Positions 1-64,000 of a stretch of DNA of 64,000 nucleotides are shown here, one piece after another; positions within the stretch are counted from its first letter, which is position 1, and each line of letters opens with the position of its first letter. Origin of the DNA: Christensenella sp. UBA2853. Its GTDB lineage: Bacteria; Bacillota; Clostridia; Christensenellales; Aristaeellaceae. The stretch covers positions 4,430 to 68,429 of the forward strand of contig DEFL01000013.1 of NCBI GenBank assembly GCA_002350845.1, read 5' to 3'. A program made the translations under genes and the position numbers. The notes below the pieces were generated by a model that was given only the letters and a program-made list of their open reading frames with translations, did no database searches and was not told where the DNA came from.

Positions 1-60
1 GCCTTCCACAATGCGTCCGTACGGACGGAAGGCTTCATCTGCCACACTGTAAATCATCAT
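1..60 (-). CDS. First 20 codons (MMIYSVADEAFRPYGRIVEG) of a CDS running off the left edge; function not assignable
   Basis: ATGATG at 60-55 preceded by GAGGTGG RBS (rc of 67-73); open to the window edge; co-directional with the upstream ABC genes. Confidence 0.35.
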   Translation of the reverse strand, partial: MMIYSVADEAFRPYGRIVEG

Positions 61-96
61 ATCGGTCCACCTCTTCAGCAAAATTGTTGTGTTCCA

Positions 97-1176
97 TTAT
101 AGTAAGTGAGCGCATTCCTTGTCAAATGCGATCCATGCCGTATCGCCAACCTGATATATTTTTTTATTCACCGGGCAGTTGTCTGAGATCTTGACGAGCG
201 TATCGCCAACCCGCACATGATAATTCTGGTACGAGCCCATAAAGCAGCTGAGTTCAACCGTGCAGGACAGAAGTCCCGAATCCCCAATCTGAATTGCTTC
301 CGGTCTCAGGACAATCTCACGCTGCTCGCCCTTGGACACATGATCTCCGGCCTCTACCGTCACCCTGTGTCCATTCACATTCAGCACGGCCTCGCCCTTG
401 TCAACCGATTCAACGGCCCCTTTCAGGAAATTGCATTCACCGATGAAGTCTGCGACAAACTCGGAATTCGGATGATAATAGATTTCCATAGGCGTCCCCA
501 TCTGCGCAATGACGCCGCTTTTCATCAGGATAATCTGGTCCGAAATGGACATGGCCTCTGCCTGATCGTGCGTGACGTAGATCGCTGTAATGCCCAGCTT
601 CTGCTGAATTCTGCGGATCTCTGTACGCATCTGAACTCTCAGCTTCGCATCCAGGTTGGAAAGCGGTTCGTCAAACAGCAGAACACCAGGTTCAACCACG
701 AGCGCACGTGCGAGTGCAACACGCTGCTGCTGGCCGCCGGAAAGCTGGTTGGTCATACGTGACTCCATGCCGCTCAGTTCAACCAGTGCAAGGATCTCTT
801 CCACTCGACGTTCAATTTCGGCTTTCGGAACCTTGCGCAGTTTCAGACCATAGGCAACATTGTCAAAAACATTGTAGTGCGGGAACAGTGCATAGCTCTG
901 AAACACCATCGCCGTATCGCGCTTGTTGGGCGTCAGTGCATTGATCGGTTCACCGCCCAGATAGATTTCACCTTCGTCGGGGCTTTCAAAGCCTGCAATC
1001 ATTCGGAGCGTCGTCGTCTTTCCGCAGCCGGATGGTCCAAGGAGCGTAATAAAGCTCCCCGGCTTGATATCCAGGTTGCAGTCTTTGACGGCATAGAAAT
1101 CCTTCTTCGTTTTCGGATCCTGATAAATCTTGCTGATATGTTCAAGGCGTACGCCTTTCGGTTCTTTCACACTCAT
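97..1176 (-). CDS. ABC importer ATP-binding protein (PotA/FbpC type), 359 aa
   Basis: Walker A GPSGCGKTT, signature LSGGQQQR, Walker B LLFDEPLSNLD, C-terminal TOBE-like tail; AGGAGG RBS before ATG at 1176. Confidence 0.9.
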   Translation of the reverse strand: MSVKEPKGVRLEHISKIYQDPKTKKDFYAVKDCNLDIKPGSFITLLGPSGCGKTTTLRMIAGFESPDEGEIYLGGEPINALTPNKRDTAMVFQSYALFPHYNVFDNVAYGLKLRKVPKAEIERRVEEILALVELSGMESRMTNQLSGGQQQRVALARALVVEPGVLLFDEPLSNLDAKLRVQMRTEIRRIQQKLGITAIYVTHDQAEAMSISDQIILMKSGVIAQMGTPMEIYYHPNSEFVADFIGECNFLKGAVESVDKGEAVLNVNGHRVTVEAGDHVSKGEQREIVLRPEAIQIGDSGLLSCTVELSCFMGSYQNYHVRVGDTLVKISDNCPVNKKIYQVGDTAWIAFDKECAHLL

Positions 1177-1188
1177 GATTCTGCCTCC

Positions 1189-2943
1189 TTATCCTTTCTT
1201 TGCCAGCCTGGCAAGTTCCTGTTCTTCCTTCTCTGCTTTGCGCTGGACACGGCTGGTCCCGAAATACTTGATAAAGACATTCATCAGCAGGACCGCACCG
1301 TAGGTAATGACAATCAGAATTGTGGCAAACGCGCAGGCCAGACCATAGGATCCCTTTTCTGCAAACTCATTGATCTGCACTGTAATGAGCAGATAGTTTG
1401 GTGTGACCAGTAGAATGATGGCAGAAATTGCCGTGATCGAACGGACAAACGCTGTCACAAGACCGGAGAGGAAAGAATCCTTGATCAGGGGAAGTGTGAC
1501 GGAAGTAAAGACCTGGAAACTGTTTGCACCCATATCGTATGCAGATTCCTCAATGGATTTGTCAATCTGGCGGAGTGCAGAAATACCGCTCCGGGTGCCC
1601 GTGGGAAGAGAACGAACCACAAAGACAATAATGAGGATCAGCCCAGTCCCGTAGATGCCCTGCAGGAACCCTGTGTGGAACACGCCGCCAGCAAAGCCGC
1701 GGATATAGCCAATACCCAGAACGGTTCCGGGAACGGCCATCGCCAGCATGGAGACCACTTCAATGAATCCTTTGGCCTTAAACTTCTTTTTCACTACAAG
1801 ATAGGAAATAATCATGGACAGAAGGGCTGTGATCGGAGCTGAGATCAGGGAAAGCACAAAGGAATCCTTGAACGCCTTGAATCCCTTGTACCTTTCAAAG
1901 ACCTGCCGGAACCATTTGAGTGTCGGGGTGAAATTCCGCCCCCAGGTTGTAAAGGTTGCTCCGAAAGGAACGCAGATGTACATCAGAATCACGAACAGAG
2001 CAATCATGGAGCAGAGAATGGTCAGCGGCACCGTGACGGATCTTTCTTCAATCAGCATGCGTGCGCGGCTTGCCTTTCCTGTCAGGGTGGCAGCTGTTTT
2101 GCTCTCAAGATAGAACTTCTGTACGATAAACATCACCATCGTAATGGCCAGAAGAACCACAGCCATTGCGCAGGCGCCGTTCTTATCGTATGCGCCGGTA
2201 ATCTGAAGATAAATCGTTGTTGCCAGCGTATCGTACGACCCACCAATGAGCATGGGGTTGGCAAAGTCCGCTATGGATTCAATAAAGGTGACGAGAAATG
2301 CATTGCCCATGCCAGGGAGCAGAAGCGGAAACGTCACAGAAGTAAAGACCTTCATGCGCGACGCACCCATATCCCGGCTGGCTTCCTCCATGGAAGGGTC
2401 AATGTTCTTGAGCAGTCCGCGGAACATCATATAGCATACCGGGAAAAACGTCATGGTCTGAACAACAGCAATGCCCCAGAATCCATAAACATTGTTGTCA
2501 TAGATACCCAAAAGATGACGTGTGATAATACCGGCTTTACCGAAGAGCATGATCATGCTCAGGGACAGAACAAAAGGTGGAGAAACAACCGGGAGCATGG
2601 AGACCACCTTGAACAGCCCCGCCATAAAACGTGTGCGTACCTTGACATAAACTTCCACGTAGGCAAACAGCAGACCAATCAGCGTGGACAGAATGCCAAC
2701 GAGTGCGCCGACTTTCAGTGTATTGGTGATTGCAGTGCGAAAAGTTCTGCTGGCAAAGGATTTTTGGAAGAATTCCATGGTCAGCCCGGTCTCATTCGAA
2801 TACACCGCATCAACCAGCAGGATTGCAAGCGGGTAGACAATAAAGATCGTCAGGAATGCAATGAGCACGACAATGGTGCCCATCATGATGGGATCAGCCA
2901 GCAGCTTTCTGCGATCCAGACTCGCGCTCTGCCGATTACTCAC
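1189..2943 (-). CDS. ABC transporter permease, duplicated two-module FbpB-like type, 584 aa
   Basis: About 12 hydrophobic helices; two EAA-like loops (EEASRDMGASR, EESAYDMGANS); GTG start with AAGGAG RBS. Confidence 0.85.
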   Translation of the reverse strand: MSNRQSASLDRRKLLADPIMMGTIVVLIAFLTIFIVYPLAILLVDAVYSNETGLTMEFFQKSFASRTFRTAITNTLKVGALVGILSTLIGLLFAYVEVYVKVRTRFMAGLFKVVSMLPVVSPPFVLSLSMIMLFGKAGIITRHLLGIYDNNVYGFWGIAVVQTMTFFPVCYMMFRGLLKNIDPSMEEASRDMGASRMKVFTSVTFPLLLPGMGNAFLVTFIESIADFANPMLIGGSYDTLATTIYLQITGAYDKNGACAMAVVLLAITMVMFIVQKFYLESKTAATLTGKASRARMLIEERSVTVPLTILCSMIALFVILMYICVPFGATFTTWGRNFTPTLKWFRQVFERYKGFKAFKDSFVLSLISAPITALLSMIISYLVVKKKFKAKGFIEVVSMLAMAVPGTVLGIGYIRGFAGGVFHTGFLQGIYGTGLILIIVFVVRSLPTGTRSGISALRQIDKSIEESAYDMGANSFQVFTSVTLPLIKDSFLSGLVTAFVRSITAISAIILLVTPNYLLITVQINEFAEKGSYGLACAFATILIVITYGAVLLMNVFIKYFGTSRVQRKAEKEEQELARLAKKG

Positions 2944-3047
2944 AGGGCATCGCTCCTTTCCGTTTTCCGTTATGCGCTCCTTCAGGAATGACGGGACAGA
3001 ATTGAAAAATGAGGGACGGTTGCCCGTCCCTCAATCCTGTGATTCCA

Positions 3048-4133
3048 TCACTCGGTCTTGAAACGATCATCTCCGCCGCCCAGAGCATTCATGACCTCTT
3101 CGATGTAGGTCTTGATATTGTTCTTGGCATCCTCGAAGTCGTAATCCATGACATTTTCAGGATCCAGTCCGAACTCAGCGGCCTGAGCCGGCTGCTCAGC
3201 ATTGTCGAGGACCAGGAACTGATAGCTGCCATATTCGTCAGCCTGATTGACGCAATCGGGAGAAAGAGCATATTCAATCCACAGTTTCGCCGCATTCTCA
3301 TGCTTTGCGCCCTTGAAAATAGCGGTTGCACCGATTTCGAAAGACGTGCCGGAGGAAGGAACAACCAGACCGATGTTGTCATAGCCGTTATCGACAATCT
3401 GGGTAATACCGTCATGGAGGAAGCCAATGCCGATCACACATTCACCGGTGCCGACGTTCTTGGAAGGACCAGAACCGGACTTGGTATAAACCTGGACATT
3501 CTTATCAAGGTCCACCAGGTACTGGATGCCTGCATCATGTCCATACTTCTGAATCATGGTGTTGATGACCAGTTTGGCAGTACCGGCTGTGTTATAGTTG
3601 GACAGCCAGATCAGGCCTTTGTATTCTTCCTTCAGAAGATCGGGCCAGTCCTGAGGCACTTCGAGCTTCATGCGTTCGAGTTCTTCACGGTTGACCATGA
3701 AGCCCAGAATTCCCTTGTAAATGCCATACCAGTTGCCATCAGCATCACGGTAGGCCGGTCCAAGCAGATGGCTTGCATTCTTGGCTTCATAGGGAAGCAG
3801 CAGGCCTTCAGCTGCGCAGACGTTGTACGGGTCTGTCGTGCCGCCGAACCAGACGTCAGCAGAGGGATTGCCGTTCTCTTCTTCGATCTTGGACTGCACT
3901 TCACCTGTGGAAAGACGCTGATGCGTGACCTTGATTCCGTACAGCTTTTCGAAGCCGTCACAGGCAGCAGCAAGATAGTCTTCCTCGCAGGAACCGTAAA
4001 CAACCAGTTCGCCTTCAGCCTGAGCAGCAGCGACCAGCTCTGCGTCAGCGTTGACCTGATCTGCAGATGCAAACGCAACACAGCTCATGACCATCATGAT
4101 GGCCATCAGCATAGAAAGAAACTTTCTCATCAT
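3048..4133 (-). CDS. ABC transporter solute-binding lipoprotein (FbpA/PotD-like), 361 aa
   Basis: Signal peptide with lipobox-like VMSC; AGGAGG RBS; first gene of an SBP-permease-ATPase operon. Confidence 0.8.
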   Translation of the reverse strand: MMRKFLSMLMAIMMVMSCVAFASADQVNADAELVAAAQAEGELVVYGSCEEDYLAAACDGFEKLYGIKVTHQRLSTGEVQSKIEEENGNPSADVWFGGTTDPYNVCAAEGLLLPYEAKNASHLLGPAYRDADGNWYGIYKGILGFMVNREELERMKLEVPQDWPDLLKEEYKGLIWLSNYNTAGTAKLVINTMIQKYGHDAGIQYLVDLDKNVQVYTKSGSGPSKNVGTGECVIGIGFLHDGITQIVDNGYDNIGLVVPSSGTSFEIGATAIFKGAKHENAAKLWIEYALSPDCVNQADEYGSYQFLVLDNAEQPAQAAEFGLDPENVMDYDFEDAKNNIKTYIEEVMNALGGGDDRFKTE

Positions 4134-4236
4134 AAAGAAGAGCCTCCTTAAAATGTGTTATTTGGTTACCTGAGAGAAATTATAGACATTCCCGCATCCC
4201 ATGTCAAGGATCATTTCCCAATCGTACTTTTTTCCT

Positions 4237-4764
4237 TTACACTTCCGCTTCGATCCGATCGAGTGCCCTGCCGAAAGCCTCATCATTATGGTCCATCACA
4301 TGATTGCGAAAAAGATGGAAGGGTGCGATCTGGACATCATTGACTTCAGTACGGGACAGACGGAATCCGCCTGCAGGTATGGAAGCACGGCATGCAAAGA
4401 CGGTAATGATCAGGCCGGTGCCGTCGTCCCAGTCTGCATAATACTGATGATACACTTTCAGGTCTGCTTCTTTTACAGAAACACCGAGCTCCTCATACGC
4501 TTCGCGTACGGCTGCGGCACCGGGCGTCTCGCCCGCCTGAACGCCGCCTCCGGTGACATCCCACTTTCCCGGATAAAAGCGCGCTTTCAAAGAGCGCTGC
4601 TGCATAATGTACATGCCTTCACCTTTTCCGGGATCCGGACTGTTTTCCGTCTTCATGACCAGAATGGCATGCAGGAAATACTGTCCCCTTTCCCTTGGCG
4701 CATGCTTTTCCACCACTTTTCCTGTCGCTGTTCCATCCCGTCTGTACACCTCATGGTACTCCAT
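4237..4764 (-). CDS. NUDIX hydrolase, about 175 aa
   Basis: Nudix box GGGVQAGETPGAAAVREAYEELGV; GGGAGGG RBS precedes the internal ATG at 4764, whereas the ORF-track start at 4881 has none. Confidence 0.8.
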   Translation of the reverse strand: MEYHEVYRRDGTATGKVVEKHAPRERGQYFLHAILVMKTENSPDPGKGEGMYIMQQRSLKARFYPGKWDVTGGGVQAGETPGAAAVREAYEELGVSVKEADLKVYHQYYADWDDGTGLIITVFACRASIPAGGFRLSRTEVNDVQIAPFHLFRNHVMDHNDEAFGRALDRIEAEV

Positions 4765-4935
4765 CGTCGAATCCCTCCCATTTCTCTCCTGCATTATACC
4801 ATGGACTGCGCTGAACTGTCCTGCAGCTCCACACCCGCCGCATTGACAGCGTTTCCAGAGCTCTGCTACAATCTGATGCATCCAGACAACGCTGCTTTTC
4901 AGGGATGCATTCCCAAGCTGAAAGGAGCCTCGTTC

Positions 4936-6117
4936 ATGAAAACTCTACAGGACATTCTGCAGAAGGATTCACTGATGGTCATCGGTCTGATGAGCGGAAC
5001 CAGCGCAGATGGCATGGACGCCGCACTGACCGAGATCACAGGCCGTTCCACTGCGATGCAAGTCCGCCAGATTGCATTCGTCTCCCTTCCCTATCCTGAA
5101 GCGGTGCGAAATGAGATTCTTCGCCTGGCCTCCGGTAAGCAGGGCGGTTCCCATGACCTTGCTCTTTTCCATTTCTATCTTGGGCACCAGGCAGCCGACG
5201 CCTGCCGAGAGGTCTGCCGGAAAGCAGGCATCTCTCTGGCTGAGGTGGATCTGGTCGGCAGTCACGGACAAACCCTGTGGCATATCCCTGTGGGTGAAGA
5301 CTATCTCGGCATGAAGCTGAAAGCCACCCTTCAGCTTGGCGAACCTTCCGTCATCGCCGAAGCCCTTGGCTGCCCTGTTGTCAGTGATTTTCGTGTGCGC
5401 GATATGGCGGCCGGCGGCCTGGGTGCTCCACTCGTTCCCTACACCGAATACCTTCTCTACCGCAGGGAAGACCGGTGTGTGGGTCTGCAGAATATCGGTG
5501 GGATCGGCAATCTGACCATCATTCCCCGAGGCGCCGACCTGAAAGATGTCTCTGCCTTCGATACCGGTCCCGGAAACATGGTCATTGATCAGCTTACAGA
5601 AATCGTGACGGAAGGCAAACAGCACTATGATGCAGATGGGAAGCTCGCACTGGCAGGCCAGGTTTCTTCTGCACTTCTTTCGTGGATGATGGAGGATCCC
5701 TACCTGTCCGCTCTTCCGCCAAAAACCACCGGACGCGAAGCATACGGAGACGCCTATATCAGCCGGTTCCTGTCCACAGCCAGGGAGCTGAATGTGTCAG
5801 CGCCGGATATGATTACAACGGCGACTGCATTCACTGTGGAAACCATCCGCTACGCCATGGATCACTTCTGTCATCCCCGGCCCGAGGAACTGATTGTCGG
5901 CGGCGGAGGCTGCCGCAATCCCGCGCTGATGAGCATGCTGCGCAAACGTCTGGACCTGCCTGTCCTGTGCAATGAGGACCTCGGATATGATTCCGATGCA
6001 AAAGAAGCCGTGGCTTTCGCCATGCTGGCAGCCGAGTGCATCCACGGTGTCTGCAATAATGTCCCTGCAGTGACAGGGGCTGCGCACCCGGTTGTCATGG
6101 GGAAAATCAGCATATGA
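4936..6117 (+). CDS. anmK: Anhydro-N-acetylmuramic acid kinase, 393 aa
   Basis: N-terminal GLMSGTSADGMDAAL motif and overall AnmK-like sequence; AAAGGAG RBS at 4921-4927; the upstream part of ORF 4201-6117 overlaps the NUDIX gene and is not coding. Confidence 0.85.
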   Translation: MKTLQDILQKDSLMVIGLMSGTSADGMDAALTEITGRSTAMQVRQIAFVSLPYPEAVRNEILRLASGKQGGSHDLALFHFYLGHQAADACREVCRKAGISLAEVDLVGSHGQTLWHIPVGEDYLGMKLKATLQLGEPSVIAEALGCPVVSDFRVRDMAAGGLGAPLVPYTEYLLYRREDRCVGLQNIGGIGNLTIIPRGADLKDVSAFDTGPGNMVIDQLTEIVTEGKQHYDADGKLALAGQVSSALLSWMMEDPYLSALPPKTTGREAYGDAYISRFLSTARELNVSAPDMITTATAFTVETIRYAMDHFCHPRPEELIVGGGGCRNPALMSMLRKRLDLPVLCNEDLGYDSDAKEAVAFAMLAAECIHGVCNNVPAVTGAAHPVVMGKISI

Positions 6118-6147
6118 AAAGCAGCCGTCCAGGCTGCTTTTCATATG
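6111..6147. terminator. Bidirectional intrinsic terminator between convergent anmK and the serine hydrolase gene
   Basis: Perfect palindrome CATATGAAAAGCAGCC-gtcca-GGCTGCTTTTCATATG with A/T runs on both sides. Confidence 0.85.
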
Positions 6148-6184
6148 GGCTCCGGGAACGCTGCATTCCCGCGCGCGCCCATGC

Positions 6185-7237
6185 TTATAATGCCTCTGCT
6201 CCAAGGGCAAATACGGTCTCGTGCAGAGCTCTTCTGAATTCACCGGTGTTATGATGATTGGCTTCCGGAAAGAAAAGCCGGTTTGTAAATGCTACGCAGC
6301 CGATGTTCTTCTCCCTTGAGAAATAGATGCTTGTCCCTGTAAACCCTGTATGCCCGCAGCCATACGGATAGGTCATGCCGGTCTGCAGTCCGAGTCCTCT
6401 TTCCGGGGAGACAGGCTGCTCCTTCTGTGCCCTTACCAGCAGCTCAGAGGATGTCGTCATATAATACTGGCACAGACGCATATAACTCTCTGTCGTTGCA
6501 TAGATCCCGGCATGTCCTGCAACATCTCCAAAGTAATAATGGCTGTTTCCGTCATTGACCATGCCCGGAGCCGGAACGCCGAGCGGGCGGAATCCGTCAA
6601 AGGAGATATTCCGTTCCCTGCACATGTTCATCTCAATCGCATTGCCATAATCCGCAGGAATGATTCTCTCCCGCTCCTGCGGGCAGAACATCATATCCCC
6701 AAGTCCCAGCGGCTGAACCAGCTCTTCCTGAAGGCAGACCGAGAGCGGTTTGCGCAGTGTCTCTTCCAGGAGCTTTCCCAGAATCATGAAATTCAGGTCC
6801 GAATACACGACTCCCCTGGTCACTTCCGTATGGGAAAGTGCGTATGCCAGCGTCTCATAGAAATCTTCCCCGCATCTGGAATAAAAAGGATACCAGTCCG
6901 TGAGTGTGGAGGTATGCGTCAGAAGCATTTCCAGCGTAATGCCCTTCATCCGTGCCTGCAGATACGGATGTGCCGCAATCGATGGAAGCAGATTGGCAAT
7001 CTCATCCTCCAGCCGGAATGCGCCATGCTCTACCATGCGGAGCACCATCGTCGCCGTGGCTATTTTGGTCAGCGAAGCCACATCAAAAAGTGAAGTATCC
7101 TTTGCGTTGCCTGCGCAGAAAGTCACCAGACTCTTCTCCCTGTTGAACACGCGGACTGCAGCATCCGGAAAAAAGCCTGCTTCTCTGTACCGGCATGTTA
7201 CATTCACAACCGCCTGTTCCAGTCTTTGAAGATCCAT
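6185..7237 (-). CDS. Serine hydrolase, class C beta-lactamase / PBP4*-like family, 350 aa
   Basis: SxxK (ASLTK), YSD, and HTG (CGHTGFTG) motifs; AGGGAG RBS. Confidence 0.8.
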   Translation of the reverse strand: MDLQRLEQAVVNVTCRYREAGFFPDAAVRVFNREKSLVTFCAGNAKDTSLFDVASLTKIATATMVLRMVEHGAFRLEDEIANLLPSIAAHPYLQARMKGITLEMLLTHTSTLTDWYPFYSRCGEDFYETLAYALSHTEVTRGVVYSDLNFMILGKLLEETLRKPLSVCLQEELVQPLGLGDMMFCPQERERIIPADYGNAIEMNMCRERNISFDGFRPLGVPAPGMVNDGNSHYYFGDVAGHAGIYATTESYMRLCQYYMTTSSELLVRAQKEQPVSPERGLGLQTGMTYPYGCGHTGFTGTSIYFSREKNIGCVAFTNRLFFPEANHHNTGEFRRALHETVFALGAEAL

Positions 7238-7250
7238 GCTGCATCTCCCT

Positions 7251-8444
7251 TTACGCAGTCTTTTGCTTTTTCATCTTTTTCAGAATCATGAGTCCGGCAA
7301 TCAGAAGCGCCGGAAACACAGCCGCTGCCAGAATCCCCATGCGCAGGTTTTCCCCTGCAAGGGCTGAGAATTCACCCACAGTCAGCGGGCCAAGTGTTCC
7401 GCCGAGGTCCCCGGCCAGCGCAAGAAGCGCAAACATCGCGGTTCCGCCCCTGGGACAGGCTTTGGATGATATGCTGATGGTTCCCGGCCACATGACGCCC
7501 ACGGTAATGCCTGTCATCGCGCATCCGATCAATCCAACGACAGGCGAAGGAATCAGGGCCGCTGTCAGATAGCAGACCACACAGAGTGCAGCGCATCCGG
7601 TCATATAGTTTTCCAGCTGCATTGTCTCACTTTTACGGCTGTAAAACACGCGGGACAGGCCCATCACAATGGCAAAGAAGAATGGACCGGCAAGATCGCC
7701 AATGGTTTTGCTGACACCCAGCGCTGCCTCTGCAAAGGCAGATGCCCACTGAGCCATGGAAAGCTCAGATGCACCGGAACAGACCATGAGGAGGGCAAGC
7801 AGCCAGAAAAGCGGCAGCCGAAAAAGCTGAAGAATGGTCATGCTTTTCCCGTCCTCCACCAGATGTTCGATGGGGCAAACCGCAAAGTTTATAATATTGT
7901 ACAGAGGGATCAAGGCCCAGAGACAGGTCAGAATCTTCCAGCTGCTCACTCCGAAGACGGCAAAGAACAGAGAAGACAGCAGAATGACTGCCGCGGATCC
8001 CCAGCAGTAGAAGGAGTGCACCAGGCTCATGACGCCTTCTTTATTATCAAACGGGCAGGCCTCGACAATCGGGCTGACCAGCACTTCAATCAATCCGCTG
8101 CCCACAGCATACACCACAACACAGGCAAGAATTCCGACAAACGGATCCGGGAGCAGTTCCGGAAGGCATGCCATGCCAATCAGTCCGACGGATGACAGCA
8201 CTTCTGAGAGCACGACGCTGAACCGGTATCCAATGCGGTCAACGAACTTGGCACAGATGAAGTCCGTAATCAGCTGTGTGAAGAAAAACAGCGTGGGAAT
8301 CAGTGCAATTCGATCCAGTGAAATCCCATACTGTGACCGGAATGTGAGAAACAGAAGCGGTGCAAAATTGGCTGAAATTGCCTGTGTCACGAATCCCAGA
8401 TAGCAGGCTTTCAGTGTCCGCCGATAATTGGGTCTGGTTTCCAT
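7251..8444 (-). CDS. MFS transporter, about 397 aa
   Basis: 12-TM hydrophobic profile; start moved to the ATG at 8444, which follows GGAGGGA; the stop lies 13 nt before the hydrolase gene. Confidence 0.75.
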   Translation of the reverse strand: METRPNYRRTLKACYLGFVTQAISANFAPLLFLTFRSQYGISLDRIALIPTLFFFTQLITDFICAKFVDRIGYRFSVVLSEVLSSVGLIGMACLPELLPDPFVGILACVVVYAVGSGLIEVLVSPIVEACPFDNKEGVMSLVHSFYCWGSAAVILLSSLFFAVFGVSSWKILTCLWALIPLYNIINFAVCPIEHLVEDGKSMTILQLFRLPLFWLLALLMVCSGASELSMAQWASAFAEAALGVSKTIGDLAGPFFFAIVMGLSRVFYSRKSETMQLENYMTGCAALCVVCYLTAALIPSPVVGLIGCAMTGITVGVMWPGTISISSKACPRGGTAMFALLALAGDLGGTLGPLTVGEFSALAGENLRMGILAAAVFPALLIAGLMILKKMKKQKTA

Positions 8445-8690
8445 ACGTTCCCTCCAGCTTCCAGCCTGCAAATCGTATGGCAGGCTCCGAGCAGTGGCAT
8501 TGTATCATACTTTGCAGGTTCAAAATACACATAATCAACCTTTTTCTTTGAATGGAAATAGCAGTAATCGACAATACATATCCTGCATTTTCAGGTACGC
8601 TGACCCGGACGATTCCCAGGATTTCATGGGATGCTGATGTTTTTTCTCCGTTCTTCTTTTCGAGACATGCAATCCTCCTTTTCTCCTGTG

Positions 8691-8720
8691 TTGACTTCCA
8701 TGTTTTCTCCATGCTAGAAT
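8691..8720 (+). promoter_or_regulatory. Sigma-A-like promoter for the amino-acid ABC / M20 operon leader
   Basis: -35 TTGACT (8691-8696), 18-nt spacer, extended -10 TGcTAGAAT (8712-8720). Confidence 0.5.
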
Positions 8721-8783
8721 GCATTGCTGTTGGTAGTTTTTTCCATCTTTTGACCTCGTACTGACAGCAAACCGGAAATAACG

Positions 8784-8826
8784 CTGTTTTCTCAACACGC
8801 TCCGGCGAGAAACAGTTGTTTTTCTC
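8784..8826 (+). terminator. Intrinsic terminator inside the 5' leader, 30 nt upstream of the SBP start (attenuator-type element)
   Basis: CTGTTTTCTC-n13-GAGAAACAG followed by TTGTTTTTCTC. Confidence 0.6.
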
Positions 8827-8855
8827 TAACTTTTCTGAAAGGGTGGCTTCATTTT

Positions 8856-9659
8856 ATGAAAAAAATGCTTGCACTTGTGTTCTCCCTGGTCATGGCAATG
8901 ACCATCCTTGTTGCCTCGGTCTCATCCGCCGAAACCGTCGATCTTCTCTCCCAGATCAAGGAAAGAGGATATATCATCATCGCAACCGAAGGCGACTGGG
9001 CACCGTGGACATACCATGATGAATCCAATCAGCTGGTCGGCCTGGACGTTGAAATCGGCACTGCGATCGCTGAACAACTCGGTGTTGAGGCTCGTTTTGA
9101 AGAGACCAACTGGGATTCCATTCTGCAGGGTGTTGATTCCGGCCGTTTCGATCTTGCCTGCAACGGAGTCGGTTATACCGAAACCCGCGCTGAAAAATAC
9201 AGCTTCTCTACGCCGTATGTCTATACCCACAAAGTGCTCGTTGTCCGCAAGGATAATGAGGAGATCAAGTCCTTTGAAGATCTCAAGGGCAAAAAGACAG
9301 CCAACACCGCCTCTTCCACCTATGCTGCCATCGCAGAAGAATACGGTGCGACGGTCACCGGTGTTGATGCTCTTGCCGACACGCTCCAGCTCGTCCTTCA
9401 GCGCCGTGTGGATGCAACCATCAACTCCCAGGTCACCATCAACGATTACATGATCGCTCATCCTGAGGCTGAGATCAAAGTGGTGGATGAAGGCCCCGGC
9501 GAACCGGTTGCCATTCCGGTGCGCAAGGCGGATGATACCGCTACCCTGATCGCCGCCATCAACGAAGCCCTCGATGCCATGCGCGCCGACGGTACGCTGG
9601 CTGCGATTTCCATCAAATATTTCAATGGTCTGGATCTGACAGGTATGCCTCAGGAATAA
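8856..9659 (+). CDS. Polar amino acid (cystine/glutamine-type) ABC transporter substrate-binding protein, 267 aa
   Basis: Signal peptide; family-3 SBP-like sequence (ATEGDWAPW, GLDVEI); grouped with matching permease and ATPase genes. Confidence 0.85.
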   Translation: MKKMLALVFSLVMAMTILVASVSSAETVDLLSQIKERGYIIIATEGDWAPWTYHDESNQLVGLDVEIGTAIAEQLGVEARFEETNWDSILQGVDSGRFDLACNGVGYTETRAEKYSFSTPYVYTHKVLVVRKDNEEIKSFEDLKGKKTANTASSTYAAIAEEYGATVTGVDALADTLQLVLQRRVDATINSQVTINDYMIAHPEAEIKVVDEGPGEPVAIPVRKADDTATLIAAINEALDAMRADGTLAAISIKYFNGLDLTGMPQE

Positions 9660-9674
9660 TCTTCCCGCGTTCCA

Positions 9675-9702
9675 AGAGCAGTGCTGCATGCACTGCTCTT
9701 TT
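9675..9702 (+). terminator. Intrinsic terminator after the SBP gene (probably partial, internal to the operon)
   Basis: AGAGCAGTGC-tgcat-GCACTGCTCT followed by TTT. Confidence 0.7.
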
Positions 9703-9794
9703 CCTGCCTTTTCCTTGCGACTTTCCAGTGCGTATGATATCATGCACAGGCATGTCTTATTGCTTTTTCATGCCTGTGATGAGGAGCCCGACAC

Positions 9795-11201
9795 ATGACA
9801 AATGCCGAATTGTTTGCTCACGAATCTGACTACCCGGACTTTCCGTCGGAACGTGCCGTGGAGCATCTGAGAGATGCACTTCGCTTTCCGACCGTCAGCC
9901 ATCTTGACACATCAAAAACAGACTACTCTGCCTTTGATGCATTCCATCTTTTTCTCCGCGTAAGCTACCCGCATATTGTCAGTGCCTGTGTGTGGGAGAC
10001 CATCGGGCACAGTCTTCTGCTGAAGCTGCCCGGGAGCACTCCTTCCCTGCGTCCCGCCCTTTTCATGGCGCATCAGGATGTGGTGCCTATCAAGAGTGGG
10101 ACCGAGAAAAACTGGCAGCACGCACCGTTTTCCGGTGATCTCGCAGACGGCTTTATCTGGGGCCGCGGGGCCTTGGATATCAAGGAAATGCTGATTGGGC
10201 ATCTTGAGGCCATGGAATATCTGCTGTCCCGTGGCGGCCGGCTTCAGCGCACTGTATACTTTGCTTTTGGTGAGGATGAAGAAACCTGTTCCGGCGGTGC
10301 CATTGCAATCTGTAACCTGCTCAGGAAACGCGGCATTGAACTGGAATATGTCCTTGATGAAGGCGCCGGTGATGTCATGGACGCTGCAGATTATGGCGCT
10401 CCGGGCACACTCGCCTGCCTGATCGGGATCTATGAAAAAGGATATATGGATCTGAGGCTCAACGTCCAATCCAGGGGCGGCCACAGTTCCAATCCCTTCC
10501 ATGGAACCTCGCTCGGTCACCTTTCCGAAGCCATCGCATCCATAGTCTCCCATCCGCGGCCCCCGGTTCTGACCTACTGTCTGAAAAGTGCCCTTCGGTC
10601 ACTCTCACCGTATATCACCGTAGAACCCATGAAGACCTGGGTCAGTGATATGACGCGTTATGAGAAGGAACTCCTTGCGTGGTGCATGTCCCGTGAATCC
10701 CTGTATCATCAGGTATCCACCACCATCGCGCCGACCATGATTTCAGAAGGTTCTCCTGCTGCAAATGTTCTGCCGCAGGACATGTGGGCCGTCATCAACA
10801 TGCGTCTGGCGCCCTCTGACCCGCCGGAAGTCATGCTGGAACACTGTCGCGGCCTTGTTCCATCCGATGTGGAACTGTCCCTCGATCAGCAGATTGAGGC
10901 CTCACGTCCTTCAGACATTGACAGCTATGGTTTTATCCATCTCAAGCAGGTGCTTGAGCACTATTTTCAGCGGCTGATCTTCATCCCGGCACAGAACCGC
11001 GGGGCGACAGACTGCCGCCAGTATGAACCGGTCTGCCGTTGCTGCCTGCGCTTCGGCCCCTTCCTCGAAGAGGAAGCCGTATCCGCGGAGGGCATCCACG
11101 GCACCAATGAACGCATCTCTGTCAGAGCCTACCTGCAGGGCATTCGTGTCCTGACGCGTCTGATGGAAACCACCTGTATGAATCCGGAGGAAATGGAATG
11201 A
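9795..11201 (+). CDS. M20 family metallopeptidase (carboxypeptidase/dipeptidase-like), 468 aa
   Basis: HQDVVP, FGEDEE and GGHSS motifs typical of M20; GAGGAG RBS; stop overlaps the next start (ATGA). Confidence 0.8.
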   Translation: MTNAELFAHESDYPDFPSERAVEHLRDALRFPTVSHLDTSKTDYSAFDAFHLFLRVSYPHIVSACVWETIGHSLLLKLPGSTPSLRPALFMAHQDVVPIKSGTEKNWQHAPFSGDLADGFIWGRGALDIKEMLIGHLEAMEYLLSRGGRLQRTVYFAFGEDEETCSGGAIAICNLLRKRGIELEYVLDEGAGDVMDAADYGAPGTLACLIGIYEKGYMDLRLNVQSRGGHSSNPFHGTSLGHLSEAIASIVSHPRPPVLTYCLKSALRSLSPYITVEPMKTWVSDMTRYEKELLAWCMSRESLYHQVSTTIAPTMISEGSPAANVLPQDMWAVINMRLAPSDPPEVMLEHCRGLVPSDVELSLDQQIEASRPSDIDSYGFIHLKQVLEHYFQRLIFIPAQNRGATDCRQYEPVCRCCLRFGPFLEEEAVSAEGIHGTNERISVRAYLQGIRVLTRLMETTCMNPEEME

Positions 11202-11869
11202 GCGAGCGAGCACTGCAAATTCTGCAAGATGCTTTTCCACAGCTGGTTGAAAAGTTTTTTACCGTCACAATCCCCCTGACTCTCATGTCATTCTCCCTGG
11301 CCCTCATCATTGCGGTGATTGTTGCCATGATTCAGTATGCGCATATCAAAGGACTGAGTTTCCTCTGCCGCGTCTATATCTGGATTGTTCGCTGCACGCC
11401 CCTTCTGGTCCAGTTGTACCTGGTCTTCTATGGTCTGCCGAGCATAGGCATAGTTCTGGATGCATACCCGACCGCTGTTCTTGTCTTTGGCATCAATGAA
11501 GGTGCATACATGGCAGAATCCATGCGTGGTGCACTGGAAGCCGTTCCTTCCGGTCAGATGGAAGCGGGGTACTGTGTATCCATGACCTACCTTCAGACCA
11601 TGTGGCATGTCATCCTTCCTCAGGCTTTCCGTACAGCCTTCCCGGCCCTTTCGAATTCTCTGATTTCCATGGTGAAAGGTACCTCTCTCGCCTCTGTCAT
11701 CACGGTCACCGAAATGTTCCGTCAGGCAGTCGTCATCAACGGCCGTGTCTATGAATCGCTCGCACTGTACACCGAAGTGGCCCTGATCTACCTTGCCTTC
11801 TGCTCCGTACTGACACTTCTGCAGAGATGGGGAGAAAAGAAACTGAGTGCCTATGGAGGAACGAGATAA
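11198..11869 (+). CDS. Amino acid ABC transporter permease, 223 aa
   Basis: HisM/GlnP-like permease with EAA loop (EGAYMAESMRGALEAVPSGQMEAG); ATGA overlap with the M20 gene. Confidence 0.85.
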   Translation: MSERALQILQDAFPQLVEKFFTVTIPLTLMSFSLALIIAVIVAMIQYAHIKGLSFLCRVYIWIVRCTPLLVQLYLVFYGLPSIGIVLDAYPTAVLVFGINEGAYMAESMRGALEAVPSGQMEAGYCVSMTYLQTMWHVILPQAFRTAFPALSNSLISMVKGTSLASVITVTEMFRQAVVINGRVYESLALYTEVALIYLAFCSVLTLLQRWGEKKLSAYGGTR

Positions 11870-12618
11870 TGCTGGAAATCAAGAATGTCCATAAATCGTT
11901 TGATGCCCATACCGAGATTCTCAAAGGCATTGATCTGAAGATCAACAAAGGAGATGTGATCGCGATTCTCGGCCCTTCCGGCTCCGGAAAAACCACCCTT
12001 CTCCGGTGCATCAATTATCTGGAGCGCGCTGACAGCGGCACCATGATCTTTGACGGCGAAGAATACGACATGCACGCCATCTCCAAAAGCAGCATTACCA
12101 GGATTCGGAAAAAAACGGCCTTTGTGTTTCAGAATTACAACCTGTTTCTGAATAAAACAGTTCTGCAGAATGTGACGCTCGGTCTGACCAGCGGAAGAAA
12201 AATGAGTCGCTCCGATGCAAAAGATGCCGCCATGGATGCGCTCAAGCGTGTTGGTATGGCAGATCGCATCGATGCCTTTCCGCATCAGCTCTCCGGCGGT
12301 CAGCAGCAGCGCGTTGCCATTGCGCGCGGCCTGGCTGCAAACCCTGAAATCATCTATTTCGATGAACCCACCAGCGCCCTGGACCCGGAACTGATTGGCG
12401 AAGTCCTCAACGTGATGCGGCATCTTGCCGAGGAAGGCATGACCATGCTTGTGGTCACGCATGAGATGGGTTTTGCCCGCAATGTATCCAATTATGTGCT
12501 GTTCATGGATGACGGAAAAGTCATTGAACAGGCGCCTTCCAAAGAGTTCTTCTCCAACCCGCGTGAAGAGAGAACACGCAGCTTTATCAGCAGCATTCTG
12601 AAAAAAGGTGAATCATAA
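11869..12618 (+). CDS. Amino acid ABC transporter ATP-binding protein, about 249 aa
   Basis: Walker A GPSGSGKTT, LSGGQQQR, IYFDEPTSALD; start set at MLEIKNV (ATAATG overlap with the permease stop). Confidence 0.9.
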   Translation: MLEIKNVHKSFDAHTEILKGIDLKINKGDVIAILGPSGSGKTTLLRCINYLERADSGTMIFDGEEYDMHAISKSSITRIRKKTAFVFQNYNLFLNKTVLQNVTLGLTSGRKMSRSDAKDAAMDALKRVGMADRIDAFPHQLSGGQQQRVAIARGLAANPEIIYFDEPTSALDPELIGEVLNVMRHLAEEGMTMLVVTHEMGFARNVSNYVLFMDDGKVIEQAPSKEFFSNPREERTRSFISSILKKGES

Positions 12619-12624
12619 TCACAG

Positions 12625-12652
12625 AGCGGCTCTCTATCCAGAGCCGCTTTTT
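12625..12652 (+). terminator. Intrinsic terminator of the amino-acid ABC operon
   Basis: AGCGGCTCT-ctatcc-AGAGCCGCT followed by TTTT. Confidence 0.8.
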
Positions 12653-12686
12653 CATTCCCTGGCTGTTCATTCCATGGATCCCCACA

Positions 12687-12713
12687 GAAAAAGCCGGTCC
12701 ATCAGGCCGGCCT
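12687..12713 (-). terminator. Intrinsic terminator of the minus-strand HAD / AAA-CYTH operon
   Basis: On the minus strand: GGCCGG-cctgatgga-CCGGC followed by TTTTT. Confidence 0.7.
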
Positions 12714-12735
12714 TTCCATTGCTGTGAACACAATA

Positions 12736-13842
12736 TCAGAGTTTCTGCACAAGGGCGAGCATTCGATTTTTATATTCCTCCTCGCCGGTCACTTCCCGGA
12801 TGACTTTCAGTTCTTCCGGGATCACCGTGTCATTGGAAGGCGCATACTGGAAAAGGATGGCTTTGTCCTCTGAGAAAGGATAGACATCCACTTCATACCT
12901 GCATGTGTCCGCGATAAAACGATATTTGTTCTTGCGCACATGATGAAGCGCAGAATCCGATTCCATCAGGTATTTCACATACTGCTTTTCCGAGATCGGT
13001 TTCTCTGTCACCCACTTCGCGCCATCCTCGCGGGTGTGCTTTTCCGTATAGAAATACAGATAGTCTTCCCCGTTCTTCTGCTGCCGAATACGGCGCTCCA
13101 CACCGGGCTGGGTTACCACCAGATAGCTCTGCATCATGTCCAGCATCACTGCATTGTACTTCTTTTTGAGCTGCTCCAGGTCCGGCATCTCAATCAGGAA
13201 CTTCCGTTTGGCCACCATAGGCTCCGGCTCACCGAGAACACGATAGATTTCACGCATGGCGCGGTTCATCTTCTGCTCAAAATCGTCGGAGTTATCAATG
13301 ATATGCAGATTGGGATGCCCGCTCCAGGCCCTGAGTGTCCGGTCATCCATTTCTCTTGCATACTCCAGCGATTCCGTCCGTGCTTCATTGGCCAGATTGT
13401 AGGCAAATTCCGCACCTTTGGCGCAGGTGACCAGATGAAGCACTGCATCATATCCTGCAAGGACAGAGGCCTCTGTTCTGCCGTCGAAATGTGACAGAAC
13501 CTCCGCGAATTCTTCATCGGAGATATATGCCTTATCATCCATCAGTGCGCGGTCATAAATAATGAGGATGTTGTCCTCATTGACAATCTGTGCCGCATCA
13601 AGGGCAAGCTTCTCCTTGTGAATCTGATCAGCGATCACAAAATCCTGAAAAGCCAGCATGCTCATACAGTTGCCGAAAGGCCGGATTCCAAAGCCGGAAA
13701 TCAGTTCTGTAGCCGTTTCAGGGATGGTGAAAACACGCCATCCTTCTTCCTGTTTAAACTCATGCAGAATCCGGCTGATCAATGTCGTCTTACCACCAGC
13801 AGGGCCGCCCGTCAGAACAATTTTCGTGATTTTTTTGCTCAT
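12736..13842 (-). CDS. AAA/P-loop NTPase (NadR-kinase-like AAA_28) fused to a C-terminal CYTH-like domain, 368 aa
   Basis: P-loop GGPAGGKTT at the N-terminus; C-terminal half starts KRKFLIE (CYTH-type ExExK-like beginning) with conserved basic/acidic strands; ATGA overlap with the upstream HAD gene. Confidence 0.6.
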   Translation of the reverse strand: MSKKITKIVLTGGPAGGKTTLISRILHEFKQEEGWRVFTIPETATELISGFGIRPFGNCMSMLAFQDFVIADQIHKEKLALDAAQIVNEDNILIIYDRALMDDKAYISDEEFAEVLSHFDGRTEASVLAGYDAVLHLVTCAKGAEFAYNLANEARTESLEYAREMDDRTLRAWSGHPNLHIIDNSDDFEQKMNRAMREIYRVLGEPEPMVAKRKFLIEMPDLEQLKKKYNAVMLDMMQSYLVVTQPGVERRIRQQKNGEDYLYFYTEKHTREDGAKWVTEKPISEKQYVKYLMESDSALHHVRKNKYRFIADTCRYEVDVYPFSEDKAILFQYAPSNDTVIPEELKVIREVTGEEEYKNRMLALVQKL

Positions 13843-14513
13843 TGCTTTTTCTCCTCTTCAGAAAACAGCCATTGGTTCAGTTCGGTAATGCGTTTAAAAT
13901 ACAGGTCACAGTTGTTTCGCATAAACGACTCAATTTCCGGAATATCATTCGCCCAGCCGGCTGCGGCAAACGGCACATGCACTTTTCGGGCCATGTCATA
14001 ACCCGGCTTCAGGTCATCCAGAACCAGCATTTCTTCCGGCTGAAGATGGTAGGTCTCCATGATCTGCTCAAGCGGCCAGCTGTTGGGCTTGCGCTTGTCC
14101 GGAGGGCATTCCCACCCGAAGATCATGTCCGGCTCGGGAAGGTTATTTTCCCGATAATCCCTGAGAATATTGTCTCTGTAGGAATGAGATATCACACAGA
14201 GTATGCCGCCTTCTGCCTTCTGTCTGAGAAGAATATCCCGCATGCCGGGGTATACTTTCGGTATATGATGCTGCACGTATTCATTCCAATAGGTCTGTTC
14301 ATGCATCATCTGTTCCTGGGTCATGCCAACTTCTTTCCCGAAAAACGCGACAACGCCGGGATCAAAATTCTTCAGGAAGTAATGTTCCAGCGTGCAGGTA
14401 TAATTTGGAAAGTACTCTGCACAATACTGAACAAAGCAGGGATAATGCACGGTTGCCGTTGAATTGACAACAGTGTCATCATGATCCACTATCAGGCATC
14501 GGTACTTCAGCAA
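13839..14513 (-). CDS. HAD-superfamily hydrolase, about 224 aa
   Basis: Motif I LIVDHDDTV; TTG start at 14513 preceded by GGAGGAG. The ORF-track start at 14693 would add a Cys-rich 60 aa with no RBS. Confidence 0.65.
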   Translation of the reverse strand: MLKYRCLIVDHDDTVVNSTATVHYPCFVQYCAEYFPNYTCTLEHYFLKNFDPGVVAFFGKEVGMTQEQMMHEQTYWNEYVQHHIPKVYPGMRDILLRQKAEGGILCVISHSYRDNILRDYRENNLPEPDMIFGWECPPDKRKPNSWPLEQIMETYHLQPEEMLVLDDLKPGYDMARKVHVPFAAAGWANDIPEIESFMRNNCDLYFKRITELNQWLFSEEEKKQ

Positions 14514-14714
14514 TATGGCTCCTCCGTTCAGGCGCTTGTTTCCCATTCCACAGCGACAGGTTTGACAGTGCGAGGATATCATATTTTCTGCGGTTTGGTC
14601 AATCTTTTTTCCGCCCCTGCCAACCATCATGCAACGGCTTCTATGTCCGAACCATGTTCCATTGCATTTCCCGTTACTGTATAGCAGACCCATTTCTATG
14701 CTTCGATGTCTTCA

Positions 14715-14751
14715 ACGGCAGGTATGCGTACGCAGCCTGCCGTTTGTTTTC
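14715..14751 (+). terminator. Orphan plus-strand terminator-like hairpin in a divergent intergenic region
   Basis: ACGGCAGGtaTGCGtaCGCAgCCTGCCGT followed by TTGTTTTCT; no supported plus-strand gene upstream. Confidence 0.45.
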
Positions 14752-14908
14752 TGCATTTGAAGCAGATTTCCGTCTGCTTGATGCGCCGCGAAGGTGAAAG
14801 CCTGTGTAAAATTATATTATTTTATCCCTAAAAGTGATTTATTCTTTACGAAAACCGGGAAAAGTACTATAATACAGAAAACACATCTTCATAAGGAGGT
14901 TCCATTCC

Positions 14909-15964
14909 ATGAAAAAGTTTGTATCTTTTGTATTGGCTCTTGTCATGCTGCTGTCTGTATGCGCATTCGCAATGGCTGAAGGCGCAAACACCAAAGGCAC
15001 CGGTGTTGAACTGACCGTCTACACAAACTCCGGTTCTTCCGGACGTGCGGACTGGCTTCGTGAGCGCGCAGCTCAGGACGGCTTCAAACTGACCATCGTT
15101 GAAGAAGGCGCCGGTGCAGTCCAGCAGCGTCTGATTAACGAAGGCGCAGCCACCCCCTGCGACGTCGTTTTCGGTCTCAACGCCATCATCTGGAACGATC
15201 TGATCTCCCGCGACATCATCGCCAAGATCGATGCTCCCTCCTGGGCATCCGAAGTCAGCGAAGGTCTGAATGATCCCAATGGTTACTACTATGCCATCGT
15301 GAAGCAGGCCATTCTCCTTGCTTATGATACCAACCAGGTTGCTCCTGAAGATGCTCCGAAGGACTGGCCTGATCTCTGGGAAAACGAAAAGTTCTGGACC
15401 AAGTATGAATCCCAGATCAAGCTGACCGGCGGCACCACCCGCAACGTCCTTGCCGGCATCCTGACCCGTTACATTGATCCCAACGGCGAGCTGGGCATCT
15501 CCGATGAAGGCTGGGCCGCTATTAAAGCTTTCTTTGCTCATGGCACTCCTGTGGAAGACGGCGTCGATCTCTATGCTCAGATCGTGAACGAATCCTCCCC
15601 TGTTCTGATGGGTCAGATGTGGTCCTCCGGTGCTGACCAGTACGATGAGAAGTACGGCACCAAGACCGGCTATGCTGTTCCCGAATGCGGCATTCCTTAT
15701 GCTGTGGAAGGCGTTGCTGTCATCAAGACCACCAAGAACATGGACGAAGCACTCCGCTTTGTTGAATGGTTCGGTTCTGCTCAGATCCAGGGTGAATGGA
15801 GCGAACAGTTCAAGACCATGCCGGCAAACGAAAAGGCTGCCGATAAGGCTCCTGCCAGCCAGATCGAAATGTGCTCCATTCCTGCACAGAATATCGACTG
15901 GGCACTGGTTGCTGCCAATATCGATGCCTGGTGCGAAAAGATCATGCTCGAATACATGCAGTAA
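14909..15964 (+). CDS. ABC transporter solute-binding protein (FbpA/PotD-like), 351 aa
   Basis: Signal peptide MKKFVSFVLALVMLLSVCAFA; AAGGAGG RBS; TATAAT -10 at about 14866; followed by ATPase and fused permease genes. Confidence 0.85.
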   Translation: MKKFVSFVLALVMLLSVCAFAMAEGANTKGTGVELTVYTNSGSSGRADWLRERAAQDGFKLTIVEEGAGAVQQRLINEGAATPCDVVFGLNAIIWNDLISRDIIAKIDAPSWASEVSEGLNDPNGYYYAIVKQAILLAYDTNQVAPEDAPKDWPDLWENEKFWTKYESQIKLTGGTTRNVLAGILTRYIDPNGELGISDEGWAAIKAFFAHGTPVEDGVDLYAQIVNESSPVLMGQMWSSGADQYDEKYGTKTGYAVPECGIPYAVEGVAVIKTTKNMDEALRFVEWFGSAQIQGEWSEQFKTMPANEKAADKAPASQIEMCSIPAQNIDWALVAANIDAWCEKIMLEYMQ

Positions 15965-16091
15965 TAATTCCAAGCGCATTCAGTACGCTGCCTGGAATGG
16001 CATGTGCATCATGTAATGCCTGGGGCAAGGACTTCCTTGCCCCGTTTTTTTCAAAAAGATACATTTTAATGAAAAGGATGGAGGCCACCAC

Positions 16092-17102
16092 ATGATTCGT
16101 TTGGACGGCATTGAGGTGCGTTTCGGCGATTTTACCGCACTGAAGGATATCAATATTCACGTTAAAGAAGGAGAATTCTACACTTTTCTCGGACCTTCCG
16201 GCTGCGGAAAAACAACCACACTGCGCACAATCACCGGCTTTATCGAGCCGGTCAAGGGAACCGTCACTGTAAAAGGCAAAGACCTCACCCATGTCCCGGT
16301 GGAAAAGCGCAATATCGGCATGGTCTTTCAGAACTATGCTCTTTTCCCCAGCATGAGTGTGTATGAAAACATTGCCTTCGGCATGCGGGTCAAGAAAGTC
16401 AACAAGACAGACATCGACCGCCGCGTGAAAGAAATGGCCGCCAAAGTTGACCTCACCGATCAGCAGCTCGGCCGCAAAGTGGCTGAACTGAGCGGTGGTC
16501 AGCAGCAGCGTGTCGCCATTGCCCGTGCACTGGTGAATAATCCCGAAATCATTTGTCTTGATGAACCCCTTTCCAACCTGGACGCCAAGCTTCGTGTGCA
16601 GCTGCGCGGCGAACTGAAGGAAATGCAGCGCAAGTTTGGCATCACCACGGTCTATGTTACGCATGACCAGGAAGAAGCGCTGACACTCTCCGACTGCATC
16701 GCCGTATTCAACAAAGGCTTTATCGAACAGATTGGCACCCCCAATGAAATCTATTCTGCTTCCAAGACTGAATTCGTCTGCAATTTTATCGGTGATATCA
16801 ATAAGCTCTCCCCTGTCACCGTTGCCAAAATCAATTCGCAGACCGGCCGCAGCCTGAATCCGGAAGCTGCCACCTATATCCGGCTGGAACGCATTCACGT
16901 CAATGAGCCCCATGTTCAGGGCCGTGCTGTTCTTCCTGCCAAAGTCATCGGTGCCGAATACTTCGGCCTGTACATCAAGTATCTTCTCGATCTGGAAGGC
17001 CAGACACTCAAATGCATTGACAAGAATGACGGCCGCCAGTATCTCAAGTCCGGCGATCAGGTGGAAGTCGCCATTGATCCTGCCGATCTGATGGTGTATT
17101 GA
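16092..17102 (+). CDS. ABC importer ATP-binding protein, 336 aa
   Basis: GPSGCGKTT, LSGGQQQR, ICLDEPLSNLD. Confidence 0.9.
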   Translation: MIRLDGIEVRFGDFTALKDINIHVKEGEFYTFLGPSGCGKTTTLRTITGFIEPVKGTVTVKGKDLTHVPVEKRNIGMVFQNYALFPSMSVYENIAFGMRVKKVNKTDIDRRVKEMAAKVDLTDQQLGRKVAELSGGQQQRVAIARALVNNPEIICLDEPLSNLDAKLRVQLRGELKEMQRKFGITTVYVTHDQEEALTLSDCIAVFNKGFIEQIGTPNEIYSASKTEFVCNFIGDINKLSPVTVAKINSQTGRSLNPEAATYIRLERIHVNEPHVQGRAVLPAKVIGAEYFGLYIKYLLDLEGQTLKCIDKNDGRQYLKSGDQVEVAIDPADLMVY

Positions 17103-17113
17103 GGAGGCAAGTT

Positions 17114-18865
17114 ATGCAAGCGATTAAAGTTCCGTTGAAAACCAGGCTTGCACGCATGACACCGGGACAGATGATCATGTTCGGTATTCTGGCTGCCATC
17201 TTCATCTGGTTCATCATGGCGTGCATGATTCTGCCAATCCTGAACCTTCTCAAAACCGTCTTTTTTGAGGGCGGGAAACTTTCAGTCGATGCTTTCCAGA
17301 AACTGCTGAAGTCCTCGCGTGCCATGAAGGCCCTGAGGAATTCCTTTATCCTCGCACCAACCCTCTCGATTACAGTCGGTTTTGTTGGAATCTCACTGGT
17401 ACTGATCACAGAATACTTTGATATCAAAGGTTCCAAGATTCTGCGCCTGGGCTACCTGACCACGCTGATTTACGGAGGCGTCACACTGGTCTCCGGTTAT
17501 AAGTTCATTTACAGCAACACCGGTGTTCTGACCAATCTTATGGCCAGCATCTTCCCCAACATGAACAGGAACTGGTTTACCGGATACTGGGCCGTGCTGT
17601 TCGTCATGACCTTCAGCTGCACCAGCAATCATATGATCTTCCTGCGCAACGCCATGCGTTCCGTGGACTTCCAGACAGTGGAAGCTGCACGCAATATGGG
17701 TGCAAGCCAGTGGTATATTCTGCGCAGGGTTGTTCTGCCGGTCCTGCTGCCCAGCCTTTTCGCCGTCACCATCCTGACCTTCATTACCGGTCTGTGCGCA
17801 ATGAGTGCACCGCTTCTGGTCGGCGGGAAAGATTTTCAGACCATCAACCCCATGATCAAACAGTTTGCTGATATGACAACCACCAGCGCAAAGTCACTAT
17901 CAGCCACACTGTCCCTCGTCCTGGGTCTGGCCACGATGATCCTGCTTGCCATTCTGACCGCCATTGAGCGTCGTGGACACTATATGTCTGTTTCCAAGGT
18001 GAAGACCAAGATTGTCAAGCAGAAGATCACGAATCCCGTCGTGAACGTGCTCGTGCATATTTATGCTTATGTACTGTTTGTCATCTACGTCATCCCGGTC
18101 GTTCTGATTGTTCTCTTCTCCTTCTCAGACTCAGCGCATATCCAGATGCGGCAGCTCGATTTCAGTACATTTTCTCTGCAGAACTATGTCCAGCTGCTCA
18201 GTCAGAATACTGCCTACAGACCGTTTGTTGTTTCCATTGTGTATTCTGCGCTCGCAGCGATTATTGTTGGTGCACTGGTCATTGTGGCCTGCCGCTACAT
18301 TCAGAAGCGCCGCAACAGTGTTTCTGCGACAGCCCTTGAATACAGCCTGATGCTCCCCTGGCTCCTGCCTTCTACCATGATCGCTCTGAGCCTGATGCTG
18401 GCCTTTAACCAGCCGCGGTGGTACATGTTCAACCAGCCGCTGATTGCAACGCTTCAGCTGCTGCTGATCGGCTACATTATTGTCAAGCTGCCCTTTACCA
18501 TGCGCATGACCAAGGCCGCTTTCTTTGGATTGGACGATGCCCTGGAAGATGCCTCCCGTAACCTCGGAGCGAGCGGCCTGTACACATTCCGCCGGGTCAT
18601 TTTCCCGGTGCTTCTGCCTACAGTGCTTGCCATTGCTGCCCTGAACTTTAACGGACTGCTAACAGACTATGATATTTCAGCTTTCCTGCATCATCCGGCC
18701 AATCCCACGCTTGGTGTCAAAATCAAGAGCCTGACCGAAGAAATGGGCAACAGTTCTGATGGTGTTGCACTCACCTTCGTCTATGCCGTACTGATGATGA
18801 TCATCTCCGCTGTTGTGCTGTATCTGGTCTATGGCCGCGGAAGCCGTGACGACCTGAAAGGATAA
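17114..18865 (+). CDS. ABC transporter permease, duplicated two-module type, about 583 aa
   Basis: 12 TM; two EAA-like loops (EAARNMGASQ, EDASRNLGASG); ATG at 17114 after GAGGAGG. Confidence 0.85.
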   Translation: MQAIKVPLKTRLARMTPGQMIMFGILAAIFIWFIMACMILPILNLLKTVFFEGGKLSVDAFQKLLKSSRAMKALRNSFILAPTLSITVGFVGISLVLITEYFDIKGSKILRLGYLTTLIYGGVTLVSGYKFIYSNTGVLTNLMASIFPNMNRNWFTGYWAVLFVMTFSCTSNHMIFLRNAMRSVDFQTVEAARNMGASQWYILRRVVLPVLLPSLFAVTILTFITGLCAMSAPLLVGGKDFQTINPMIKQFADMTTTSAKSLSATLSLVLGLATMILLAILTAIERRGHYMSVSKVKTKIVKQKITNPVVNVLVHIYAYVLFVIYVIPVVLIVLFSFSDSAHIQMRQLDFSTFSLQNYVQLLSQNTAYRPFVVSIVYSALAAIIVGALVIVACRYIQKRRNSVSATALEYSLMLPWLLPSTMIALSLMLAFNQPRWYMFNQPLIATLQLLLIGYIIVKLPFTMRMTKAAFFGLDDALEDASRNLGASGLYTFRRVIFPVLLPTVLAIAALNFNGLLTDYDISAFLHHPANPTLGVKIKSLTEEMGNSSDGVALTFVYAVLMMIISAVVLYLVYGRGSRDDLKG

Positions 18866-18870
18866 TACCG

Positions 18871-19746
18871 ATGGCATTTGGAAAAGAGCAATACAGGGAA
18901 ATCAATGAACTTCTGAACGCCAAGTTCGAAGAAAAAAAAGTCCTGATCTGTGCCCATCGGGGCAGCTGGCATGGCAATGTCATTCAGAATACGACCATGG
19001 CCTACAAAGCTGCCCTGATGCAGGGCGCTGACATTGTAGAAACTGATACCACGGCTTCGTATGACGGTGAAGTATTCTCCATCCATGACGGCGTGGAACC
19101 GCGCCTGTTCGGCTGGAACAAAAACAGTGCGCACCTGTCGGCCGATCAGATTTCCGCTTTTCATCCGCTCAATGGACTGGGCGAACCCAGCTCTCATCAT
19201 ATTCAGAAGCTTGAAGAAGTGTTCGACTTCCTGTGTCATGACGAACTCATCAACATTGACCGCACCTGGCGCGCTGCGGGAAAAGTCCCTGCTCTTCTGG
19301 ATCAACACCCGCACATGCTCAGGCAGGCCATACTGAAAGCCCCTCTGTCCCATCGGGAGATCCTGGATCAGCTGGAAAATCACCCGGTCAAGTATATGTT
19401 TATGCCCATCTGTTATTCACTCGCCGATGTCGAAGAAGCGCTTGCCTACAGGAATCTCAACATGGTCGGTGTTGAACTGATTGCCTTCAGCAATGACGAT
19501 GAGCTGTTCAGTGATGAAGCCATCCGGTACATTCACAGTAAAAACCTGTTCACCTGGGTCAACGCACTGACGCTGACCGATGTTCCGCCCTACAAGCCGC
19601 TGTACGGTGATCTGGACGATGATATTTCCATTCTCGAAGGGCCTGATCGCGGCTGGGGCCGGCTTTTCGATAAGCAGATCGATGTCATTCAGACCGACTG
19701 GCCAGCTCTTGTAAAGAACTACCGCTTCGGGCGGATCGGCTGCTAA
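18871..19746 (+). CDS. Glycerophosphodiester phosphodiesterase (GDPD) family protein, 291 aa
   Basis: ICAHRGSW and IVETD motifs; starts 5 nt after the permease stop. Confidence 0.7.
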   Translation: MAFGKEQYREINELLNAKFEEKKVLICAHRGSWHGNVIQNTTMAYKAALMQGADIVETDTTASYDGEVFSIHDGVEPRLFGWNKNSAHLSADQISAFHPLNGLGEPSSHHIQKLEEVFDFLCHDELINIDRTWRAAGKVPALLDQHPHMLRQAILKAPLSHREILDQLENHPVKYMFMPICYSLADVEEALAYRNLNMVGVELIAFSNDDELFSDEAIRYIHSKNLFTWVNALTLTDVPPYKPLYGDLDDDISILEGPDRGWGRLFDKQIDVIQTDWPALVKNYRFGRIGC

Positions 19747-19770
19747 CCATTCTGTTTTCAAGTGCAGGAA

Positions 19771-19808
19771 GGGCCGAACGGATCCATTTCCGTCCGGCCC
19801 TTTATCTG
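19771..19808 (+). terminator. Intrinsic terminator of the ABC-GDPD operon
   Basis: GGGCCGAACGGA-tccatt-TCCGTCCGGCCC followed by TTTATCTG. Confidence 0.7.
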
Positions 19809-19840
19809 CTTCTGAGTCAAATCATCATCCACAGATAAGA

Positions 19841-19884
19841 GAAACGCCTGCTGATCATCCTTTCAGCAGGCGTTTCTGTTTTTC
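19841..19884. terminator. Strong hairpin terminator, usable from both strands (ends the minus-strand ABC exporter operon)
   Basis: GAAACGCCTGCTGA-tcatcct-TTCAGCAGGCGTTTC flanked by T-rich runs. Confidence 0.8.
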
Positions 19885-19922
19885 TCCTGAAAAGAACATG
19901 CTCCTATGCGGAAGCATGCACT

Positions 19923-21347
19923 TTACCGCTTATCCTTGTCAATAAACTCCAGGGTAATGACTGTAAAAAGCGCATAGATGAGGGTGAAGAAGATGATGCT
20001 GAACCAGTAAGACAGAATATTGTCCTCCGTTCTTTCATACGCCTCAACACGGCTGACCGCAGCGGTCTGTGTCCGAACGAGATCCTTGATTTTTTCTTCT
20101 CCCACCAGTTCCATCAGACGGCCCACAGTGGTCCGAACGGTGACGTTCTCCCCTCTGCGGCTCTGCGCGTCCGGACTGACAGCGATGATGTCGATCAGTT
20201 CACCCACTGTCGTCTGTCTGCCAATGACCACATCTTTCACATCTTCAATCATGGATTCCAGTTCAAACCGGTCGATCAGTTCACCTGCTTTGACCGGTCC
20301 ACCGTCTGCACCGCGAAGAAGCTGGGAATTTTCAAGGAATGTCCTGACCAGAGCCGCCTCAGGGCTTGCTGAGGCTCCTTCTGCATTTCCGCCGATGAGT
20401 GCGTCCATCAGCGGGCCGACCTCTACGGGCTGTTCCCGGAACTGCTGATAGGCAGCGGAAGAACTGATCATACTCCATGCATTCCCAACAGTTGTGGTCG
20501 CATCCACTTCCCTGCTCCGAATCGCAGCAACCAGTTGATTGTCTCCATTGGAGAGATAATCCAGAATCTGGCCGACCGTTGCTGTGCCGCCGATTTCCTT
20601 GTCCTTCAACTTGACGAGTGTCGACCACGCTGTATCCATCGGTGCATTGTTATAGTCGGCCTGTGCAGCAATACATTTGAGTGCATAGTTCGAAATGGTA
20701 AACTGGGAAATGCTTTCAGACCATGCAGGAAGTGAGAAAATGCCGCCGGAAAAAACCAGCTGAAAAATCAGAACAAACGGCATGACGGTCATTGCTGTGG
20801 TCGTCGTATGTGCAAGAGACGATATCCACAGTGACAGCATGTCCGAGGCATACGAGATCAGGAACAGGGTAAACGCAAGATCGACAATCAGCCATGGCGT
20901 GAATAATCCTTTTGCAGGGAACTGCACTCCGACATACCTGAATACCACAACGGTCAGGATGGACTGTGCCAGGCAGAGCAGTGCCTGATAAATCATATGT
21001 GCACAGACATAAGAAGAGATATGCATGCCCGAACGGTGCTCACGTTTGATAATCGGCCGCTCGCGGCAGATCGCCTGAATGGAGTTGAAGCAGCCATTCC
21101 AGATCGCCACACACGTCAGGGCAAATGCGCCCATCAGATCGCCTTCCATGTTCAGGAAAAACTTTTTTCTGACGACCATGGCGACAAGGGCCGCAATCAG
21201 TGCAGCCATGGGCAGCACTTTCCAGTCATTTTCATAGACGAACATGCGCAGCATCTTTCCCAGATAAATGCGGACCTGTGCAAGGCGCCCGCGATGCCGC
21301 ATCCTATAACTATGTCTCCGCCTTCCTTCGGCGTTTACTTCAGCCAT
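19923..21347 (-). CDS. ABC-2/ABCG-like exporter permease with a 215-aa repeat-containing loop between TM5 and TM6, 474 aa
   Basis: Six TM helices; start set at MAEVNA (GGAGGTG RBS), overlapping the ATPase stop by 8 nt; loop holds four T(T/A)TVG repeats. Confidence 0.75.
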   Translation of the reverse strand: MAEVNAEGRRRHSYRMRHRGRLAQVRIYLGKMLRMFVYENDWKVLPMAALIAALVAMVVRKKFFLNMEGDLMGAFALTCVAIWNGCFNSIQAICRERPIIKREHRSGMHISSYVCAHMIYQALLCLAQSILTVVVFRYVGVQFPAKGLFTPWLIVDLAFTLFLISYASDMLSLWISSLAHTTTTAMTVMPFVLIFQLVFSGGIFSLPAWSESISQFTISNYALKCIAAQADYNNAPMDTAWSTLVKLKDKEIGGTATVGQILDYLSNGDNQLVAAIRSREVDATTTVGNAWSMISSSAAYQQFREQPVEVGPLMDALIGGNAEGASASPEAALVRTFLENSQLLRGADGGPVKAGELIDRFELESMIEDVKDVVIGRQTTVGELIDIIAVSPDAQSRRGENVTVRTTVGRLMELVGEEKIKDLVRTQTAAVSRVEAYERTEDNILSYWFSIIFFTLIYALFTVITLEFIDKDKR

Positions 21348-22671
21348 TCTGCACCTCCGCATATCTTTCAATGAATTCGTCTGCCCTGCCTTCGCCGCCT
21401 TCTTCTTTGCGGTTAATGGCCATGACAACTTCCTCCATCTTTTCTTTTCCGAAAAATGCACGGGCTTCTTCAATCGGTCCAAAGAAGGCAAGCCTGCCTG
21501 TCCTGTTCTTGTCCTTGGCCAGAACAATGACATCATCAAAGAGATCAATCACACGGTCCGGCGTATGCGTAATCACGATCACAATCTTGCCCTGATTGGC
21601 AATCGCGCGAAGCTGCTCCATCAGCTCTCTGGCCATGACGCCGTCCAGGCCGGAATCCGGTTCATCCAGAATAAACAGAGAAGGATTGGAAATGAATTCC
21701 ATCGCGATGGAGGCCCGTTTTTTCTGCCCTCCGGAAAGCTTCTCCACGAGGTTATTCTTCACCGGTTCCAGACCGAAGATCTTCATGACTTCTTCCACTC
21801 TTGCCCTGCGCTGAGCGCGTGAAACCCCCAGCGGCACCCGCAGAAGGGACGCATCCATGAGTGTGTGGTATACAGTATCTTTTCCGCGCATCAGTTCCTG
21901 CTGTGGAACAAAACCGACTTCATACTGCATCTTCTTGTATTCGCTGTATATGTTTCCACCGTTCAGTGTGACCTTGGCTTTGGCCTTTTCATAACCGTTG
22001 ACAGCATTAAGGAATGTTGTCTTTCCTGCGCCGGAACCTCCCAGAAGCAGCACCATATGCCCGGGTTTGATATACATATGGATGTCATAAAGAAGATACT
22101 TTTTCTGAAAGAATTCGGTTGCAGTGCGTTCATCCAGGTTGACGGTCAGACCTTCCTTCATGCCCTCAATGTTATGACCCTGAATGGTTGCAAGTGAAGC
22201 CCTCTGGATTTCCTCCGCTTTCCATTCGGGCTGGAACTTTTTGGAAAGGCCCCAGATCGGCGCAACAAGAAAGTCTGCAAACAGCCACGGGATAATCCAC
22301 CATTTACTGACGCCATAGACTTCCGTCAAACCATTGTATACGCGGATTTCATAAATCAGACGAGTAAAGAGCAAAATCGTAAAAAACAGGCCGAAGATCA
22401 CACCGCCTGCATCGTTTTTTATGAATTCCAGCGCAATCGTGCATGCGGTCATCATGAAGGCCAGAACACTTGTCACACGGCCTTCCGGCTCCCGTCCTGC
22501 ACATCTGGCAAGCATGTACTCTCTCGCCCACGGGCAAAACGCCCACCAGCCTTTTACCCCTGACTTTTGGAAGAGAAACCAGAATCCCAGCCAGACTCCA
22601 ACGGACATGAGAATGTTTTCCACTTCATCCCCATTAAAAAAAATCAGTAAAAGCGCCTGTAAAACCGTCAT
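21340..22671 (-). CDS. ABC transporter ATP-binding protein with an N-terminal 4-TM membrane domain (about 150 aa), 443 aa
   Basis: Walker A GGSGAGKTT, signature LSGGQKKR, Walker B LFILDEPDSGLD; hydrophobic N-terminal extension. Confidence 0.85.
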   Translation of the reverse strand: MTVLQALLLIFFNGDEVENILMSVGVWLGFWFLFQKSGVKGWWAFCPWAREYMLARCAGREPEGRVTSVLAFMMTACTIALEFIKNDAGGVIFGLFFTILLFTRLIYEIRVYNGLTEVYGVSKWWIIPWLFADFLVAPIWGLSKKFQPEWKAEEIQRASLATIQGHNIEGMKEGLTVNLDERTATEFFQKKYLLYDIHMYIKPGHMVLLLGGSGAGKTTFLNAVNGYEKAKAKVTLNGGNIYSEYKKMQYEVGFVPQQELMRGKDTVYHTLMDASLLRVPLGVSRAQRRARVEEVMKIFGLEPVKNNLVEKLSGGQKKRASIAMEFISNPSLFILDEPDSGLDGVMARELMEQLRAIANQGKIVIVITHTPDRVIDLFDDVIVLAKDKNRTGRLAFFGPIEEARAFFGKEKMEEVVMAINRKEEGGEGRADEFIERYAEVQNG

Positions 22672-22696
22672 CTGTTTCGGTCACCCTTTTCCACTT

Positions 22697-23110
22697 TCAT
22701 GTCTTGATCCGCTTTTTTATGGTCAACACGTTCTGGTCATTGCACCGCTGATACTGAATTTCATCCATGGTTTTCTTCACCAGAAAGATTCCGAGACCGC
22801 CCACTGACCTGTTTTCAGCTGCCAGTGTGGTGTCAGGATCCGTTTTTTCAAGAGGATCGTACGGAATGCCATGATCCAAAAAGGTTATAGAAACCATGCC
22901 GCTCTGCTGATCATATGCAAACCGGACAGTGGCAAGTCCGACATTTGGCGCATATGCATAAAAGGCAATGTTGCTGAAAAGCTCATCGATCGCGATATCA
23001 ATCTGTGTCTGTGCTTTTAAAGGACAGTCGAGTCTTTCCAGCTCGGCATCAATGAACGCTGTGACTTCGGAAATGTTTTCCACCCTGGCATCCAGCGTCA
23101 GCTCTTTCAC
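22697..23110 (-). CDS. RsbW/SpoIIAB-type anti-sigma-like serine kinase (GHKL, HATPase_c_2-like), about 137 aa
   Basis: N-box-like AIDELFSNIAFYAY, DHGIPYDP, VGGLGIFLVKK; start set at the GTG at 23110 by alignment with the paralog MKELTL at 53257. Confidence 0.8.
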   Translation of the reverse strand: MKELTLDARVENISEVTAFIDAELERLDCPLKAQTQIDIAIDELFSNIAFYAYAPNVGLATVRFAYDQQSGMVSITFLDHGIPYDPLEKTDPDTTLAAENRSVGGLGIFLVKKTMDEIQYQRCNDQNVLTIKKRIKT

Positions 23111-23189
23111 CGTCCTCACCCCTTGCCTGTTTCATCTACTTGATGAGTGCATGCTTTCTATAGCAAACCGTTTCGCAGAATGAAGCGAA

Positions 23190-23792
23190 TCAAACCAGTT
23201 TCTTCAGGATGATCATCTCTGTCAATTCTCCCCGGATACTGACCTTAATCTCATCCGCCACATGAGTAACCACTGACTTTTCCAGTTCATCCCATATTCT
23301 GATTGCGTCTTCATCCTGCTGCCTGACGCGGCTGTTGATTTCATTCTGGTATTCTGTCATGCTCCAATCCCAGTCCAGCGTAGGCGTAGAGGACATCTCC
23401 TGCGGATTGGAAAGAAGAAGAGGTGAAGGTGCAACCGCGCCATCCTCTGCATTGCGCTCAAAGAAATCGCGAAGACGGCCCATCAGTCCTTTGGCCATTT
23501 CATTTTTCCCGCTGGAAGAAGCAGAAAGCAGCTGTCCGCGCTTTTCAGCGTTCAGTCTGGTCTCAACCTGCAGGTGCAGCTGATAGACATCATCGCGGTC
23601 CTCAATCCAGAACCTTCCGTCCGCCTTTCCGGTAATGGACCGCATCATGCCCATCATTTCTTCGGCCAGCAGGCGAAGCTGGAGTTCATTGCGTGATGAA
23701 AGCTTTTTGTAAGCAGCCACCTTGCCTGTCTGATTCAGGGCTGCTTCCATTTGATTCCCGTCATTGGAAACCAATATCACGTCGGTTTTCAT
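23190..23792 (-). CDS. Hypothetical protein, 200 aa, embedded between the STAS and kinase genes
   Basis: ATG 9 nt after the STAS stop, with GTGAGG RBS; no motif I recognise; the N-terminal half loosely resembles the helical N-terminus of GHKL anti-sigma kinases but lacks G-boxes. Confidence 0.6.
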   Translation of the reverse strand: MKTDVILVSNDGNQMEAALNQTGKVAAYKKLSSRNELQLRLLAEEMMGMMRSITGKADGRFWIEDRDDVYQLHLQVETRLNAEKRGQLLSASSSGKNEMAKGLMGRLRDFFERNAEDGAVAPSPLLLSNPQEMSSTPTLDWDWSMTEYQNEINSRVRQQDEDAIRIWDELEKSVVTHVADEIKVSIRGELTEMIILKKLV

Positions 23793-23801
23793 GCCTGCGC
23801 C

Positions 23802-24098
23802 TCACTCAATGGTCAGAATATCTGAAAAACCTGTCACTTCAAATACCTCTGCCACAATCTCATTGACATGCGTGACTTTCATGCCATCCTTTTTGCTCAT
23901 CACCTTATGGGCAGCCAGGAGAACACGAAGGCCGGCAGAAGAAATATAATCCAGCTTGCTGAAGTCAAAAACCAGACTGTCAGCACCATTCATGGACTGA
24001 TTCAGTTCCGCCTCCAGTTCAGGCGCAGTCATGGTGTCCAGTCTGCCTTCCACTGCAATTTCCAGGTTTCCGCCGTTTTGTTTTTTGATGATGTTCAT
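23802..24098 (-). CDS. STAS-domain anti-sigma-factor antagonist (SpoIIAA/RsbV-like), 98 aa
   Basis: DYISSAGLRVLL phosphorylatable-Ser motif; AGGAGGAAAAAA RBS. Confidence 0.9.
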   Translation of the reverse strand: MNIIKKQNGGNLEIAVEGRLDTMTAPELEAELNQSMNGADSLVFDFSKLDYISSAGLRVLLAAHKVMSKKDGMKVTHVNEIVAEVFEVTGFSDILTIE

Positions 24099-24273
24099 GG
24101 TGTTTTTTCCTCCTGTTTCTGTTCAATACTCTCATCATTTTCCTTTGCAGGAAATAAGGATTTCCGCGATGTCGTCATCGCGCATCAGCCATAGAATCCG
24201 TCTTCACCGCATACGGCGTCTATGCACGCATGCCGTGTACGGATCAAATAATCCAATGGTCTTGATTGCAATT

Positions 24274-24303
24274 ATTATACCAGACAAAGACTGCATGTGA
24301 CAA
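24274..24303 (-). promoter_or_regulatory. Sigma-A-like promoter of the STAS-X-kinase-ABC operon
   Basis: Minus strand: -35 TTGTCA (24303-24298), 18-nt spacer, extended -10 TGgTATAAT (24282-24274); implies a 5' UTR of about 165 nt. Confidence 0.5.
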
Positions 24304-24347
24304 TAAACACATAAGAAAAGCACAGACCTGCCATCGTGATATGTTGA

Positions 24348-26090
24348 TCAGTTGGCTCTCAGTTTCAGTGTCAGATTGTTCAGGTTCAGAGAATACGTGT
24401 AATTGGCTTCATCCGCAATCGCAAGCACCAGTCGGATGCCCAGCGCAACCTTTCCCTCATCGGGAATATAATGCACCGGATCAAAGGCACGGCAGTCATC
24501 TCTGAATCGCAGCACCCAGCGCTCACCCTTGCTGATGACGCGGACGGAAAGATGGTGTTTTTTCTTGTCCGCACTGAACCCGTGCTGGATAATATTCCCT
24601 GCCATCTCCTCAATGCACAGCGCAATATGATTGCTGACTTTTGCGCTCTGACCATGCTCAAGGCAAAACGCTTCCGCCTGCTTCACCACCCGCGCCACTT
24701 CCTCCATGGAGGCAATAGTGGCTTCCATCAGGCAGTCTCCCCTGACACCAAAATCACGGTCCAGCATCAGGCATGCATCCTCTTTCCACGGCATGGAACC
24801 GGTCTTCCATCGAATATAGACACAAATGGAAACCAGCGTCAGCAATTCACCCAGGCCAAAGTTCAGCCACACACCGTTTGCTCCCATGAATGCACTGCAA
24901 ACAAGGGCAGAAAGAATCGGAAACAGGGTGCCTTCTACCACTGAAATCAGTTCTGTCAGTCTGACCCGCTCGGTTCCCTGGTACATATTTTTGAATGCAT
25001 TGTTGAAGCAGCAGGGAATCAGGCCTATGGCAAACAGTCTTGCGCCAAGCACAGCCATTCTCTGTGTGTCTCCGGCATTGGGAATAAACAGGGATACAAA
25101 AGCCGGTGCAATCAGGAGCAGAATGCCGCCGACCGCCAGCCCAAGGATCACCCCATACCGGCACATCTGCCGGAACAGCTCCCGGAGGCTTGTGCGGTCT
25201 TCCTCGTTATAAAAGATACCTGATAAGGTCAGGGAAACCCCGCCGACACCGGTTGAAATGCAGTTGCTGGCATTACCTATCGTCATGATCACAGAGTAGG
25301 CAGCAATAGCCTGGCTCCCTCCGCGGAACGTGAGAATCTTATTGAGCACAAAGACCAGGATCACAGAGGTAATCATGCCGACACCGGCCGGTATTCCTCC
25401 CCGGAACAGCTCTGAGATTTTCTTCCCGCTGACAAGCTTCCAGGAAAAATGGAACACACATTTCTTGGAAAGGAAATAAAAGCCGGAAATCAGCATGGCC
25501 AGATAATAGCTCACGGAGGATGCCAACCCCATGCCAAACATGCCGCCATGGAAGACAAACACATTGAGGATGTCCAGAGCAACGTCTGCAACGGTCATGG
25601 TGAGCACCGCTGTGATCAGAATCCCGGTCTGCCCCGCCATCTGCAGGAACGGGACCAGCACCAGCGCGCCCATGGAAGCCGGTGCTCCAATGCTGAAACC
25701 ACGGAGATAATCCCTTGTCTTTTCAAAAAAGCCGCCTTCGCTTCCTGCCCCCATGAAGTTCGCCAGCGGTGAACTCAAAAGAAGGACGATCACCATAAAG
25801 GCCACCGAGACGCAACCGCCCACAGCCAGTGCAGAGGAATATCCGGCGTTGGTTTCTTCCTGGGATCCCCTGCCCAGGGACTTGCTGCAGGCCGCCTGGA
25901 TGCCGGAGGCCAGCAGACTGCCCAGTGCTCCGATCACCAACAGGACCGGATTGGACAGTCCATACGCCGCAATGGCTTCCTCGCCAAGGAAGCGTGAAAT
26001 CATCACACTGTCGATCATCAGACACAGAGACACCGTCAGTGCTGCAAAAATCTGTGCCGTGAGCATTTGACGTGTAAGTTTACGGATCAT
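24348..26090 (-). CDS. MATE family efflux transporter fused to a C-terminal RsbW-like GHKL domain, about 580 aa
   Basis: 12-TM MATE core, then about 140 aa with ALCIEEMAGNIIQHG, LRFRDDCRAFDP and GIRLVLAIADE; ATG at 26090 after AAAGGAG. Confidence 0.75.
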   Translation of the reverse strand: MIRKLTRQMLTAQIFAALTVSLCLMIDSVMISRFLGEEAIAAYGLSNPVLLVIGALGSLLASGIQAACSKSLGRGSQEETNAGYSSALAVGGCVSVAFMVIVLLLSSPLANFMGAGSEGGFFEKTRDYLRGFSIGAPASMGALVLVPFLQMAGQTGILITAVLTMTVADVALDILNVFVFHGGMFGMGLASSVSYYLAMLISGFYFLSKKCVFHFSWKLVSGKKISELFRGGIPAGVGMITSVILVFVLNKILTFRGGSQAIAAYSVIMTIGNASNCISTGVGGVSLTLSGIFYNEEDRTSLRELFRQMCRYGVILGLAVGGILLLIAPAFVSLFIPNAGDTQRMAVLGARLFAIGLIPCCFNNAFKNMYQGTERVRLTELISVVEGTLFPILSALVCSAFMGANGVWLNFGLGELLTLVSICVYIRWKTGSMPWKEDACLMLDRDFGVRGDCLMEATIASMEEVARVVKQAEAFCLEHGQSAKVSNHIALCIEEMAGNIIQHGFSADKKKHHLSVRVISKGERWVLRFRDDCRAFDPVHYIPDEGKVALGIRLVLAIADEANYTYSLNLNNLTLKLRAN

Positions 26091-26149
26091 TCCGTGCACT
26101 CCTTTTCTGTTTCAGGTTATGCGCCCGTGCCGCCACCATCTCTGATCAC

Positions 26150-26845
26150 TCAGGAACGTTTTCCCCCAATGGATGCGACGGGAAAAGAGAAATAGGTCTG
26201 CGGAAACGGCTCATTTTCCAGTGTAAAATGCCACCACTCCGAGCTCAGGGGACGGAACCCGTTCCGGATCATGCTTTCCCGCAGCAGCATACGGTTTGCA
26301 TACTGTGCTTCTGTAATCCCTGTGTAATCCGGGTGGCTCAGTTCGCCGAAAAAGTCAAACGGGCCGCCCATATCCGCCTCTTTCTGCAGCCTCATGTCAA
26401 ACAGCGTCAGATCGACCGTGCTCCCCCGGCTGTGACCCGAGTGCGCGGCAATATACCCCTGCGGTATGAGCACTTTCTTGTCCAGGGCAGGATAAAAATA
26501 CGCCTTCATGCGGATATCCTCTGTATCCTCTGCCCATCTCATAAAATGTGCCACTGCGCACTGCGGTCGGTAGGCGTCAAAGATTTTCAGGCGGAATCCC
26601 TTTTCCATCAGTTCATCGGCCGCCGCTTTCAGTGCATGCGCTGCCTCACGCGTCAGCAGCGCAATCGGTTCCTCATACCCATCAATCCGGTCACCAATAA
26701 AATTAAATGTAGAATAATAGCGGATTTCCAGAATGACATCCCTGACCACTTCACTGACAGCAACAAAGTCTGCCGCGTCATCAGAATAGATGATGCCTGA
26801 CTCTGCTTTCATCCAGTGATCGGTTTCTGTTTTCTGCGTCATCAT
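26150..26845 (-). CDS. D-alanyl-D-alanine dipeptidase, VanX/DdpX family (M15D), about 231 aa
   Basis: SGHSRGSTVDL zinc-site motif, EWWHF, FDAYRP; ATG at 26845 after GGGGGA. Confidence 0.75.
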   Translation of the reverse strand: MMTQKTETDHWMKAESGIIYSDDAADFVAVSEVVRDVILEIRYYSTFNFIGDRIDGYEEPIALLTREAAHALKAAADELMEKGFRLKIFDAYRPQCAVAHFMRWAEDTEDIRMKAYFYPALDKKVLIPQGYIAAHSGHSRGSTVDLTLFDMRLQKEADMGGPFDFFGELSHPDYTGITEAQYANRMLLRESMIRNGFRPLSSEWWHFTLENEPFPQTYFSFPVASIGGKRS

Positions 26846-27019
26846 ATGGTTTCCCCCTTGCATACAAACCGGGCATGCTGCCTGCTTCCGGTATCCGTGA
26901 ACGAAATGGATTGTATCATTTTTTTGCTTTCCCGTCTCTCCCTGATCTGCAGTTCATGAAAAGCATCTCCGTCATGAAGGTTACGCCGGATCTGCACGAG
27001 CACGGAAAAGCATTCCGTG

Positions 27020-27060
27020 AAAAAGATCCCGGCAGCTCATTGCTTCATGGCCGCCGGGAT
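27020..27060 (-). terminator. Intrinsic terminator ending the peptide-exporter operon
   Basis: Minus strand: CCCGGC-n21-GCCGGG followed by ATCTTTTT, 36 nt after the ABC stop. Confidence 0.7.
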
Positions 27061-27095
27061 ACCGCTTTGAATGATCTTTTTCTCTGGCTTTGATC

Positions 27096-29288
27096 TCATA
27101 CCGTCTCAGTATCCAGACGCTGCCGTGCAACCAGGTCCGCAAACATGCCTTTTTTGTCGATCAGTTCGTTATAGGTTCCTTCCTCCACAATCACACCTTT
27201 GTCCATCACCAGGATCCGGTCACAGTTGCGGATCGTGGACAGACGGTGCGCAATGACAATGCGCGTGCAGTGAAGCCCGTCGAGCGCATCGGAAACCTGC
27301 TTCTGCGTCTTGTTGTCCAATGCGCTGGTGGCCTCATCAAAGATGAGAATGCGCGGCTTTGGAGCAATTGCCCGTGCGATCATCAGACGCTGCTTCTGAC
27401 CCCCGGAAATGCCGCCCTGCCCCTCAGAGATGATCGTCTGCATCCCCATCGGCATCGCACGTATATCATCCGCAATGCCGGCTGTTTCTGCAGCTTCCCA
27501 TGCCTGATCGAGTGTCAGCTGCGGTGCGGACAGCGTAATATTGGAGAAAATGTCTCCCTGGAAAAGCTGGCCGTTCTGAATCACGACGCCGATCTGTCTG
27601 CGCAGCACTCTGGGGTCCAGGCTGGTCAGATCATGATGATCATAATACACTGCGCCGCTTTCCGGCCGCTCAAACCCAAGCAGAAGCCTGACCAGGGTGG
27701 ATTTTCCGCAGCCGGTGCGGCCCACAATGGCGACATACTCCCCTGCTTTGATTTTCAGGGAAAGGTCCCGCAGAATGTACGGCGTGTTCTGTTCATAGCG
27801 GAAGGACACGTGGCTCATCTCAATATTGCCCGAGACCTTCACAGACGCTTCCTTCTCTTCGGCAATCTCCGGCTCACTCTTCAGGATCGGCTCGGCCATC
27901 TCCAGGACCGGGCGGATGGAAGCGGCAGAAATGGCGATCCCGGCCAGTGCTGAGAAGGCGCCCATGACGCGTCCGTATGCCGCACTGAATGCATAGTACT
28001 GGCTGCCTTCAACACCGGTAGCCACGGCCAGATAATAGAGAATCACCGTGCCGATAAGGGAAATGGCCGTCTGCAACACTTTATTGACCTTCAGGAACAC
28101 AGGCGGATTGTATTCAAGACGTGCAGTCTTGGCATACAGCCGGCCCCAGCGCGCAAACACTCGCTTTTCAGAGCCGGATAATTTGATCTTCTGAATCCCG
28201 TTGAGTACGGCATAGCTCATGCCTGCCTCCTCAGCACTCAGCTGCATCTGCTTGCGCGAAATGCCGATCTGCACAAGAGAGGCCGTCACACTGAGTACAA
28301 CCGTTGCAAGAATGATGATCACAGAAGGCCATACCAGAGCCGGCGCAAAGGTGAAGATCTGTCCGATATAAAGCAGTGACATGAGACTGCTCAGACCAAT
28401 GGACAGGATATTGTTCAGCAGCATGCTGCACAGTGAACTCACAGAGCCTGCGCGTGAGGATAATTCGCCGGAGGAATACTTGCGGAAAAAGCTCACCGGC
28501 AGAGACAGGATCCGCATCATCACAGAGGCTTCCACCGCCTGGGAAGTTTTGGTGTTCAGTCTCTGCATCATCAGTTCACGCACAACGCTCAGCATCTGAG
28601 AGGCAAATGCGCTGGCCATGAGAAAGACAGCCACGCCGTTGAGTATGTTTGCTCGTTTCTGCTTGAGAATGGTGCCTGTAATCAATTGATACACCTGCGG
28701 CTCAATCATCCCAACCAGAGTGACGGCCAGCGTTGCCAGCACAATCAGCAGAAGGTCTCCTTTGGAGATGCTGTTCTTCATGTAAATCAGCAGGTCCGGA
28801 ATGCCAAGTTTCTTCATCGGCAGCGGCTGATAAAAGCACAGCGCATCTCTGGCAAACCTGGAGGCATTTTTGCGTGTGACCCGGGTCATTTTTCCGGTTT
28901 CAGGGTCTTTGAATTCATAGCCCATGATCATGCCGGGGAGAAGCGCAACCGTTGCCCCGGTATCCTTCATGTAACCCAGCATCGGTCCAAAGGCGTCATT
29001 CTGCCAGCCTTCTTCCAGAAGGACATCGCGCATCATCAGGCCTGCAGGGCGGAGAGCATATTCAAGCTGTTCGTTCACATCGGTAATCGACTCAGGTATC
29101 TCAACCGGCTTGCGATGGTAATATTTCAGAATATCATCCATGGCTTCCTTTGCGATCAGCCTTTTGTCTTCCGCACGTTCGGAATCCCATTTATCCATGA
29201 CAACACTGGCCATGCGAAAAAAGGAATCTTCCAGTACTTCCTGGTCACTCTGCTGACGCATCCGGATCTGTTCGCCAAACCATCCCAT
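27096..29288 (-). CDS. ABC exporter (TMD-NBD) with a non-catalytic N-terminal domain; second ABC of an NHLM-type bacteriocin/peptide export system, 730 aa
   Basis: N-terminal 150 aa lack the catalytic Cys; 6-TM exporter core; GRTGCGKST, ISGGQKQR, LIFDEATSALD. Confidence 0.8.
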   Translation of the reverse strand: MGWFGEQIRMRQQSDQEVLEDSFFRMASVVMDKWDSERAEDKRLIAKEAMDDILKYYHRKPVEIPESITDVNEQLEYALRPAGLMMRDVLLEEGWQNDAFGPMLGYMKDTGATVALLPGMIMGYEFKDPETGKMTRVTRKNASRFARDALCFYQPLPMKKLGIPDLLIYMKNSISKGDLLLIVLATLAVTLVGMIEPQVYQLITGTILKQKRANILNGVAVFLMASAFASQMLSVVRELMMQRLNTKTSQAVEASVMMRILSLPVSFFRKYSSGELSSRAGSVSSLCSMLLNNILSIGLSSLMSLLYIGQIFTFAPALVWPSVIIILATVVLSVTASLVQIGISRKQMQLSAEEAGMSYAVLNGIQKIKLSGSEKRVFARWGRLYAKTARLEYNPPVFLKVNKVLQTAISLIGTVILYYLAVATGVEGSQYYAFSAAYGRVMGAFSALAGIAISAASIRPVLEMAEPILKSEPEIAEEKEASVKVSGNIEMSHVSFRYEQNTPYILRDLSLKIKAGEYVAIVGRTGCGKSTLVRLLLGFERPESGAVYYDHHDLTSLDPRVLRRQIGVVIQNGQLFQGDIFSNITLSAPQLTLDQAWEAAETAGIADDIRAMPMGMQTIISEGQGGISGGQKQRLMIARAIAPKPRILIFDEATSALDNKTQKQVSDALDGLHCTRIVIAHRLSTIRNCDRILVMDKGVIVEEGTYNELIDKKGMFADLVARQRLDTETV

Positions 29289-29303
29289 ATTCTCTCCACC
29301 TCC

Positions 29304-31493
29304 TTACTCGCTTGTTACCAGTTCGGCATAAGCGCCGCCTTTGGCATACAGTTCCTCGTGCGTTCCGCGCTCCACGATTTTTCCTTTTTCCAGCACAATG
29401 ATTTCATCGCAGTCACGGATCGTGGACAGGCGGTGCGCAATGACAATACAGGAAATGCCTCTCATCTTCACCGCTTTGACCAGTTCATATTCTGTTTTCG
29501 CATCCAATGCGCTGGTCGCCTCATCCAGAATAATAACCGACGGGTCCTGGGCCAGAACGCGGGCAATTTCCAGTCTCTGTCTCTGACCACCCGACAGGTC
29601 TCTTCCGTTCTCGATCAATTTGTTCTGGTAACCATTGGGACGCTGCAGAATATCATCATGGATCTGTGCATCCCTTGCCGCCAGGATGACTTCAAAATCC
29701 TCGATTGATTTATCCCACATCCGTATATTGTTGGCGATGGTATCCTCAAACAGAACAATGTCCTGGTCCACCATGGCCACAGAGCCTGTAAACACGCTCC
29801 GCGGGATATCCTTGATCGGTCGTCCGTCAAACAGGATTTCTCCGTCCCAGGGCTGATACAATCCGGTAATGAGCTTGCTGACCGTGGATTTTCCGCTGCC
29901 GCTCCCTCCAACAATGGCAATCCGGCTGCCGGGCTTCATGTGCATGGAGAAGTCTTCGATGGTGGGATTTCCCAGAGGCGAGTAACCGAAGGTGAGATTG
30001 CGAACCTCCACTTCCCCCTTCAGTTTTGCATAATCCTCATTCTTCTTTTCTCTGCTTTCCTGAAGCATGGGATCATCCGGATATTCCATCACGTCCTCTA
30101 CGCGTTCCATCTCCGTGCGCATTTCCTGGATCGTCTGTCCCGCACTGACCAGGGTCATGGCCGGGTCCATGAAAGAGGTAAGCAGTCCCTGGAACGTTGT
30201 GATCATGCCCAGAGTAAAGTTTCCGTTCATGGCCAGGCGCACGCCAAGGAACAGAACGGCATAGTTGCACAGTGTATTGATCAGTGTGGGAATCATTCCA
30301 TACCGGGCATTGAGCGTGTCAAAGCGGACCTGCTGAGTATTGACAGAAGCCTGATAGCCCGACCACTTGCGGAAGAAACCGGCTTCCGCGCCAGAAGCCT
30401 TGATGGTTTCCGCCATGCTGATGCCTGCCATGGTGGCCGATGCCAGTTTGCCCGAATCCCGCATCTGAACGCGCGTGAGATTCACCCGCTTTTCAGACAT
30501 GTACCGCGCCACAATCAGGTTCAGGACCAGTGAGAATAATCCCAGCAGTGTCATGAGCGGGCTGTATCGCAGCATGATCACCAGATAAAAAACCATCATC
30601 ATGGTGTTCAGGGCCAGCGGTGCCACAGTGCCGACGAGTGTCCCGGCAATCGAAGCGTTTGTTCCCTGGCGCTGAAGAATATCTCCGGTCAGGCGCTGAG
30701 AGAAAAACTCAACGGGCAGTTTCAGGATTTTCCACATAAAGGACGCATTGCCTTCGATCGCCATTTTTCCGTCGATTTTGAGCGTATAAATCGTCCTCGC
30801 CCATTCCACAATGATCTGGAAAATGCACAGGAGCGCCATCACCAGGATGAAAGGATGCAGCCATTCCGGCGCACGTCCTGACAGCAGCCTGTCAAAAAAG
30901 ATTCGGGACATGACGGGGTTGATGACACCAAACAGGTAGGTGATCACAGACATCAGAGTGACAAACGCGACGGCCGGCCCCGCCCCTCTCAGACGTTTTT
31001 TGGCAAATTCAAGCGTGCTCTTCCGTTTTCCTGACGGCACAAACGACGGCCCCGGCGCAAACGTCAGGACAAGGCCGGTAAACGATTCATCAAACTCCTC
31101 CATGGATACCTGAACAATCCCTCTGGCCGGGTCATTGATCACGGCTTTTCCCTTTTTAAATCCATCGAGGACCACAAAGTGATTGAAATTCCAGTGAATA
31201 ATACAGGGATAGGTGGCCTGGGTTTTGATCCCGTCCAGTTCCATTTTGTATCCATGGACTTCCAGCCCGTAGTTTTGGCCTGCAAGATAGACGTTTTTCA
31301 TGTTTGAACCGTCTCTGGAAACACCGCAGTCCAGCCGGACCTGTTCGAGCGGGACCCATTTCTGGTAATAGGCGAGAATCATGCACAGACACGCCGCCCC
31401 GCATTCAAGCGCTTCCATCTGCATGATCATCGGAACTTTGGCGACACTGTCTTTGACAGGCTGATGCCTGCTTTTACTCAGCTTCTCTTTCAT
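29304..31493 (-). CDS. C39 peptidase-domain ABC exporter (double-glycine leader cleaving), about 729 aa
   Basis: QMEALECGAACLCMILAYY (catalytic Cys), HFVVLDG (His), INDPARG (Asp); GGSGSGKST, LSGGQRQR, IILDEATSALD; ATG at 31493 after GAGGAGG. Confidence 0.9.
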   Translation of the reverse strand: MKEKLSKSRHQPVKDSVAKVPMIMQMEALECGAACLCMILAYYQKWVPLEQVRLDCGVSRDGSNMKNVYLAGQNYGLEVHGYKMELDGIKTQATYPCIIHWNFNHFVVLDGFKKGKAVINDPARGIVQVSMEEFDESFTGLVLTFAPGPSFVPSGKRKSTLEFAKKRLRGAGPAVAFVTLMSVITYLFGVINPVMSRIFFDRLLSGRAPEWLHPFILVMALLCIFQIIVEWARTIYTLKIDGKMAIEGNASFMWKILKLPVEFFSQRLTGDILQRQGTNASIAGTLVGTVAPLALNTMMMVFYLVIMLRYSPLMTLLGLFSLVLNLIVARYMSEKRVNLTRVQMRDSGKLASATMAGISMAETIKASGAEAGFFRKWSGYQASVNTQQVRFDTLNARYGMIPTLINTLCNYAVLFLGVRLAMNGNFTLGMITTFQGLLTSFMDPAMTLVSAGQTIQEMRTEMERVEDVMEYPDDPMLQESREKKNEDYAKLKGEVEVRNLTFGYSPLGNPTIEDFSMHMKPGSRIAIVGGSGSGKSTVSKLITGLYQPWDGEILFDGRPIKDIPRSVFTGSVAMVDQDIVLFEDTIANNIRMWDKSIEDFEVILAARDAQIHDDILQRPNGYQNKLIENGRDLSGGQRQRLEIARVLAQDPSVIILDEATSALDAKTEYELVKAVKMRGISCIVIAHRLSTIRDCDEIIVLEKGKIVERGTHEELYAKGGAYAELVTSE

Positions 31494-31713
31494 CGGACAG
31501 CCTCCTCGTAAGATCAGGTCTGCGGATTCTTTCCATGGCCGTTTCCATCCGGATGCATGGCCATTTCCCGAAAGCATCCCGCAGAAAAGGATATGCAGGT
31601 TTCTCTACTCCTGTCATTCAGGAAGAGAGGTGCAGGGACCACACGTGCATCAGCCGCGCAGATGGCTGGTGTACACGCCGGTTCCTCACACGGTTCACCT
31701 GCATTTCCTATCG

Positions 31714-32382
31714 TCAGTTCAGCAGAAAGCTGATCGGCGTTGTGGATTCAGTCACAATCTGTGCATCATAAACGCCGTCCGGAAGCTGTTTGCTGATATC
31801 ATCCAATGCAATGCTCACCGTTGCATAATCGTAGCTGTGCGCTCCGGTCACTGTCCCCAGTTTCTCATCCAGCCGCACCCTGCGGTCGGATTGAAAAGCT
31901 CTTTCCAGCTCACCGCGCATATCATAGGCAGAGGTGACGCCTTTTTCCACAAAAACCAGATATGGATCATCTGTCATGCCTTCCGGAAGTCCGTGCTGAT
32001 CCACAAATGTCAGCATATACGTCCCGTCTTCGAGCGTATGTTCATCATCCATATGGATTTCAAGCGCCAGCCTGCTGGCTTGTGAGATATCCTTGATCTC
32101 CCCGTTTTCTCCATTAATCCGCACGGGCATATGGATCTTGACGAGGTCCAGCTGAGAGAGCGGCAGGTCGCCTGTCACAAATCCATAGGTCGATGTCACC
32201 TTGATATCAATGGTGCTTTCCATGACCGATGTGGAGGCATAGACAATAAAGCCGACCAGCAATGCAATGACAGCAGACAATATCATCCACAGTTTCGGAC
32301 TGGTCACCCGCATATAATCATGCATTTCCTCGGGGGAAGAAATCCGGTCGATGCTTTCTTTTCGAAACAGCTGATGATCCAT
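31714..32382 (-). CDS. Short HlyD-family / bacteriocin-secretion accessory protein, 222 aa
   Basis: N-terminal FRKESIDRISSPEEMHDYMRVTSPKLW followed by one TM, as in HlyD-type peptide-secretion adaptors; AAAGGAG RBS. Confidence 0.65.
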   Translation of the reverse strand: MDHQLFRKESIDRISSPEEMHDYMRVTSPKLWMILSAVIALLVGFIVYASTSVMESTIDIKVTSTYGFVTGDLPLSQLDLVKIHMPVRINGENGEIKDISQASRLALEIHMDDEHTLEDGTYMLTFVDQHGLPEGMTDDPYLVFVEKGVTSAYDMRGELERAFQSDRRVRLDEKLGTVTGAHSYDYATVSIALDDISKQLPDGVYDAQIVTESTTPISFLLN

Positions 32383-32447
32383 GAAATGGAGCTCCTTTCT
32401 GTATAACCACAGTCAAAGATGTCTGTCAATTCAGCCTGCTCCTGCTT

Positions 32448-33896
32448 TTACAGCAGGAGAGACAATGCACCATACAGGGCCACAAACAGAATCAGAAGAA
32501 AGAGTTCCTGTTTCCAGCTTTTCTGCATGAGTCCGATGCATTCCCGCATGAATGCGTTTGGCCAGTACCACCACTTGGTTCTGCTGCCGATTCCTTCTGC
32601 CTGCAGGCCTGCCGAATCAGCCCAGATCCCGCTGCGGAACACATGATAATTCGTGGTCGCAAACAGGATTTTACCCGCGTCCGACATTTTTTCGATGATT
32701 GCTTTTGAAAAAGCCATATTCTCCCAGGTATTGCGTGATTGCGTCTCCGGAACAATCAGGCTGTCCGGAATCCCCTGATCCAGCATATACCTGCGCATGG
32801 CTTCCGCCTCAGGCATGCTTTCGTTTTTTCCCTGACCGCCGGAAGGAATCAGGACCGCCTCTTTCCCGGTCTGCTCCTTCTGCTTTCTCCAGAATGCAAT
32901 GGCCCGGTCTACACGTCCGCGCAGAAGCGGCGGAAGCGTTCCGTCCTTCCGGAACCAGCAGCCCAGAATAATGATAAAATCCCGATCTGGTTTCGGCTCA
33001 TATCTTGCCGCTTTCAGGCCGCAGATCATGGTCCCGGCAAGCATGCATTCAAAGTAAACAAACACGGTCGCATAGACATTTTCAAACGTGTTCCTCAGGC
33101 GGTTTTCCCACTCGCTTCCGGCAAAATCCTGCCAGCCCCAAATCCAGCCCAGCAGTTCTCCCAGAACAAGCAGCACGCTGATGATCAGCCCTAAAGCATT
33201 CGCCGTGCGCTTCCCTTCATGCCGCATGAGAATCAGATTGCTCACCGCCATTGCGATGGAAAAGACAAGCACAAGCGGAGCCGTCAGATTCATGAAGGAC
33301 CGGGCTGCCCCGCTGATCGATGACACCGCCATAATCATGCCGTATTCCGCCGGGTCAAGGATATGCTGCAGGGTCACAGCAAGCATGACAGCAAACGCCA
33401 CCAGGGCAAATATGCCAAACCCGACATAAAATACCGTGGCATACCTGTAAAGGCGGTATCCCTTTGCCCTGAAGAACTGCCGCATCATGATCCATCCGGT
33501 CAGGAGCCAGAACAGGGTCACGGCAGCGAGGACAAAGGCGTCCCCTGTAAAGTTATCATTGGAGCCGTTATAAATCGTCATAAAGGCATCCACAGAAACA
33601 GGAATGAGCGAAATGTCTTCGCCGCTCTCATCCTGGATGAGCAAATACGTCCTTCCCTCATGCTCAGGCCAGAGTCTCAAAACCAGGTCCCGGTTTTTGA
33701 CTTCAACCGTTTCCACCCTGACGATGCCTTGTTCCTCCGGCATGATCTTCAGTGACTCGAGCTGATAGTCCCCGTTTTCCGAGTATGGCAGCGGATGATA
33801 GGTCAGGAAAGCATTCCCTGCCACCATCCGGCATCCCAGGCAGAGGACTGCAAGAATGACGGCACATATCGCCACCTGTCTGGCAGTCTGTTTCAA
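32448..33896 (-). CDS. Polytopic membrane protein with a C-terminal DUF218 (YdcF/ElyC/SanA) domain, 482 aa
   Basis: IPSGGQGKNESMPEAEAMRRYMLDQGIP...ETQSRNTWENMAFS, typical of DUF218; TTG start after GGAAGGAG. Confidence 0.7.
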   Translation of the reverse strand: MKQTARQVAICAVILAVLCLGCRMVAGNAFLTYHPLPYSENGDYQLESLKIMPEEQGIVRVETVEVKNRDLVLRLWPEHEGRTYLLIQDESGEDISLIPVSVDAFMTIYNGSNDNFTGDAFVLAAVTLFWLLTGWIMMRQFFRAKGYRLYRYATVFYVGFGIFALVAFAVMLAVTLQHILDPAEYGMIMAVSSISGAARSFMNLTAPLVLVFSIAMAVSNLILMRHEGKRTANALGLIISVLLVLGELLGWIWGWQDFAGSEWENRLRNTFENVYATVFVYFECMLAGTMICGLKAARYEPKPDRDFIIILGCWFRKDGTLPPLLRGRVDRAIAFWRKQKEQTGKEAVLIPSGGQGKNESMPEAEAMRRYMLDQGIPDSLIVPETQSRNTWENMAFSKAIIEKMSDAGKILFATTNYHVFRSGIWADSAGLQAEGIGSRTKWWYWPNAFMRECIGLMQKSWKQELFLLILFVALYGALSLLL

Positions 33897-33934
33897 ATCC
33901 GATGCTCCTTCCAGTCCCTTGAGGACAAGACATT

Positions 33935-35020
33935 TTACCGCTCAATGACAGTAATCATCACATGGTCCGGTCCTGCAAAATGAATGCATCGCAGTCCCGT
34001 GTATGGATCCTGCTGAATACTGCCTGTGTCAATGCCGTTCAGATTCAGCCTGCGGATAATGGGCTTGAGATGTCTCGCCGTCAGCGTCAGTGACTGCTGC
34101 TTGAGAACTTCCGTCGTGTTTGAGCAATGAATCTCAATCTGATACTTTCCCATCTCCAGCAGCATGTCCGTTCCGGGCTGATCAAGCGGAACGATCTGTT
34201 TGATCAGGCGGAATCCCAGTTTCATGACATAAAAATCCCAGATTTCCTCTTCATTGGTCGCCAGAAGCGCCGTTCTTGAAAGTCCCATCTTTCTGGCGAA
34301 CGGATACAGGGTTCGCTCTCTGGCATTCTTCTTCCACCGGCGATAGGATTTCAGTTCCTTGCGCCAATTCGGATGGGTCACCACATAGGCGACGGAGATA
34401 AAGAGAAACTGACCGATGATCCCGCCAATCGTATTGGAGACCAGATCATCCATATCATAAAACCCGCGCCGGGTAATCAGCTGCAGATTTTCAATACCGA
34501 ACGAAATCAGAAAGCAGGCCACAGCCGGACGGATGCGCACCTTGGCTCTGAACCATCCAGAGATATACGGCAGCATGTATCCCATGGGCACAAACAGCAT
34601 AATGTTCATGTAGACCTGGGTAATATTCGCCGTATTCACAATCTGAATGTGCGACATGGCTTCCCGGAATCCCTTTGTAAAGAGGATGCGGATCACATCA
34701 AAAATACCGTAATCAATTTTCACTGCACTCTGAAGGTCTTCATACAGTGCGACATGTACCTGATAATCCCTTGACGCGGACCTTGAGAAAAATACAATCC
34801 ACGACAGCATCAGCATATAGATCAGAAAGATGGACGCAAGAATGCTCTGCCGCATTTTGAGCATGGTTTCGGCTTTTGGATTCCGGCTGATTCCGCCTTC
34901 CAGATTCAGCCCCATTTTTCTGCATACGCGTCTGTCAATCCAAGGAAGCAAAAAAACCATCACCAAGACCATCCCGGTGACGAACAGATTTGTCGATAAA
35001 CTGTTTGCATTCAGGCGCAT
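33935..35020 (-). CDS. VanZ-like membrane domain fused to a VOC (glyoxalase/bleomycin-resistance) domain, 361 aa
   Basis: VanZ-like NIMLFVPMGYMLP and IENLQLITRRGFYDMDDLVSNTIGG; C-terminal 125 aa beta-alpha-beta VOC-like (IWDFYVMKLGF...IHFAGPDHVMITVIE). Confidence 0.6.
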   Translation of the reverse strand: MRLNANSLSTNLFVTGMVLVMVFLLPWIDRRVCRKMGLNLEGGISRNPKAETMLKMRQSILASIFLIYMLMLSWIVFFSRSASRDYQVHVALYEDLQSAVKIDYGIFDVIRILFTKGFREAMSHIQIVNTANITQVYMNIMLFVPMGYMLPYISGWFRAKVRIRPAVACFLISFGIENLQLITRRGFYDMDDLVSNTIGGIIGQFLFISVAYVVTHPNWRKELKSYRRWKKNARERTLYPFARKMGLSRTALLATNEEEIWDFYVMKLGFRLIKQIVPLDQPGTDMLLEMGKYQIEIHCSNTTEVLKQQSLTLTARHLKPIIRRLNLNGIDTGSIQQDPYTGLRCIHFAGPDHVMITVIER

Positions 35021-35092
35021 TGACTAGCCTCCATAGGATTCACACCGGCAGAAGCGAATGCGCTGTCTTTCCGCTTTCGACCGCTCATCCGC

Positions 35093-36292
35093 TCATTTTC
35101 CCTGATCTGCGGGAATCTCTGTATATCCAATACCGATCAATGAAGTGACCGCGCGTACAAACTTCCTGTTCCGGTAGTTTGCCATCTTGTTGATCATCTT
35201 TCCCCGGAAAATCAGGGCCATGGTATTGCCGCCGTCAAGATTCAAAGCCTCTGTGACGCCGCGTTCTTTCATCATTTCTGCCACACGCTGCAGCGCAGTC
35301 CCTTTGCTGAAGCTGGTGCGTCCCTGAACACTGATGAGCAGGTAATGATTGGGTTCAATCATGCCCAGTGCCTGCCTTGGCTCAATGCTGCGAAAATAGG
35401 AATACACCATTTCATTGATTCTGCCTTCATGCAGCAAAACAGGGCCGAAACTGAACACATTTACGGCCCCTTTTTCAAGCAGTTCTTCCGCCGTATATTC
35501 ATTGCACGGATAAGTCATCAGTGTCCCGTCCGGATACTGTGCCATCATATCCAGATTTGGCAGATGATGCCCGGATTTTTGATTGGTCCTATCGCTGATG
35601 ATCACTCCATTGCGGATAATGATGCCGACCGTCTCATGATGTGCCATCCGCTCTGCATAAAAATCATCCGAAAAGCCGAGAACAAACTGCTCCCTCTCGG
35701 CTATCACATAGGGATATTGAAACTTTTTCCCGGGATGGTCACTGTCCGTCATCACGGTGCGAAAGGCCTGTCCGTTTCGGGTTCGAATGTCCGTTTCAAA
35801 CCACACCAGCGGGATCGAGGAATCCTCTCCACGTGAAATGGTCACGCGGAGATCCCGGCTGATGTATACCCAGCGGCCTTCCTCCTCGTTCTCTTCAATC
35901 AGTTCCCCGTCGCCGATGAGAAAACCTTCACTGTCCAGCGCCGCGCCTTCAGGGAATTCCGATGGCGGAAGCGTTGCCAATGGACGCATGGTCGGGTAAG
36001 GTTTGCTCACCGCCGCATCCGAGAACAGAAGTTCCCGGGTTTCTGCATCCAGTACCCCGGTTTCGTTCAGGCCGTTCATTCTCTGGAACTCGCTGAGGGA
36101 TGTCTGCGTCTGATCCGTGAATTTTTTCGTCAGCGATCCATCTTTGATATATCTCAGTTCCTGGAGACGCCTCTTCATTTCCAGCACATCGTCTCCCTTG
36201 GAACCGACGGCAAGCGTTTCCTCCGCACACACGGCAAAAAACAGAAAGGTACTGATGAGAAGCACAAAGAAAAGGACGATACCTTTTTTCAT
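35093..36292 (-). CDS. Secreted/anchored protein: PG_binding_1 domain plus phosphodiester glycosidase (DUF2233/NAGPA-like) domain, about 399 aa
   Basis: Signal/anchor MKKGIVLFFVLLISTFLFF; PG-binding repeat GDDVLEMKRRLQELRY...LSEFQRMNGLNETGVLD; ALNLDGGNT motif. Confidence 0.7.
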   Translation of the reverse strand: MKKGIVLFFVLLISTFLFFAVCAEETLAVGSKGDDVLEMKRRLQELRYIKDGSLTKKFTDQTQTSLSEFQRMNGLNETGVLDAETRELLFSDAAVSKPYPTMRPLATLPPSEFPEGAALDSEGFLIGDGELIEENEEEGRWVYISRDLRVTISRGEDSSIPLVWFETDIRTRNGQAFRTVMTDSDHPGKKFQYPYVIAEREQFVLGFSDDFYAERMAHHETVGIIIRNGVIISDRTNQKSGHHLPNLDMMAQYPDGTLMTYPCNEYTAEELLEKGAVNVFSFGPVLLHEGRINEMVYSYFRSIEPRQALGMIEPNHYLLISVQGRTSFSKGTALQRVAEMMKERGVTEALNLDGGNTMALIFRGKMINKMANYRNRKFVRAVTSLIGIGYTEIPADQGK

Positions 36293-36329
36293 ATACAGGC
36301 CATTCCTCCGGCATGGGCACAGGGCAGAG

Positions 36330-36815
36330 TTACTCACTCATATACTTTTTCAGCATGATCAGTGCATTCTGATGGCGGAGTTTGACTGCACCATAGCTCA
36401 GACCCATCATCTGTGCAATCTCTGTCAGCGTCTTTCCGTCATAATAGCGAAGAACAATGATGTCCATCATCTGCTGTGGAAGCTTGCGCAGGGCACCGGC
36501 AAGCTCGCTGAGTGTTTCTGTCTGCAGCAGACCTTCATCCACGACAGAGTCATCGGACATATTTTCATCGAGTTCTTCAGACGGCCTGGTTCTGCGGAAA
36601 TAGTCAATCACCGTATTTCTGGTGATCGTAAAAATCCAGGTGCCGACGGCCGCTTTTCCCTTGTCATAGTTGCCAATCTTCCGCTGGATCTTTTCAAACA
36701 CATCCGCACAGAGATCTTCTGCGTCCGAATGGTTCCGGACACGCGCAGAAATATATCCCATCACTTTGTTGCTGTATTCCATGTAAAGCTGGCCAATATC
36801 AATATCCGATGTCAT
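36330..36815 (-). CDS. ECF-type sigma-70 family RNA polymerase sigma factor, 161 aa
   Basis: Region 2 (DAEDLCADVFEKI, WIFTITRNTVIDYFR) and region 4 HTH (LTEIAQMMGLSYGAVKLRHQNAL); start overlaps the upstream small ORF stop (ATGA). Confidence 0.85.
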   Translation of the reverse strand: MTSDIDIGQLYMEYSNKVMGYISARVRNHSDAEDLCADVFEKIQRKIGNYDKGKAAVGTWIFTITRNTVIDYFRRTRPSEELDENMSDDSVVDEGLLQTETLSELAGALRKLPQQMMDIIVLRYYDGKTLTEIAQMMGLSYGAVKLRHQNALIMLKKYMSE

Positions 36816-37003
36816 GGATTCTTTTTCTCCTGTTCTTTCTTTTTGAGTGCATCGGGCGTGCCCGCTGCAGATACAAATTCCATCTCATCCATGCCCAGTT
36901 CTCTGACTCCGTACCGTGCATGCACGGAATCAATAATCAGCTGAAGGTCAGAGTTCCCTTCGAACTTCTGATAATCGAACAACTGTTTCAGTTTCTTTTC
37001 CAC
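36812..37003 (-). CDS. Small 63-aa protein with a leader-peptide-like LGMDEMEFVSAAG motif; function unknown
   Basis: GTG start 7 nt after GAGAGGAGAT RBS; translationally coupled to the sigma gene; promoter directly upstream. Confidence 0.6.
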   Translation of the reverse strand: MEKKLKQLFDYQKFEGNSDLQLIIDSVHARYGVRELGMDEMEFVSAAGTPDALKKKEQEKKNP

Positions 37004-37104
37004 GTTGAATATCTCCTCTCAAGCACTTGTTCTGCCTCAGACAGAACAGATCTTCAGTCGGTTTTCATATATTTTCCATGGCAGGTTCTTTCTCTGCACT
37101 TTCT

Positions 37105-37134
37105 ATTGTACCATGTTCGAGTCTGCAAAATCAA
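37105..37134 (-). promoter_or_regulatory. Sigma-A-like promoter heading the small-ORF / sigma operon
   Basis: Minus strand: -35 TTGATT (37134-37129), 18-nt spacer, extended -10 TGgTACAAT (37113-37105). Confidence 0.45.
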
Positions 37135-37336
37135 TTCTGTTCTACACTATTTTACACACACTCTTCCCTGCCTGGATTCTGCATTCCAGGCCTTTAAATG
37201 AAAGCCTGAACTTTCTGAAAAAGCGCGATTTGACATGCCATCGTGCTTCCATCGGCGTATCAATTCAAGGAGGCACGCATTCTGTGCTTCCAAAGCTGCT
37301 GCATTATGTATCGATGAAAGGACAAAACATACAAAC

Positions 37337-39919
37337 ATGCAAACCATTCAAAAGGTTGTCGCCGTGCTCCTGGTCATGATGATCCCGATGACTGCAGTCT
37401 GCGGCACAGCTGAAAACATGGAAACTCATTTCACTGTTCAGGCGACTGAAAGCAGTGAACCACACTTCACCATAGAAACAGAGGATAAACTGGTCGCAGC
37501 ATCCGGTTTGTCCGGCAAGGAATGGGGTAAGCAAGCCAGCGTCCAGAAGGAAGCCGGCCTTTCCCACCCGGTCACAGAGGAAAAACTCAAACAGGCTGCC
37601 CCGCATGCACAGGTGTTCCGTAAAGATGGGAAAATCTATATGATGCAGGATCTCGAGGGACTGGCATCTGTCCGCAACGCAATGGATGCTTACCGTACAG
37701 TCTACAGTCTTCTCCCTCTTCTCCAGGGGGCAGAGGGCACATCCCTGCGGCTCTGGTCGCAGTTGGCCATGGGAACACATCAGGTGTACTCTTTCCAGCA
37801 GGTTTTCGAGGGGATGACCGTTCCCACGAGTACGGCGAAACTTGTTGTCGATCAGCAGGGCCGCCTGACTGCCGTGTTCAGCTCTCTTTCCCCGGTGCTT
37901 CCTGAAAGCACAGGTACATCCGTCATCACGGCATCCGATGCTGAAGATATTGTCCGCCGGTTTCTGGCATACAATAAGGCAGCTGACAGCGTGATGCCCG
38001 CCTATACTACGCGCACCGTCATCTCTCAGGATGAACACGAAGACGGCGAAGTGCTCCCGGATATTCTCGCGTGGATCGTCTATTCCCATAATCCGCGCTT
38101 TCCGGACTGCACGACCGTTGATCTCCCCTACCTGGCCCATTTTGTCAGTATGGATGGCACTTACCTGCGCTACAGCGCGGTAGCCATCCCTGAAGACCCG
38201 GCCCTCAATGCCGGTTACTCCGCTGCCTACGCCTTTGAATTCATGGAACCAACAGAATGGACCGGTGAGGTCGTAGCAATGGATGGCAGCATCCTTTCCC
38301 TCAGTGTGCCCGTCATGCGGGACACCCGCACCGGTGTATGGTATCTGGCAGACCCCATCCGCAAAATAGCGGTCGGCGAATACAGCGCACTGGCTTTTGG
38401 TGACGGCAATATTCAGCTGGCTGCCCAGACCGACAACACTGCCTGGAATGATGAAGACCTCATCACCTATGCCAATATGATCCGGGTCTGGGATTTCTTT
38501 GCAGCGGCCGGATGGCCCGGACCGGATGGCAACGGCACACCCGTTCTGCTTCTGAGAAACATGTGTACCGAAAACGGCGACCCGATCTACAATGCCGCAT
38601 ATATCGGACAGTGCAGAGGCTGGCAGTGCTTTGCATACGGCGGAAACGCCTACATCGGACAGGGACTGGATGTCATTGCCCATGAGTTCACGCATTGTCT
38701 GACCGACCGGGTCATGAACACCAATCTCTATCAGGATGATATGGGAGCCATCAACGAATCCATGTCCGATATCCTTGGGAACCTCTGTGAAATGCTCTGT
38801 GAGAACACCAGGGATCCTGATTGGCAGATCGGTGAAAGCACCGGCGTCACGCTGCGTTCCATGCTCAATCCGCATGATCACCAGCAGCCGGAGTATATCT
38901 GGGATCTTTACTATGCTCCGCACACGATCAAACCCAACGACCTGAACGACCGGGGCGGCGTACACGCCAATTCTTCCATTCTGAACTATGTCGCCGCCCA
39001 TCTGTGTGAGACCTATGGCATGTCCCTGGAGGATGCAGGATATCTGTGGATGCATGCTGCATTCGTTCTCACCCCGACAACTGACTTTACGCAGCTGTCT
39101 CACGTGCTCCCCTGGGTACTGAAGATTTCCGGAAACAGCAGCTTTACAAAAGGTCTGGATCAGCTGATCCAGCATACCCGAATGGCGGAAACCAAAGTCC
39201 CGGAGACGCTGCCCGAACACCAGCGTATCGTCAGTCTCAAGCTCCCGGATGCGCCTGTTTACAGAGATGGCCAATGGGTGATGTTCGCAATCCAGCTGAA
39301 TACAGAGAGTATCTCAATTATTCTGCAGTCCATTCGCGATCTCGCGGGCCATACCATCCGAATGGATCTGAACAGTGAAGAATACTTCAGCCATCTTTCC
39401 AGTCTTCTCCACACATTGCACCTGGATGCCTCAAGCATTCTGAATTATCAGCTGTCTGAGTCCGCAATCATGGAATGGCTGGCCAGTCTCTCTGAAGATA
39501 TCATTACGTATCACACATCTTGGGAAAGCAATGCGGATCATGAAATCAAACTGATTGTCAAAGACGCACCGACACTGTATGTGATGGCTGGCTATGCTGA
39601 GAACAGCGAAGATGTTTCCGGTCTGGCTGTACTGGTCGGTGACGAATGGTTTGACCCGCTGAACTTTTTAACCAGTGATTCCGAAGCAGCTGAAACGGAC
39701 GATGCCGGTCTCATCACCCGCATCTTCTGCAAGCTCTTCGAGCACATCCTGGGCGGTCTCGGGAAAACCGGCTCAGACGCAAAGAGCATCACACTCCCGT
39801 CCACTGGACTTGAGAAGGTTTCCATGCATGAGCCCGCACCCGAAGAAATCGAGTATCTCCCAGAAGATGAGCTGAACTCTGTCGGCTTCCTTCCGCATAA
39901 CGGAAAGATCGGCCGCTGA
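37337..39919 (+). CDS. Secreted M4 (thermolysin-like) zinc metalloprotease with a long C-terminal extension, about 860 aa
   Basis: HEFTH (HExxH), GAINESMSDILG (third Zn ligand Glu), GGVHANSSILN; signal peptide from MQTIQKVVAVLLVMMIP. Confidence 0.8.
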   Translation: MQTIQKVVAVLLVMMIPMTAVCGTAENMETHFTVQATESSEPHFTIETEDKLVAASGLSGKEWGKQASVQKEAGLSHPVTEEKLKQAAPHAQVFRKDGKIYMMQDLEGLASVRNAMDAYRTVYSLLPLLQGAEGTSLRLWSQLAMGTHQVYSFQQVFEGMTVPTSTAKLVVDQQGRLTAVFSSLSPVLPESTGTSVITASDAEDIVRRFLAYNKAADSVMPAYTTRTVISQDEHEDGEVLPDILAWIVYSHNPRFPDCTTVDLPYLAHFVSMDGTYLRYSAVAIPEDPALNAGYSAAYAFEFMEPTEWTGEVVAMDGSILSLSVPVMRDTRTGVWYLADPIRKIAVGEYSALAFGDGNIQLAAQTDNTAWNDEDLITYANMIRVWDFFAAAGWPGPDGNGTPVLLLRNMCTENGDPIYNAAYIGQCRGWQCFAYGGNAYIGQGLDVIAHEFTHCLTDRVMNTNLYQDDMGAINESMSDILGNLCEMLCENTRDPDWQIGESTGVTLRSMLNPHDHQQPEYIWDLYYAPHTIKPNDLNDRGGVHANSSILNYVAAHLCETYGMSLEDAGYLWMHAAFVLTPTTDFTQLSHVLPWVLKISGNSSFTKGLDQLIQHTRMAETKVPETLPEHQRIVSLKLPDAPVYRDGQWVMFAIQLNTESISIILQSIRDLAGHTIRMDLNSEEYFSHLSSLLHTLHLDASSILNYQLSESAIMEWLASLSEDIITYHTSWESNADHEIKLIVKDAPTLYVMAGYAENSEDVSGLAVLVGDEWFDPLNFLTSDSEAAETDDAGLITRIFCKLFEHILGGLGKTGSDAKSITLPSTGLEKVSMHEPAPEEIEYLPEDELNSVGFLPHNGKIGR

Positions 39920-39985
39920 TTCCCGCTCTCTATGAAAGTCTGCTGCAGCGCATGCTCTGTCAGCTTGCTGCAGCAGCAACGCAAA

Positions 39986-40015
39986 CGCCGCCGGTTTTCC
40001 GGCGGCGCTTGTTTT
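39986..40015. terminator. Strong intrinsic terminator between the convergent protease and membrane-protein genes
   Basis: CGCCGCCGG-tttt-CCGGCGGCG followed by CTTGTTTT. Confidence 0.85.
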
Positions 40016-40018
40016 ATT

Positions 40019-40663
40019 TCAGCGGTTTGTGCTGTCTTTTGGACGGCTTCCGATGCGCAGGATCAGGAATCCGATCAGTGCAAACACTCCAAGCATAACA
40101 ACAAGGGCATATGCCACGCCAATCCCCATGCTGCCATATCCGGCCGTTTCCGGCATAAACCCAAACCATCCGGAAGGAGCCCGATAGTTCAGGAACGGAT
40201 ACGGGGCCGGCATTCCATGCCAGCGAAAGCCAGCAGCGCCAAGGATCAGGATCATGCAGAACCAGACCGTAGGTGGAAGGAGCGCATACAAAAGCCATCT
40301 CCGATGCAACTGCACGGGGCGATCATTCAGGCAGAAGTCGGCCAGCATCATCATCGGCACCAGGACATGCATGCACAGGCTCGCATCATGGTCCTGTCTG
40401 TACGCTGCCAGAATCCCGCCCGGATAGATCGGAGCAAGGACAAGCAGGTAGACAACGAATGTCACCAGAATGGAAACCACCGCGGAGTATTTGAACCCCT
40501 TCAGCCTGCCCGGTCCGGCAATCAGCTGCAGAAGGACCGCAACGGCTGCATAGAGATTGGACAGCTGCGTGAAGAATGTAAAACCGATCGGCCAATGCCA
40601 CATGCAGATATAGGCATAGATGACCATCAAGAGAATCATTGTCTTGGGAAGCCAGTATTTCAT
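40019..40663 (-). CDS. Integral membrane protein (Pr6Pr-family-like), about 214 aa
   Basis: Six hydrophobic helices; FTFFTQLSN motif; ATG at 40663 after AGGAAGGA. Confidence 0.55.
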   Translation of the reverse strand: MKYWLPKTMILLMVIYAYICMWHWPIGFTFFTQLSNLYAAVAVLLQLIAGPGRLKGFKYSAVVSILVTFVVYLLVLAPIYPGGILAAYRQDHDASLCMHVLVPMMMLADFCLNDRPVQLHRRWLLYALLPPTVWFCMILILGAAGFRWHGMPAPYPFLNYRAPSGWFGFMPETAGYGSMGIGVAYALVVMLGVFALIGFLILRIGSRPKDSTNR

Positions 40664-40796
40664 ACAATTCCTTCCTGAAGTCCCGCCTGCGTACTCGCAA
40701 AAATGCAGGATACAGTGTACCACACTTTTCTTTTCTTCTTCAATCCCTGCGCAGGGGCGATTGCCCTCTGCCCATTCAGCTTTCTTCCTGGCGGCA

Positions 40797-40845
40797 ATAC
40801 AAAACAGAGCCGGAACGGCAAAGACTGCCATCCGGGCTCTGCTTT
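40797..40845 (-). terminator. Intrinsic terminator after the dehydratase gene
   Basis: Minus strand: CAGAGCCCGGA-n16-TCCGGCTCTG followed by TTTTGTATT. Confidence 0.65.
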
Positions 40846-40862
40846 TCATGATCAAGCGTGAT

Positions 40863-42617
40863 TCACTCATCCTCGTCAAAGGACAGATAGGCCCCTTTCA
40901 TGGGAGAGGCGGCAAGTTCTGCAAAAAGCCTGAGTGTCCCGTGTGTATACCGAACCGGTTTGGGTTTCCATTTCTTTCTGCGCTCTTCCAGTACCGCTTC
41001 GATCTCCCCGGCGGTTTTTCTTTCCCCCTGAATGCCCACAATCGCAAGTATCCGCTTTCTGACATCCAGCTGAATCAGGTCTCCCTCCTCAACAAGGGCA
41101 ATGGGCCCGCCTGCCTGTGCTTCTGGACTGCAGTGTCCAATCACGGGGCCTGTCGACGCCCCGGAAAAGCGTCCGTCAGTGATCAGTGCAATGCTCTTTC
41201 CCAGTTCCCTGTCAGAAGATATGGCTTCGGTCGTGTAAAACATTTCAGGCATGCCGGAGCCTTTGGGTCCCTCGTACCGGATGAATACGGCATCCCCCGG
41301 ATGCACGCGGTGATGCAGAACCGCATCAATGCATTCTTCCTCGCTGTCAAATGGACGTGCCCTGAGAATGGCACTGAACATTTCCTCCGGGCACGCGGTA
41401 TGTTTGATCACTGCGCCTTCCGGAGCCAGATTGCCCCTGAGCACAGCAATGGAACCATCCGTTCCGATCGCCCTGTGGAAAGGCCGTATGATGTCTTCCC
41501 GTGTCAGATTCAGTCCGCGCTGTGCATTGGCTTTCTCCAGCCCCTGCCTGCATCGCTCATAGTACCCGTTTTCCCGCAGCTCCTCAAGGTTTTCTCCGAG
41601 TGTTTTTCCCGTCACTGTTCTCGCGTCCAGATGCAGCACGTTCCGGATTTCCTCCATCACAGCCGGTACACCGCCTGCATAGCTGAAAAACTCAGCAGGC
41701 CACTTCCCTGCCGGACGGATATCCAGCAGGTAATGCGCGCCGCGATGCAGACGGTCAAACGTCTCCCCGTCAATCCGGATCCCGAGCTCATGGGCGATCG
41801 CCGGCAGATGCAGCAGTGCGTTGGTCGAACCCGAGATCGCTGCATGGACCAGAATGGCATTTTCAAAGCTGTCGAGCGTGACGATATCGGACGGCCGCAT
41901 GCCTTCCATCCGGCTGAGCTGAACAGCCAGTTTTCCTGCATTTTCTGCGGTCTGAAGAATCTCCTGTGACGCTGCAGGCAGAAGAGCACTGCCCGGAAGC
42001 GCCAGCCCCAGTGCTTCCGCCATAATCTGCATGGTTGATGCGGTTCCGATAAAGGAACACGCCCCGCAGCCGGGACAGGCATTCTCCTTTGCCCATTCCA
42101 GCGTCTGGTCGTCAATTTCCCCGCGCTCATACCGTGCAGAATACATGCCCAGCTGTTCAAGTGTCAGCAGTTTCGGACCTGCAGGCATCGTACCGCCTGG
42201 CACAAACACTGCAGGAATGTTGATCCGCGCCATGCCCATGAGATTGCCCGGCAGACCTTTATCGCAGGATGCAATGAAAACGCCGGCATCAAACGGTGTA
42301 CTGCATGCCTGGATTTCAATCATGTTTGCAATCATTTCCCGGCTGGCCAGAGAATAATTGATGCCGTCCGTCCCCTGGCTTTCCCCGTCGCACATATCCG
42401 TACAGTAATACCTGGCTCCAAATCCGCCCGCTTCGGTGATGCCTTTTCTCACAGCGGCCACAAGCCGATCCAGATGTCCGGAACCGGGATGACTGTCACC
42501 GAATGTGCTTTCAATGAAGATCTGCGGTTTTTCCAGATCTTCCTTTTTCCATCCCGTCCCCAGTCGGAGCGGATCCATTTCAGGCGCCGCTCTGCGCATT
42601 TTCTGACTGGTCAGCAC
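40863..42617 (-). CDS. IlvD/Edd family dehydratase (dihydroxy-acid / sugar-acid dehydratase), 584 aa
   Basis: CDGESQG-type Fe-S/Mg site (TDMCDGESQGTDG), SCDKGLPG, and ALITDGRFSG near the C-terminus. Confidence 0.85.
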   Translation of the reverse strand: MLTSQKMRRAAPEMDPLRLGTGWKKEDLEKPQIFIESTFGDSHPGSGHLDRLVAAVRKGITEAGGFGARYYCTDMCDGESQGTDGINYSLASREMIANMIEIQACSTPFDAGVFIASCDKGLPGNLMGMARINIPAVFVPGGTMPAGPKLLTLEQLGMYSARYERGEIDDQTLEWAKENACPGCGACSFIGTASTMQIMAEALGLALPGSALLPAASQEILQTAENAGKLAVQLSRMEGMRPSDIVTLDSFENAILVHAAISGSTNALLHLPAIAHELGIRIDGETFDRLHRGAHYLLDIRPAGKWPAEFFSYAGGVPAVMEEIRNVLHLDARTVTGKTLGENLEELRENGYYERCRQGLEKANAQRGLNLTREDIIRPFHRAIGTDGSIAVLRGNLAPEGAVIKHTACPEEMFSAILRARPFDSEEECIDAVLHHRVHPGDAVFIRYEGPKGSGMPEMFYTTEAISSDRELGKSIALITDGRFSGASTGPVIGHCSPEAQAGGPIALVEEGDLIQLDVRKRILAIVGIQGERKTAGEIEAVLEERRKKWKPKPVRYTHGTLRLFAELAASPMKGAYLSFDEDE

Positions 42618-42661
42618 ACCAACGCCTCCTTTTCAGGCACGGACATTCGTTCCGCCAATTG

Positions 42662-43795
42662 TCAATCGTTTTCATACAGTGCTGCAAACTCTTTAAGATA
42701 TTCACGGATCGGCAGATGCTGCGGGCAGTTTCGTTCGCACTGACCGCACTGTATGCATTCCGACGCCTTCCCGTGATTCATGGAATACCGCTGATAGTAC
42801 ATGTTGGTCTTCTGTCCGGTCACTGCATGAAGATTCAGCAGTCCAAAATAATCCGGGACAGCGATATTCTTCGGGCACACTTCCGTGCAGTAGCGGCAGT
42901 TGGTACACTGCACACGAATGGATTTCCTCAGCGCATCGGCTATACGCTCTGTCAGCTCATATTCTGCTGAAGAAAGCGCACAGAAATCTTCCATATACCC
43001 TGTATTATCCTTCATCTGTGCCAGACTGCTCATGCCGCTCAGTACAATCCTGACATGTTCATGGGATGCAGCAAAACGCACAGCCAGGCTCGCAGGTGTT
43101 GGCATGGGGTGTCTGCCCTGATAAAAAGAGGTAAACAGTTCCGATGCCGGTCCCTGGAGCTCAGCGAGCTTTCCGCCCTTGACCGGTTCCATGACAATGA
43201 CATCTTTCCCATGGCGCACCGCTGTCTCATAGCAGCGGCGGGACTGGGCAACAGCACCTTCCCAGTCAAGGTAATTGATCTGAAGCTGAACCACATCCAC
43301 TTCAGGATGTTCTGTCAGAATCCGGTCCAGCGTCTGTGCATCATCGTGGTAGGAAAAACCGATTTTCCGCGCTTTTCCTTCTTCCTTCATCCGGCGTATG
43401 AATTCAAAGCCCCCGTAGGCGGTCGTATTGATATAGCGGTCTCTCCCGATGTTATGAAGAAGATATACGTCAAAGTAATCCACGCCGCATCTTTCCAGCT
43501 GTTCGGCAAAATACCGGCTGTAATCATCTGAAGATTTCACGCGGATAATCGGCATCTTATCCGCAAGCAGAAACTGGTCACGGGGATAGCGTTCCACCAC
43601 GCATTTGCGCAGCGCCTCTTCGGATGTCTGCTCATGGTACGGATACGCGGTATCAAAATAGCAGAATCCACGCGAAATAAACAGGTCCACCATTTCTTTG
43701 AGCTGTTCCAGATCAATGCTCTTGGGATCATCCGAATCAAGCAGCGGCAGACGCATCATCCCAAAGCCCAGTTTTTTTATTCCTGAAAACTCCAT
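42662..43795 (-). CDS. Aldo/keto reductase with a C-terminal 2x[4Fe-4S] ferredoxin-like domain, 377 aa
   Basis: AKR N-terminus (GFGMMRLP, FDTAYPYH); CTNCRYCTEVCP and CIQCGQCERNCP cluster motifs. Confidence 0.8.
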   Translation of the reverse strand: MEFSGIKKLGFGMMRLPLLDSDDPKSIDLEQLKEMVDLFISRGFCYFDTAYPYHEQTSEEALRKCVVERYPRDQFLLADKMPIIRVKSSDDYSRYFAEQLERCGVDYFDVYLLHNIGRDRYINTTAYGGFEFIRRMKEEGKARKIGFSYHDDAQTLDRILTEHPEVDVVQLQINYLDWEGAVAQSRRCYETAVRHGKDVIVMEPVKGGKLAELQGPASELFTSFYQGRHPMPTPASLAVRFAASHEHVRIVLSGMSSLAQMKDNTGYMEDFCALSSAEYELTERIADALRKSIRVQCTNCRYCTEVCPKNIAVPDYFGLLNLHAVTGQKTNMYYQRYSMNHGKASECIQCGQCERNCPQHLPIREYLKEFAALYEND

Positions 43796-43915
43796 TGAAT
43801 TCTCCTTCTCCGGTCAGCCCCTGTTCTGCTCTTTGCCGCAGGGGCAGTTCCGGGATCCAACCATTGCCTGCTTCACGCATCCCCCTGTTCCGGGTGATCC
43901 ATACTGCAGGACTTC

Positions 43916-46291
43916 TCATCCGAGTGTAAACGCAACCGTCCGCTCCTCAAACCCTTCCACCCGGATCTTCAGTGTGATCGAACCTTTCTCGTGTCTGGCC
44001 CGCAGAATCAGCAGCATATGTCCGTTATGCATGGGCATCTGCTGCACATGAAATCCGCTCTCAGACCATGCATTCCCGTTGTCCATCCGGACCTCGCATG
44101 CAGCCCCTTCCTTCTCCCAGCACACCATGCGGTCGTCCAGCTCAAAACGAATGCCGTGGGCATCTTCCAATGTCAGATCAATCAGTGCCACACTGTGCCC
44201 GTCTGCAGGAAGTTCTGTCCTGTCCGTGGACACCGTCAGATGGTCGGCTGTATGCTCTGAATACAGGATGTCTTCTGCCACTTTGAGACCGCAGCGGTAG
44301 CCTTCAGCACGAAGTGTGCCGGGAATATAGGGAAGATGGAAATGCACCATTCCATCCGGATAATCAGCCAGATACGCGGTTCGGACTGTCTGACTGTTCT
44401 GATACAGTTTCACCGTATCACAGTTGGTCATGGCGGCCACATGAAGCACTTTCTCAAACTGGGTGTATTTCCAGTGCCTGCGCATCTGCGGGAATCCCCA
44501 CATTCCGCGGCAGCCATCCCATGGCTCCGTTTCATCATACACGGCCAGTTTCAGCACCGGCTCCTGCGTCCACTGCGAGGTGCAGTACCAGGCCCTTGTC
44601 TTGACATCGCCCGTGGAATCCAGGAGATCGCCGGTCCACCCGCGCACCGGCCAGAAAGGCGCCTCCCCGAGGTAATCAATGCCTGCCCATACCAGTGAGC
44701 CGCACACCCAGTCATGCTTTTTCGCAATGGCATAAGGTGATTCTTCTTTCAGCGTGACGCTGTCCTGGAACCGGTCATCATGACGGTAATACATGGCGAC
44801 CTCTGTCCCTAGAATCGGCTTGCGCATGCCGCTTTCCCGGAGTTTCTCGTAATAATGCTCCATGTAATTGCATGAGAAGACGTCCACAATCTCTGCATAC
44901 CGCCGGGCTACAGCAAGACGCTTTCCAAGCGGTGTTGTATCGTTGTATTCTTTCATGATGAACATGACCAGCACCGCGGTGACGGCCCTTGTGGGGTCCA
45001 GCTTTCTTGTCAGGTCACACAGTTCTTTCAGGCAGCGGAAAAACTGCTCCGAGTACTGACCGCCGACTTCATTGCCCACGCTCCACAGCACAACGCACGG
45101 GTGATTGGCATCCCTGCGGATCATGGCTTCCAGATCCTGCTCATGCCACTGTTCATAGAGGGCATCGAAGTACATGCCGCTTCCGATCCATTTGTCGTAC
45201 ACTTCATCCACAACCAGGAAACCCATTTCGTCACAGAGATCATACATTTCTTCAGCCATGGGATTGTGCGATGCACGGATCGTATTGACGCCCAGCGATT
45301 TGAGTGTCTCAAGCCGTCTTTTCCAGATTTCAAGCGGCACAGCCGCACCGACAGCGCCACCGTCGTGATGCAGATTGACGCCGAACATTTTTGTTTTCAC
45401 GCCGTTGAGCACAAACCCATCTTCCTCGTCAAACACCGCAGACCGAACGCCAAAGCGTACTCTATGTGCATCCAGAACCTGATCCTTTTTGACAAGACAG
45501 ATCTCCAGCGAATACAAAACCGGTGCTTCTGTCGTCCAAAGCAGCGGCTTTTGCATGAGGAAATCAAACAATACTTCTGCATCCGCAGGTTTCTCGTCCG
45601 TATAGACGCAATCCCCGCGGCTGTCCCGGATTTCCATGCGCAGGGATACATCGTGAGATGCATGTTCTACCTCTGCTGTGACCGTGACATGCGCCTGATC
45701 GCAGCGAATGCCTTCCACATCCGGGACGTCACCCTTTGGGCCATGATTGATGGGTGAAGCCACCACACGAACCCCGTCGTGTGCAATGCGGCATTCGTCC
45801 TGCACCAGCAGCCACACATTTCTGTAGATGCCCGCACCGGAATACCAGCGGTCGCCGCCATGCCCATACCACTTGCCGTCTGAAGGATCCGTGTTGTCCA
45901 CGCGCACGGCAAGCACATTGTCCTCCCCATAGCGCAGTCCCCCGGTCAGATCGCAAAGGAAAGGAACATAGCCATACGGTCTTCCACCCACTTCCTGGTC
46001 ATTCAGGAATACACTGGAAAAGTGCTGGACGCCGTCAAACAGCACACGGACCGTTTTCCCCTGCCAGGAGGGATCCGGGGTGAAATGAAGCCGATACACT
46101 CCAACCTGCTCACGTGGAAAGAACCCCTGACTGGGCAGTCCTCCTTTGGTGCGAGGCTGATCAATCTGCCAGTCATGCGGCAAGTCAACCACGTTCCAGT
46201 CATCATCCTGAAATGACCTGTACACAGCCTGCCTATCGTCCGTCAGGCTGAATTTCCATCCATCCGTGAACACAATTCGATTTTTCTCCAT
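43916..46291 (-). CDS. Glycoside hydrolase family 2 (beta-galactosidase/beta-glucuronidase-like), 791 aa
   Basis: GH2 N-terminal sugar-binding pattern (DWNVVDLPHDW), NTIRASHNP, WSVGNE catalytic region. Confidence 0.85.
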   Translation of the reverse strand: MEKNRIVFTDGWKFSLTDDRQAVYRSFQDDDWNVVDLPHDWQIDQPRTKGGLPSQGFFPREQVGVYRLHFTPDPSWQGKTVRVLFDGVQHFSSVFLNDQEVGGRPYGYVPFLCDLTGGLRYGEDNVLAVRVDNTDPSDGKWYGHGGDRWYSGAGIYRNVWLLVQDECRIAHDGVRVVASPINHGPKGDVPDVEGIRCDQAHVTVTAEVEHASHDVSLRMEIRDSRGDCVYTDEKPADAEVLFDFLMQKPLLWTTEAPVLYSLEICLVKKDQVLDAHRVRFGVRSAVFDEEDGFVLNGVKTKMFGVNLHHDGGAVGAAVPLEIWKRRLETLKSLGVNTIRASHNPMAEEMYDLCDEMGFLVVDEVYDKWIGSGMYFDALYEQWHEQDLEAMIRRDANHPCVVLWSVGNEVGGQYSEQFFRCLKELCDLTRKLDPTRAVTAVLVMFIMKEYNDTTPLGKRLAVARRYAEIVDVFSCNYMEHYYEKLRESGMRKPILGTEVAMYYRHDDRFQDSVTLKEESPYAIAKKHDWVCGSLVWAGIDYLGEAPFWPVRGWTGDLLDSTGDVKTRAWYCTSQWTQEPVLKLAVYDETEPWDGCRGMWGFPQMRRHWKYTQFEKVLHVAAMTNCDTVKLYQNSQTVRTAYLADYPDGMVHFHLPYIPGTLRAEGYRCGLKVAEDILYSEHTADHLTVSTDRTELPADGHSVALIDLTLEDAHGIRFELDDRMVCWEKEGAACEVRMDNGNAWSESGFHVQQMPMHNGHMLLILRARHEKGSITLKIRVEGFEERTVAFTLG

Positions 46292-46745
46292 GAGTCATCC
46301 CCTGCCTTCCTTATGCTGTGAAACCTCTGATTTCCTGACTTTGTGGTGCCTGAGGCATCTCCACTGCGCATTCCCGCAGATTGCTTTTCTCACTGAAGAA
46401 CCTTTTCAATTCGATTCATTGTAAGAAAAAAGGCATGCGAAAACAAGAGACACAAATCACCGTTTTCGTCCTGCCCTGAACAATCGCCCGATGAGCCGTA
46501 TCCCGCACGCTCTTTACCAGGCATTTCTCTGTGTGTGCCTTGCAATCAAAGGGCACATGGCTATATAATACTTTAGAACAGATATTTGTGCATCTTTTTT
46601 TGCGTTATTGGCATATCATCTGTCCGATATGCAGCATTCTGCAACTGCAGCCAGTGCTCCGGATGTCTGGACAATACAGATCGATGCTTTTCTGTGCGTG
46701 ATGCGTTTCCCGGGGAATTGATCAAAGAGAAAGTGAGGCCATGTG

Positions 46746-48449
46746 ATGCGTAAGCGATCCATTCGTAAGAAATCGGTACGAACCATCGTATTCAGCTGTT
46801 TTGCCCTTGGCCTTACTACGCTGCTGATTGGACTGGTCATTTATACGACATCCCTGGTACAGCAGTATGTGCGGCACGCGTTTGGTATCGCAAGTCATGC
46901 CGCCATGAATGCAACCTATGCGTCGATGAATGCACATCACGGTGTGGACTCTGCCCCGATCTCACACCAGGTCATGACCATCTACAGAGGACTCTCACCC
47001 CAGGACCGGGCGAAGATGGGCACGGTCGAGTATCGCCGACTTTTTTCTTCCATCGATACAATTCCCAAAAGCGGAAGTTCATGGGACAGGCTGACACACA
47101 TGCTCAACACGTTTGTGATTGAAGTCGATGATGTCTATATCGCCATGTATGATGAAGCCACTTCCGCTCTGGTCTATATCGCCGATGCATCGGCTGACAG
47201 CCGCATGTACCCCGGCGACTGGGAGGCTGTCAGCCAGAATGAAGTGCAGAAATTCCTGAACTGGAAAGGTCCGGAAATGCTGTACGATATCGACAGGACG
47301 GAAAAATACGGCTGGCTTTGCACCGCGGGCTATCCGCTCCGGGACGGAAACGGCAAAGTCTTCGCTTTTCTGATGGTCGATGTCTCCGTCGACAACATCA
47401 TCGGCGATATGCTCGATTTCTCCCTGAAGGTGACCATCGGCATCCTCCTGCTGACCTTCATCATTGCCTGGCTGGGCAGCCGGCGCATCAAGAAAGGCAT
47501 TGCGGATCCGATTGATGCCATTGCCAATGCCGCCATGGATTACGTTCAGGGCAGGAATGAAGGAACGGACAGACATTATTTCAGCGAGCTGAATCTGAAA
47601 ACCAATAATGAACTTGAGGACCTCAGCCATGTCATGGCTGATATGGAGATCAGCCTCGCCAGTCATGAGGAGCACATCCGCACCATTACGGCAGAAAAGG
47701 AAAGAATCAATACGGAACTGAGCATGGCGCAGAGAATCCAGGCCGCCATGATGCCGCATGTCTTCCCGCCTTTTCCCGACCGAAAGGAATTCGATCTTTA
47801 CGCACTCATGCATCCGGCCAGGGAGGTCGGCGGTGACTTTTACGATTTCTTCCTGATTGACCAGGATCATCTGGCGCTGGTTATCGCGGATGTGAGCGGT
47901 AAAGGCATCCCCGCTGCACTCTTTATGATGATTTCCAAAATCATCCTGCAGAGCTGCGCCATGCTGGGAAAAAGCGCCGGTGAGATCCTCACCAAAACCA
48001 ACGATGCCCTGTGTTCAAACAATCAGGTGCAGATGTTTGTGACCGTTTGGCTGGGCATTCTGGAAATCTCCACCGGAAAAATGACCTGCGCAAACGCCGG
48101 TCACGAATATCCTGCTCTGTATTCCGCAACTCAGGGTAACTTCACACTCTTCAAAGACAAACACGGCCTGGTGATTGGCGGTCTTCCGGATATTCATTAT
48201 CGTGAGTATGAGATTCAGCTGAAGAAGAACGATGTGCTGTTTGTTTATACAGACGGTGTCCCTGAGGCAACAAACGAAGAGCTGAACATGTTCGGTACCG
48301 ACCGAATGCTCGAAGTGCTCAATGCCTCTTCCCAGCAGTCCACAACAGAAATCCTTGAATCCGTTGATCGGTCGGTCAAGCAGTTTGTCGGTCCCGCTGA
48401 ACAGTTCGATGATCTGACCATGCTATGCCTTCGATACAACGGTATATAA
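46746..48449 (+). CDS. Membrane sensor PP2C phosphatase (extracytoplasmic domain, HAMP, SpoIIE/PP2C), about 567 aa
   Basis: Two TM helices flanking a 190-aa sensor domain; HAMP-like linker; AREVGGDFYDF, IADVSGKGIPAALFMM, DGVPEA and FDDLT motifs. Confidence 0.85.
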   Translation: MRKRSIRKKSVRTIVFSCFALGLTTLLIGLVIYTTSLVQQYVRHAFGIASHAAMNATYASMNAHHGVDSAPISHQVMTIYRGLSPQDRAKMGTVEYRRLFSSIDTIPKSGSSWDRLTHMLNTFVIEVDDVYIAMYDEATSALVYIADASADSRMYPGDWEAVSQNEVQKFLNWKGPEMLYDIDRTEKYGWLCTAGYPLRDGNGKVFAFLMVDVSVDNIIGDMLDFSLKVTIGILLLTFIIAWLGSRRIKKGIADPIDAIANAAMDYVQGRNEGTDRHYFSELNLKTNNELEDLSHVMADMEISLASHEEHIRTITAEKERINTELSMAQRIQAAMMPHVFPPFPDRKEFDLYALMHPAREVGGDFYDFFLIDQDHLALVIADVSGKGIPAALFMMISKIILQSCAMLGKSAGEILTKTNDALCSNNQVQMFVTVWLGILEISTGKMTCANAGHEYPALYSATQGNFTLFKDKHGLVIGGLPDIHYREYEIQLKKNDVLFVYTDGVPEATNEELNMFGTDRMLEVLNASSQQSTTEILESVDRSVKQFVGPAEQFDDLTMLCLRYNGI

Positions 48450-48465
48450 TGTCATTCTTCCTTAT

Positions 48466-48493
48466 ACAAAAGCCCCCGGCGCTTGCCGGGGGG
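48466..48493. terminator. Hairpin terminator between the convergent PP2C gene and the Feo operon
   Basis: CCCCCGGC-gctt-GCCGGGGG; T-run (CTTTTGT) on the minus-strand side. Confidence 0.7.
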
Positions 48494-48537
48494 GTTCCTT
48501 ATCTTCTGAAGCTTTTCCATCTGAAATCTGTTGATTC

Positions 48538-48912
48538 TCAGGGATGTACAGTTTCGTATCGGGTGACAATATACCCCGCCCTGCGCACAGCCTCGCGGAT
48601 GGCATGTTCATCGGGAACGCTTCTGCACAGAACCTTCGCACTGTGATCGCCGATGGAAACAGATGCCCAGATCCCTTCCATGCTGTTCAGCGCATTCTCT
48701 GTTTTCCGCGCGCAGTTTTCGCAGGTCATGCCGTCAATCCGAAGGGAAACGGCATAAGGGTAATGTGCCCTGTTGCGGTCAGAAGCACGGATTCTTTTCT
48801 CGGTTGTCTCATGTTCTCCGCAGCAGCCGCCCCCTTTTCTTGCTTTTTTGAGCATCTGCCATGCAGCCCATGCAAGAATCAGAACCAGGCCAGCGATCAG
48901 CACAATATTCAT
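48538..48912 (-). CDS. FeoB-associated Cys-rich-like membrane anchor fused to a heavy-metal-associated (HMA) domain, about 124 aa
   Basis: N-terminal TM plus GGGCCG, then GMTCENC HMA motif; ATG at 48912 after GAGGAG. Confidence 0.7.
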   Translation of the reverse strand: MNIVLIAGLVLILAWAAWQMLKKARKGGGCCGEHETTEKRIRASDRNRAHYPYAVSLRIDGMTCENCARKTENALNSMEGIWASVSIGDHSAKVLCRSVPDEHAIREAVRRAGYIVTRYETVHP

Positions 48913-48916
48913 GTCT

Positions 48917-49078
48917 TTACTCCTCTTTTGTCCGGTTGCAGTGGTAACTGCAGGAAGCACAATCACAGCCGCAGGAAAGGCATCCCTTTCCGTTTTTCCT
49001 GTCTTTCCTGATCTTATTCAAGGCCAGGCAGACCACTGCACCAATGAGCAGCAGAAGAACAATATCCAGTGTATTCAT
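48917..49078 (-). CDS. FeoB-associated Cys-rich membrane protein, 53 aa (below the ORF-track cutoff)
   Basis: My translation: MNTLDIVLLLLIGAVVCLALNKIRKDRKNGKGCLSCGCDCASCSYHCNRTKEE; starts 4 nt after the feoB stop. Confidence 0.7.
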   Translation of the reverse strand: MNTLDIVLLLLIGAVVCLALNKIRKDRKNGKGCLSCGCDCASCSYHCNRTKEE

Positions 49079-49082
49079 ATGC

Positions 49083-51446
49083 TTACCCCAAACCAAACAT
49101 CATGCAGGCCAGCCGGGCAAGCAGTGCTGCCACCCATGCGATCAGGCACTGCCATGCGATAAGACCCACCGCCCATTTTCCGCCAAGCTCGCGCTTGATG
49201 GAGGCGACCGCAGCCACACACGGCGTATACAGCAGGCTGAACACCAGAATCACCACGGCTGTGCCTGAGCTGATGAGCTGCGTCACGCTGTTTGCGGTAC
49301 CAAAGAACATCTGCAGGACGGAGACAACACTTTCCTTGGCCATAAAGCCGCTGATAAACGATGTGACAATACGCCAGTCTCCCAGTCCGACGGGCTGAAA
49401 CAGAGGAACCAGAAATCCTGCGATTCCTGCCAGAATGCTCCTGCTCTCTTCTGCTTCGGACACCATATTGAACTGAAAATCAAAGCTTTTCAGGAACCAT
49501 ACAACAATGGTTGCAACCAGGATAACGGAAAAAGCGCGCTGCAGGAAGTCCTTCGCCTTATCCCACAGCAGCTGAAGCACGCTCCGGGGACTCGGCATGC
49601 GGTAATTGGGAAGCTCCATCACGAATGGAACCGCCTCTCCCTTGAACAGGGTGCTCTTGAAGAGCAGCGCGACCAGAATGGCTGTTACGATTCCAAGGAG
49701 ATACAGCAGGGTCATGACCAGCCATCCCTGATTCGGGAAAAATGCATCGACAAAGAATCCATAGATGGGCAGCTTGGCCGTACAGCTCATAAAGGGTGTC
49801 AGAAGGATCGTCATCTTGCGGTCCCGTTCACTGGGAAGTGTACGGGTGGACATGACTGCCGGCACTGTGCAGCCAAAGCCGATGAGCATTGGAACAATGC
49901 TCCGGCCGGACAGGCCGATTCGCCGCAGCAGTTTGTCCATAAAAAACGCCACGCGCGCAATGTAACCGCTGTCTTCCAGAATGGAAAGGAAGAAGAACAT
50001 AGTTACAATGATCGGAAGGAAGCTGAGCACACTGCCGACACCTTCAAAGATACCTTTGACAATCAGGTCATGAATTGCCGGATTGACATTCCCCGCTGTG
50101 AGCGCACCATCCACGACCTCGGTCAGCCACCCGATACCCCTGCCCAGCAGTTCCTGGAGCCAGGCACCGACCACTTCAAAGGTCAGAAAGAAGACGAGCG
50201 CCATAATCGCAATAAAGACCGGCAGGGCTGTAAACTTGCCCGTCAGGACATTGTCGATCTTCTGGCTTCGGATATGCTCCTTGCTCTCATGCGGTTTGGT
50301 AACACAGGCATCGCATACCCGGCGGATGAACTCAAAGCGCATCTCTGCCATGGCTGCACTGCGGTCAAGTCCCCGCTCCTTTTCCATCTGCTGAACGATA
50401 TGCCCCAGGATTTCCTTTTCATTCTCATCGAGTTCAAGCTGGTTGAGAATCAGGGCGTCATCCTCGATGAGTTTGCTTGCGGCAAAGCGCACGGGCAGCC
50501 CAACCCTGTCCGCATGATCCTCTATGAGATGAATCACTGCATGCAGACAGCGGTGCACTGCACCGCCATGGTCATTCGCATCGCAGAAATCCTGACGGAG
50601 CGGCTTTTCCTGATATTTGGCAACATGTACCGCATGCCGGACCAGTTCTTCAATGCCCTGGTTTTTCGCTGCAGAAATCGGCACTACCGGTGTACCAAGC
50701 ATTTCCTCCATCCGGTTGACGTCAATGGAACCGCCGTTTCCTCTGACCTCATCCATCATGTTCAGCGCAATCACCATGGGCACGCCGGTCTCAAGAAGCT
50801 GCATGGTCAGATACAGGTTGCGCTCGATATTATTGGCATCCACAATGTTAATGATGGCCTTTGGCTTTTCATTGAGCACATAATTCCGTGAGACCACTTC
50901 CTCACTGGAATAGGGAGACATCGAATAGATGCCGGGCAGGTCTGTTATGGAGGTATTGCTCTGTCCGCGAATGGCCCCATCCTTGCGGTCCACGGTCACC
51001 CCGGGGAAGTTGCCTACATGCTGATTGGAACCAGTCAGCTGATTAAACAGTGTGGTTTTTCCACTGTTCTGATTTCCGACAAGCGCAAAGGTCAGCTGCG
51101 TCTCGTCTGGAAGCGGAACCGGGTTTTCCCGGCGGTGTGCTTCATTCACTTCGCCCAGTCCGGGATGTTCAGCCTCCTTCTTCCGGCTGTGTCCCTGCTC
51201 CGGCCGTTTGGAGCCTTCCACCGGTGTTACTGTGATCTTTTCAGCATCTGCAAGGCGCAGCGTCAGTTCATATCCATGAATCCGCAGTTCCATGGGATCG
51301 CCCATCGGTGCGAGCTTCATCAGTGTGATTTCCGCACCGGGAATGACGCCCATATCCAGAAAATGCTGCCGAAGCGCGCCTTCCCCGCCTACCGATTCAA
51401 TCTGCGCACTTTGCCCGGTCTTCAAATCTTTGAGTGTCACTGTCAT
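49083..51446 (-). CDS. feoB: Ferrous iron transporter, FeoA-FeoB fusion, 787 aa
   Basis: N-terminal FeoA SH3-like domain (LKTGQSAQIESV...MGVIPGAEI), G-domain GNQNSGKTTLFN, DLPG, polytopic C-terminus. The start may instead be the GTG two codons downstream, because the RBS abuts the ATG. Confidence 0.9.
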   Translation of the reverse strand: MTVTLKDLKTGQSAQIESVGGEGALRQHFLDMGVIPGAEITLMKLAPMGDPMELRIHGYELTLRLADAEKITVTPVEGSKRPEQGHSRKKEAEHPGLGEVNEAHRRENPVPLPDETQLTFALVGNQNSGKTTLFNQLTGSNQHVGNFPGVTVDRKDGAIRGQSNTSITDLPGIYSMSPYSSEEVVSRNYVLNEKPKAIINIVDANNIERNLYLTMQLLETGVPMVIALNMMDEVRGNGGSIDVNRMEEMLGTPVVPISAAKNQGIEELVRHAVHVAKYQEKPLRQDFCDANDHGGAVHRCLHAVIHLIEDHADRVGLPVRFAASKLIEDDALILNQLELDENEKEILGHIVQQMEKERGLDRSAAMAEMRFEFIRRVCDACVTKPHESKEHIRSQKIDNVLTGKFTALPVFIAIMALVFFLTFEVVGAWLQELLGRGIGWLTEVVDGALTAGNVNPAIHDLIVKGIFEGVGSVLSFLPIIVTMFFFLSILEDSGYIARVAFFMDKLLRRIGLSGRSIVPMLIGFGCTVPAVMSTRTLPSERDRKMTILLTPFMSCTAKLPIYGFFVDAFFPNQGWLVMTLLYLLGIVTAILVALLFKSTLFKGEAVPFVMELPNYRMPSPRSVLQLLWDKAKDFLQRAFSVILVATIVVWFLKSFDFQFNMVSEAEESRSILAGIAGFLVPLFQPVGLGDWRIVTSFISGFMAKESVVSVLQMFFGTANSVTQLISSGTAVVILVFSLLYTPCVAAVASIKRELGGKWAVGLIAWQCLIAWVAALLARLACMMFGLG

Positions 51447-51517
51447 GCTCCTTTGTTTTCAGTGCTCTGATTTCCTGCCACCCGCAAGTCATGCAGCGTC
51501 CGTTCTGCCTTCTTCGC

Positions 51518-52378
51518 CTATTTTCTCGCAGGTCTGGGAAATCGGTTCATCTGTTCATCTGTCAGTCCGAGAATGCCTCCCAACTGGCGGATGGCAATCC
51601 TGTCATCCTGCAGGAACATTTCCTGGCTGGGCACTATATCATAGCAGAAATTTCCGATCATGTCTGCACTGTATCCATATTTTTCCCGGTACTGTTCAGC
51701 CAGTGCATTGTACAGCACCTGTGCCCATTTCTGATGATAGGAGGAAGTCACCAGGGTCATGGACGCAATGCCCTTCTCCCGGAGAATGGCCAGTGTGTTC
51801 ACAGCGTTTTCCACTGTGGTTTTGGCTCTTTCATCGATCAGAATTCTGTCCTCGGGAATGCCGCACGGACCTGAGAGGTAGGCTTTCATCAGCCCCGCCT
51901 CCGTATGCCTGTCGGGATTGTTCTTCCCGGTAGCACCGCCTGAACAGACCAGAATGGAGTCCGGAAAGGCTGCGGCAGCGCATGCGGCCGCTTCACATCT
52001 TCCCTTCAGTTCGTCGGTCATTTCCCCGTTTTCCAGCTCATATCCCAGCACAATAAACGCATGTGCCCGGGAAACAGGGATCTGGTCAGGGTCATCCCTG
52101 CCATAAAGAAGCAGCTGATAATCAGGATTGAGGTAAACACTTTTCCAGTGCTCGGCAATTGCATAGGCCATGTCTTCCCCGATTGCCTGGACATCAGCAT
52201 CAATGCGCGCAGCGTCTTTCCCTTCTTCATACGCTTCGAGCATATCCAGCAGAAGCGTGCCATAGTTGATCTGTTGCGCTGCCCATGCACACAAGGGCGT
52301 AATACACAAAAGCAGTATACATACAGTCCAAAAAGCACAGAATCGCTTCATTGCTGTCTGCTTTCTCCCGCTGTCCAT
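51518..52378 (-). CDS. Secreted/anchored DUF218 (YdcF/ElyC) family protein, about 286 aa
   Basis: CSGGATGKNNPDRHTEAGLMKAYL...ERAKTTVENA and SSYHQKW motifs; signal peptide MKRFCAFWTVCILLLCITPLCAWA; the start is uncertain (52351, 52378 or 52384). Confidence 0.7.
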   Translation of the reverse strand: MDSGRKQTAMKRFCAFWTVCILLLCITPLCAWAAQQINYGTLLLDMLEAYEEGKDAARIDADVQAIGEDMAYAIAEHWKSVYLNPDYQLLLYGRDDPDQIPVSRAHAFIVLGYELENGEMTDELKGRCEAAACAAAAFPDSILVCSGGATGKNNPDRHTEAGLMKAYLSGPCGIPEDRILIDERAKTTVENAVNTLAILREKGIASMTLVTSSYHQKWAQVLYNALAEQYREKYGYSADMIGNFCYDIVPSQEMFLQDDRIAIRQLGGILGLTDEQMNRFPRPARK

Positions 52379-52504
52379 CCTCATATCCCCCTTCGTACAC
52401 ACATTGTCCTCCCCATGCTTTGCATTCAAGGCAGCAAAACACAGGGAGGACAAAGCAGCTATAGTTTCATGGTATTTCGTCCTGAGACCTTTTCTCTCAG
52501 CACA

Positions 52505-52810
52505 TCATTCAATCGTCAGAATATCGGCAAAACCGGTGACTTCAAAGACTTCCTGCACCACTTCATTGACATGCAGCACTTTCATGCCGCCTTTTTTCAC
52601 CATGTTCTTGTGGGCCGCAAGAAGCACACGCAGGCCGGCAGAGGAGATATATTCAAGATTGCTGAAATCCAGGGTCAGGCTTTCTGCGCCGCCGAGGGAT
52701 TTGCTGAGTTCTGTTTCCAGTTCGGGCGCGGTCATCGTATCCAGACGTCCTTCGAGTGCAATGGTCATATTTCCGCCGTTCAGAGTCTTGGTCATTTTCA
52801 TAGTGGTCAA
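52505..52810 (-). CDS. STAS-domain anti-sigma-factor antagonist, 101 aa (paralog of 23802-24098)
   Basis: EYISSAGLRVLL motif; about 78% identical to the other STAS protein over 91 residues (hand count). Confidence 0.9.
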   Translation of the reverse strand: MTTMKMTKTLNGGNMTIALEGRLDTMTAPELETELSKSLGGAESLTLDFSNLEYISSAGLRVLLAAHKNMVKKGGMKVLHVNEVVQEVFEVTGFADILTIE

Positions 52811-52849
52811 CTCTCCTTTTTTTCTTTCGCGTCTATTCTTTCACTGGTT

Positions 52850-53257
52850 TCAGATCTTTTTGCGGATGGTCAGTATGTTTTTCCCGTTTTCATAGCGGTA
52901 TTCCATCTGATCCATGGTCTTTCGAACAAGAAAGATACCCAGTCCTCCGACTTCCCGCTCATGACTTGGTGCGGTCACGTCCGGGTCCTGCCGTGATAAC
53001 GGATTGAATGGAACCCCGCTGTCGATAAAGGTGACCGATGCCATCCGGGTGGATTCATCAAACTCAAAGCGCACGGTCGCTTCACCGACATCAGGCGCAT
53101 ATGCATAGCGTGAGATATTGCAGAACATTTCATCAATGGCAACATCCATCTGCATCTGCGGCTTCATCGGACAGTCCAGAGCCTCCAGCTGTTCATCAAT
53201 GAACGCTGTGACTCTGGGGATGTTTTCAATCTGCGCCTGCAGTGTCAATTCCTTCAA
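52850..53257 (-). CDS. RsbW/SpoIIAB-type GHKL serine kinase, 135 aa (paralog of 22697-23110)
   Basis: AIDEMFCNISRYAY, DSGVPFNP, VGGLGIFLVRK; TTG start overlapping the PP2C stop (TTGA). Confidence 0.85.
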   Translation of the reverse strand: MKELTLQAQIENIPRVTAFIDEQLEALDCPMKPQMQMDVAIDEMFCNISRYAYAPDVGEATVRFEFDESTRMASVTFIDSGVPFNPLSRQDPDVTAPSHEREVGGLGIFLVRKTMDQMEYRYENGKNILTIRKKI

Positions 53258-55446
53258 GATCGATCATCTCCTCTGGGCCTGGGCCCCTTATATTCCATGC
53301 AGAGCATTGTCAGATCATCAAACTGCTCTTCGCTCTGAACAAACCCATCCACGGCATTTCTGACATTCCCCAGCGCCTGCTGCGGCGATGCTTTCGGATC
53401 TTCATTGAGTGCCTCCAGAATGCGTTTCATGCCGAAAAGCTCATGATTCTTATTGGTTGCTTCGGTCACACCATCTGTATAAACAAACAGCTTGGTCCCG
53501 GGCTCGAGCCGGACCTCATACTCGCTGTAGGTCAGATGTTCCAGCCCGCCCAGAATAAAACCGTGCTTATCCTTGAACACTTCAAACTGTCCGTTCGGAC
53601 GCATGATCATCGGATATTCGTGTCCTGCATTTGCAGCAATCATTTTTCCGGTGGAAAGCTCGACAATGCCAACCCATACCGTGACAAACATCTGCGCCTC
53701 GTTATTGGAACAGATCGCGTCATTGGTATTCTTCAGAATCTCTGCGGGTGAATATCCAAGCATGGCACTGCTCTGCAGGATGATCTTGGATGCCATCATA
53801 AACAGAGCAGCCGGCACACCCTTGCCGGATACATCGGCAATCGTCATGCATAAATGGTCTTCGTCAATGAGGAAGTAATCGTAGAAGTCCCCACCCACTT
53901 CCCTGGCAGGTGCCATCGTGGCAAAGACATCAAAATCCGGACGGTCCGGGAATGCCGGGAAAATGTGCGGAAGCATGGCGGCCTGGATTTTTCTTGCAAG
54001 CGACAGCTCAGAGCTTATTCTTTCCTTCTCCGCCGTCACAGTCTGGACTTCCTCCAGGTATTCAATCGTTTTGTGGGAAATCGAAGCGAAGGATTCCGCA
54101 AGCACCTGGATCTCGTCGCCTGTGCGGAATGTGTCCTCCATCCTGAATTCCAAATTGTCTTCATTCAGCTCTGAAATCCGCTCTGTGATCGTGTTGATCG
54201 GCTTGACGATCCTTTTTCCAAGTATAAGCGCGCCGGCCAGCATCAGCGCCATAATGGCCAGAAGAAGAACCAGCGTTGAACCTCTGGCTTTCTGCAGCTT
54301 ATCCTGGTAAACCCCTGTGGCTTCCTGCTCAATCTGAACATGACGTTCCTGAAGGACTTTCGTTGTCTGCCCGGCCACCTCAACGCTGCACACTGACAGG
54401 AGTTCCCATCCAACGGTGCTCATCGGGCCGCCAATCATGTAATACGGTTCACCGTTCAGGCTCACCGTCCGCATGCTGGTCAACCCATGCATCGCATCGT
54501 TGACAATGGATGCCAGTTCTGCGTTGCCAGAAGACCGAAGATCGTGTGATTCATTTCCCGAGAGGACTGCAAAGATTCCATCGGTCATGGGAGAAAACAC
54601 CACATGACCGTTCTGATTGATGACCACCAGATAGGTGCCGGAATCATCGGAAGCCTGAACCGCATCACGCATTGCGGTCAGAAAGAGATCAGATCCAACA
54701 ACAGCGGCCAGTTCACCGTTCACATATACAGGCATGGAGCACACAACCCCGATATCACCGGTAAATGCATCGGTTTCCACGTCTGTGAAGGCAATCCCGC
54801 CTTTTTCAACAGCCAGCTGATACCATGGACGTGTGCGCGGATCATATCCGATCGGGGTGCCATTCGCATCAAACTTTGCTTCCGGCCGGTCGTCTGTCAC
54901 TAGGAACACACCGTCAGGGAGGGCGATAAAGCATGAATTGGTCTGTTCTGAGACACCATACAGCGAATTCATCAGGTCTGTCATGTTTGCGATCAGACCG
55001 ATGCGGTCCGCAAGTTCTGTGTTCCTGATGTCAACACCTTCAGCCACAATCAGCTGTGCAGCGATCTCTCCTTCCCTCGTCGGGTCAGGTGCCGCATAGG
55101 TGCCTCTGGGATACTGATCCGGATCCGACAGGAGTTTTGTTGCATACTCACCGAGCATCTGCACCCGTGTCTGGAGTCCATGGAACATTTCATCGGCCAG
55201 ATAGGATTCCAGCTCCGTTGCGCGTCCCATGGACTGCTCGACCACGGTCTTCATCACCGAATCCGTAATGTCACTGATGGCGGTCTTCTGTTTTTCGCCT
55301 GATTCTGCTGCCAGGTTCGCAAGCATATTGTTATGATAGACGGACACCGCTGTGAACGCCGCTGTGAGGAGAATCACAGTCACTAGAATCAGATTAAAAA
55401 CCTTGCTTTGTATACCACCAATCACCAGGTTTTTAACACGTCTCAT
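53254..55446 (-). CDS. Membrane sensor PP2C phosphatase (Cache-like extracytoplasmic domain, HAMP, SpoIIE/PP2C), 730 aa
   Basis: TM, a 330-aa sensor domain, TM, HAMP, then AREVGGDFYDY, IADVSGKGVPAALFMM, DGVTEA and FDDLT. Confidence 0.9.
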   Translation of the reverse strand: MRRVKNLVIGGIQSKVFNLILVTVILLTAAFTAVSVYHNNMLANLAAESGEKQKTAISDITDSVMKTVVEQSMGRATELESYLADEMFHGLQTRVQMLGEYATKLLSDPDQYPRGTYAAPDPTREGEIAAQLIVAEGVDIRNTELADRIGLIANMTDLMNSLYGVSEQTNSCFIALPDGVFLVTDDRPEAKFDANGTPIGYDPRTRPWYQLAVEKGGIAFTDVETDAFTGDIGVVCSMPVYVNGELAAVVGSDLFLTAMRDAVQASDDSGTYLVVINQNGHVVFSPMTDGIFAVLSGNESHDLRSSGNAELASIVNDAMHGLTSMRTVSLNGEPYYMIGGPMSTVGWELLSVCSVEVAGQTTKVLQERHVQIEQEATGVYQDKLQKARGSTLVLLLAIMALMLAGALILGKRIVKPINTITERISELNEDNLEFRMEDTFRTGDEIQVLAESFASISHKTIEYLEEVQTVTAEKERISSELSLARKIQAAMLPHIFPAFPDRPDFDVFATMAPAREVGGDFYDYFLIDEDHLCMTIADVSGKGVPAALFMMASKIILQSSAMLGYSPAEILKNTNDAICSNNEAQMFVTVWVGIVELSTGKMIAANAGHEYPMIMRPNGQFEVFKDKHGFILGGLEHLTYSEYEVRLEPGTKLFVYTDGVTEATNKNHELFGMKRILEALNEDPKASPQQALGNVRNAVDGFVQSEEQFDDLTMLCMEYKGPRPRGDDRS

Positions 55447-55695
55447 GTCAAAATCCCTTTCATACGAATCATTTTCATTTCTGACGTTTCACCAGCCTTC
55501 CATCCGCACAGGCATATATCGGACGTGCTTTAAAAACTTATGCTGTCCGGCCGTCTGCCGCGAGGGATACGTGATGGTTTTCTATCTGCAGGTTCGCGTT
55601 CTATTTTGCAATATTCTTCCACGGAAATCAACACTGAAGCCTGTGCGGCAGCAGGTTTATTCCGTATCCAAAGCGCCATGCACGCCGAAAGGTGT

Positions 55696-57549
55696 TCACT
55701 TCTGATAGTCAAGCAGCAGCCAGAGGAAGCTTCCGCTTTCCATGCGGATATACTCGGCTGATTTCTCTGTCCCGTCCATCAGATCCGTATAGCGCTCATT
55801 CTCATGCATCCAGACAGACTGGGTCATATCACTGAAATTGAACAGCGCCAGCAGTTTCTGTCCCTGATAATACCTTCCAATCCCCAGGACATGATCGTTG
55901 CCGGTCTCCAGAAGCCACGTGTCTGCAGCAGCATCAAACACCGGATACTCCCCATAACATTTCTCCAGCGCTTTGATGCCGTCAAATACGGCTTTGATAT
56001 GACTTCCTTCTTCTGTTCTCTTCTCCGCGCGCACCCAGTCCATATTTCCGCGGTGCAGATAACGGCTGTCATCCGCCTTCAGGGGATCCTGATGATAGGC
56101 TGAATCATTCTCCTGGGCCACTTCATCCCCGCTGTACAGCACCGGAACGCCGCTGAGGGTGAACATGAATGCATGCAGCATCAGATCACTTCTGACAGCT
56201 TTTTCCATTGCTTTGGGATCATCCGCTTCCCGTGCACTCTGTATGCCGCAAAGGGACGCAGTTGTTCCACAGAGTCTTGCATCACCCAGTCTCGGATCAT
56301 CATTGTAGAGTTCTCCGCGTGAGGGACTGCCCTTCCATTTTCCGGTAAAGTAGTCATTGAGGTATTTCTTGTGCGGGACTTCCTGCTGTCCAAACTGGGC
56401 CAGAAAATCATAGTCCAGGCCCCAGCCGATGTCATCATGACAGCGCAGGTAGTTGAGGAAGGTGTATTCCCTGGGCAGGGCAAAGACCTGAGCAAGCTGA
56501 TGCTTTAACAGCCGCACATCCTGCGTGGCCACTGTGTGCCAGATGGATGCCATCGTTGTAACGTTGTACAGCATATGGCATTCCGGTTTTTCCACGGTGC
56601 CGAAATACGGCACCACCTTGCTCGGCTCCATCACCACTTCGCCCAGAAGCAGCGTGCCCGGGCAGACGATCTCGCAGACCATCCGCATCATACGGACAAG
56701 CGTATGGACCTGAGGCAGGTTTCTGCATGTTGTTCCAAGGGCTTTCCAGATATACGGCGTTGCGTCCAGACGGATCACGTCAATCCCGTGATTGCACAGG
56801 TTCAGCATGCAGTCCGTCATATCATTGAAAACCACGGGATTCGCATAATTGAGATCCCACTGATATGGGTAGAAGGTGGTCATGACGATTTTTCCTGCTT
56901 CCGGACACCAGGTAAAGTTGCCGGGCGCAGTGGTCGGGAACACCTGAGGGACTGTCTGCTCATAGGCATTGGGGATATCCCAGGAGTCATAGAAGAAATA
57001 GCGGTCCTGATACTCCTTTTCTCCGGCTCTTGCGCGCTTTGCCCATTCGTGGTCTTCACTCGTATGATTCATCACAAAGTCAAGACAGACGGCAATTCCC
57101 CGCTGATGACATTCTTCAGTCAGTTCCGCGAGGTCCTCCATGGTGCCCAGTTCAGGCTGCACTTTTCGGAAATCACTGACCGCGTATCCTCCGTCGCTGC
57201 GTCCCTTGGGGCTTTCCAGAAGCGGCATGAGATGCAGATAATTGACGCCGCAGGATTCAATATAGGGCAGCTTTTCTCTCACGCCGGCCAGCGTCCCTGC
57301 AAACGCATTGACATACACCAGCATGCCAACCAGCTCGTGCCCTTTGTACCAGGCAGGATGCTTTTCTCTCTGACGATCGATAGCCTTGAGTGATTCAGGA
57401 CGTTCTTCCCACGCACGATACAGCATACTGACAAAATAATCGTATGCCTGCAGATCATTATGATAGATTTCGCAAAAAAGCCATTTCAGCTCTTCCTCAT
57501 GTCGTCTGAACCGAACGGCAAATTCCTTTTTCCACTCGCTGGCATTCAT
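55696..57549 (-). CDS. Amylosucrase-like GH13 alpha-glucan-forming enzyme, about 617 aa
   Basis: Close by-eye match to amylosucrase blocks: NYLHLMPLLESPKGRSDGGYAVSDFR, DFVMNHTSEDHEWA, IRLDA; ATG at 57549 after AGGGAG. Confidence 0.8.
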   Translation of the reverse strand: MNASEWKKEFAVRFRRHEEELKWLFCEIYHNDLQAYDYFVSMLYRAWEERPESLKAIDRQREKHPAWYKGHELVGMLVYVNAFAGTLAGVREKLPYIESCGVNYLHLMPLLESPKGRSDGGYAVSDFRKVQPELGTMEDLAELTEECHQRGIAVCLDFVMNHTSEDHEWAKRARAGEKEYQDRYFFYDSWDIPNAYEQTVPQVFPTTAPGNFTWCPEAGKIVMTTFYPYQWDLNYANPVVFNDMTDCMLNLCNHGIDVIRLDATPYIWKALGTTCRNLPQVHTLVRMMRMVCEIVCPGTLLLGEVVMEPSKVVPYFGTVEKPECHMLYNVTTMASIWHTVATQDVRLLKHQLAQVFALPREYTFLNYLRCHDDIGWGLDYDFLAQFGQQEVPHKKYLNDYFTGKWKGSPSRGELYNDDPRLGDARLCGTTASLCGIQSAREADDPKAMEKAVRSDLMLHAFMFTLSGVPVLYSGDEVAQENDSAYHQDPLKADDSRYLHRGNMDWVRAEKRTEEGSHIKAVFDGIKALEKCYGEYPVFDAAADTWLLETGNDHVLGIGRYYQGQKLLALFNFSDMTQSVWMHENERYTDLMDGTEKSAEYIRMESGSFLWLLLDYQK

Positions 57550-57742
57550 GATCAAAACACTCCCTAATGCTATTGCAGGCATTCACGACCGTCAATGCTT
57601 GACTGTGTTTCATTATAGCACGCCACGCAAAGCGCATACAAGCATTACTGCATGTCTCAAGAGAAATTCGCAAGGGCCCTCAGCAGCCTCTGAAATCGGT
57701 TTTTGGTTCGACAAATTCAACCCATGAGACACAAGTGCATGA

Positions 57743-57809
57743 TGACGCCACCCTATCCCTTGTGCTATAATCATTTTATATTGACACCGGAAGAATACCT
57801 TCATATGAT
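57743..57809 (+). promoter_or_regulatory. Two tandem sigma-A-like promoters upstream of the ParB-like/HAD genes
   Basis: TGACGC-17-TGcTATAAT (57743-57771) and TTGACA-17-TATGAT (57781-57809). Confidence 0.4.
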
Positions 57810-57845
57810 GAATTTCAGGAACACAGATTCAGGAGGAATGGATTC

Positions 57846-58721
57846 ATGGGATATGTATCCCCCGCATTCAAAGAAGAAATCACGGATGCAATGAATTGCT
57901 ATACGCCTTTCACCAAGCCTGTCAAGTCATCTCTTTTGAGGCGTCTGCTGGTGATTTCCGCACCGGTCACCAGCCTTCATCCCAATCCTGAGGATGAATT
58001 CACCGATCCCAATATCGGGCCCGATGAAGAGATTGTCAACGATTACGCAAAGAAAATCTCTTACAGCAGAAGCATGCTGAATCCGCTGCCCATGAAACCG
58101 CTGATTGTTGAAAGGATTTCAACCGGCGGGTATATGATTCTCAACGGGCATCACCGCTGGCTGGCCGCCAAGCGCCAGGGGGTCAAAAAACTCCCGATCA
58201 TGATTGTCAATGCGACCCATGAAGATGATGTTCTCAACAGAATGAAGGAACTGGAAAACAGCATGTGTGTTTCGTTCGACCTGGATGAAGTGCTGCTCTG
58301 CCCGGACGCCTCCGTCCCGCTCGACCACCTGTCCTTTCCCAGGAACCTTCTGTATAAATGGCCGGTCCGCAAAGATGCCGGTTCTCTGCTCAGTGAGCTG
58401 CGCAGACTTGGTTTCGATGTGTGGGTATATACCGGAAACTACAAAGCGCCCGAATTGATTCAGAAGACGCTCAAAGCCCACGGCGGCATGGCGGACGGTA
58501 TCATCAGCGGCATGAATCTGGCAAAATCCAACACCACACTGAAGACTGCTTTCACTCAGAAATACAACACCATTCTTCATGTTGACAGTGAACGCATTCT
58601 CTGGGTACATCCTGCCACAAAAGAGTTTGACAGTCTGGAGCTGTCCAGGGATGCAGACTGGGCCAATGACGCGATCAGCAAAATCCAGAAGAAGCTTTCC
58701 GAAGAAAAGTCCAATTCGTAA
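57846..58721 (+). CDS. ParB/sulfiredoxin-like N-terminal domain fused to a HAD-like domain, 291 aa
   Basis: LHPNPEDEF...ILNGHHRWLAAKRQG (ParB/Srx fold motif); C-terminal FDLDEVL (HAD motif I-like); CAGGAGGAA RBS. Confidence 0.6.
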   Translation: MGYVSPAFKEEITDAMNCYTPFTKPVKSSLLRRLLVISAPVTSLHPNPEDEFTDPNIGPDEEIVNDYAKKISYSRSMLNPLPMKPLIVERISTGGYMILNGHHRWLAAKRQGVKKLPIMIVNATHEDDVLNRMKELENSMCVSFDLDEVLLCPDASVPLDHLSFPRNLLYKWPVRKDAGSLLSELRRLGFDVWVYTGNYKAPELIQKTLKAHGGMADGIISGMNLAKSNTTLKTAFTQKYNTILHVDSERILWVHPATKEFDSLELSRDADWANDAISKIQKKLSEEKSNS

Positions 58722-58747
58722 ATTATATCAAACAGAGGTGGTTGTCC

Positions 58748-59269
58748 ATGCCGGGAAAAAAGCTGCCGCCCGAAAGGAAGATGCGCATTTCCTTTGATCT
58801 GGATGAAGTACTCTTTGTTTCTCCTTTGAATCACAAGACTGAGCCTCCACTCAGGTTTCCTCTGAACAGAATCTATAAGGAGAGGCTCCGCCTCGGCACG
58901 CCCAAGCTGATTCATGATCTGCAAAAACTGGATTATGAAGTCTGGGTCTATACGTCTTCCTTCCGAACCGAGTCATATATCAAAGGCCTGTTCAGGCACT
59001 ATGGAGTCAAGTTTGACGGCATTATAAATGCGCAGCGGCACCTTGCAGAGGTGCAGGGACACAGAAAAGACAGCATGCCCCAGAAAGTTCCGACCCATTA
59101 CAGGATTTCACTGCATGTCGATGATGAATCCGTGGTCGTGACCTATGGCAAAATTTATGGCTTCGATGTGTATCAGCTCGATGCACAGGACGATGACTGG
59201 GCGGAAAAAATCATTGAGCGCGCAAAGCAAGTCAGGGAAAAACAGGAACTGAAGGGTGCCCTCAGTTGA
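58748..59269 (+). CDS. HAD-like protein, paralog of the C-terminal half of the upstream gene, about 173 aa
   Basis: ISFDLDEVLF, VWVYTSS and LHVDDE parallel VSFDLDEVLL, VWVYTGN and LHVDSE in the upstream protein; AGAGGTGG RBS. Confidence 0.6.
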   Translation: MPGKKLPPERKMRISFDLDEVLFVSPLNHKTEPPLRFPLNRIYKERLRLGTPKLIHDLQKLDYEVWVYTSSFRTESYIKGLFRHYGVKFDGIINAQRHLAEVQGHRKDSMPQKVPTHYRISLHVDDESVVVTYGKIYGFDVYQLDAQDDDWAEKIIERAKQVREKQELKGALS

Positions 59270-59302
59270 GGCTCGCCTCCCTGTACTGTTGAATTCGAAA
59301 TC

Positions 59303-59355
59303 AACAGGTTTTCTCCGAATCATCCACCTCCGGGGAAAACCTGTTTTCTTTTTTC
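59303..59355 (+). terminator. Intrinsic terminator of the ParB-like/HAD operon
   Basis: AACAGGTTTTCTCC-n16-GGGGAAAACCTGTT followed by TTCTTTTTT. Confidence 0.85.
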
Positions 59356-59398
59356 CTTGGCCCAGTCCCGCATGCGGGAACGCTGCTTTTTCTGTGCC

Positions 59399-59428
59399 TT
59401 GTCACGATGCAGAAAACCATGCTACAAT
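59399..59428 (+). promoter_or_regulatory. Sigma-A-like promoter of the C69 dipeptidase gene
   Basis: -35 TTGTCA, 18-nt spacer, extended -10 TGcTACAAT. Confidence 0.5.
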
Positions 59429-59488
59429 GCTCTGGATCACATTTCCCGAACGATAAACCGAGGCACACCGCCTGAAGGAGGAACTCAG

Positions 59489-60952
59489 ATGCCCTGTACC
59501 ACTGTGCTGGTCGGCAAGAACGCCACCAATGACCATTCCACCATGATTGCCCGCACGGATGACGGCTTCTTTGATGTCAAAAAACTGATCGTCGTTGAAC
59601 CGAAAGATCAGCCACGCAAATATAAAAGTGTTCTTTCCCACGTAGAAATAGAACTCCCCGATCATCCCATGCGCTACACTTCCTGTCCGAGCGTTGACAA
59701 AAAAAGCGGGATCTGGGCTGCAACCGGTATCAATGAAGCGCAGGTCGGCATGACCGCAACGGAAACCATCACCTCCAACCCCCGGGTGCTCTCCGCAGAC
59801 CCGCTTGTTGAATACAGGAAAGCAGAGAAGCGCGGCGAGAAAGACACGATCGGCGGCATTGGAGAAGAAGACATTGTCGTTCTTGTCCTTCCCTATATCC
59901 GCACTGCACGGGAAGGTGTTCTCCGTCTGGCCCAGCTGCTGGAGACCTACGGCACGTATGAATCCAACGGCATCGCCTTCAACGATGAAGATGAAGTCTG
60001 GTGGATGGAAACCATTGGCGGACATCACTGGATGGCGCGCAGAGTGCCGGATGACTGCTGTGTGATCGCACCGAATCAGTTCGGCATGGACAGTTTTGAC
60101 ATGGAGGATGCTTTCACAGAGCAGAAGGCCCATCTGTGCTCGAAGGACCTGAAAGACTTCATTCGGGACAACCATCTCGACCTCAATCAGAGCGGCCGCA
60201 TGAATCCCCGGGATATTTTCGGTTCACACACGGATATGGATCACATCTACAATACGCCGCGCGCCTGGTTTATGGGAAGGTACCTCACACCGACCACCCA
60301 TACATGGGACGGCCCGAACGCCGAATTCACGCCCGAATCCGACCGGATTCCCTGGGCGCTTGTTCCGGAACGCAAACTGGCTGTTGAAGATGTGCGCTAT
60401 CTGCTTTCCGGACATTTCCAGGGTACGCCGTATAATCCGTACACTTCTCAGGATACCGGCAAACGTGGAATGTACCGTTCCATCGGCATTAACCGCACCG
60501 GTGTCACCTCAATCTGTCAGATCCGCAGCCATGTGCCTGAGGCTATCCGTGGTATTGAATGGATCTGCTTCGGATCCACTGCATTCAGCTCCATGCTCCC
60601 GGTTTATCCCAATGTTCCTTCCATGCCTGCTTACCTGAGCCGCGTCACGCTGGATATGTCCACGGAAAACTTCTACTGGTCCAGCCGTCTCATTGATACG
60701 CTGGTCGATCACGACTATGCCAGCTGCATCCAGCTGGTGAACCGCTATCATAACGCCATGTTCACAGAAGGACGGAAACTGGTTCGGGAATATGATGCGC
60801 GCTACACAGACAGCGGGGATCTTTCCGTTCTCCAGAAGGCCAATGATGCGCTCTGTGCCATGGCCAAGAAAGAAACGGTCTCTGTCATGAACAAGCTCAT
60901 GCTGGAATCCAGCAAGCATATGAAAAACGGCTTTAATCTGGCAGACAACTGA
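59489..60952 (+). CDS. C69 family dipeptidase, about 487 aa
   Basis: N-terminal MPCTTVLVGKNATNDHSTMIARTDD (Cys nucleophile at position 3, typical of C69); GAAGGAGGA RBS. Confidence 0.85.
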   Translation: MPCTTVLVGKNATNDHSTMIARTDDGFFDVKKLIVVEPKDQPRKYKSVLSHVEIELPDHPMRYTSCPSVDKKSGIWAATGINEAQVGMTATETITSNPRVLSADPLVEYRKAEKRGEKDTIGGIGEEDIVVLVLPYIRTAREGVLRLAQLLETYGTYESNGIAFNDEDEVWWMETIGGHHWMARRVPDDCCVIAPNQFGMDSFDMEDAFTEQKAHLCSKDLKDFIRDNHLDLNQSGRMNPRDIFGSHTDMDHIYNTPRAWFMGRYLTPTTHTWDGPNAEFTPESDRIPWALVPERKLAVEDVRYLLSGHFQGTPYNPYTSQDTGKRGMYRSIGINRTGVTSICQIRSHVPEAIRGIEWICFGSTAFSSMLPVYPNVPSMPAYLSRVTLDMSTENFYWSSRLIDTLVDHDYASCIQLVNRYHNAMFTEGRKLVREYDARYTDSGDLSVLQKANDALCAMAKKETVSVMNKLMLESSKHMKNGFNLADN

Positions 60953-60979
60953 TCAGGCTGACCGTTGGAGGAAAACTGC

Positions 60980-61372
60980 ATGCATATTCTGGATCTTGCC
61001 ATTGAGGTGACCGGTGTTCAGGAAGTCCGGTCCACGCGCGGTACTGCCCGCATGATTCTCTTCGGCGGGACCTGCTCCGGCGAATACTTTCAGGGTGTGA
61101 TTGAGCCCGGCGGCGTCGATACACAGTTTCTGAACAGCGACGGAAGTGGAACACTTTCCGCCCGCTATACGCTGAGTGGAACAGCCTGCGATGGAACAAG
61201 CGCGCGACTCTTTATTGAAAACAATGCCCGCATGGGTGAGGAAACCCATCCCCGCATCTTCACCGACAGTCCCTGCCTCGCCTTTCTCGAAACGGCAAAG
61301 CTTGTCGGACATATCCATTCCGAAAATGGTCATCTGCGCATCACCATCGATACGCTCGACGATGCACCCTGA
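60980..61372 (+). CDS. DUF3237-like small beta-barrel protein, about 130 aa
   Basis: GVIEPGGVDTQ...LSARYTL...DG..ARLFIENNA pattern resembles the DUF3237/UPF0311 family; ATG at 60980 after GGAGGA. Confidence 0.45.
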   Translation: MHILDLAIEVTGVQEVRSTRGTARMILFGGTCSGEYFQGVIEPGGVDTQFLNSDGSGTLSARYTLSGTACDGTSARLFIENNARMGEETHPRIFTDSPCLAFLETAKLVGHIHSENGHLRITIDTLDDAP

Positions 61373-61556
61373 ATGCACTGCCGAATAAAAGCGCAACAGG
61401 CACAGCCCTGCAATCCGATGCATGGCCGTGCCTGTTTTCTGATTCGTTTGCCGCCTTTTTTGCGTATGCTGAGATTCTGTACAAACACACCCTGAGTGTG
61501 TATACTGTCGATATTTCCGCTTCGGATGATCACTATTATGGCAGGAGAAAACCGGC

Positions 61557-62450
61557 ATGGGATATGTCTATCTGATGATGGTGGCGCTGTTCTTCAGTTT
61601 CGGCGGCACCTGTGTCAAAATGATCAAACCGTACTTTGATCCGTCCATGATTACGTTTATGCGCTTTTTTGTAGGCGTACTCTGGCTGCTTCTGCTGAAA
61701 GCTGTAAAGCATCAGTCTTTCCGCTCGGATTTTCGTGCATCCCTGCGTTCTCACTGGAAATGGCTGATCTTTGGCGCACTCTCCAAATTCGCGTCCTATA
61801 TGGCTGAAAATACAGCGCTGTCCATTGGGGTATCCTATGGCAATATTCTGGTTCAGCCGGTGCAGATGATCCTGATGACAGTCCTGGGGGCAACCGTGCT
61901 GCACGAAGCCATGAACCGGTATAAATGGTCCGGGGTTGTGCTCTGTGTCTCCGGCATTCTTCTGATCTCATGGAATGGCTTGTCGCTTGACGCTTTTCTT
62001 GGACAGAATCTCGCATTAACCCTTTTATATGTTCTAGCAGGCATCGGCGCAGGGCTGTTCATTTTTGCCCAGAAGAAAGTGGCTGACCATTTTGACATTC
62101 TCGACAGCAATCTGTGCATGTTTGCCATGGCCGCCGCAGTGTCTTTTCTTGTTCCCGTCTCGCAGAGCAGTGTCATTCCTTCTGCCATGCCCGATGTTCG
62201 CTGCTTCATTGCCATTCTCTTCTTCGGATTCGTCACCGGGATTGGTTTCTATCTGAACGCGAAAGCCATTCCCCTGGTCTCATTCCAGATGGTGGCTCTT
62301 CTGCAGAGTACCATGGTCTTTTTCTCTCTGGCCTGGGGTATCCTCTTCTTCCATGAATCCATCACCGGATGGATCATCGCCGGTACGCTGATGTTCGTGC
62401 TTGGCATTTTCCTCATACAGCACCGCCCGGGAAAACAGCCATCCGCATGA
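61557..62450 (+). CDS. DMT superfamily (EamA-type) transporter, 297 aa
   Basis: 10 TM helices in a two-EamA-repeat arrangement. Confidence 0.75.
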   Translation: MGYVYLMMVALFFSFGGTCVKMIKPYFDPSMITFMRFFVGVLWLLLLKAVKHQSFRSDFRASLRSHWKWLIFGALSKFASYMAENTALSIGVSYGNILVQPVQMILMTVLGATVLHEAMNRYKWSGVVLCVSGILLISWNGLSLDAFLGQNLALTLLYVLAGIGAGLFIFAQKKVADHFDILDSNLCMFAMAAAVSFLVPVSQSSVIPSAMPDVRCFIAILFFGFVTGIGFYLNAKAIPLVSFQMVALLQSTMVFFSLAWGILFFHESITGWIIAGTLMFVLGIFLIQHRPGKQPSA

Positions 62451-62504
62451 CGTTGCATTCCGCCCAATACGGTTCTTCCAGAAAAAAGTACCGGAAACTG
62501 ATAT

Positions 62505-62557
62505 GCTCCCCTCAAGCGTGACAGCAAAGAACAGCTGTCGCATGAGGGGAGCATTTT
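62505..62557 (+). terminator. Long hairpin terminator after the EamA gene
   Basis: GCTCCCCTCA...GACAGC-aaagaaca-GCTGTC...TGAGGGGAGC followed by ATTTTGG. Confidence 0.7.
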
Positions 62558-62583
62558 GGTATGCGCAGGATTGTCCTGCGTTT

Positions 62584-63468
62584 TTACTGTACGGAACTGT
62601 CTGCGCTGATTTCGCGTGTCAGAATTCCCGTCAGCTGCCTGACGCCGAACCGTTCCATAAAGAAGCTGCATTTACACATGAAAATGTAGAAAAGATTCAG
62701 GCCGCAACCGCTGAGTCCTTCATAGTTGCCCTGTCCCTTCGCAATGAGCAGGTCTGCATTTTTCACTTCTTCCATGGCTTCCGCTGAAAACCGTTCCAGA
62801 ACAGCACCCGGAATATCATTCCCGCTGCCGAGTACCTGCTGGGCAGCTTCACCCAGCCGAACCTGCGCCGCATCCTCCATGGTTGCGTCATTGGCGACCG
62901 GTGCGCCGCGGACAATGGCCGTCAGCTGCATCTCCGGGTTCAGTTTGCGGAGCGTATCCATCAGCAGTTTGTCTGTCACAATTTCGCCGCAGTTGTCTGT
63001 GATATACACAATGCGGTGCGCCCTGCTGATTTCCATCCTGAACTGTTCGAGCATTTCGGTCGAAACCGGAATCCTGTGTGCCTCCATGATCAGGTCACGC
63101 AGTTTCCCTTCATCCACATGGTCCAGAGCAACAAAGTCGATGAAATTCCCCGTCATCGCAAGCTGCACCGCCATCTCAAGCGGATCATCCGCCGTGCGCA
63201 CCCGTTCCTGCATGTCATCCCACAGTTCCATCATCAATGCATTAAAATGCGCCTTGATGGCGGTAAAATCCTTTTCCGGTCCAAACAGTCTTCGGTAGAC
63301 AGCACTGATCCGCGAAGCAGTTTCCGGTGAACTGGTCTCCCCGCTTTGATTGACAAGCTGCAGGACGGATGACTGATACTCTCTGATTCGTTCTTCCGGT
63401 GCATCTGCAGGATAAGCATTCAGCTTTCTGTCCAGCTGGCACTTCCTGCATCCGTCATTCATTTTCAT
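62584..63468 (-). CDS. DUF89 / ARMT1-like damage-control phosphatase family protein, about 294 aa
   Basis: ITDNCGEIVTDKLL and AKGQGNYEGL motifs typical of DUF89; start set at MKMNDGC (GGAG RBS). Confidence 0.6.
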   Translation of the reverse strand: MKMNDGCRKCQLDRKLNAYPADAPEERIREYQSSVLQLVNQSGETSSPETASRISAVYRRLFGPEKDFTAIKAHFNALMMELWDDMQERVRTADDPLEMAVQLAMTGNFIDFVALDHVDEGKLRDLIMEAHRIPVSTEMLEQFRMEISRAHRIVYITDNCGEIVTDKLLMDTLRKLNPEMQLTAIVRGAPVANDATMEDAAQVRLGEAAQQVLGSGNDIPGAVLERFSAEAMEEVKNADLLIAKGQGNYEGLSGCGLNLFYIFMCKCSFFMERFGVRQLTGILTREISADSSVQ

Positions 63469-63783
63469 TCTGACTGCTCCAAATACTCTTTCTTTCCGCT
63501 CCCCCCATCCCCATGAAGAGAACAGGGAAGTGCAAAGCGAGTATATCATGTCCGACAGACATGAACAACGTGTTTTTCCCATATTCTATATCACGATTCT
63601 GGTCCAATCACAATTTCTTTTCTGTTCATAAAAGGATTTATCCAGGCAATCTCGAATTGGTTAAGCTTTGGTTGTCATTATCCTGTCCTTATGGGGTCAC
63701 AGACTGATCTGAAAGCCTCTTGAACAGGATGCGCTCCCTTTGCTCGGGAGCCAACATTTTATTGTGATCGGAGTAATATCAGT

Positions 63784-64000
63784 ATGGCGTTCGCTGTATT
63801 TGCAGATGGCAGTGCCAATCTGCCCAACGACCTGCTCGACGGCATTCATCTGCTTCCCTGTGAATATACCATGGATGGTCTTCCTGAAACCTATAACGGA
63901 TCCATCGACACGTTTGACTGTCATGCGTATTATGATCAGCTGCGCAACGGACATGAGGCAAAGACCAGCCTGATCAATCCTGAGGTGTTTTTCTCCCATT
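63784..64000 (+). CDS. DegV family (fatty-acid-binding) protein, N-terminal 72 aa, continues past the right edge
   Basis: My translation: MAFAVFADGSANLPNDLLDGIHLLP...GHEAKTSLINPEVF (DegV-like D.sA.LP and kTSq.sP..f blocks); GGAG RBS 10 nt upstream. Confidence 0.6.
   Translation, partial: MAFAVFADGSANLPNDLLDGIHLLPCEYTMDGLPETYNGSIDTFDCHAYYDQLRNGHEAKTSLINPEVFFSH

Follow-up and report, generated by a model that had tools for sequence, protein, structure and literature searches.

A DinF-type MATE transporter with a C-terminal RsbW/SpoIIAB-class domain: a conserved fusion family of gut and rumen Clostridia and its linkage to a STAS gene pair

The locus described here lies in a 64,000-nucleotide stretch of contig DEFL01000013.1 from Christensenella sp. 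UBA2853 (assembly GCA_002350845.1), an uncultured member of the Clostridia from the rumen; this stretch is referred to below as the window. A gene on its minus strand encodes a DinF-type MATE core, a conserved linker, and a C-terminal HATPase_c_2 domain in one protein, and is followed by a promoter-like site and an operon of partner-switch and ABC transporter genes. The features, in window coordinates, are as follows.

24348..26090, minus strand: MATE–HATPase_c_2 fusion gene, ATG at 26090, product of 580 aa
24810..26090, minus strand: MATE (DinF-subfamily) core, ~12 TM helices, residues ~4–430 (TIGR00797, DinF-BH alignment)
24726..24809, minus strand: juxtamembrane linker, WKTGSMPWKEDACLMLDRDFGV..., conserved
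24351..24725, minus strand: RsbW/SpoIIAB-class GHKL (HATPase_c_2) domain, residues 459–583 (Pfam, hhalign, AF2/Foldseek)
24576..24629, minus strand: N-box helix HIALCIEEMAGNIIQHGF (SpoIIAB alignment)
24477..24512, minus strand: G1-equivalent LRFRDDCRAFDP (SpoIIAB alignment)
24429..24446, minus strand: reduced G2 box ALGIRL (SpoIIAB alignment)
24274..24303, minus strand: sigma-70-like promoter match, TTGTCA, 18 nt, TG-n-TATAAT (consensus match only)
23802..24098, minus strand: single-domain STAS protein of the anti-sigma-antagonist type, 98 aa, YISSAGL motif (TIGR00377, 68 bits; PF01740, 52 bits)
23190..23792, minus strand: unk200, 200 aa, without a Pfam match (AF2/Foldseek)
22697..23119, minus strand: canonical stand-alone RsbW-like HATPase_c_2 protein, 140 aa, DELFSN, DHGIPYDP, GGLG (Pfam, motifs)
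21340-22671, minus strand: ABC ATPase, 443 aa, last part of the operon
19923-21548, minus strand: ABC-2 permease, start uncertain, overlapping the ABC ATPase ORF, last part of the operon

The open reading frame of the fusion gene (24348..26099, minus strand) has no internal stop and terminates in a stop codon at 24348-24350, in keeping with the initial annotation of this DNA, in which the transporter core was said to run uninterrupted into the C-terminal domain. Counted mechanically from a GTG at 26099, the product is 583 aa long. Translation probably begins instead at the ATG (26090), since an AAGGAG occurs 9 nt upstream and a database protein of 580 aa (P0001) is 100% identical to the fusion protein. 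A frameshift or missed stop had been raised as a concern, namely that a faulty assembly united a MATE gene with a separate RsbW gene. This reading is refuted and can be given practically no credence: across 23700-26200, the contigs of four independent runs, one per study, show no substitutions and no indels, and hundreds of near-full-length homologues have the same layout and conserved linker.

The transporter part is a complete MATE core. The MatE model (PF01554) matches the whole protein in two stretches (84.2 bits; cutoff 24.9), and TIGR00797 scores 146.5 bits, just under its cutoff of 147.4, with model positions 3–396 of 396 covered. In a phmmer search, query residues 5–427 aligned end to end with chain residues 13–434 of the 446-aa DinF-BH structure 4lz6 (also 5c6o) at an E value of 2e-14, and the core can be described as collinear with DinF-BH (4LZ6/5C6O; also PfMATE, 3VVN) over ~420 residues. 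Its hydropathy profile fits 12 TM helices, with TM8 under the crude threshold used. Asp30 of TM1, in the motif LMIDSVM (within 26001-26030), is at least 90% conserved across the fusion family and aligns with the TM1 Asp in NVVDTIF of DinF-BH, which is the protonation-site residue Asp40; MATE proteins of the DinF/PfMATE type use this TM1 acidic residue for cation coupling.

Solved or characterized MATE transporters stop soon after TM12, whereas the fusion protein has an extra 150-residue domain of the signaling type. The two parts are joined by a linker whose consensus in the fusion family is PW..GA.LLL..DFGV, with the P, W, L, L, F, and G at least 90% conserved; its pLDDT in the AF2 model is lower, at 63–81. 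The C-terminal domain should face the cytoplasm, to judge from how completely the core aligns with MATE proteins and from the topology that 12-TM members of known structure have.

The initial annotation likened this C-terminal region to stand-alone partner-switching kinases, and both Pfam and the predicted fold agree. HATPase_c_2 (PF13581) matches residues 463–578, scoring 37.2 bits when the full sequence is scanned and 41.4 bits when the C-terminus is scanned by itself, so that it, like the two MatE stretches, lies above its cutoff (27.4). When the domain was aligned to the stand-alone RsbW family with hhalign, the probability was 90.8% (E 1.2e-6) over 120 columns. A sequence-only search of the domain against PDB sequences returned insignificant histidine-kinase matches alone (E 0.6), which is why a fold search was needed. 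For the C-terminal 147 aa, AF2 gave a model (pLDDT 87, pTM 0.81) whose top 17 Foldseek matches are RsbW, UsfX, and SpoIIAB, the best PDB entries being RsbW 6m37, UsfX 8ih8, and SpoIIAB 1til/1l0o/1th8 (E 7e-8 to 5e-7, TM 0.72–0.83 on target).

The three motifs by which the region had been recognized, ALCIEEMAGNIIQHG, LRFRDDCRAFDP, and GIRLVLAIADE...LTLKL, are all present. Their conservation was counted in 57 divergent full-length members that are 35–55% identical. In the N-box, Glu498 (at the position of the catalytic general base), Asn502 (at that of the Mg2+ ligand), and His506 are equivalent to SpoIIAB Glu46, Asn50, and His54, and the SpoIIAB sequence SEAVTNAIIHGY is close to the EE...N...HGF pattern of the fused domain. 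The EE pair is kept in 56–57 of the 57 members (Glu498 in all 57) and Asn502 in 54. In the G1 equivalent, Asp534 (SpoIIAB Asp81) is retained in 56/57, and the position of Gly83 is taken by Cys536, which is Cys in 55/57 and Gly in a single member. The Asp of the adenine-binding Asp-x-Gly pair is thus there, the Gly is replaced, and the signature throughout the family is RDDC. G1 had been called degenerate on the grounds that DDCRAF departs from DxGxG. The replacement of Gly by Cys bears this out, but DxGxG is the wrong yardstick. Because DxGxxFD is the form found in this family's stand-alone RsbW proteins, the change from Gly to Cys is the sole departure, and the D..FDP of the fused domain otherwise resembles their DxGxxFD or DxGxxYD. 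As for the G2 box, its second Gly (Gly554, SpoIIAB Gly109) is invariant and the first (SpoIIAB Gly107) is Ala552, a position occupied by Ala, Asn, or His in the family and by Gly in 9/57. The ATP lid that precedes it is ~8 residues shorter than that of SpoIIAB.

With the G1 Gly changed to Cys, the first G2 Gly gone, and the lid short, ATP binding or catalysis may be impaired, and the same three features could be taken to mean that the domain is a dead, ligand-free pseudokinase that serves as a structural appendage, oligomerizing or anchoring the transporter. Such a role is quite improbable, as three residues of the nucleotide/Mg site (Glu, Asn, Asp) are near-invariant down to 35% identity, whereas the putative pseudokinase encoded next door, unk200, has lost the N-box Asn (EEMMGM); the contrast favors a functional pocket. 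Judged from these residues, the nucleotide site of the fused domain looks to be under selection despite its DDC-type G1. The domain may thus be an active kinase or, as the initial annotation suggested, may bind a partner without phosphorylating it. UsfX, a member of the class that is regulated otherwise, is not known to act as a kinase, so non-catalytic behavior has a precedent.

As we read the alignments, Arg20 of SpoIIAB, which contacts SpoIIAA, has no conserved counterpart in the fused domain, a point against the STAS coupling favored below. The conserved residues Cys479, Cys495, and Cys536 have been considered as a candidate metal or disulfide site, but Cys495 is kept in just 28/57 divergent members.

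A search for the same architecture elsewhere, which the initial annotation had proposed, found a relative in at least 213 species-level genomes and in >600 clusters at 50% identity. At a limit of E<=1e-3 the domain is matched by 1487 such clusters, and at E<=1e-10 by 614. Each of the top 120 homologues is ~580 aa long and matches at least 96% of the query, and all 57 full-length matches among the best 150 are ~580–610 aa and include the MATE core. The carriers of the architecture are all gut or rumen Clostridia. Cluster look-ups of distant members showed no cultured organism, and a rare descriptive name, ‘anti-sigma regulatory factor (Ser/Thr protein kinase)’, was attached to a fragment. In a few database proteins the same domain follows an N-terminal part other than MATE (Zn-ribbon, Wzy_C, Glyphos_transf, CPSase). 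These were mostly treated as chimeric assemblies or gene calls, because several keep a MATE-TM12-like helix and the linker ahead of the domain. Within the window, other ORFs of ~584 aa were considered as possible paralogues of the fusion gene and proved unrelated on checking. The literature was searched for MATE proteins fused to HATPase_c_2 or RsbW domains and for pseudokinase partner switches, and no paper on the architecture was found, matching the earlier remark that no characterized example was known. The fusion family is large, conserved, and entirely uncharacterized.

The surroundings of the gene are rich in partner-switch components. As first annotated, a promoter-like site lies ~45 nt past the fusion-gene stop and ahead of the STAS operon. 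The match is near-consensus and is followed by a leader of ~175 nt, and a promoter scan of the region gave 4 sites versus 3.2 expected. An Rfam scan of 22–27 kb, which includes the 175-nt leader, returned sub-threshold C/D snoRNA noise alone. The annotated STAS genes (23802-24098 and 52505-52810) and stand-alone RsbW-like genes (22697-23119 and 52850-53257) were both confirmed. At the fusion locus, the STAS gene has two to three RsbW-like proteins encoded beside it. Phosphatases of the SpoIIE type are encoded at 46743-48449 and 53254-55446, 22–30 kb away from the fusion gene, and no phosphatase is a recurrent neighbor of the fusion gene among related loci. The ABC ATPase and ABC-2 permease pair recurs with the module in other loci.

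Since the best structural matches of the domain, RsbW, SpoIIAB, and UsfX, are anti-sigma factors, the protein could be pictured as a membrane-anchored member of that group, in which the domain sequesters an alternative sigma factor, STAS frees it, and the MATE core acts as the sensor. We consider this very unlikely. Pfam scans and precomputed Pfam labels gave no sigma-factor domain on the window operon, in the second module of the window, or in the related loci examined, and no sigma-like neighbor of the fusion gene recurs in the latter. These scans and labels thus point to no defined output partner; unk200 and the ABC transporter would be the candidate outputs. Partner switches in which STAS, an RsbW-like kinase, and PP2C act on a target that is not a sigma factor are documented (bioRxiv 10.64898/2026.04.08.717354; PMC10120452; PMC8256260), among them Anabaena HenR/All4160. 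Vibrio SypE/SypA and Pseudomonas SiaABCD are further examples. In these three systems, the kinase-like domain is unfused to a transporter and there is no STAS–pseudokinase cassette.

The product of unk200 is provisionally regarded as a degenerate RsbW/SpoIIAB-like pseudokinase on the basis of its predicted structure. Its AF2 model has a pLDDT of 69 and a low-confidence or disordered insert of ~55 residues at the position of the ATP lid, and Foldseek matches it to RsbW/SpoIIAB-like folds (E 3.6e-3, probability 1.0), with SiaB as one of its weak fold matches. In hhalign, unk200 gave weak, collinear local matches (16% versus the fused domain, <1% versus stand-alone RsbW). The gene lies directly 3′ of the STAS gene in nearly all loci examined. 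The resulting STAS-unk200 cassette comprises ~1900 clusters at 90% identity, belongs to no Pfam family, and is itself undescribed.

To place the fusion gene in context, 80 related loci were surveyed, with 6 kb fetched per side or less on short contigs. The most recurrent neighbors were unk200 (16 of 81 loci, the window counted) and STAS (14 of 81). The STAS-unk200 pair is found within 1 kb of the fusion gene in 15/80 related loci and never further out: all 16 unk200 matches in these 15 loci lie within 1 kb, and none occurs at 1–6 kb across 723 kb of flanks. The arrangement varies, as the pair may be upstream of the fusion gene (gaps of 12–25 nt), downstream, or divergent. Gaps this short indicate that the upstream pair is operonic with the fusion gene. 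Roughly half of the linked loci have no stand-alone RsbW, and there the fused domain is the lone kinase-like partner nearby. Conversely, a reverse look-up of unk200 homologues on long contigs placed the fusion gene beside the pair in 2 of 3 cases, one of them without a stand-alone RsbW nearby. Against a close tie, when STAS-unk200 loci flanked by 2.4 kb or more on both sides were counted, just 3 of 14 included the fusion gene. The tie to a STAS protein proposed at first is thus backed by linkage beyond the window, with the amendment that the conserved partner is the pair of STAS and putative pseudokinase, not STAS alone.

Neither STAS nor unk200 is present in ~80% of related loci within the fetched 6 kb per side (less where the contig was short). 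It follows that coupling need not be in cis. The lack of a nearby STAS gene at most loci also fits an alternative in which the GHKL domain functions on its own, sensing nucleotides or otherwise regulating the transporter so as to gate or stabilize the MATE core (e.g., through ATP/ADP, or redox via the conserved Cys), has no STAS partner, and neighbors STAS genes through co-regulation only. Conservation of the Glu/Asn/Asp nucleotide-site residues, of Cys536, and of the linker to TM12 would suit such a module. This explanation is nevertheless unlikely, given that the best fold matches are specifically to the STAS-binding RsbW/UsfX/SpoIIAB subclass and that the sole recurrent neighbor is the STAS-unk200 cassette, always directly abutting and in several arrangements.

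Among known systems, two groups share features with the protein. With RsbW, SpoIIAB, and UsfX it shares a common fold, a size of ~125–140 aa for the domain, and a gene beside an antagonist-type STAS gene. Those proteins are soluble, however, whereas the fused domain forms one polypeptide with a 12-TM transporter and differs further in its invariant G1 Cys, the lost first G2 Gly, the shorter lid, and the lack of a sigma factor gene nearby. The second group consists of transporters in which STAS exerts control or stabilization, namely SLC26/SulP proteins with their C-terminal STAS domain and the MlaFE ABC transporter with MlaB, a STAS protein (PMC8256260, PMC7367683). As in the fusion protein, one partner of a STAS/GHKL pair is physically joined to a transporter. 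Yet SLC26/SulP and MlaFE carry or bind STAS, whereas the present transporter, which is from a different superfamily (MOP/MATE), has the RsbW half, with STAS as a separate soluble protein. The arrangement is therefore the inverse.

Alongside the architecture, fold, site-residue conservation, and gene linkage demonstrated above, the reading that we favor, by a little over an even chance, is that the protein is a membrane-anchored partner-switch component coupling the state of the transporter to the STAS module. The fused GHKL domain, held at the membrane via its linker to TM12, would bind the STAS protein. It has probably kept the ability to bind ATP/Mg, and it may phosphorylate STAS on its serine. 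What the MATE core is doing, in conformation or in transport, would thereby be coupled with whether the STAS module is phosphorylated or bound. Resetting of the switch would fall to the SpoIIE-type PP2C phosphatases that other parts of the window encode. As a family, the fusion proteins would work with the two-gene cassette of single-domain STAS and the RsbW-like putative pseudokinase unk200.

A more specific version of this membrane-anchored coupling is possible, though we hold it as doubtful. The MATE core would be a ‘transceptor’ whose substrate occupancy, flux, or proton-motive state is passed through the linker to the non-canonical, DDC-type, possibly Cys/redox-tuned kinase domain. STAS, phosphorylated or sequestered by this domain, would in turn toggle unk200, leading to a sigma-independent output such as the co-encoded ABC exporter.

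Partner-switching modules built from STAS, RsbW, and PP2C are a major currency of bacterial signaling, and the signal input is known for few systems. A transporter that has the RsbW-type half would directly link membrane transport (be it efflux of drugs or metabolites, or the proton gradient) to the switch, in an arrangement that mirrors SLC26-STAS and MlaB-MlaF. The family-wide replacement of the G1 Gly by Cys, with the other catalytic residues kept, also amounts to a natural experiment on what the GHKL pocket can tolerate. Rumen and gut Clostridia have the fusion family in abundance, with hundreds of sequence clusters. That the gene is large in number, conserved, and often placed directly beside a STAS gene suggests that the transporter is part of a protein-switch signaling circuit. 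If the transceptor reading is true, the fusion would represent a new class of transporter-embedded partner switch that is common in rumen Clostridia.

The minus-strand reading frame 24348..26099 is unbroken and carries the three motifs quoted in the initial annotation, which had described a MATE core continuing without a stop into its C-terminus. Pfam scans of the whole protein gave the expected two MatE stretches (84 bits), and HATPase_c_2 at residues 463-578 (37.2 bits, or 41.4 bits with the last 147 residues scored alone; gathering score 27.4). In NCBIfam, TIGR00797 matE spans its full model (3-396 of 396) with a score just below cutoff, and no family is specific to the fusion protein. Residue numbers here count from a GTG at 26099 (583 aa), but the likely start codon is the ATG at 26090, since AAGGAG lies 9 nt 5' of it and a 100% identical database protein has 580 aa.

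An assembly artefact, through a frameshift or missed stop, is refuted as the origin of the fusion. Contigs of four runs from four different bovine gut/rumen metagenome studies (one run labelled metatranscriptomic) cover 23700-26200 with 0 substitutions and 0 indels. The 120 best database homologues are ~580-620 aa long, save one 542-aa entry, and each matches at least 96% of the query length. With one genome scanned per species, 213 stretches encoding a relative were confirmed; the 80 loci kept all stem from Clostridia MAGs of rumen or gut, under the labels Christensenellales, Oscillospiraceae, Lachnospiraceae or 'Clostridiales'. An exhaustive HMMER search, run with only the C-terminal domain, found 1487 clusters at 50% identity (E<=1e-3; 614 at E<=1e-10). 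Among the best 150 matches, all 57 full-length ones have the domain ending a MATE-sized protein (~580-610 aa), and the shorter ones are mostly fragments. These full-length homologues, the species scan and the cluster counts establish the MATE-HATPase_c_2 fusion as a gene family. Precomputed Pfam labels mark both domains, each a well-known family, and NCBI calls the protein 'ATP-binding protein'.

The same DDC-type domain also follows non-MATE N-termini in database proteins P0123, P0153, P0158, P0263, P0241 and P0210, a set that includes Zn-ribbon plus TM helices, Wzy_C, Glyphos_transf, CPSase and PurF-like regions. At least three (P0153, P0158 and P0210) retain a MATE-TM12-like helix and linker ahead of the domain, a sign that they may be chimeras of assembly or gene calling. 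P0123 has TM segments of its own besides a Zn-ribbon and might represent a true alternative anchor.

For the last 147 residues, AlphaFold2 gives a confident model (pLDDT 87, pTM 0.81). In the PDB it most resembles B. subtilis RsbW, M. tuberculosis UsfX and SpoIIAB, with histidine-kinase catalytic domains ranking lower; together with the Pfam match above cutoff, this bears out the proposed RsbW/SpoIIAB-like GHKL identity. The nucleotide site was mapped onto G. stearothermophilus SpoIIAB with a constant register offset of 16 residues.

Nucleotide-site residues of the fused domain and their SpoIIAB counterparts
Glu498: SpoIIAB Glu46, catalytic base
Asn502: SpoIIAB Asn50, Mg2+ ligand
His506: SpoIIAB His54, conserved N-box His
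Asp534: SpoIIAB Asp81, adenine contact
Cys536: SpoIIAB Gly83, first G1 glycine, replaced
Ala552: SpoIIAB Gly107, first G2 glycine, replaced
Gly554: SpoIIAB Gly109, second G2 glycine, kept

The ATP lid is ~8 residues shorter than that of SpoIIAB. Among 57 divergent full-length members (35-55% identical), the N-box Glu-Glu is kept in 56-57, the Mg2+-ligand Asn in 54, the adenine-contact Asp in 56 and the G2 Gly in all 57. The G1 region had been called degenerate for lacking DxGxG, and its Gly is indeed replaced by Cys (55/57; Gly in one). This is its sole G1 departure, because the stand-alone RsbW proteins of the window read D-H-G-I-P-Y-D-P, and B. subtilis RsbW D-E-G-D-S-F-D. The neighbouring 200-aa protein unk200 serves as an internal control: its predicted fold is of the same class, yet the N-box Asn is gone (EEMMGM). 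Retention of Glu, Asn and Asp across wide divergence, against loss of Asn in unk200, argues that the pocket of the fused domain is used, possibly still for phosphate transfer; a rival reading would make the domain an inert structural appendage.

Three cysteines of the fused domain, Cys479, Cys495 and Cys536 (about 24492-24665), are invariant among close homologues, and in the divergent members they are kept in 51/57, 28/57 and 55/57, respectively. They may have a redox or metal function, and a further rival holds that the domain is a stand-alone nucleotide or redox-sensing gate.

The membrane part is collinear end to end with the solved MATE transporter DinF-BH (E 2e-14). In this alignment the TM1 aspartate is kept, Asp30 (MIDSVM) pairing with the Asp of NVVDTIF, the protonation-site Asp40. 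Because of both features, the core appears to be a functional cation-coupled transporter and not a degenerate anchor. Given 12 TM helices, the topology of solved MATEs and a crude hydropathy profile, the C-terminus should be cytoplasmic; a conserved linker (PW..GA.LLL..DFGV) joins TM12 to the fused domain.

The neighbours named in the initial annotation (STAS, stand-alone RsbW-like proteins and a promoter near the stop) were all recovered, the promoter as a near-consensus site ~45 nt past the fusion stop codon:

24099-24273 (-), leader, ~175 nt, promoter-like site to STAS start codon
23802-24098, STAS protein
23190-23792 (-), unk200, 200 aa
22697-23119, canonical RsbW-like protein
19923-22671 (-), ABC ATPase (443 aa, hydrophobic N-terminal extension) and ABC-2 permease, end of the STAS operon

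Rfam matched no known riboswitch in the leader; all it gave was C/D snoRNA noise below threshold. Repeated 'TTVG...' segments occur in the long C-terminal region of the permease, whose listed TTG start is probably too far upstream, since the two ABC ORFs overlap by ~200 nt. This pair recurs with the module in related loci L022, L044, L076, L079 and L087-L090. One contig of the metatranscriptomic-labelled run spans ~22033-25829 and runs across RsbW, unk200 and STAS, with one end within the ABC ATPase gene and the other in the fusion gene; it is compatible with transcription in the rumen, though DNA carry-over is possible and contigs cannot define transcript ends.

When all ORFs of the 80 related loci and the window were clustered, the only strongly recurrent neighbours of the fusion gene were unk200 (16/81) and STAS (14/81); no other cluster occurred in more than 8 of 81. 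The 16 unk200 matches fall in 15 related loci and are all <1 kb from the fusion gene; the 723 kb of flanks contain none at 1-6 kb. Gene order varies:

STAS-unk200-fusion: L014, L026, L031, L040; unk200-to-fusion gaps 12-25 nt
fusion-STAS-unk200: window, L002, L006, L019, L022, L033, L036; fusion stop to STAS start 50-270 nt
divergent orientation: L029, L051

In L048 a different STAS type lies 36 nt upstream, and a stand-alone RsbW is missing from the vicinity in about half of the linked loci. Reverse counts, made from unk200, place the fusion gene beside the STAS-unk200 pair in 2/3 long-contig look-ups and in 3/14 metagenome loci whose flanks reach at least 2.4 kb each way. Recurrence, spacing and reverse counts thus show a link that is real, partly operonic and not universal in cis. 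The stretch 26150-31577 (-) holds, directly upstream of the fusion gene, a VanX-like D-Ala-D-Ala dipeptidase (Peptidase_M15), also close by in 6 related loci, and past it two ABC exporters, of which one carries a C39 bacteriocin-processing peptidase domain.

unk200 has no match in Pfam, NCBIfam or PDB sequences. Its family comprises ~1900 clusters at 90% identity, with relatives in L002, L003, L014 and others, and in L081-L169. Of 80 metagenomic loci with 400 bp or more of upstream sequence, all but 4 have a STAS gene directly upstream of unk200. The AlphaFold2 model is moderate (pLDDT 69), with a confident beta-alpha-alpha-beta-beta ... alpha-beta-beta core and a low-confidence or disordered insert of ~55 residues (82-138). 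Its top fold matches are SpoIIAB, UsfX, RsbW and SiaB (E from 3.6e-3, probability ~1.0, TM 0.59-0.66 on target). On this model, unk200 is provisionally a degenerate RsbW-like pseudokinase partnering the STAS protein, and it appears to represent an undescribed STAS-coupled pseudokinase family. Two cassettes lie near each other in L104 (5691-6585 and 11108-11973) and L130 (4396-6907); the second unk200 copy shares only ~35% identity, a sign of paralogous expansion of the cassette.

Elsewhere in the window are a classical-looking second partner-switch operon (52505-55446 (-)), whose RsbW shares 59% identity with its first-module counterpart, and a further phosphatase:

53254-55446 (-), dCache-HAMP-SpoIIE sensor phosphatase (PP2C)
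52850-53257 (-), RsbW
52505-52810 (-), STAS
51518-52453, DUF218 protein, next after STAS
46743-48449 (+), membrane-anchored SpoIIE/PP2C phosphatase, 568 aa

The last is a candidate to serve either STAS protein. A sigma-factor domain was found on no scanned gene of the second operon. The fusion protein might instead be a membrane anti-sigma factor; against this, Pfam names no sigma-factor domain on any gene of the loci examined.

On the evidence, the fused domain is most plausibly a partner-switch component tethered to the membrane. It would bind the cassette's STAS protein, perhaps also phosphorylating it, and thereby link the state of the transporter to the switch, with the two SpoIIE-type PP2C phosphatases (46743-48449; 53254-55446) as candidate resetting enzymes. 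Control in either direction has precedent, on one side in flux sensing by the BceAB-BceS system. The other direction is represented by the SLC26 STAS domain (PMC8256260) and by MlaB, which regulates MlaF (PMC7367683). Known systems of related logic are partner switches with non-sigma outputs (PMC8256260; bioRxiv 10.64898/2026.04.08.717354), as well as SLC26-STAS transporters and MlaB, whose STAS half is part of the transporter or located at it, whereas here the RsbW-like half is. The initial annotation knew of no characterised example, and a full-text literature search likewise found no paper describing or testing a MATE-RsbW fusion. The mechanism is a proposal; as read from the sequences, this case is the inverse arrangement, in which the G1 motif is a non-canonical DDC and the STAS-pseudokinase cassette is a dedicated one.

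Follow-up and report, generated by a model that had tools for sequence, protein, structure and literature searches.

Introduction

Peptides with a double-glycine (GG) leader, such as ComC, LahA, and the class II bacteriocins, are exported by peptidase-containing ABC transporters (PCAT/AMS; for example, ComA and LahT). As reported, the helix before the cleavage site carries Leu at −12, Glu at −8, and hydrophobic residues at −7 and −4, followed by Gly-Gly, Gly-Ala, or Gly-Ser at −2/−1, and a Nif11-type leader is still cleaved after N-terminal deletions of 10–30 residues (PMC6363468). In the Nif11-like and NHLP precursors, a long conserved leader precedes a hypervariable C-terminus, and export is assigned to a trio of proteins, TIGR03794, TIGR03796, and TIGR03797 (Haft et al. 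2010, PMC2887384). On the regulatory side, the anti-sigma factor FlgM is removed from sigma-28 by the flagellar export machine, and ECF anti-sigma factors such as RseA (sigma-E) and RsiW (sigma-W) are inactivated by regulated proteolysis, in which site-2 cleavage exposes an Ala-rich C-terminal degron for ClpXP. In RNPP-type pairs (Rap-Phr, ComR-ComS, and Rgg-SHP), a small propeptide gene lies next to, and sometimes overlaps, the gene of its cytoplasmic regulator, and class II bacteriocin loci encode autoinducing peptides.

In this study, we examined a 63-residue peptide that looks like the export signal of a bacteriocin, whose gene overlaps that of an alternative sigma factor and lies near a peptide-cleaving exporter. 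Relatives occur in hundreds of gut and rumen bacteria, often next to such an exporter, which points to an undescribed way of tying gene expression to peptide export. A preliminary description had read the peptide as an exported pro-peptide, more likely a signal than a bacteriocin, with a small soluble anti-sigma or co-factor as the alternative. The observation itself was confirmed, whereas the interpretation was supported only in part.

Results

The peptide gene and its surroundings

All positions refer to the window, that is, the whole 64-kb stretch of DNA that was analyzed. Every sequence-level statement of the preliminary description holds, with the one correction that the feature lies on the minus strand, as do the other features described here. 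The ORF (36812–37003) starts with GTG and encodes 63 residues, MEKKLKQLFDYQKFEGNSDLQLIIDSVHARYGVRELGMDEMEFVSAAGTPDALKKKEQEKKNP. Its ribosome-binding site, GAGAGGAG (37013–37020), lies 9 nt before the GTG, and a 5′-UTR hairpin of unknown function (TGTTCTG, 7 nt, CAGAACA; 37027–37049) lies just before this site. In two syntenic relatives, the stem of the hairpin changes from T-A to C-G on both sides, which is one compensatory pair. The stop TGA (36814–36812) overlaps the ATG (36815–36813) of a 161-aa ORF (36330–36815) in an ATGA, and the last codons of the peptide gene carry the Shine-Dalgarno sequence of this second gene. The downstream product is a genuine ECF sigma factor, with regions 2 and 4 only (PF04542 and PF04545/PF08281) and a score of 97.9 bits against TIGR02937 (cutoff 42.9); its closest solved structures are SigE and SigW.

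A sigma-A-like promoter had also been claimed, but this point is weaker than stated. The candidate (TTGATT, 18 nt, TACAAT, with TG upstream of the −10; 37105–37134) matches only 9 of 12 positions in a region where such matches are no more frequent than in shuffled sequences, although it is invariant in the two syntenic relatives.

Downstream of the sigma gene lie genes for a secreted PG_binding_1 + NAGPA (phosphodiester glycosidase) protein (35093–36337), whose true start is probably about 15 codons inside the ORF, a VanZ-like membrane protein with a C-terminal glyoxalase-like domain (33935–35020), and a DUF218 (SanA/ElyC-like) membrane protein (32448–33896). The glycosidase gene keeps the same order in the two syntenic relatives and in a third locus. 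An NHLP-type exporter trio starts 4.4 kb downstream of the peptide gene on the same strand. Its first gene (31714–32382) encodes a 222-aa single-pass membrane protein without a Pfam hit; it had been called HlyD-like, but it matches TIGR03794 only over its first 37 residues (20 bits against a cutoff of 156). The homolog of this short "stub" precedes the C39-ABC gene in most exporter-bearing loci. The second gene (29304–31577) encodes the C39 peptidase-ABC subunit (Pfam Peptidase_C39, 121 bits; TIGR03796, 931 bits against a cutoff of 853), and the Q/C/H/D catalytic residues are visible in the motifs QMEALECG, NHFVVL, and INDPA of its translation. The third gene (27096–29288) encodes an ABC subunit without a peptidase domain (TIGR03797, 733 bits against a cutoff of 709).

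Leader-like region, predicted cleavage register, and tail

Residues 1–47 (36863–37003) form the leader-like part of the peptide. This part comprises an N-domain with the invariant residues L5, L8, F9, D10, Y11, Q12, K13, F14, N17, and L20 (LFDYQKF), followed by a GG-type recognition helix in which L36, E40, M41, V44, and A46-A47 fit L(−12), E(−8), hydrophobic (−7), hydrophobic (−4), and small-small at −2/−1. Cleavage is predicted after A47. Among 3,634 start-ORF combinations in all six frames of the window, this ORF is the only one that matches a GG-leader-like pattern, and no other GG-leader or Nif11-like ORF was found there. The tail, GTPDALKKKEQEKKNP (residues 48–63; 36815–36862), is Cys-free and K/E-rich, and part of this K/E richness is imposed by the Shine-Dalgarno sequence of the sigma gene.

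The preliminary description had proposed to look for homologs in which the small-small junction is conserved while the tail varies, and this pattern was observed. In an alignment of relatives and in 86 family peptides, the four helix positions are conserved, members with true GG align their GG onto A46-A47, and the N-part is conserved from Clostridia to Treponema, whereas the tails differ between lineages. However, AA-G replaces GG in 81 of 86 peptides (about 94%), with GG or GA in only 4, while co-resident cargo keeps GG. G48 is conserved in at least 90% of members. The tails have a median length of about 17 aa, are 38% charged and 16% hydrophobic, and keep a loose G-x-P ... KK[DEN] flavor. 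Pooled dN/dS is about 0.15 for the N-domain and about 0.31 for the tail, without a sign of diversifying selection; the sequence pairs are not independent and dS is near saturation, so these values are indicative only. The AlphaFold2 model of the peptide alone has low confidence (mean pLDDT 64.6, pTM 0.31), with helices at residues 2–8, 18–31, and 38–46, three to four helices in total, and no packed fold. A fold search was not made with this model because its result would be meaningless.

An unnamed family linked to one sigma subfamily and to an exporter

The ORF is a real gene. It belongs to a large family that no database names, with 56 clusters at 90% identity and at least 1,264 clusters at 50% identity, found in Clostridia, Lachnospiraceae, Oscillospiraceae, and Treponema. 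To reveal its genomic context, we compared 80 related loci. A homolog of the sigma gene is adjacent on the same strand in 63 of them. In 51 loci the peptide gene precedes the sigma gene, and 42 of these are translationally coupled: 28 overlap, 16 of them by the 4-nt ATGA type, and 14 have gaps of 0–15 nt. Starting from the sigma side, 4 of 4 sigma clusters (6 places) have the peptide directly upstream. The link to the sigma factor and to the C39-ABC trio is conserved across phyla. The sigma subfamily comprises at least 1,454 clusters at 90% identity; the homolog search listed only relatives at 69% identity or more, so the point at which the association stops among more distant sigmas was not seen. 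In contrast, 17 of 80 loci carry solitary peptide genes, some Lachnospiraceae have two in tandem, and some members carry long, diverse C-terminal parts, some of them Cys-rich or zinc-ribbon-like.

Co-occurrence with C39 exporters had likewise been named in advance as a point on which the reading could fail. The C39-ABC gene lies within 10 kb in 29 of 80 loci, from Clostridia to Treponema, and often abuts the pair, in the orders stub-ABC1-ABC2-peptide-sigma or stub-ABC1-ABC2-sigma-peptide; no exporter lies within 10 kb in the other 51. In three loci, the sigma gene is the last gene of the exporter operon, and the peptide gene follows with its own promoter. However, in other loci the same exporter has obvious other cargo, in the form of arrays of Nif11-like Cys-rich precursors. 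The argument that the exporter must serve this peptide because no other substrate gene is visible is therefore not supported.

To find a receptor or a classical anti-sigma factor, we clustered all neighboring ORFs across the 80 loci, and none was conserved. Apart from the peptide, the sigma, and the exporter, no gene cluster occurs in more than 15 loci, and that one is the exporter's own small first gene. RsbW-like, STAS, and SpoIIE genes and a MatE-HATPase_c_2 fusion recur, but only in a minority of loci. No TPR-type regulator, receptor kinase, membrane anti-sigma, or modifying enzyme is conserved near the pair.

A family-specific ECF-type promoter

A promoter of the form TGCCA or TAGCC, about 15–16 nt, CGTATAAA, lies upstream of the peptide gene in about 70 of the 80 loci. 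Its position weight matrix gives 89 hits in 1.32 Mb against 0–4 in shuffled sequences, and its −35 element covaries with sigma region 4.2. The additional sites precede other GG-leader ORFs and secreted proteins, whereas none precedes the exporter genes. Solitary peptide genes keep the same promoter. In the window, the canonical promoter is degenerate: a variant (TGCCAT, 17 nt, CGACTGAA; 37053–37083) is the only match to the relaxed pattern (0.11 expected by chance), and the strict matrix scores it below 10 bits. This variant is conserved in the two syntenic relatives.

Relation to known peptide and anti-sigma families

Membership of the Nif11 or NHLP leader families, which the preliminary description had suggested checking with profile searches, is not supported. 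The window peptide gives no hit to TIGR03798, TIGR03793, or PF07862, and among 51 members only one reaches E = 0.056 and 0.062. A profile-profile comparison (hhalign) with co-resident Nif11-like precursors aligns only 24 columns next to the site, with a probability of 66%, and places AA|G on GG|G; the N-domains are not alignable. The peptide also passes none of the curated GG-leader models (TIGR01847, PF10439, PF03047, and TIGR03949). The window peptide has no hit, and among the 51 members there are only sub-threshold hits, which fall on GG-leader families, the best being 2.6e-4 to the CTB family. Recurrent weak hits to PqqD (8 members, best 0.007) and Topoisom_I (26 members, about 0.005) look like helix or low-complexity noise and were rejected. 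Searches of the PDB, Pfam, and NCBIfam gave no family. In particular, no anti-sigma domain (ASD, zf-HC2, or RskA type) was recognized, the sequence has no Cys or His motif, and membership of the FlgM family is not supported, with no Pfam hit at E ≤ 1. A bacteriocin reading was rejected for the window peptide because its tail is 16 aa, Cys-free, K/E-rich, and disordered. Collectively, the peptide carries a double-glycine-type recognition helix, but it is not a Nif11 or NHLP member. No published description was found in the literature searched, although most subscription journals were outside its reach, so this is not proof of novelty.

Discussion

Our best reading, which is tentative, is that the 63-aa product is the regulatory partner of the ECF sigma factor encoded right behind it and is built like a substrate of the neighboring PCAT. 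In this view, peptide and sigma would be made in 1:1 amounts from overlapping genes, and the conserved N-domain would hold the sigma inactive in the manner of an anti-sigma. The C-terminal helix (L-xxx-E-M-xx-V-x-A-A|G) would be recognized by the cytoplasmic C39 domain of the exporter, which would cut after Ala-Ala and thread the short, disordered, charged tail out of the cell. Capture and cleavage would free the sigma, and the remaining leader fragment, now ending in -Ala-Ala, would possibly be degraded like other AA-tagged anti-sigma fragments. The sigma would then transcribe, from the TGCCA/TAGCC-N16-CGTATAAA promoter, the peptide gene itself, other GG-leader cargo genes, and some secreted proteins. 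Sigma activity would therefore report free exporter capacity, as a secretion checkpoint or flux sensor comparable to FlgM and sigma-28. Our analysis demonstrates the gene family, its linkage to the sigma and to the exporter, the promoter with its likely regulon, and the GG-type register, whereas binding to the sigma, cleavage and export by the C39-ABC protein, and the AA degron are inferences only. In its boldest form, which is possible but held slightly more loosely still, the C39 domain would act as the "site-1 protease" of a leader-peptide-like anti-sigma, and cleavage of this pseudo-cargo would expose an Ala-Ala degron before bacteriocin-like cargo and other secreted proteins are transcribed. 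This would be a secretion checkpoint for type-I-like peptide export, widespread in gut and rumen Firmicutes and spirochaetes.

The pairing with one sigma subfamily, the conserved translational coupling, and the absence of any other conserved candidate anti-sigma or receptor support this reading, and the nearest solved relatives of the sigma all work with anti-sigmas. Because C39 domains need only the residues close to GG (PMC6363468), the nearly invariant N-domain needs another binding partner. The exporter linkage, the GG-type register, and the promoter fit as well; the systematic AA-G suggests that the site has a special role; and the short, weakly constrained tail on a peptide without a confident fold is as expected for a pseudo-cargo on a protein that folds when it binds a partner. 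However, there is no direct evidence of peptide-sigma binding or inhibition: neither was assayed, and no complex was modeled from the 43-row paired alignment of peptide, linker, and sigma. Moreover, the peptide has no recognizable anti-sigma domain or zinc motif, the canonical promoter is degenerate in the window, the gene order is the reverse of the usual sigma-then-anti-sigma order, and the solitary, tandem, and long-tailed members look more like a cargo family. Known PCATs release the leader inside the cell, so cleavage alone does not obviously remove the sigma-binding part. Ala at −2 is outside the published GG/GA/GS motif (PMC6363468), so cleavage at AA|G is unproven, and neither cleavage nor secretion was measured. 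A conserved leader with a hypervariable core is also the normal pattern of Nif11 and NHLP natural-product precursors (PMC2887384).

Whether the peptide is an exported signal or an anti-sigma-like partner is undecided. The only universally linked protein is the sigma, and our reading is in effect a hybrid of the two earlier alternatives. The pheromone reading is a live rival, although we consider it unlikely. Here the exporter would release the 12–20-aa tail as an extracellular signal that activates the sigma through an unidentified sensor or after re-import, giving a quorum-type positive loop. The GG-type leader and exporter linkage are consistent with this, as is the peptide gene being the prime target of the sigma's own promoter, which would give the positive feedback typical of inducer peptides in class II bacteriocin loci; other targets are GG-leader peptides. 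Adjacency of a propeptide gene to its cytoplasmic regulator, with the active part at the C-terminus, is the rule in Rap-Phr and other RNPP systems, the tails are not neutral, and solitary and tandem copies exist. In contrast, no receptor is conserved, a 161-aa ECF sigma has no peptide-binding domain, and the highly charged tails are unlike most known GG-exported pheromones. This reading also leaves the near-invariant N-domain, the AA-G site, and the widespread coupling unexplained.

Somewhat less likely still, the peptide might be ordinary cargo with a third kind of long leader for NHLP-type exporters, in which the sigma is only the pathway-specific activator without contact with the peptide, and the tail or longer C-terminal part is a product of unknown extracellular function. 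The leader-plus-variable-C-terminus pattern described for precursors exported by TIGR03794/6/7 systems (PMC2887384), the diverse C-terminal parts, the solitary copies with the same promoter, and the loci in which the peptide gene follows an exporter-sigma operon all favor it. However, most tails would make an unlikely product. Other cargo genes vary from locus to locus, while this peptide accompanies the sigma almost everywhere and is usually coupled to it; GG is systematically replaced only in this family; and no conserved modifying enzyme could explain the N-domain. The least likely possibility is a purely cytoplasmic anti-sigma or co-factor that the exporter never touches, with the leader resemblance a coincidence of an amphipathic acidic helix. 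The coupling, the absence of another anti-sigma, AA at the supposed site, the failure to pass any curated model, and the 51 loci without a nearby exporter are compatible with it, but the exporter linkage in 29 loci, the members with true GG followed by long cargo, the hhalign register, and the GG-leader targets of the promoter speak against it.

ECF sigma factors are the largest family of alternative sigma factors, and for many groups, especially in anaerobic Firmicutes, the regulator is unknown. Here, one sigma subfamily has a constant partner in an unannotated family of about 65-aa peptides. If the peptide is an exporter-processed anti-sigma, this is a new way to regulate an ECF sigma and a new job for PCAT exporters, as sensors as well as pumps. 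If it is a pheromone, this is the first peptide-signaling circuit wired directly to a sigma factor in these organisms. On either reading, the conserved promoter gives a direct handle for finding the bacteriocin-like peptides and secreted proteins that these uncultured gut and rumen bacteria switch on together, and the family deserves its own model in the protein databases so that the small gene stops being missed.

Comparison with described systems

The peptide shares with GG leaders exported by PCATs the acidic amphipathic helix, a variable part after the site, genomic linkage to a C39-ABC exporter, and co-regulation with bona fide GG-leader peptides. It differs in the AA-G site, in a 30-residue, nearly invariant extra N-domain, in a tail unlike bacteriocins, and in being welded to an ECF sigma gene rather than to immunity genes or two-component regulators. 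With the Nif11-like and NHLP precursors, it shares the long leader with a hypervariable C-terminus, two exporter families above cutoff, and the occurrence of paralogous and solitary copies, and it sits beside true Nif11-like precursors in some loci. In contrast, its N-domain is not homologous, the first exporter gene encodes a 150–220-aa stub instead of a full HlyD-like protein, no maturase is linked, and the original description mentions no sigma factor (PMC2887384).

Similar to FlgM, the peptide is small, poorly structured on its own, and genetically tied to its sigma, and the proposed logic is the same, in that a dedicated export machine would remove the inhibitor so that late or cargo genes are transcribed only when the machine is ready. 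The model of the peptide alone has low confidence and linkage to the exporter is shown, but binding and removal by the exporter were not examined, and the resemblance is left undecided. There is no sequence relationship, the exporter is an ABC transporter with a protease and not a type III system, the sigma is an ECF and not a group 3 factor, and a PCAT would export only the tail and leave the leader in the cell. As with RseA and RsiW, the gene is co-transcribed with and translationally coupled to that of an ECF sigma, the proposed cut would leave a fragment ending in -Ala-Ala, and the promoter has the sigma-W-like −10 element CGTATA; however, the peptide has no anti-sigma domain, zinc motif, or transmembrane segment, the gene order is reversed, the protease would be the C39 domain of an exporter, and the degron idea is untested. 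Finally, the locus resembles RNPP-type pairs and the inducer peptides of class II bacteriocin loci in the small gene next to its cytoplasmic regulator, the active part that would lie at the C-terminus, the autoinduction, and the control of bacteriocin-like peptides, whereas its regulator is an ECF sigma without a TPR or other peptide-binding domain, no histidine kinase or response regulator is linked, and its tails are much more hydrophilic than SHP, XIP, or CSP.

Gene organization of the peptide–sigma locus

The feature under study lies on the minus strand of the window. A GTG codon at 37003–37001 is preceded at a distance of 9 nt by GAGAGGAG and opens a 63-codon ORF that ends at 36812, encoding MEKKLKQLFDYQKFEGNSDLQLIIDSVHARYGVRELGMDEMEFVSAAGTPDALKKKEQEKKNP. 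The TGA of this ORF overlaps the ATG of the next ORF (ATGA), which encodes a 161-aa protein with Sigma70_r2 and r4 domains. This protein passes the ECF superfamily model (TIGR02937, 97.9 bits against a cutoff of 42.9), and its nearest solved relatives are SigE and SigW. Downstream on the same strand, in order, are genes for a secreted PG_binding_1 + NAGPA protein, a VanZ-glyoxalase protein, a DUF218 protein, a 222-aa single-pass membrane protein (hereafter the stub), a C39-peptidase ABC protein (ABC1; TIGR03796, 931 bits against 853; Pfam C39, 121 bits), a second ABC protein (ABC2; TIGR03797, 733 against 709), and a VanX-like M15 dipeptidase. The PG_binding + NAGPA, VanZ-glyoxalase, and DUF218/SanA-like genes between the sigma and the exporter, together with the VanX-like D-Ala-D-Ala dipeptidase gene just after it, are related to the cell wall (26150–36337, minus strand), which suggests that in this lineage the operon also serves envelope protection or glycopeptide/lantibiotic tolerance. 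In addition, a large secreted thermolysin-like (M4) metalloprotease gene (37235–39919, plus strand) is divergently transcribed from the peptide gene.

The sequence features reported in the preliminary description are therefore confirmed. In a six-frame scan of all 3,634 start-ORF combinations in the 64-kb window, no other ORF with a GG-leader-like pattern and no Nif11-like precursor was found. However, two details are weaker than originally described. The proposed sigma-A-like promoter matches 9 of 12 positions, in a region where such matches are no commoner than in shuffled sequence, and the gene described as HlyD-like matches TIGR03794 only over its first 37 residues.

The peptide belongs to a real, large, and unnamed protein family

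A word-indexed search for relatives of the peptide found 56 clusters of 59–86 aa, all unnamed, and a profile search of 1.84 billion representatives found 1,264 clusters at E ≤ 1e-3 and 586 at E ≤ 1e-10, almost all of them 57–100 aa. Pfam, NCBIfam, and the PDB contain no family for it. The alignment shows a nearly invariant N-domain (L5, L8, F9, D10, Y11, Q12, K13, F14, N17, and L20), followed by an acidic helix L36-xxx-E-[ML]-xx-V-x. The small-residue junction, whose conservation alongside a varying tail had been singled out beforehand as a criterion for the leader reading, is conserved as A46-A47-G48 (each at least 90%), whereas the tail has no consensus beyond a frequent Pro at position 50. 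Pooled dN/dS is about 0.15 for the N-part and about 0.31 for the tail, although these values are rough because the pairs are not independent. AlphaFold2 applied to the peptide alone predicts helices at 2–8, 18–31, 38–46, and 50–61, with a mean pLDDT of 64.6 and a pTM of 0.31, which is not a confident autonomous fold. Moreover, eight of 51 family members in the alignment give weak hits (best E = 0.007) to the C-terminal half of PqqD, a leader-peptide-binding chaperone (residues 12–48 in the window peptide, for example); this is probably noise, but it recurs.

Not every family member carries the short charged tail. Some members, namely those at L070 (10001–10333), L076 (10001–10321), L067 (9965–10303), and L051 (9992–10351), all among the related loci described below, and the family peptide P0284, carry instead a C-terminal four-cysteine, zinc-ribbon-like module of 40–65 aa (CxxC ... 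CxxC). The same leader is therefore used for folded cargo as well.

Linkage to the sigma factor and the exporter

A pattern scan of one genome per species returned 80 related loci (designated L followed by a number) with 10-kb flanks, which come from rumen and gut Clostridia, Christensenellales, Oscillospiraceae, Lachnospiraceae/Butyrivibrio, and Treponema. The peptides were extracted, and the six-frame ORFs of every locus were searched with the proteins of the window. A homolog of the same sigma lies directly adjacent on the same strand in 63 of 80 loci, in the order peptide–sigma in 51 and sigma–peptide in 12. Of the 51, 28 overlap (16 by the 4-nt type) and 14 more have gaps of 0–15 nt. Looking for family members directly upstream of sigma genes, a search that had been suggested in advance, gave the same answer when seeded from the sigma side: four sigma clusters (six places) all have a 62–69-aa family member immediately upstream. 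In the Lachnospiraceae loci L024, L027, L029, L030, and L031 (about 9200–10200), two tandem family members precede the sigma, a 59-aa MFDFQRF type and a 66-aa LFDYQKF type.

Association with a C39 exporter, likewise named beforehand as a point to examine, was observed in part of the set: the C39-ABC gene lies within the locus in 29 of 80, often arranged as stub-ABC1-ABC2-peptide-sigma or stub-ABC1-ABC2-sigma-peptide. Two metagenomic relatives, L081 and L082, share the whole gene order of the window, and the divergent M4 metalloprotease arrangement is conserved in L081. No other gene is conserved. Clustering of all neighboring ORFs gave only the peptide (75 loci), the sigma (66), the ABC pair (35), and the stub as widely shared, and no kinase, membrane anti-sigma, or TPR regulator was among them.

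Other genes recur in subsets of the loci. In several loci, partner-switching genes encoding a STAS protein, a 5TMR_LYT-SpoIIE phosphatase (about 690–810 aa), and an RsbW-like HATPase_c_2 protein sit directly upstream of stub-ABC1-ABC2 (L055, L060, L075, and L078, about 1600–4950; locus L083, 1063–3539). The window has an RsbW-like gene and a SpoIIE phosphatase at some distance (22697–23119 and 24348–26099 on the minus strand; 46743–48449 on the plus strand). These genes could control the exporter or the sigma, and the analysis did not distinguish between the two. An unusual fusion of a MATE efflux transporter with a C-terminal HATPase_c_2 (anti-sigma-kinase-like) domain also recurs next to or near the peptide–sigma pair in one Clostridia lineage (window 24348–26099, minus strand; L001 10636–12405; L007 10726–12483; L083 6527–8284; loci L084–L086 1–1612). 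Furthermore, the Treponema loci (L043, L047, L048, L054, L063, and L069) have a conserved lipoprotein of about 390 aa directly after the second ABC gene.

A family-specific ECF-type promoter and its likely regulon

Upstream of the peptide gene in about 70 of 80 loci, 25–130 nt before the start codon, there is a motif consisting of cTGCCA or TAGCC, about 15–16 nt, and CGTATAAA. It is present at solitary peptide genes too, and in sigma-then-peptide loci it sits in the spacer between the two genes. In most of the Lachnospiraceae loci with tandem peptides, a copy lies upstream of the gene. A 34-nt weight matrix finds 89 sites of at least 17 bits in 1.32 Mb, against 0–4 in dinucleotide shuffles; about 60 of these sites were used to train the matrix. 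Of the roughly 28 others, many precede small ORFs with classical GG leaders, for example, in L046, L050 (two sites), L052, and L077, and the L052 ORF passes TIGR03949 and TIGR01847. Other sites precede secreted proteins and lipoproteins, and in the Treponema loci the sigma is followed by 851-aa secreted proteins that carry the same ECF-type promoter. None of the sites precedes the exporter genes. The -35 element covaries with the recognition helix of sigma region 4.2, while the -10 stays constant: SYGAVKLRH goes with cTGCCA, whereas SYAYVKIL and SYSNSKxxMKK go with TAGCC. This is what direct recognition by the adjacent sigma predicts, although phylogeny contributes to the pattern.

In the window, the motif survives only as a variant, TGCCAT, 17 nt, and CGACTGAA, at 37053–37083, which is the only match in the window to a relaxed pattern (0.11 expected by chance). 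This variant, the sigma-A-like promoter, and a 5′-UTR hairpin just before the RBS of the peptide gene (37027–37049, minus strand) are all conserved in L081 and L082, where one stem pair of the hairpin changes on both sides (T-A to C-G), a compensatory change.

Comparison with double-glycine leaders and alternative cargo of the exporter

The register of the peptide fits the published consensus L(-12)-xxx-E(-8)-L(-7) plus a hydrophobic residue at -4 (PMC6363468), if cleavage falls after A47. Family members that do have GG (the peptides P0052 and P0054 and those of L051 and L067) align their GG onto A46-A47. A profile–profile comparison with the Nif11-like precursors found in some of the same loci aligns exactly this 24-column stretch and nothing else, placing AA|G on GG|G. 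Searches against the Nif11, NHLP, and GG-leader models, which had been put forward in advance as a test of family membership, returned sub-threshold hits of family members that concentrate on GG-leader families (CTB bacteriocin, cerein IIb, bacteriocin_sig, ComC, Bacteriocin_IIc, Nif11, and NHLP), and none reaches a cutoff. In addition, the peptides do not conform to the strict motif with Gly at -2, as 81 of 86 have AA. The peptide therefore works like a GG leader by architecture and context, but it is not a member of any described leader family, and the resemblance of its N-part to Nif11/NHLP leaders proposed in the preliminary description is not supported. The earlier interpretation thus holds in part.

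The exporter is not short of cargo elsewhere. In L055 (10703–11499), L060 (10695–12635), L075 (9006–10294), and L078 (12074–15866), the sigma is directly followed by two to eight tandem genes of about 130 aa with Nif11-like leaders (TIGR03798, 31.9 bits against a cutoff of 32.3), true GG, and Cys-rich cores, whereas L056 (1065–2723) carries two such genes upstream of its peptide–sigma pair. These are probably unmodified or disulfide-rich bacteriocin-like cargo of the adjacent exporter. The earlier argument that the exporter has no other visible substrate holds for this window but does not hold across the family. Across loci, the peptide–sigma pair looks like the regulatory unit of a PCAT cargo system.

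Possible mechanism and relation to known systems

Three facts need to be explained together. The peptide is paired one-to-one, and mostly by translational coupling, with an ECF sigma that has no other visible regulator. Its N-domain is far more conserved than C39 recognition requires, since N-terminal truncations of 10–30 residues from Nif11-type leaders are still cleaved (PMC6363468). Finally, it bears a GG-type exporter signal in which GG is systematically AA-G, followed by a short, charged, weakly constrained tail. The most economical model is that the peptide is the anti-sigma-like partner of the sigma and a pseudo-cargo of the exporter. In this view, capture and cleavage by the C39 domain would release the sigma, which would then transcribe cargo genes and the peptide gene itself. 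We favor this model only tentatively: the family, its linkages, and the promoter are observed here, whereas binding to the sigma, cleavage, and degradation of the leader fragment are inferred, and none of the three is shown.

The alternatives appear less likely. The reading as a pheromone, which had been preferred in the preliminary description, is supported by the autoregulated promoter, by the analogy with inducer peptides and Rap-Phr-type pairs, and by solitary and tandem copies, but it lacks any receptor and does not explain the pairing, the conserved N-domain, or the AA-G signal. A plain cargo with a new long leader is somewhat less likely still; members with long Cys-rich or zinc-ribbon-like C-termini (L050, L051, L067, L070, and L076) speak for it, and a conserved leader with a hypervariable core is normal for NHLP and Nif11 families (PMC2887384), yet most tails make implausible products. 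A purely cytoplasmic anti-sigma is the least likely of these possibilities, as it ignores the exporter linkage and the GG-bearing relatives.

Literature searches for the motif and for combinations of ECF sigma, anti-sigma, PCAT, C39, leader peptide, and FlgM found no description of this system, although the literature covered was incomplete, so that this is absence of evidence only, and the founding paper on the NHLP/Nif11 export trio (PMC2887384) does not mention sigma factors. The components are of known kinds; a GG-type exported peptide, a PCAT, and an ECF sigma are combined in an arrangement not described before in the literature covered, and the peptide family is new to the databases. The logic of the proposed model is that of FlgM and sigma-28, and of flux sensing by Bce-type transporters. 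Moreover, the leader fragment would end in -Ala-Ala after cleavage, which recalls the ClpXP degrons exposed on RseA and RsiW after site-2 cleavage; this parallel would explain why AA is kept here while neighboring cargo keeps GG.
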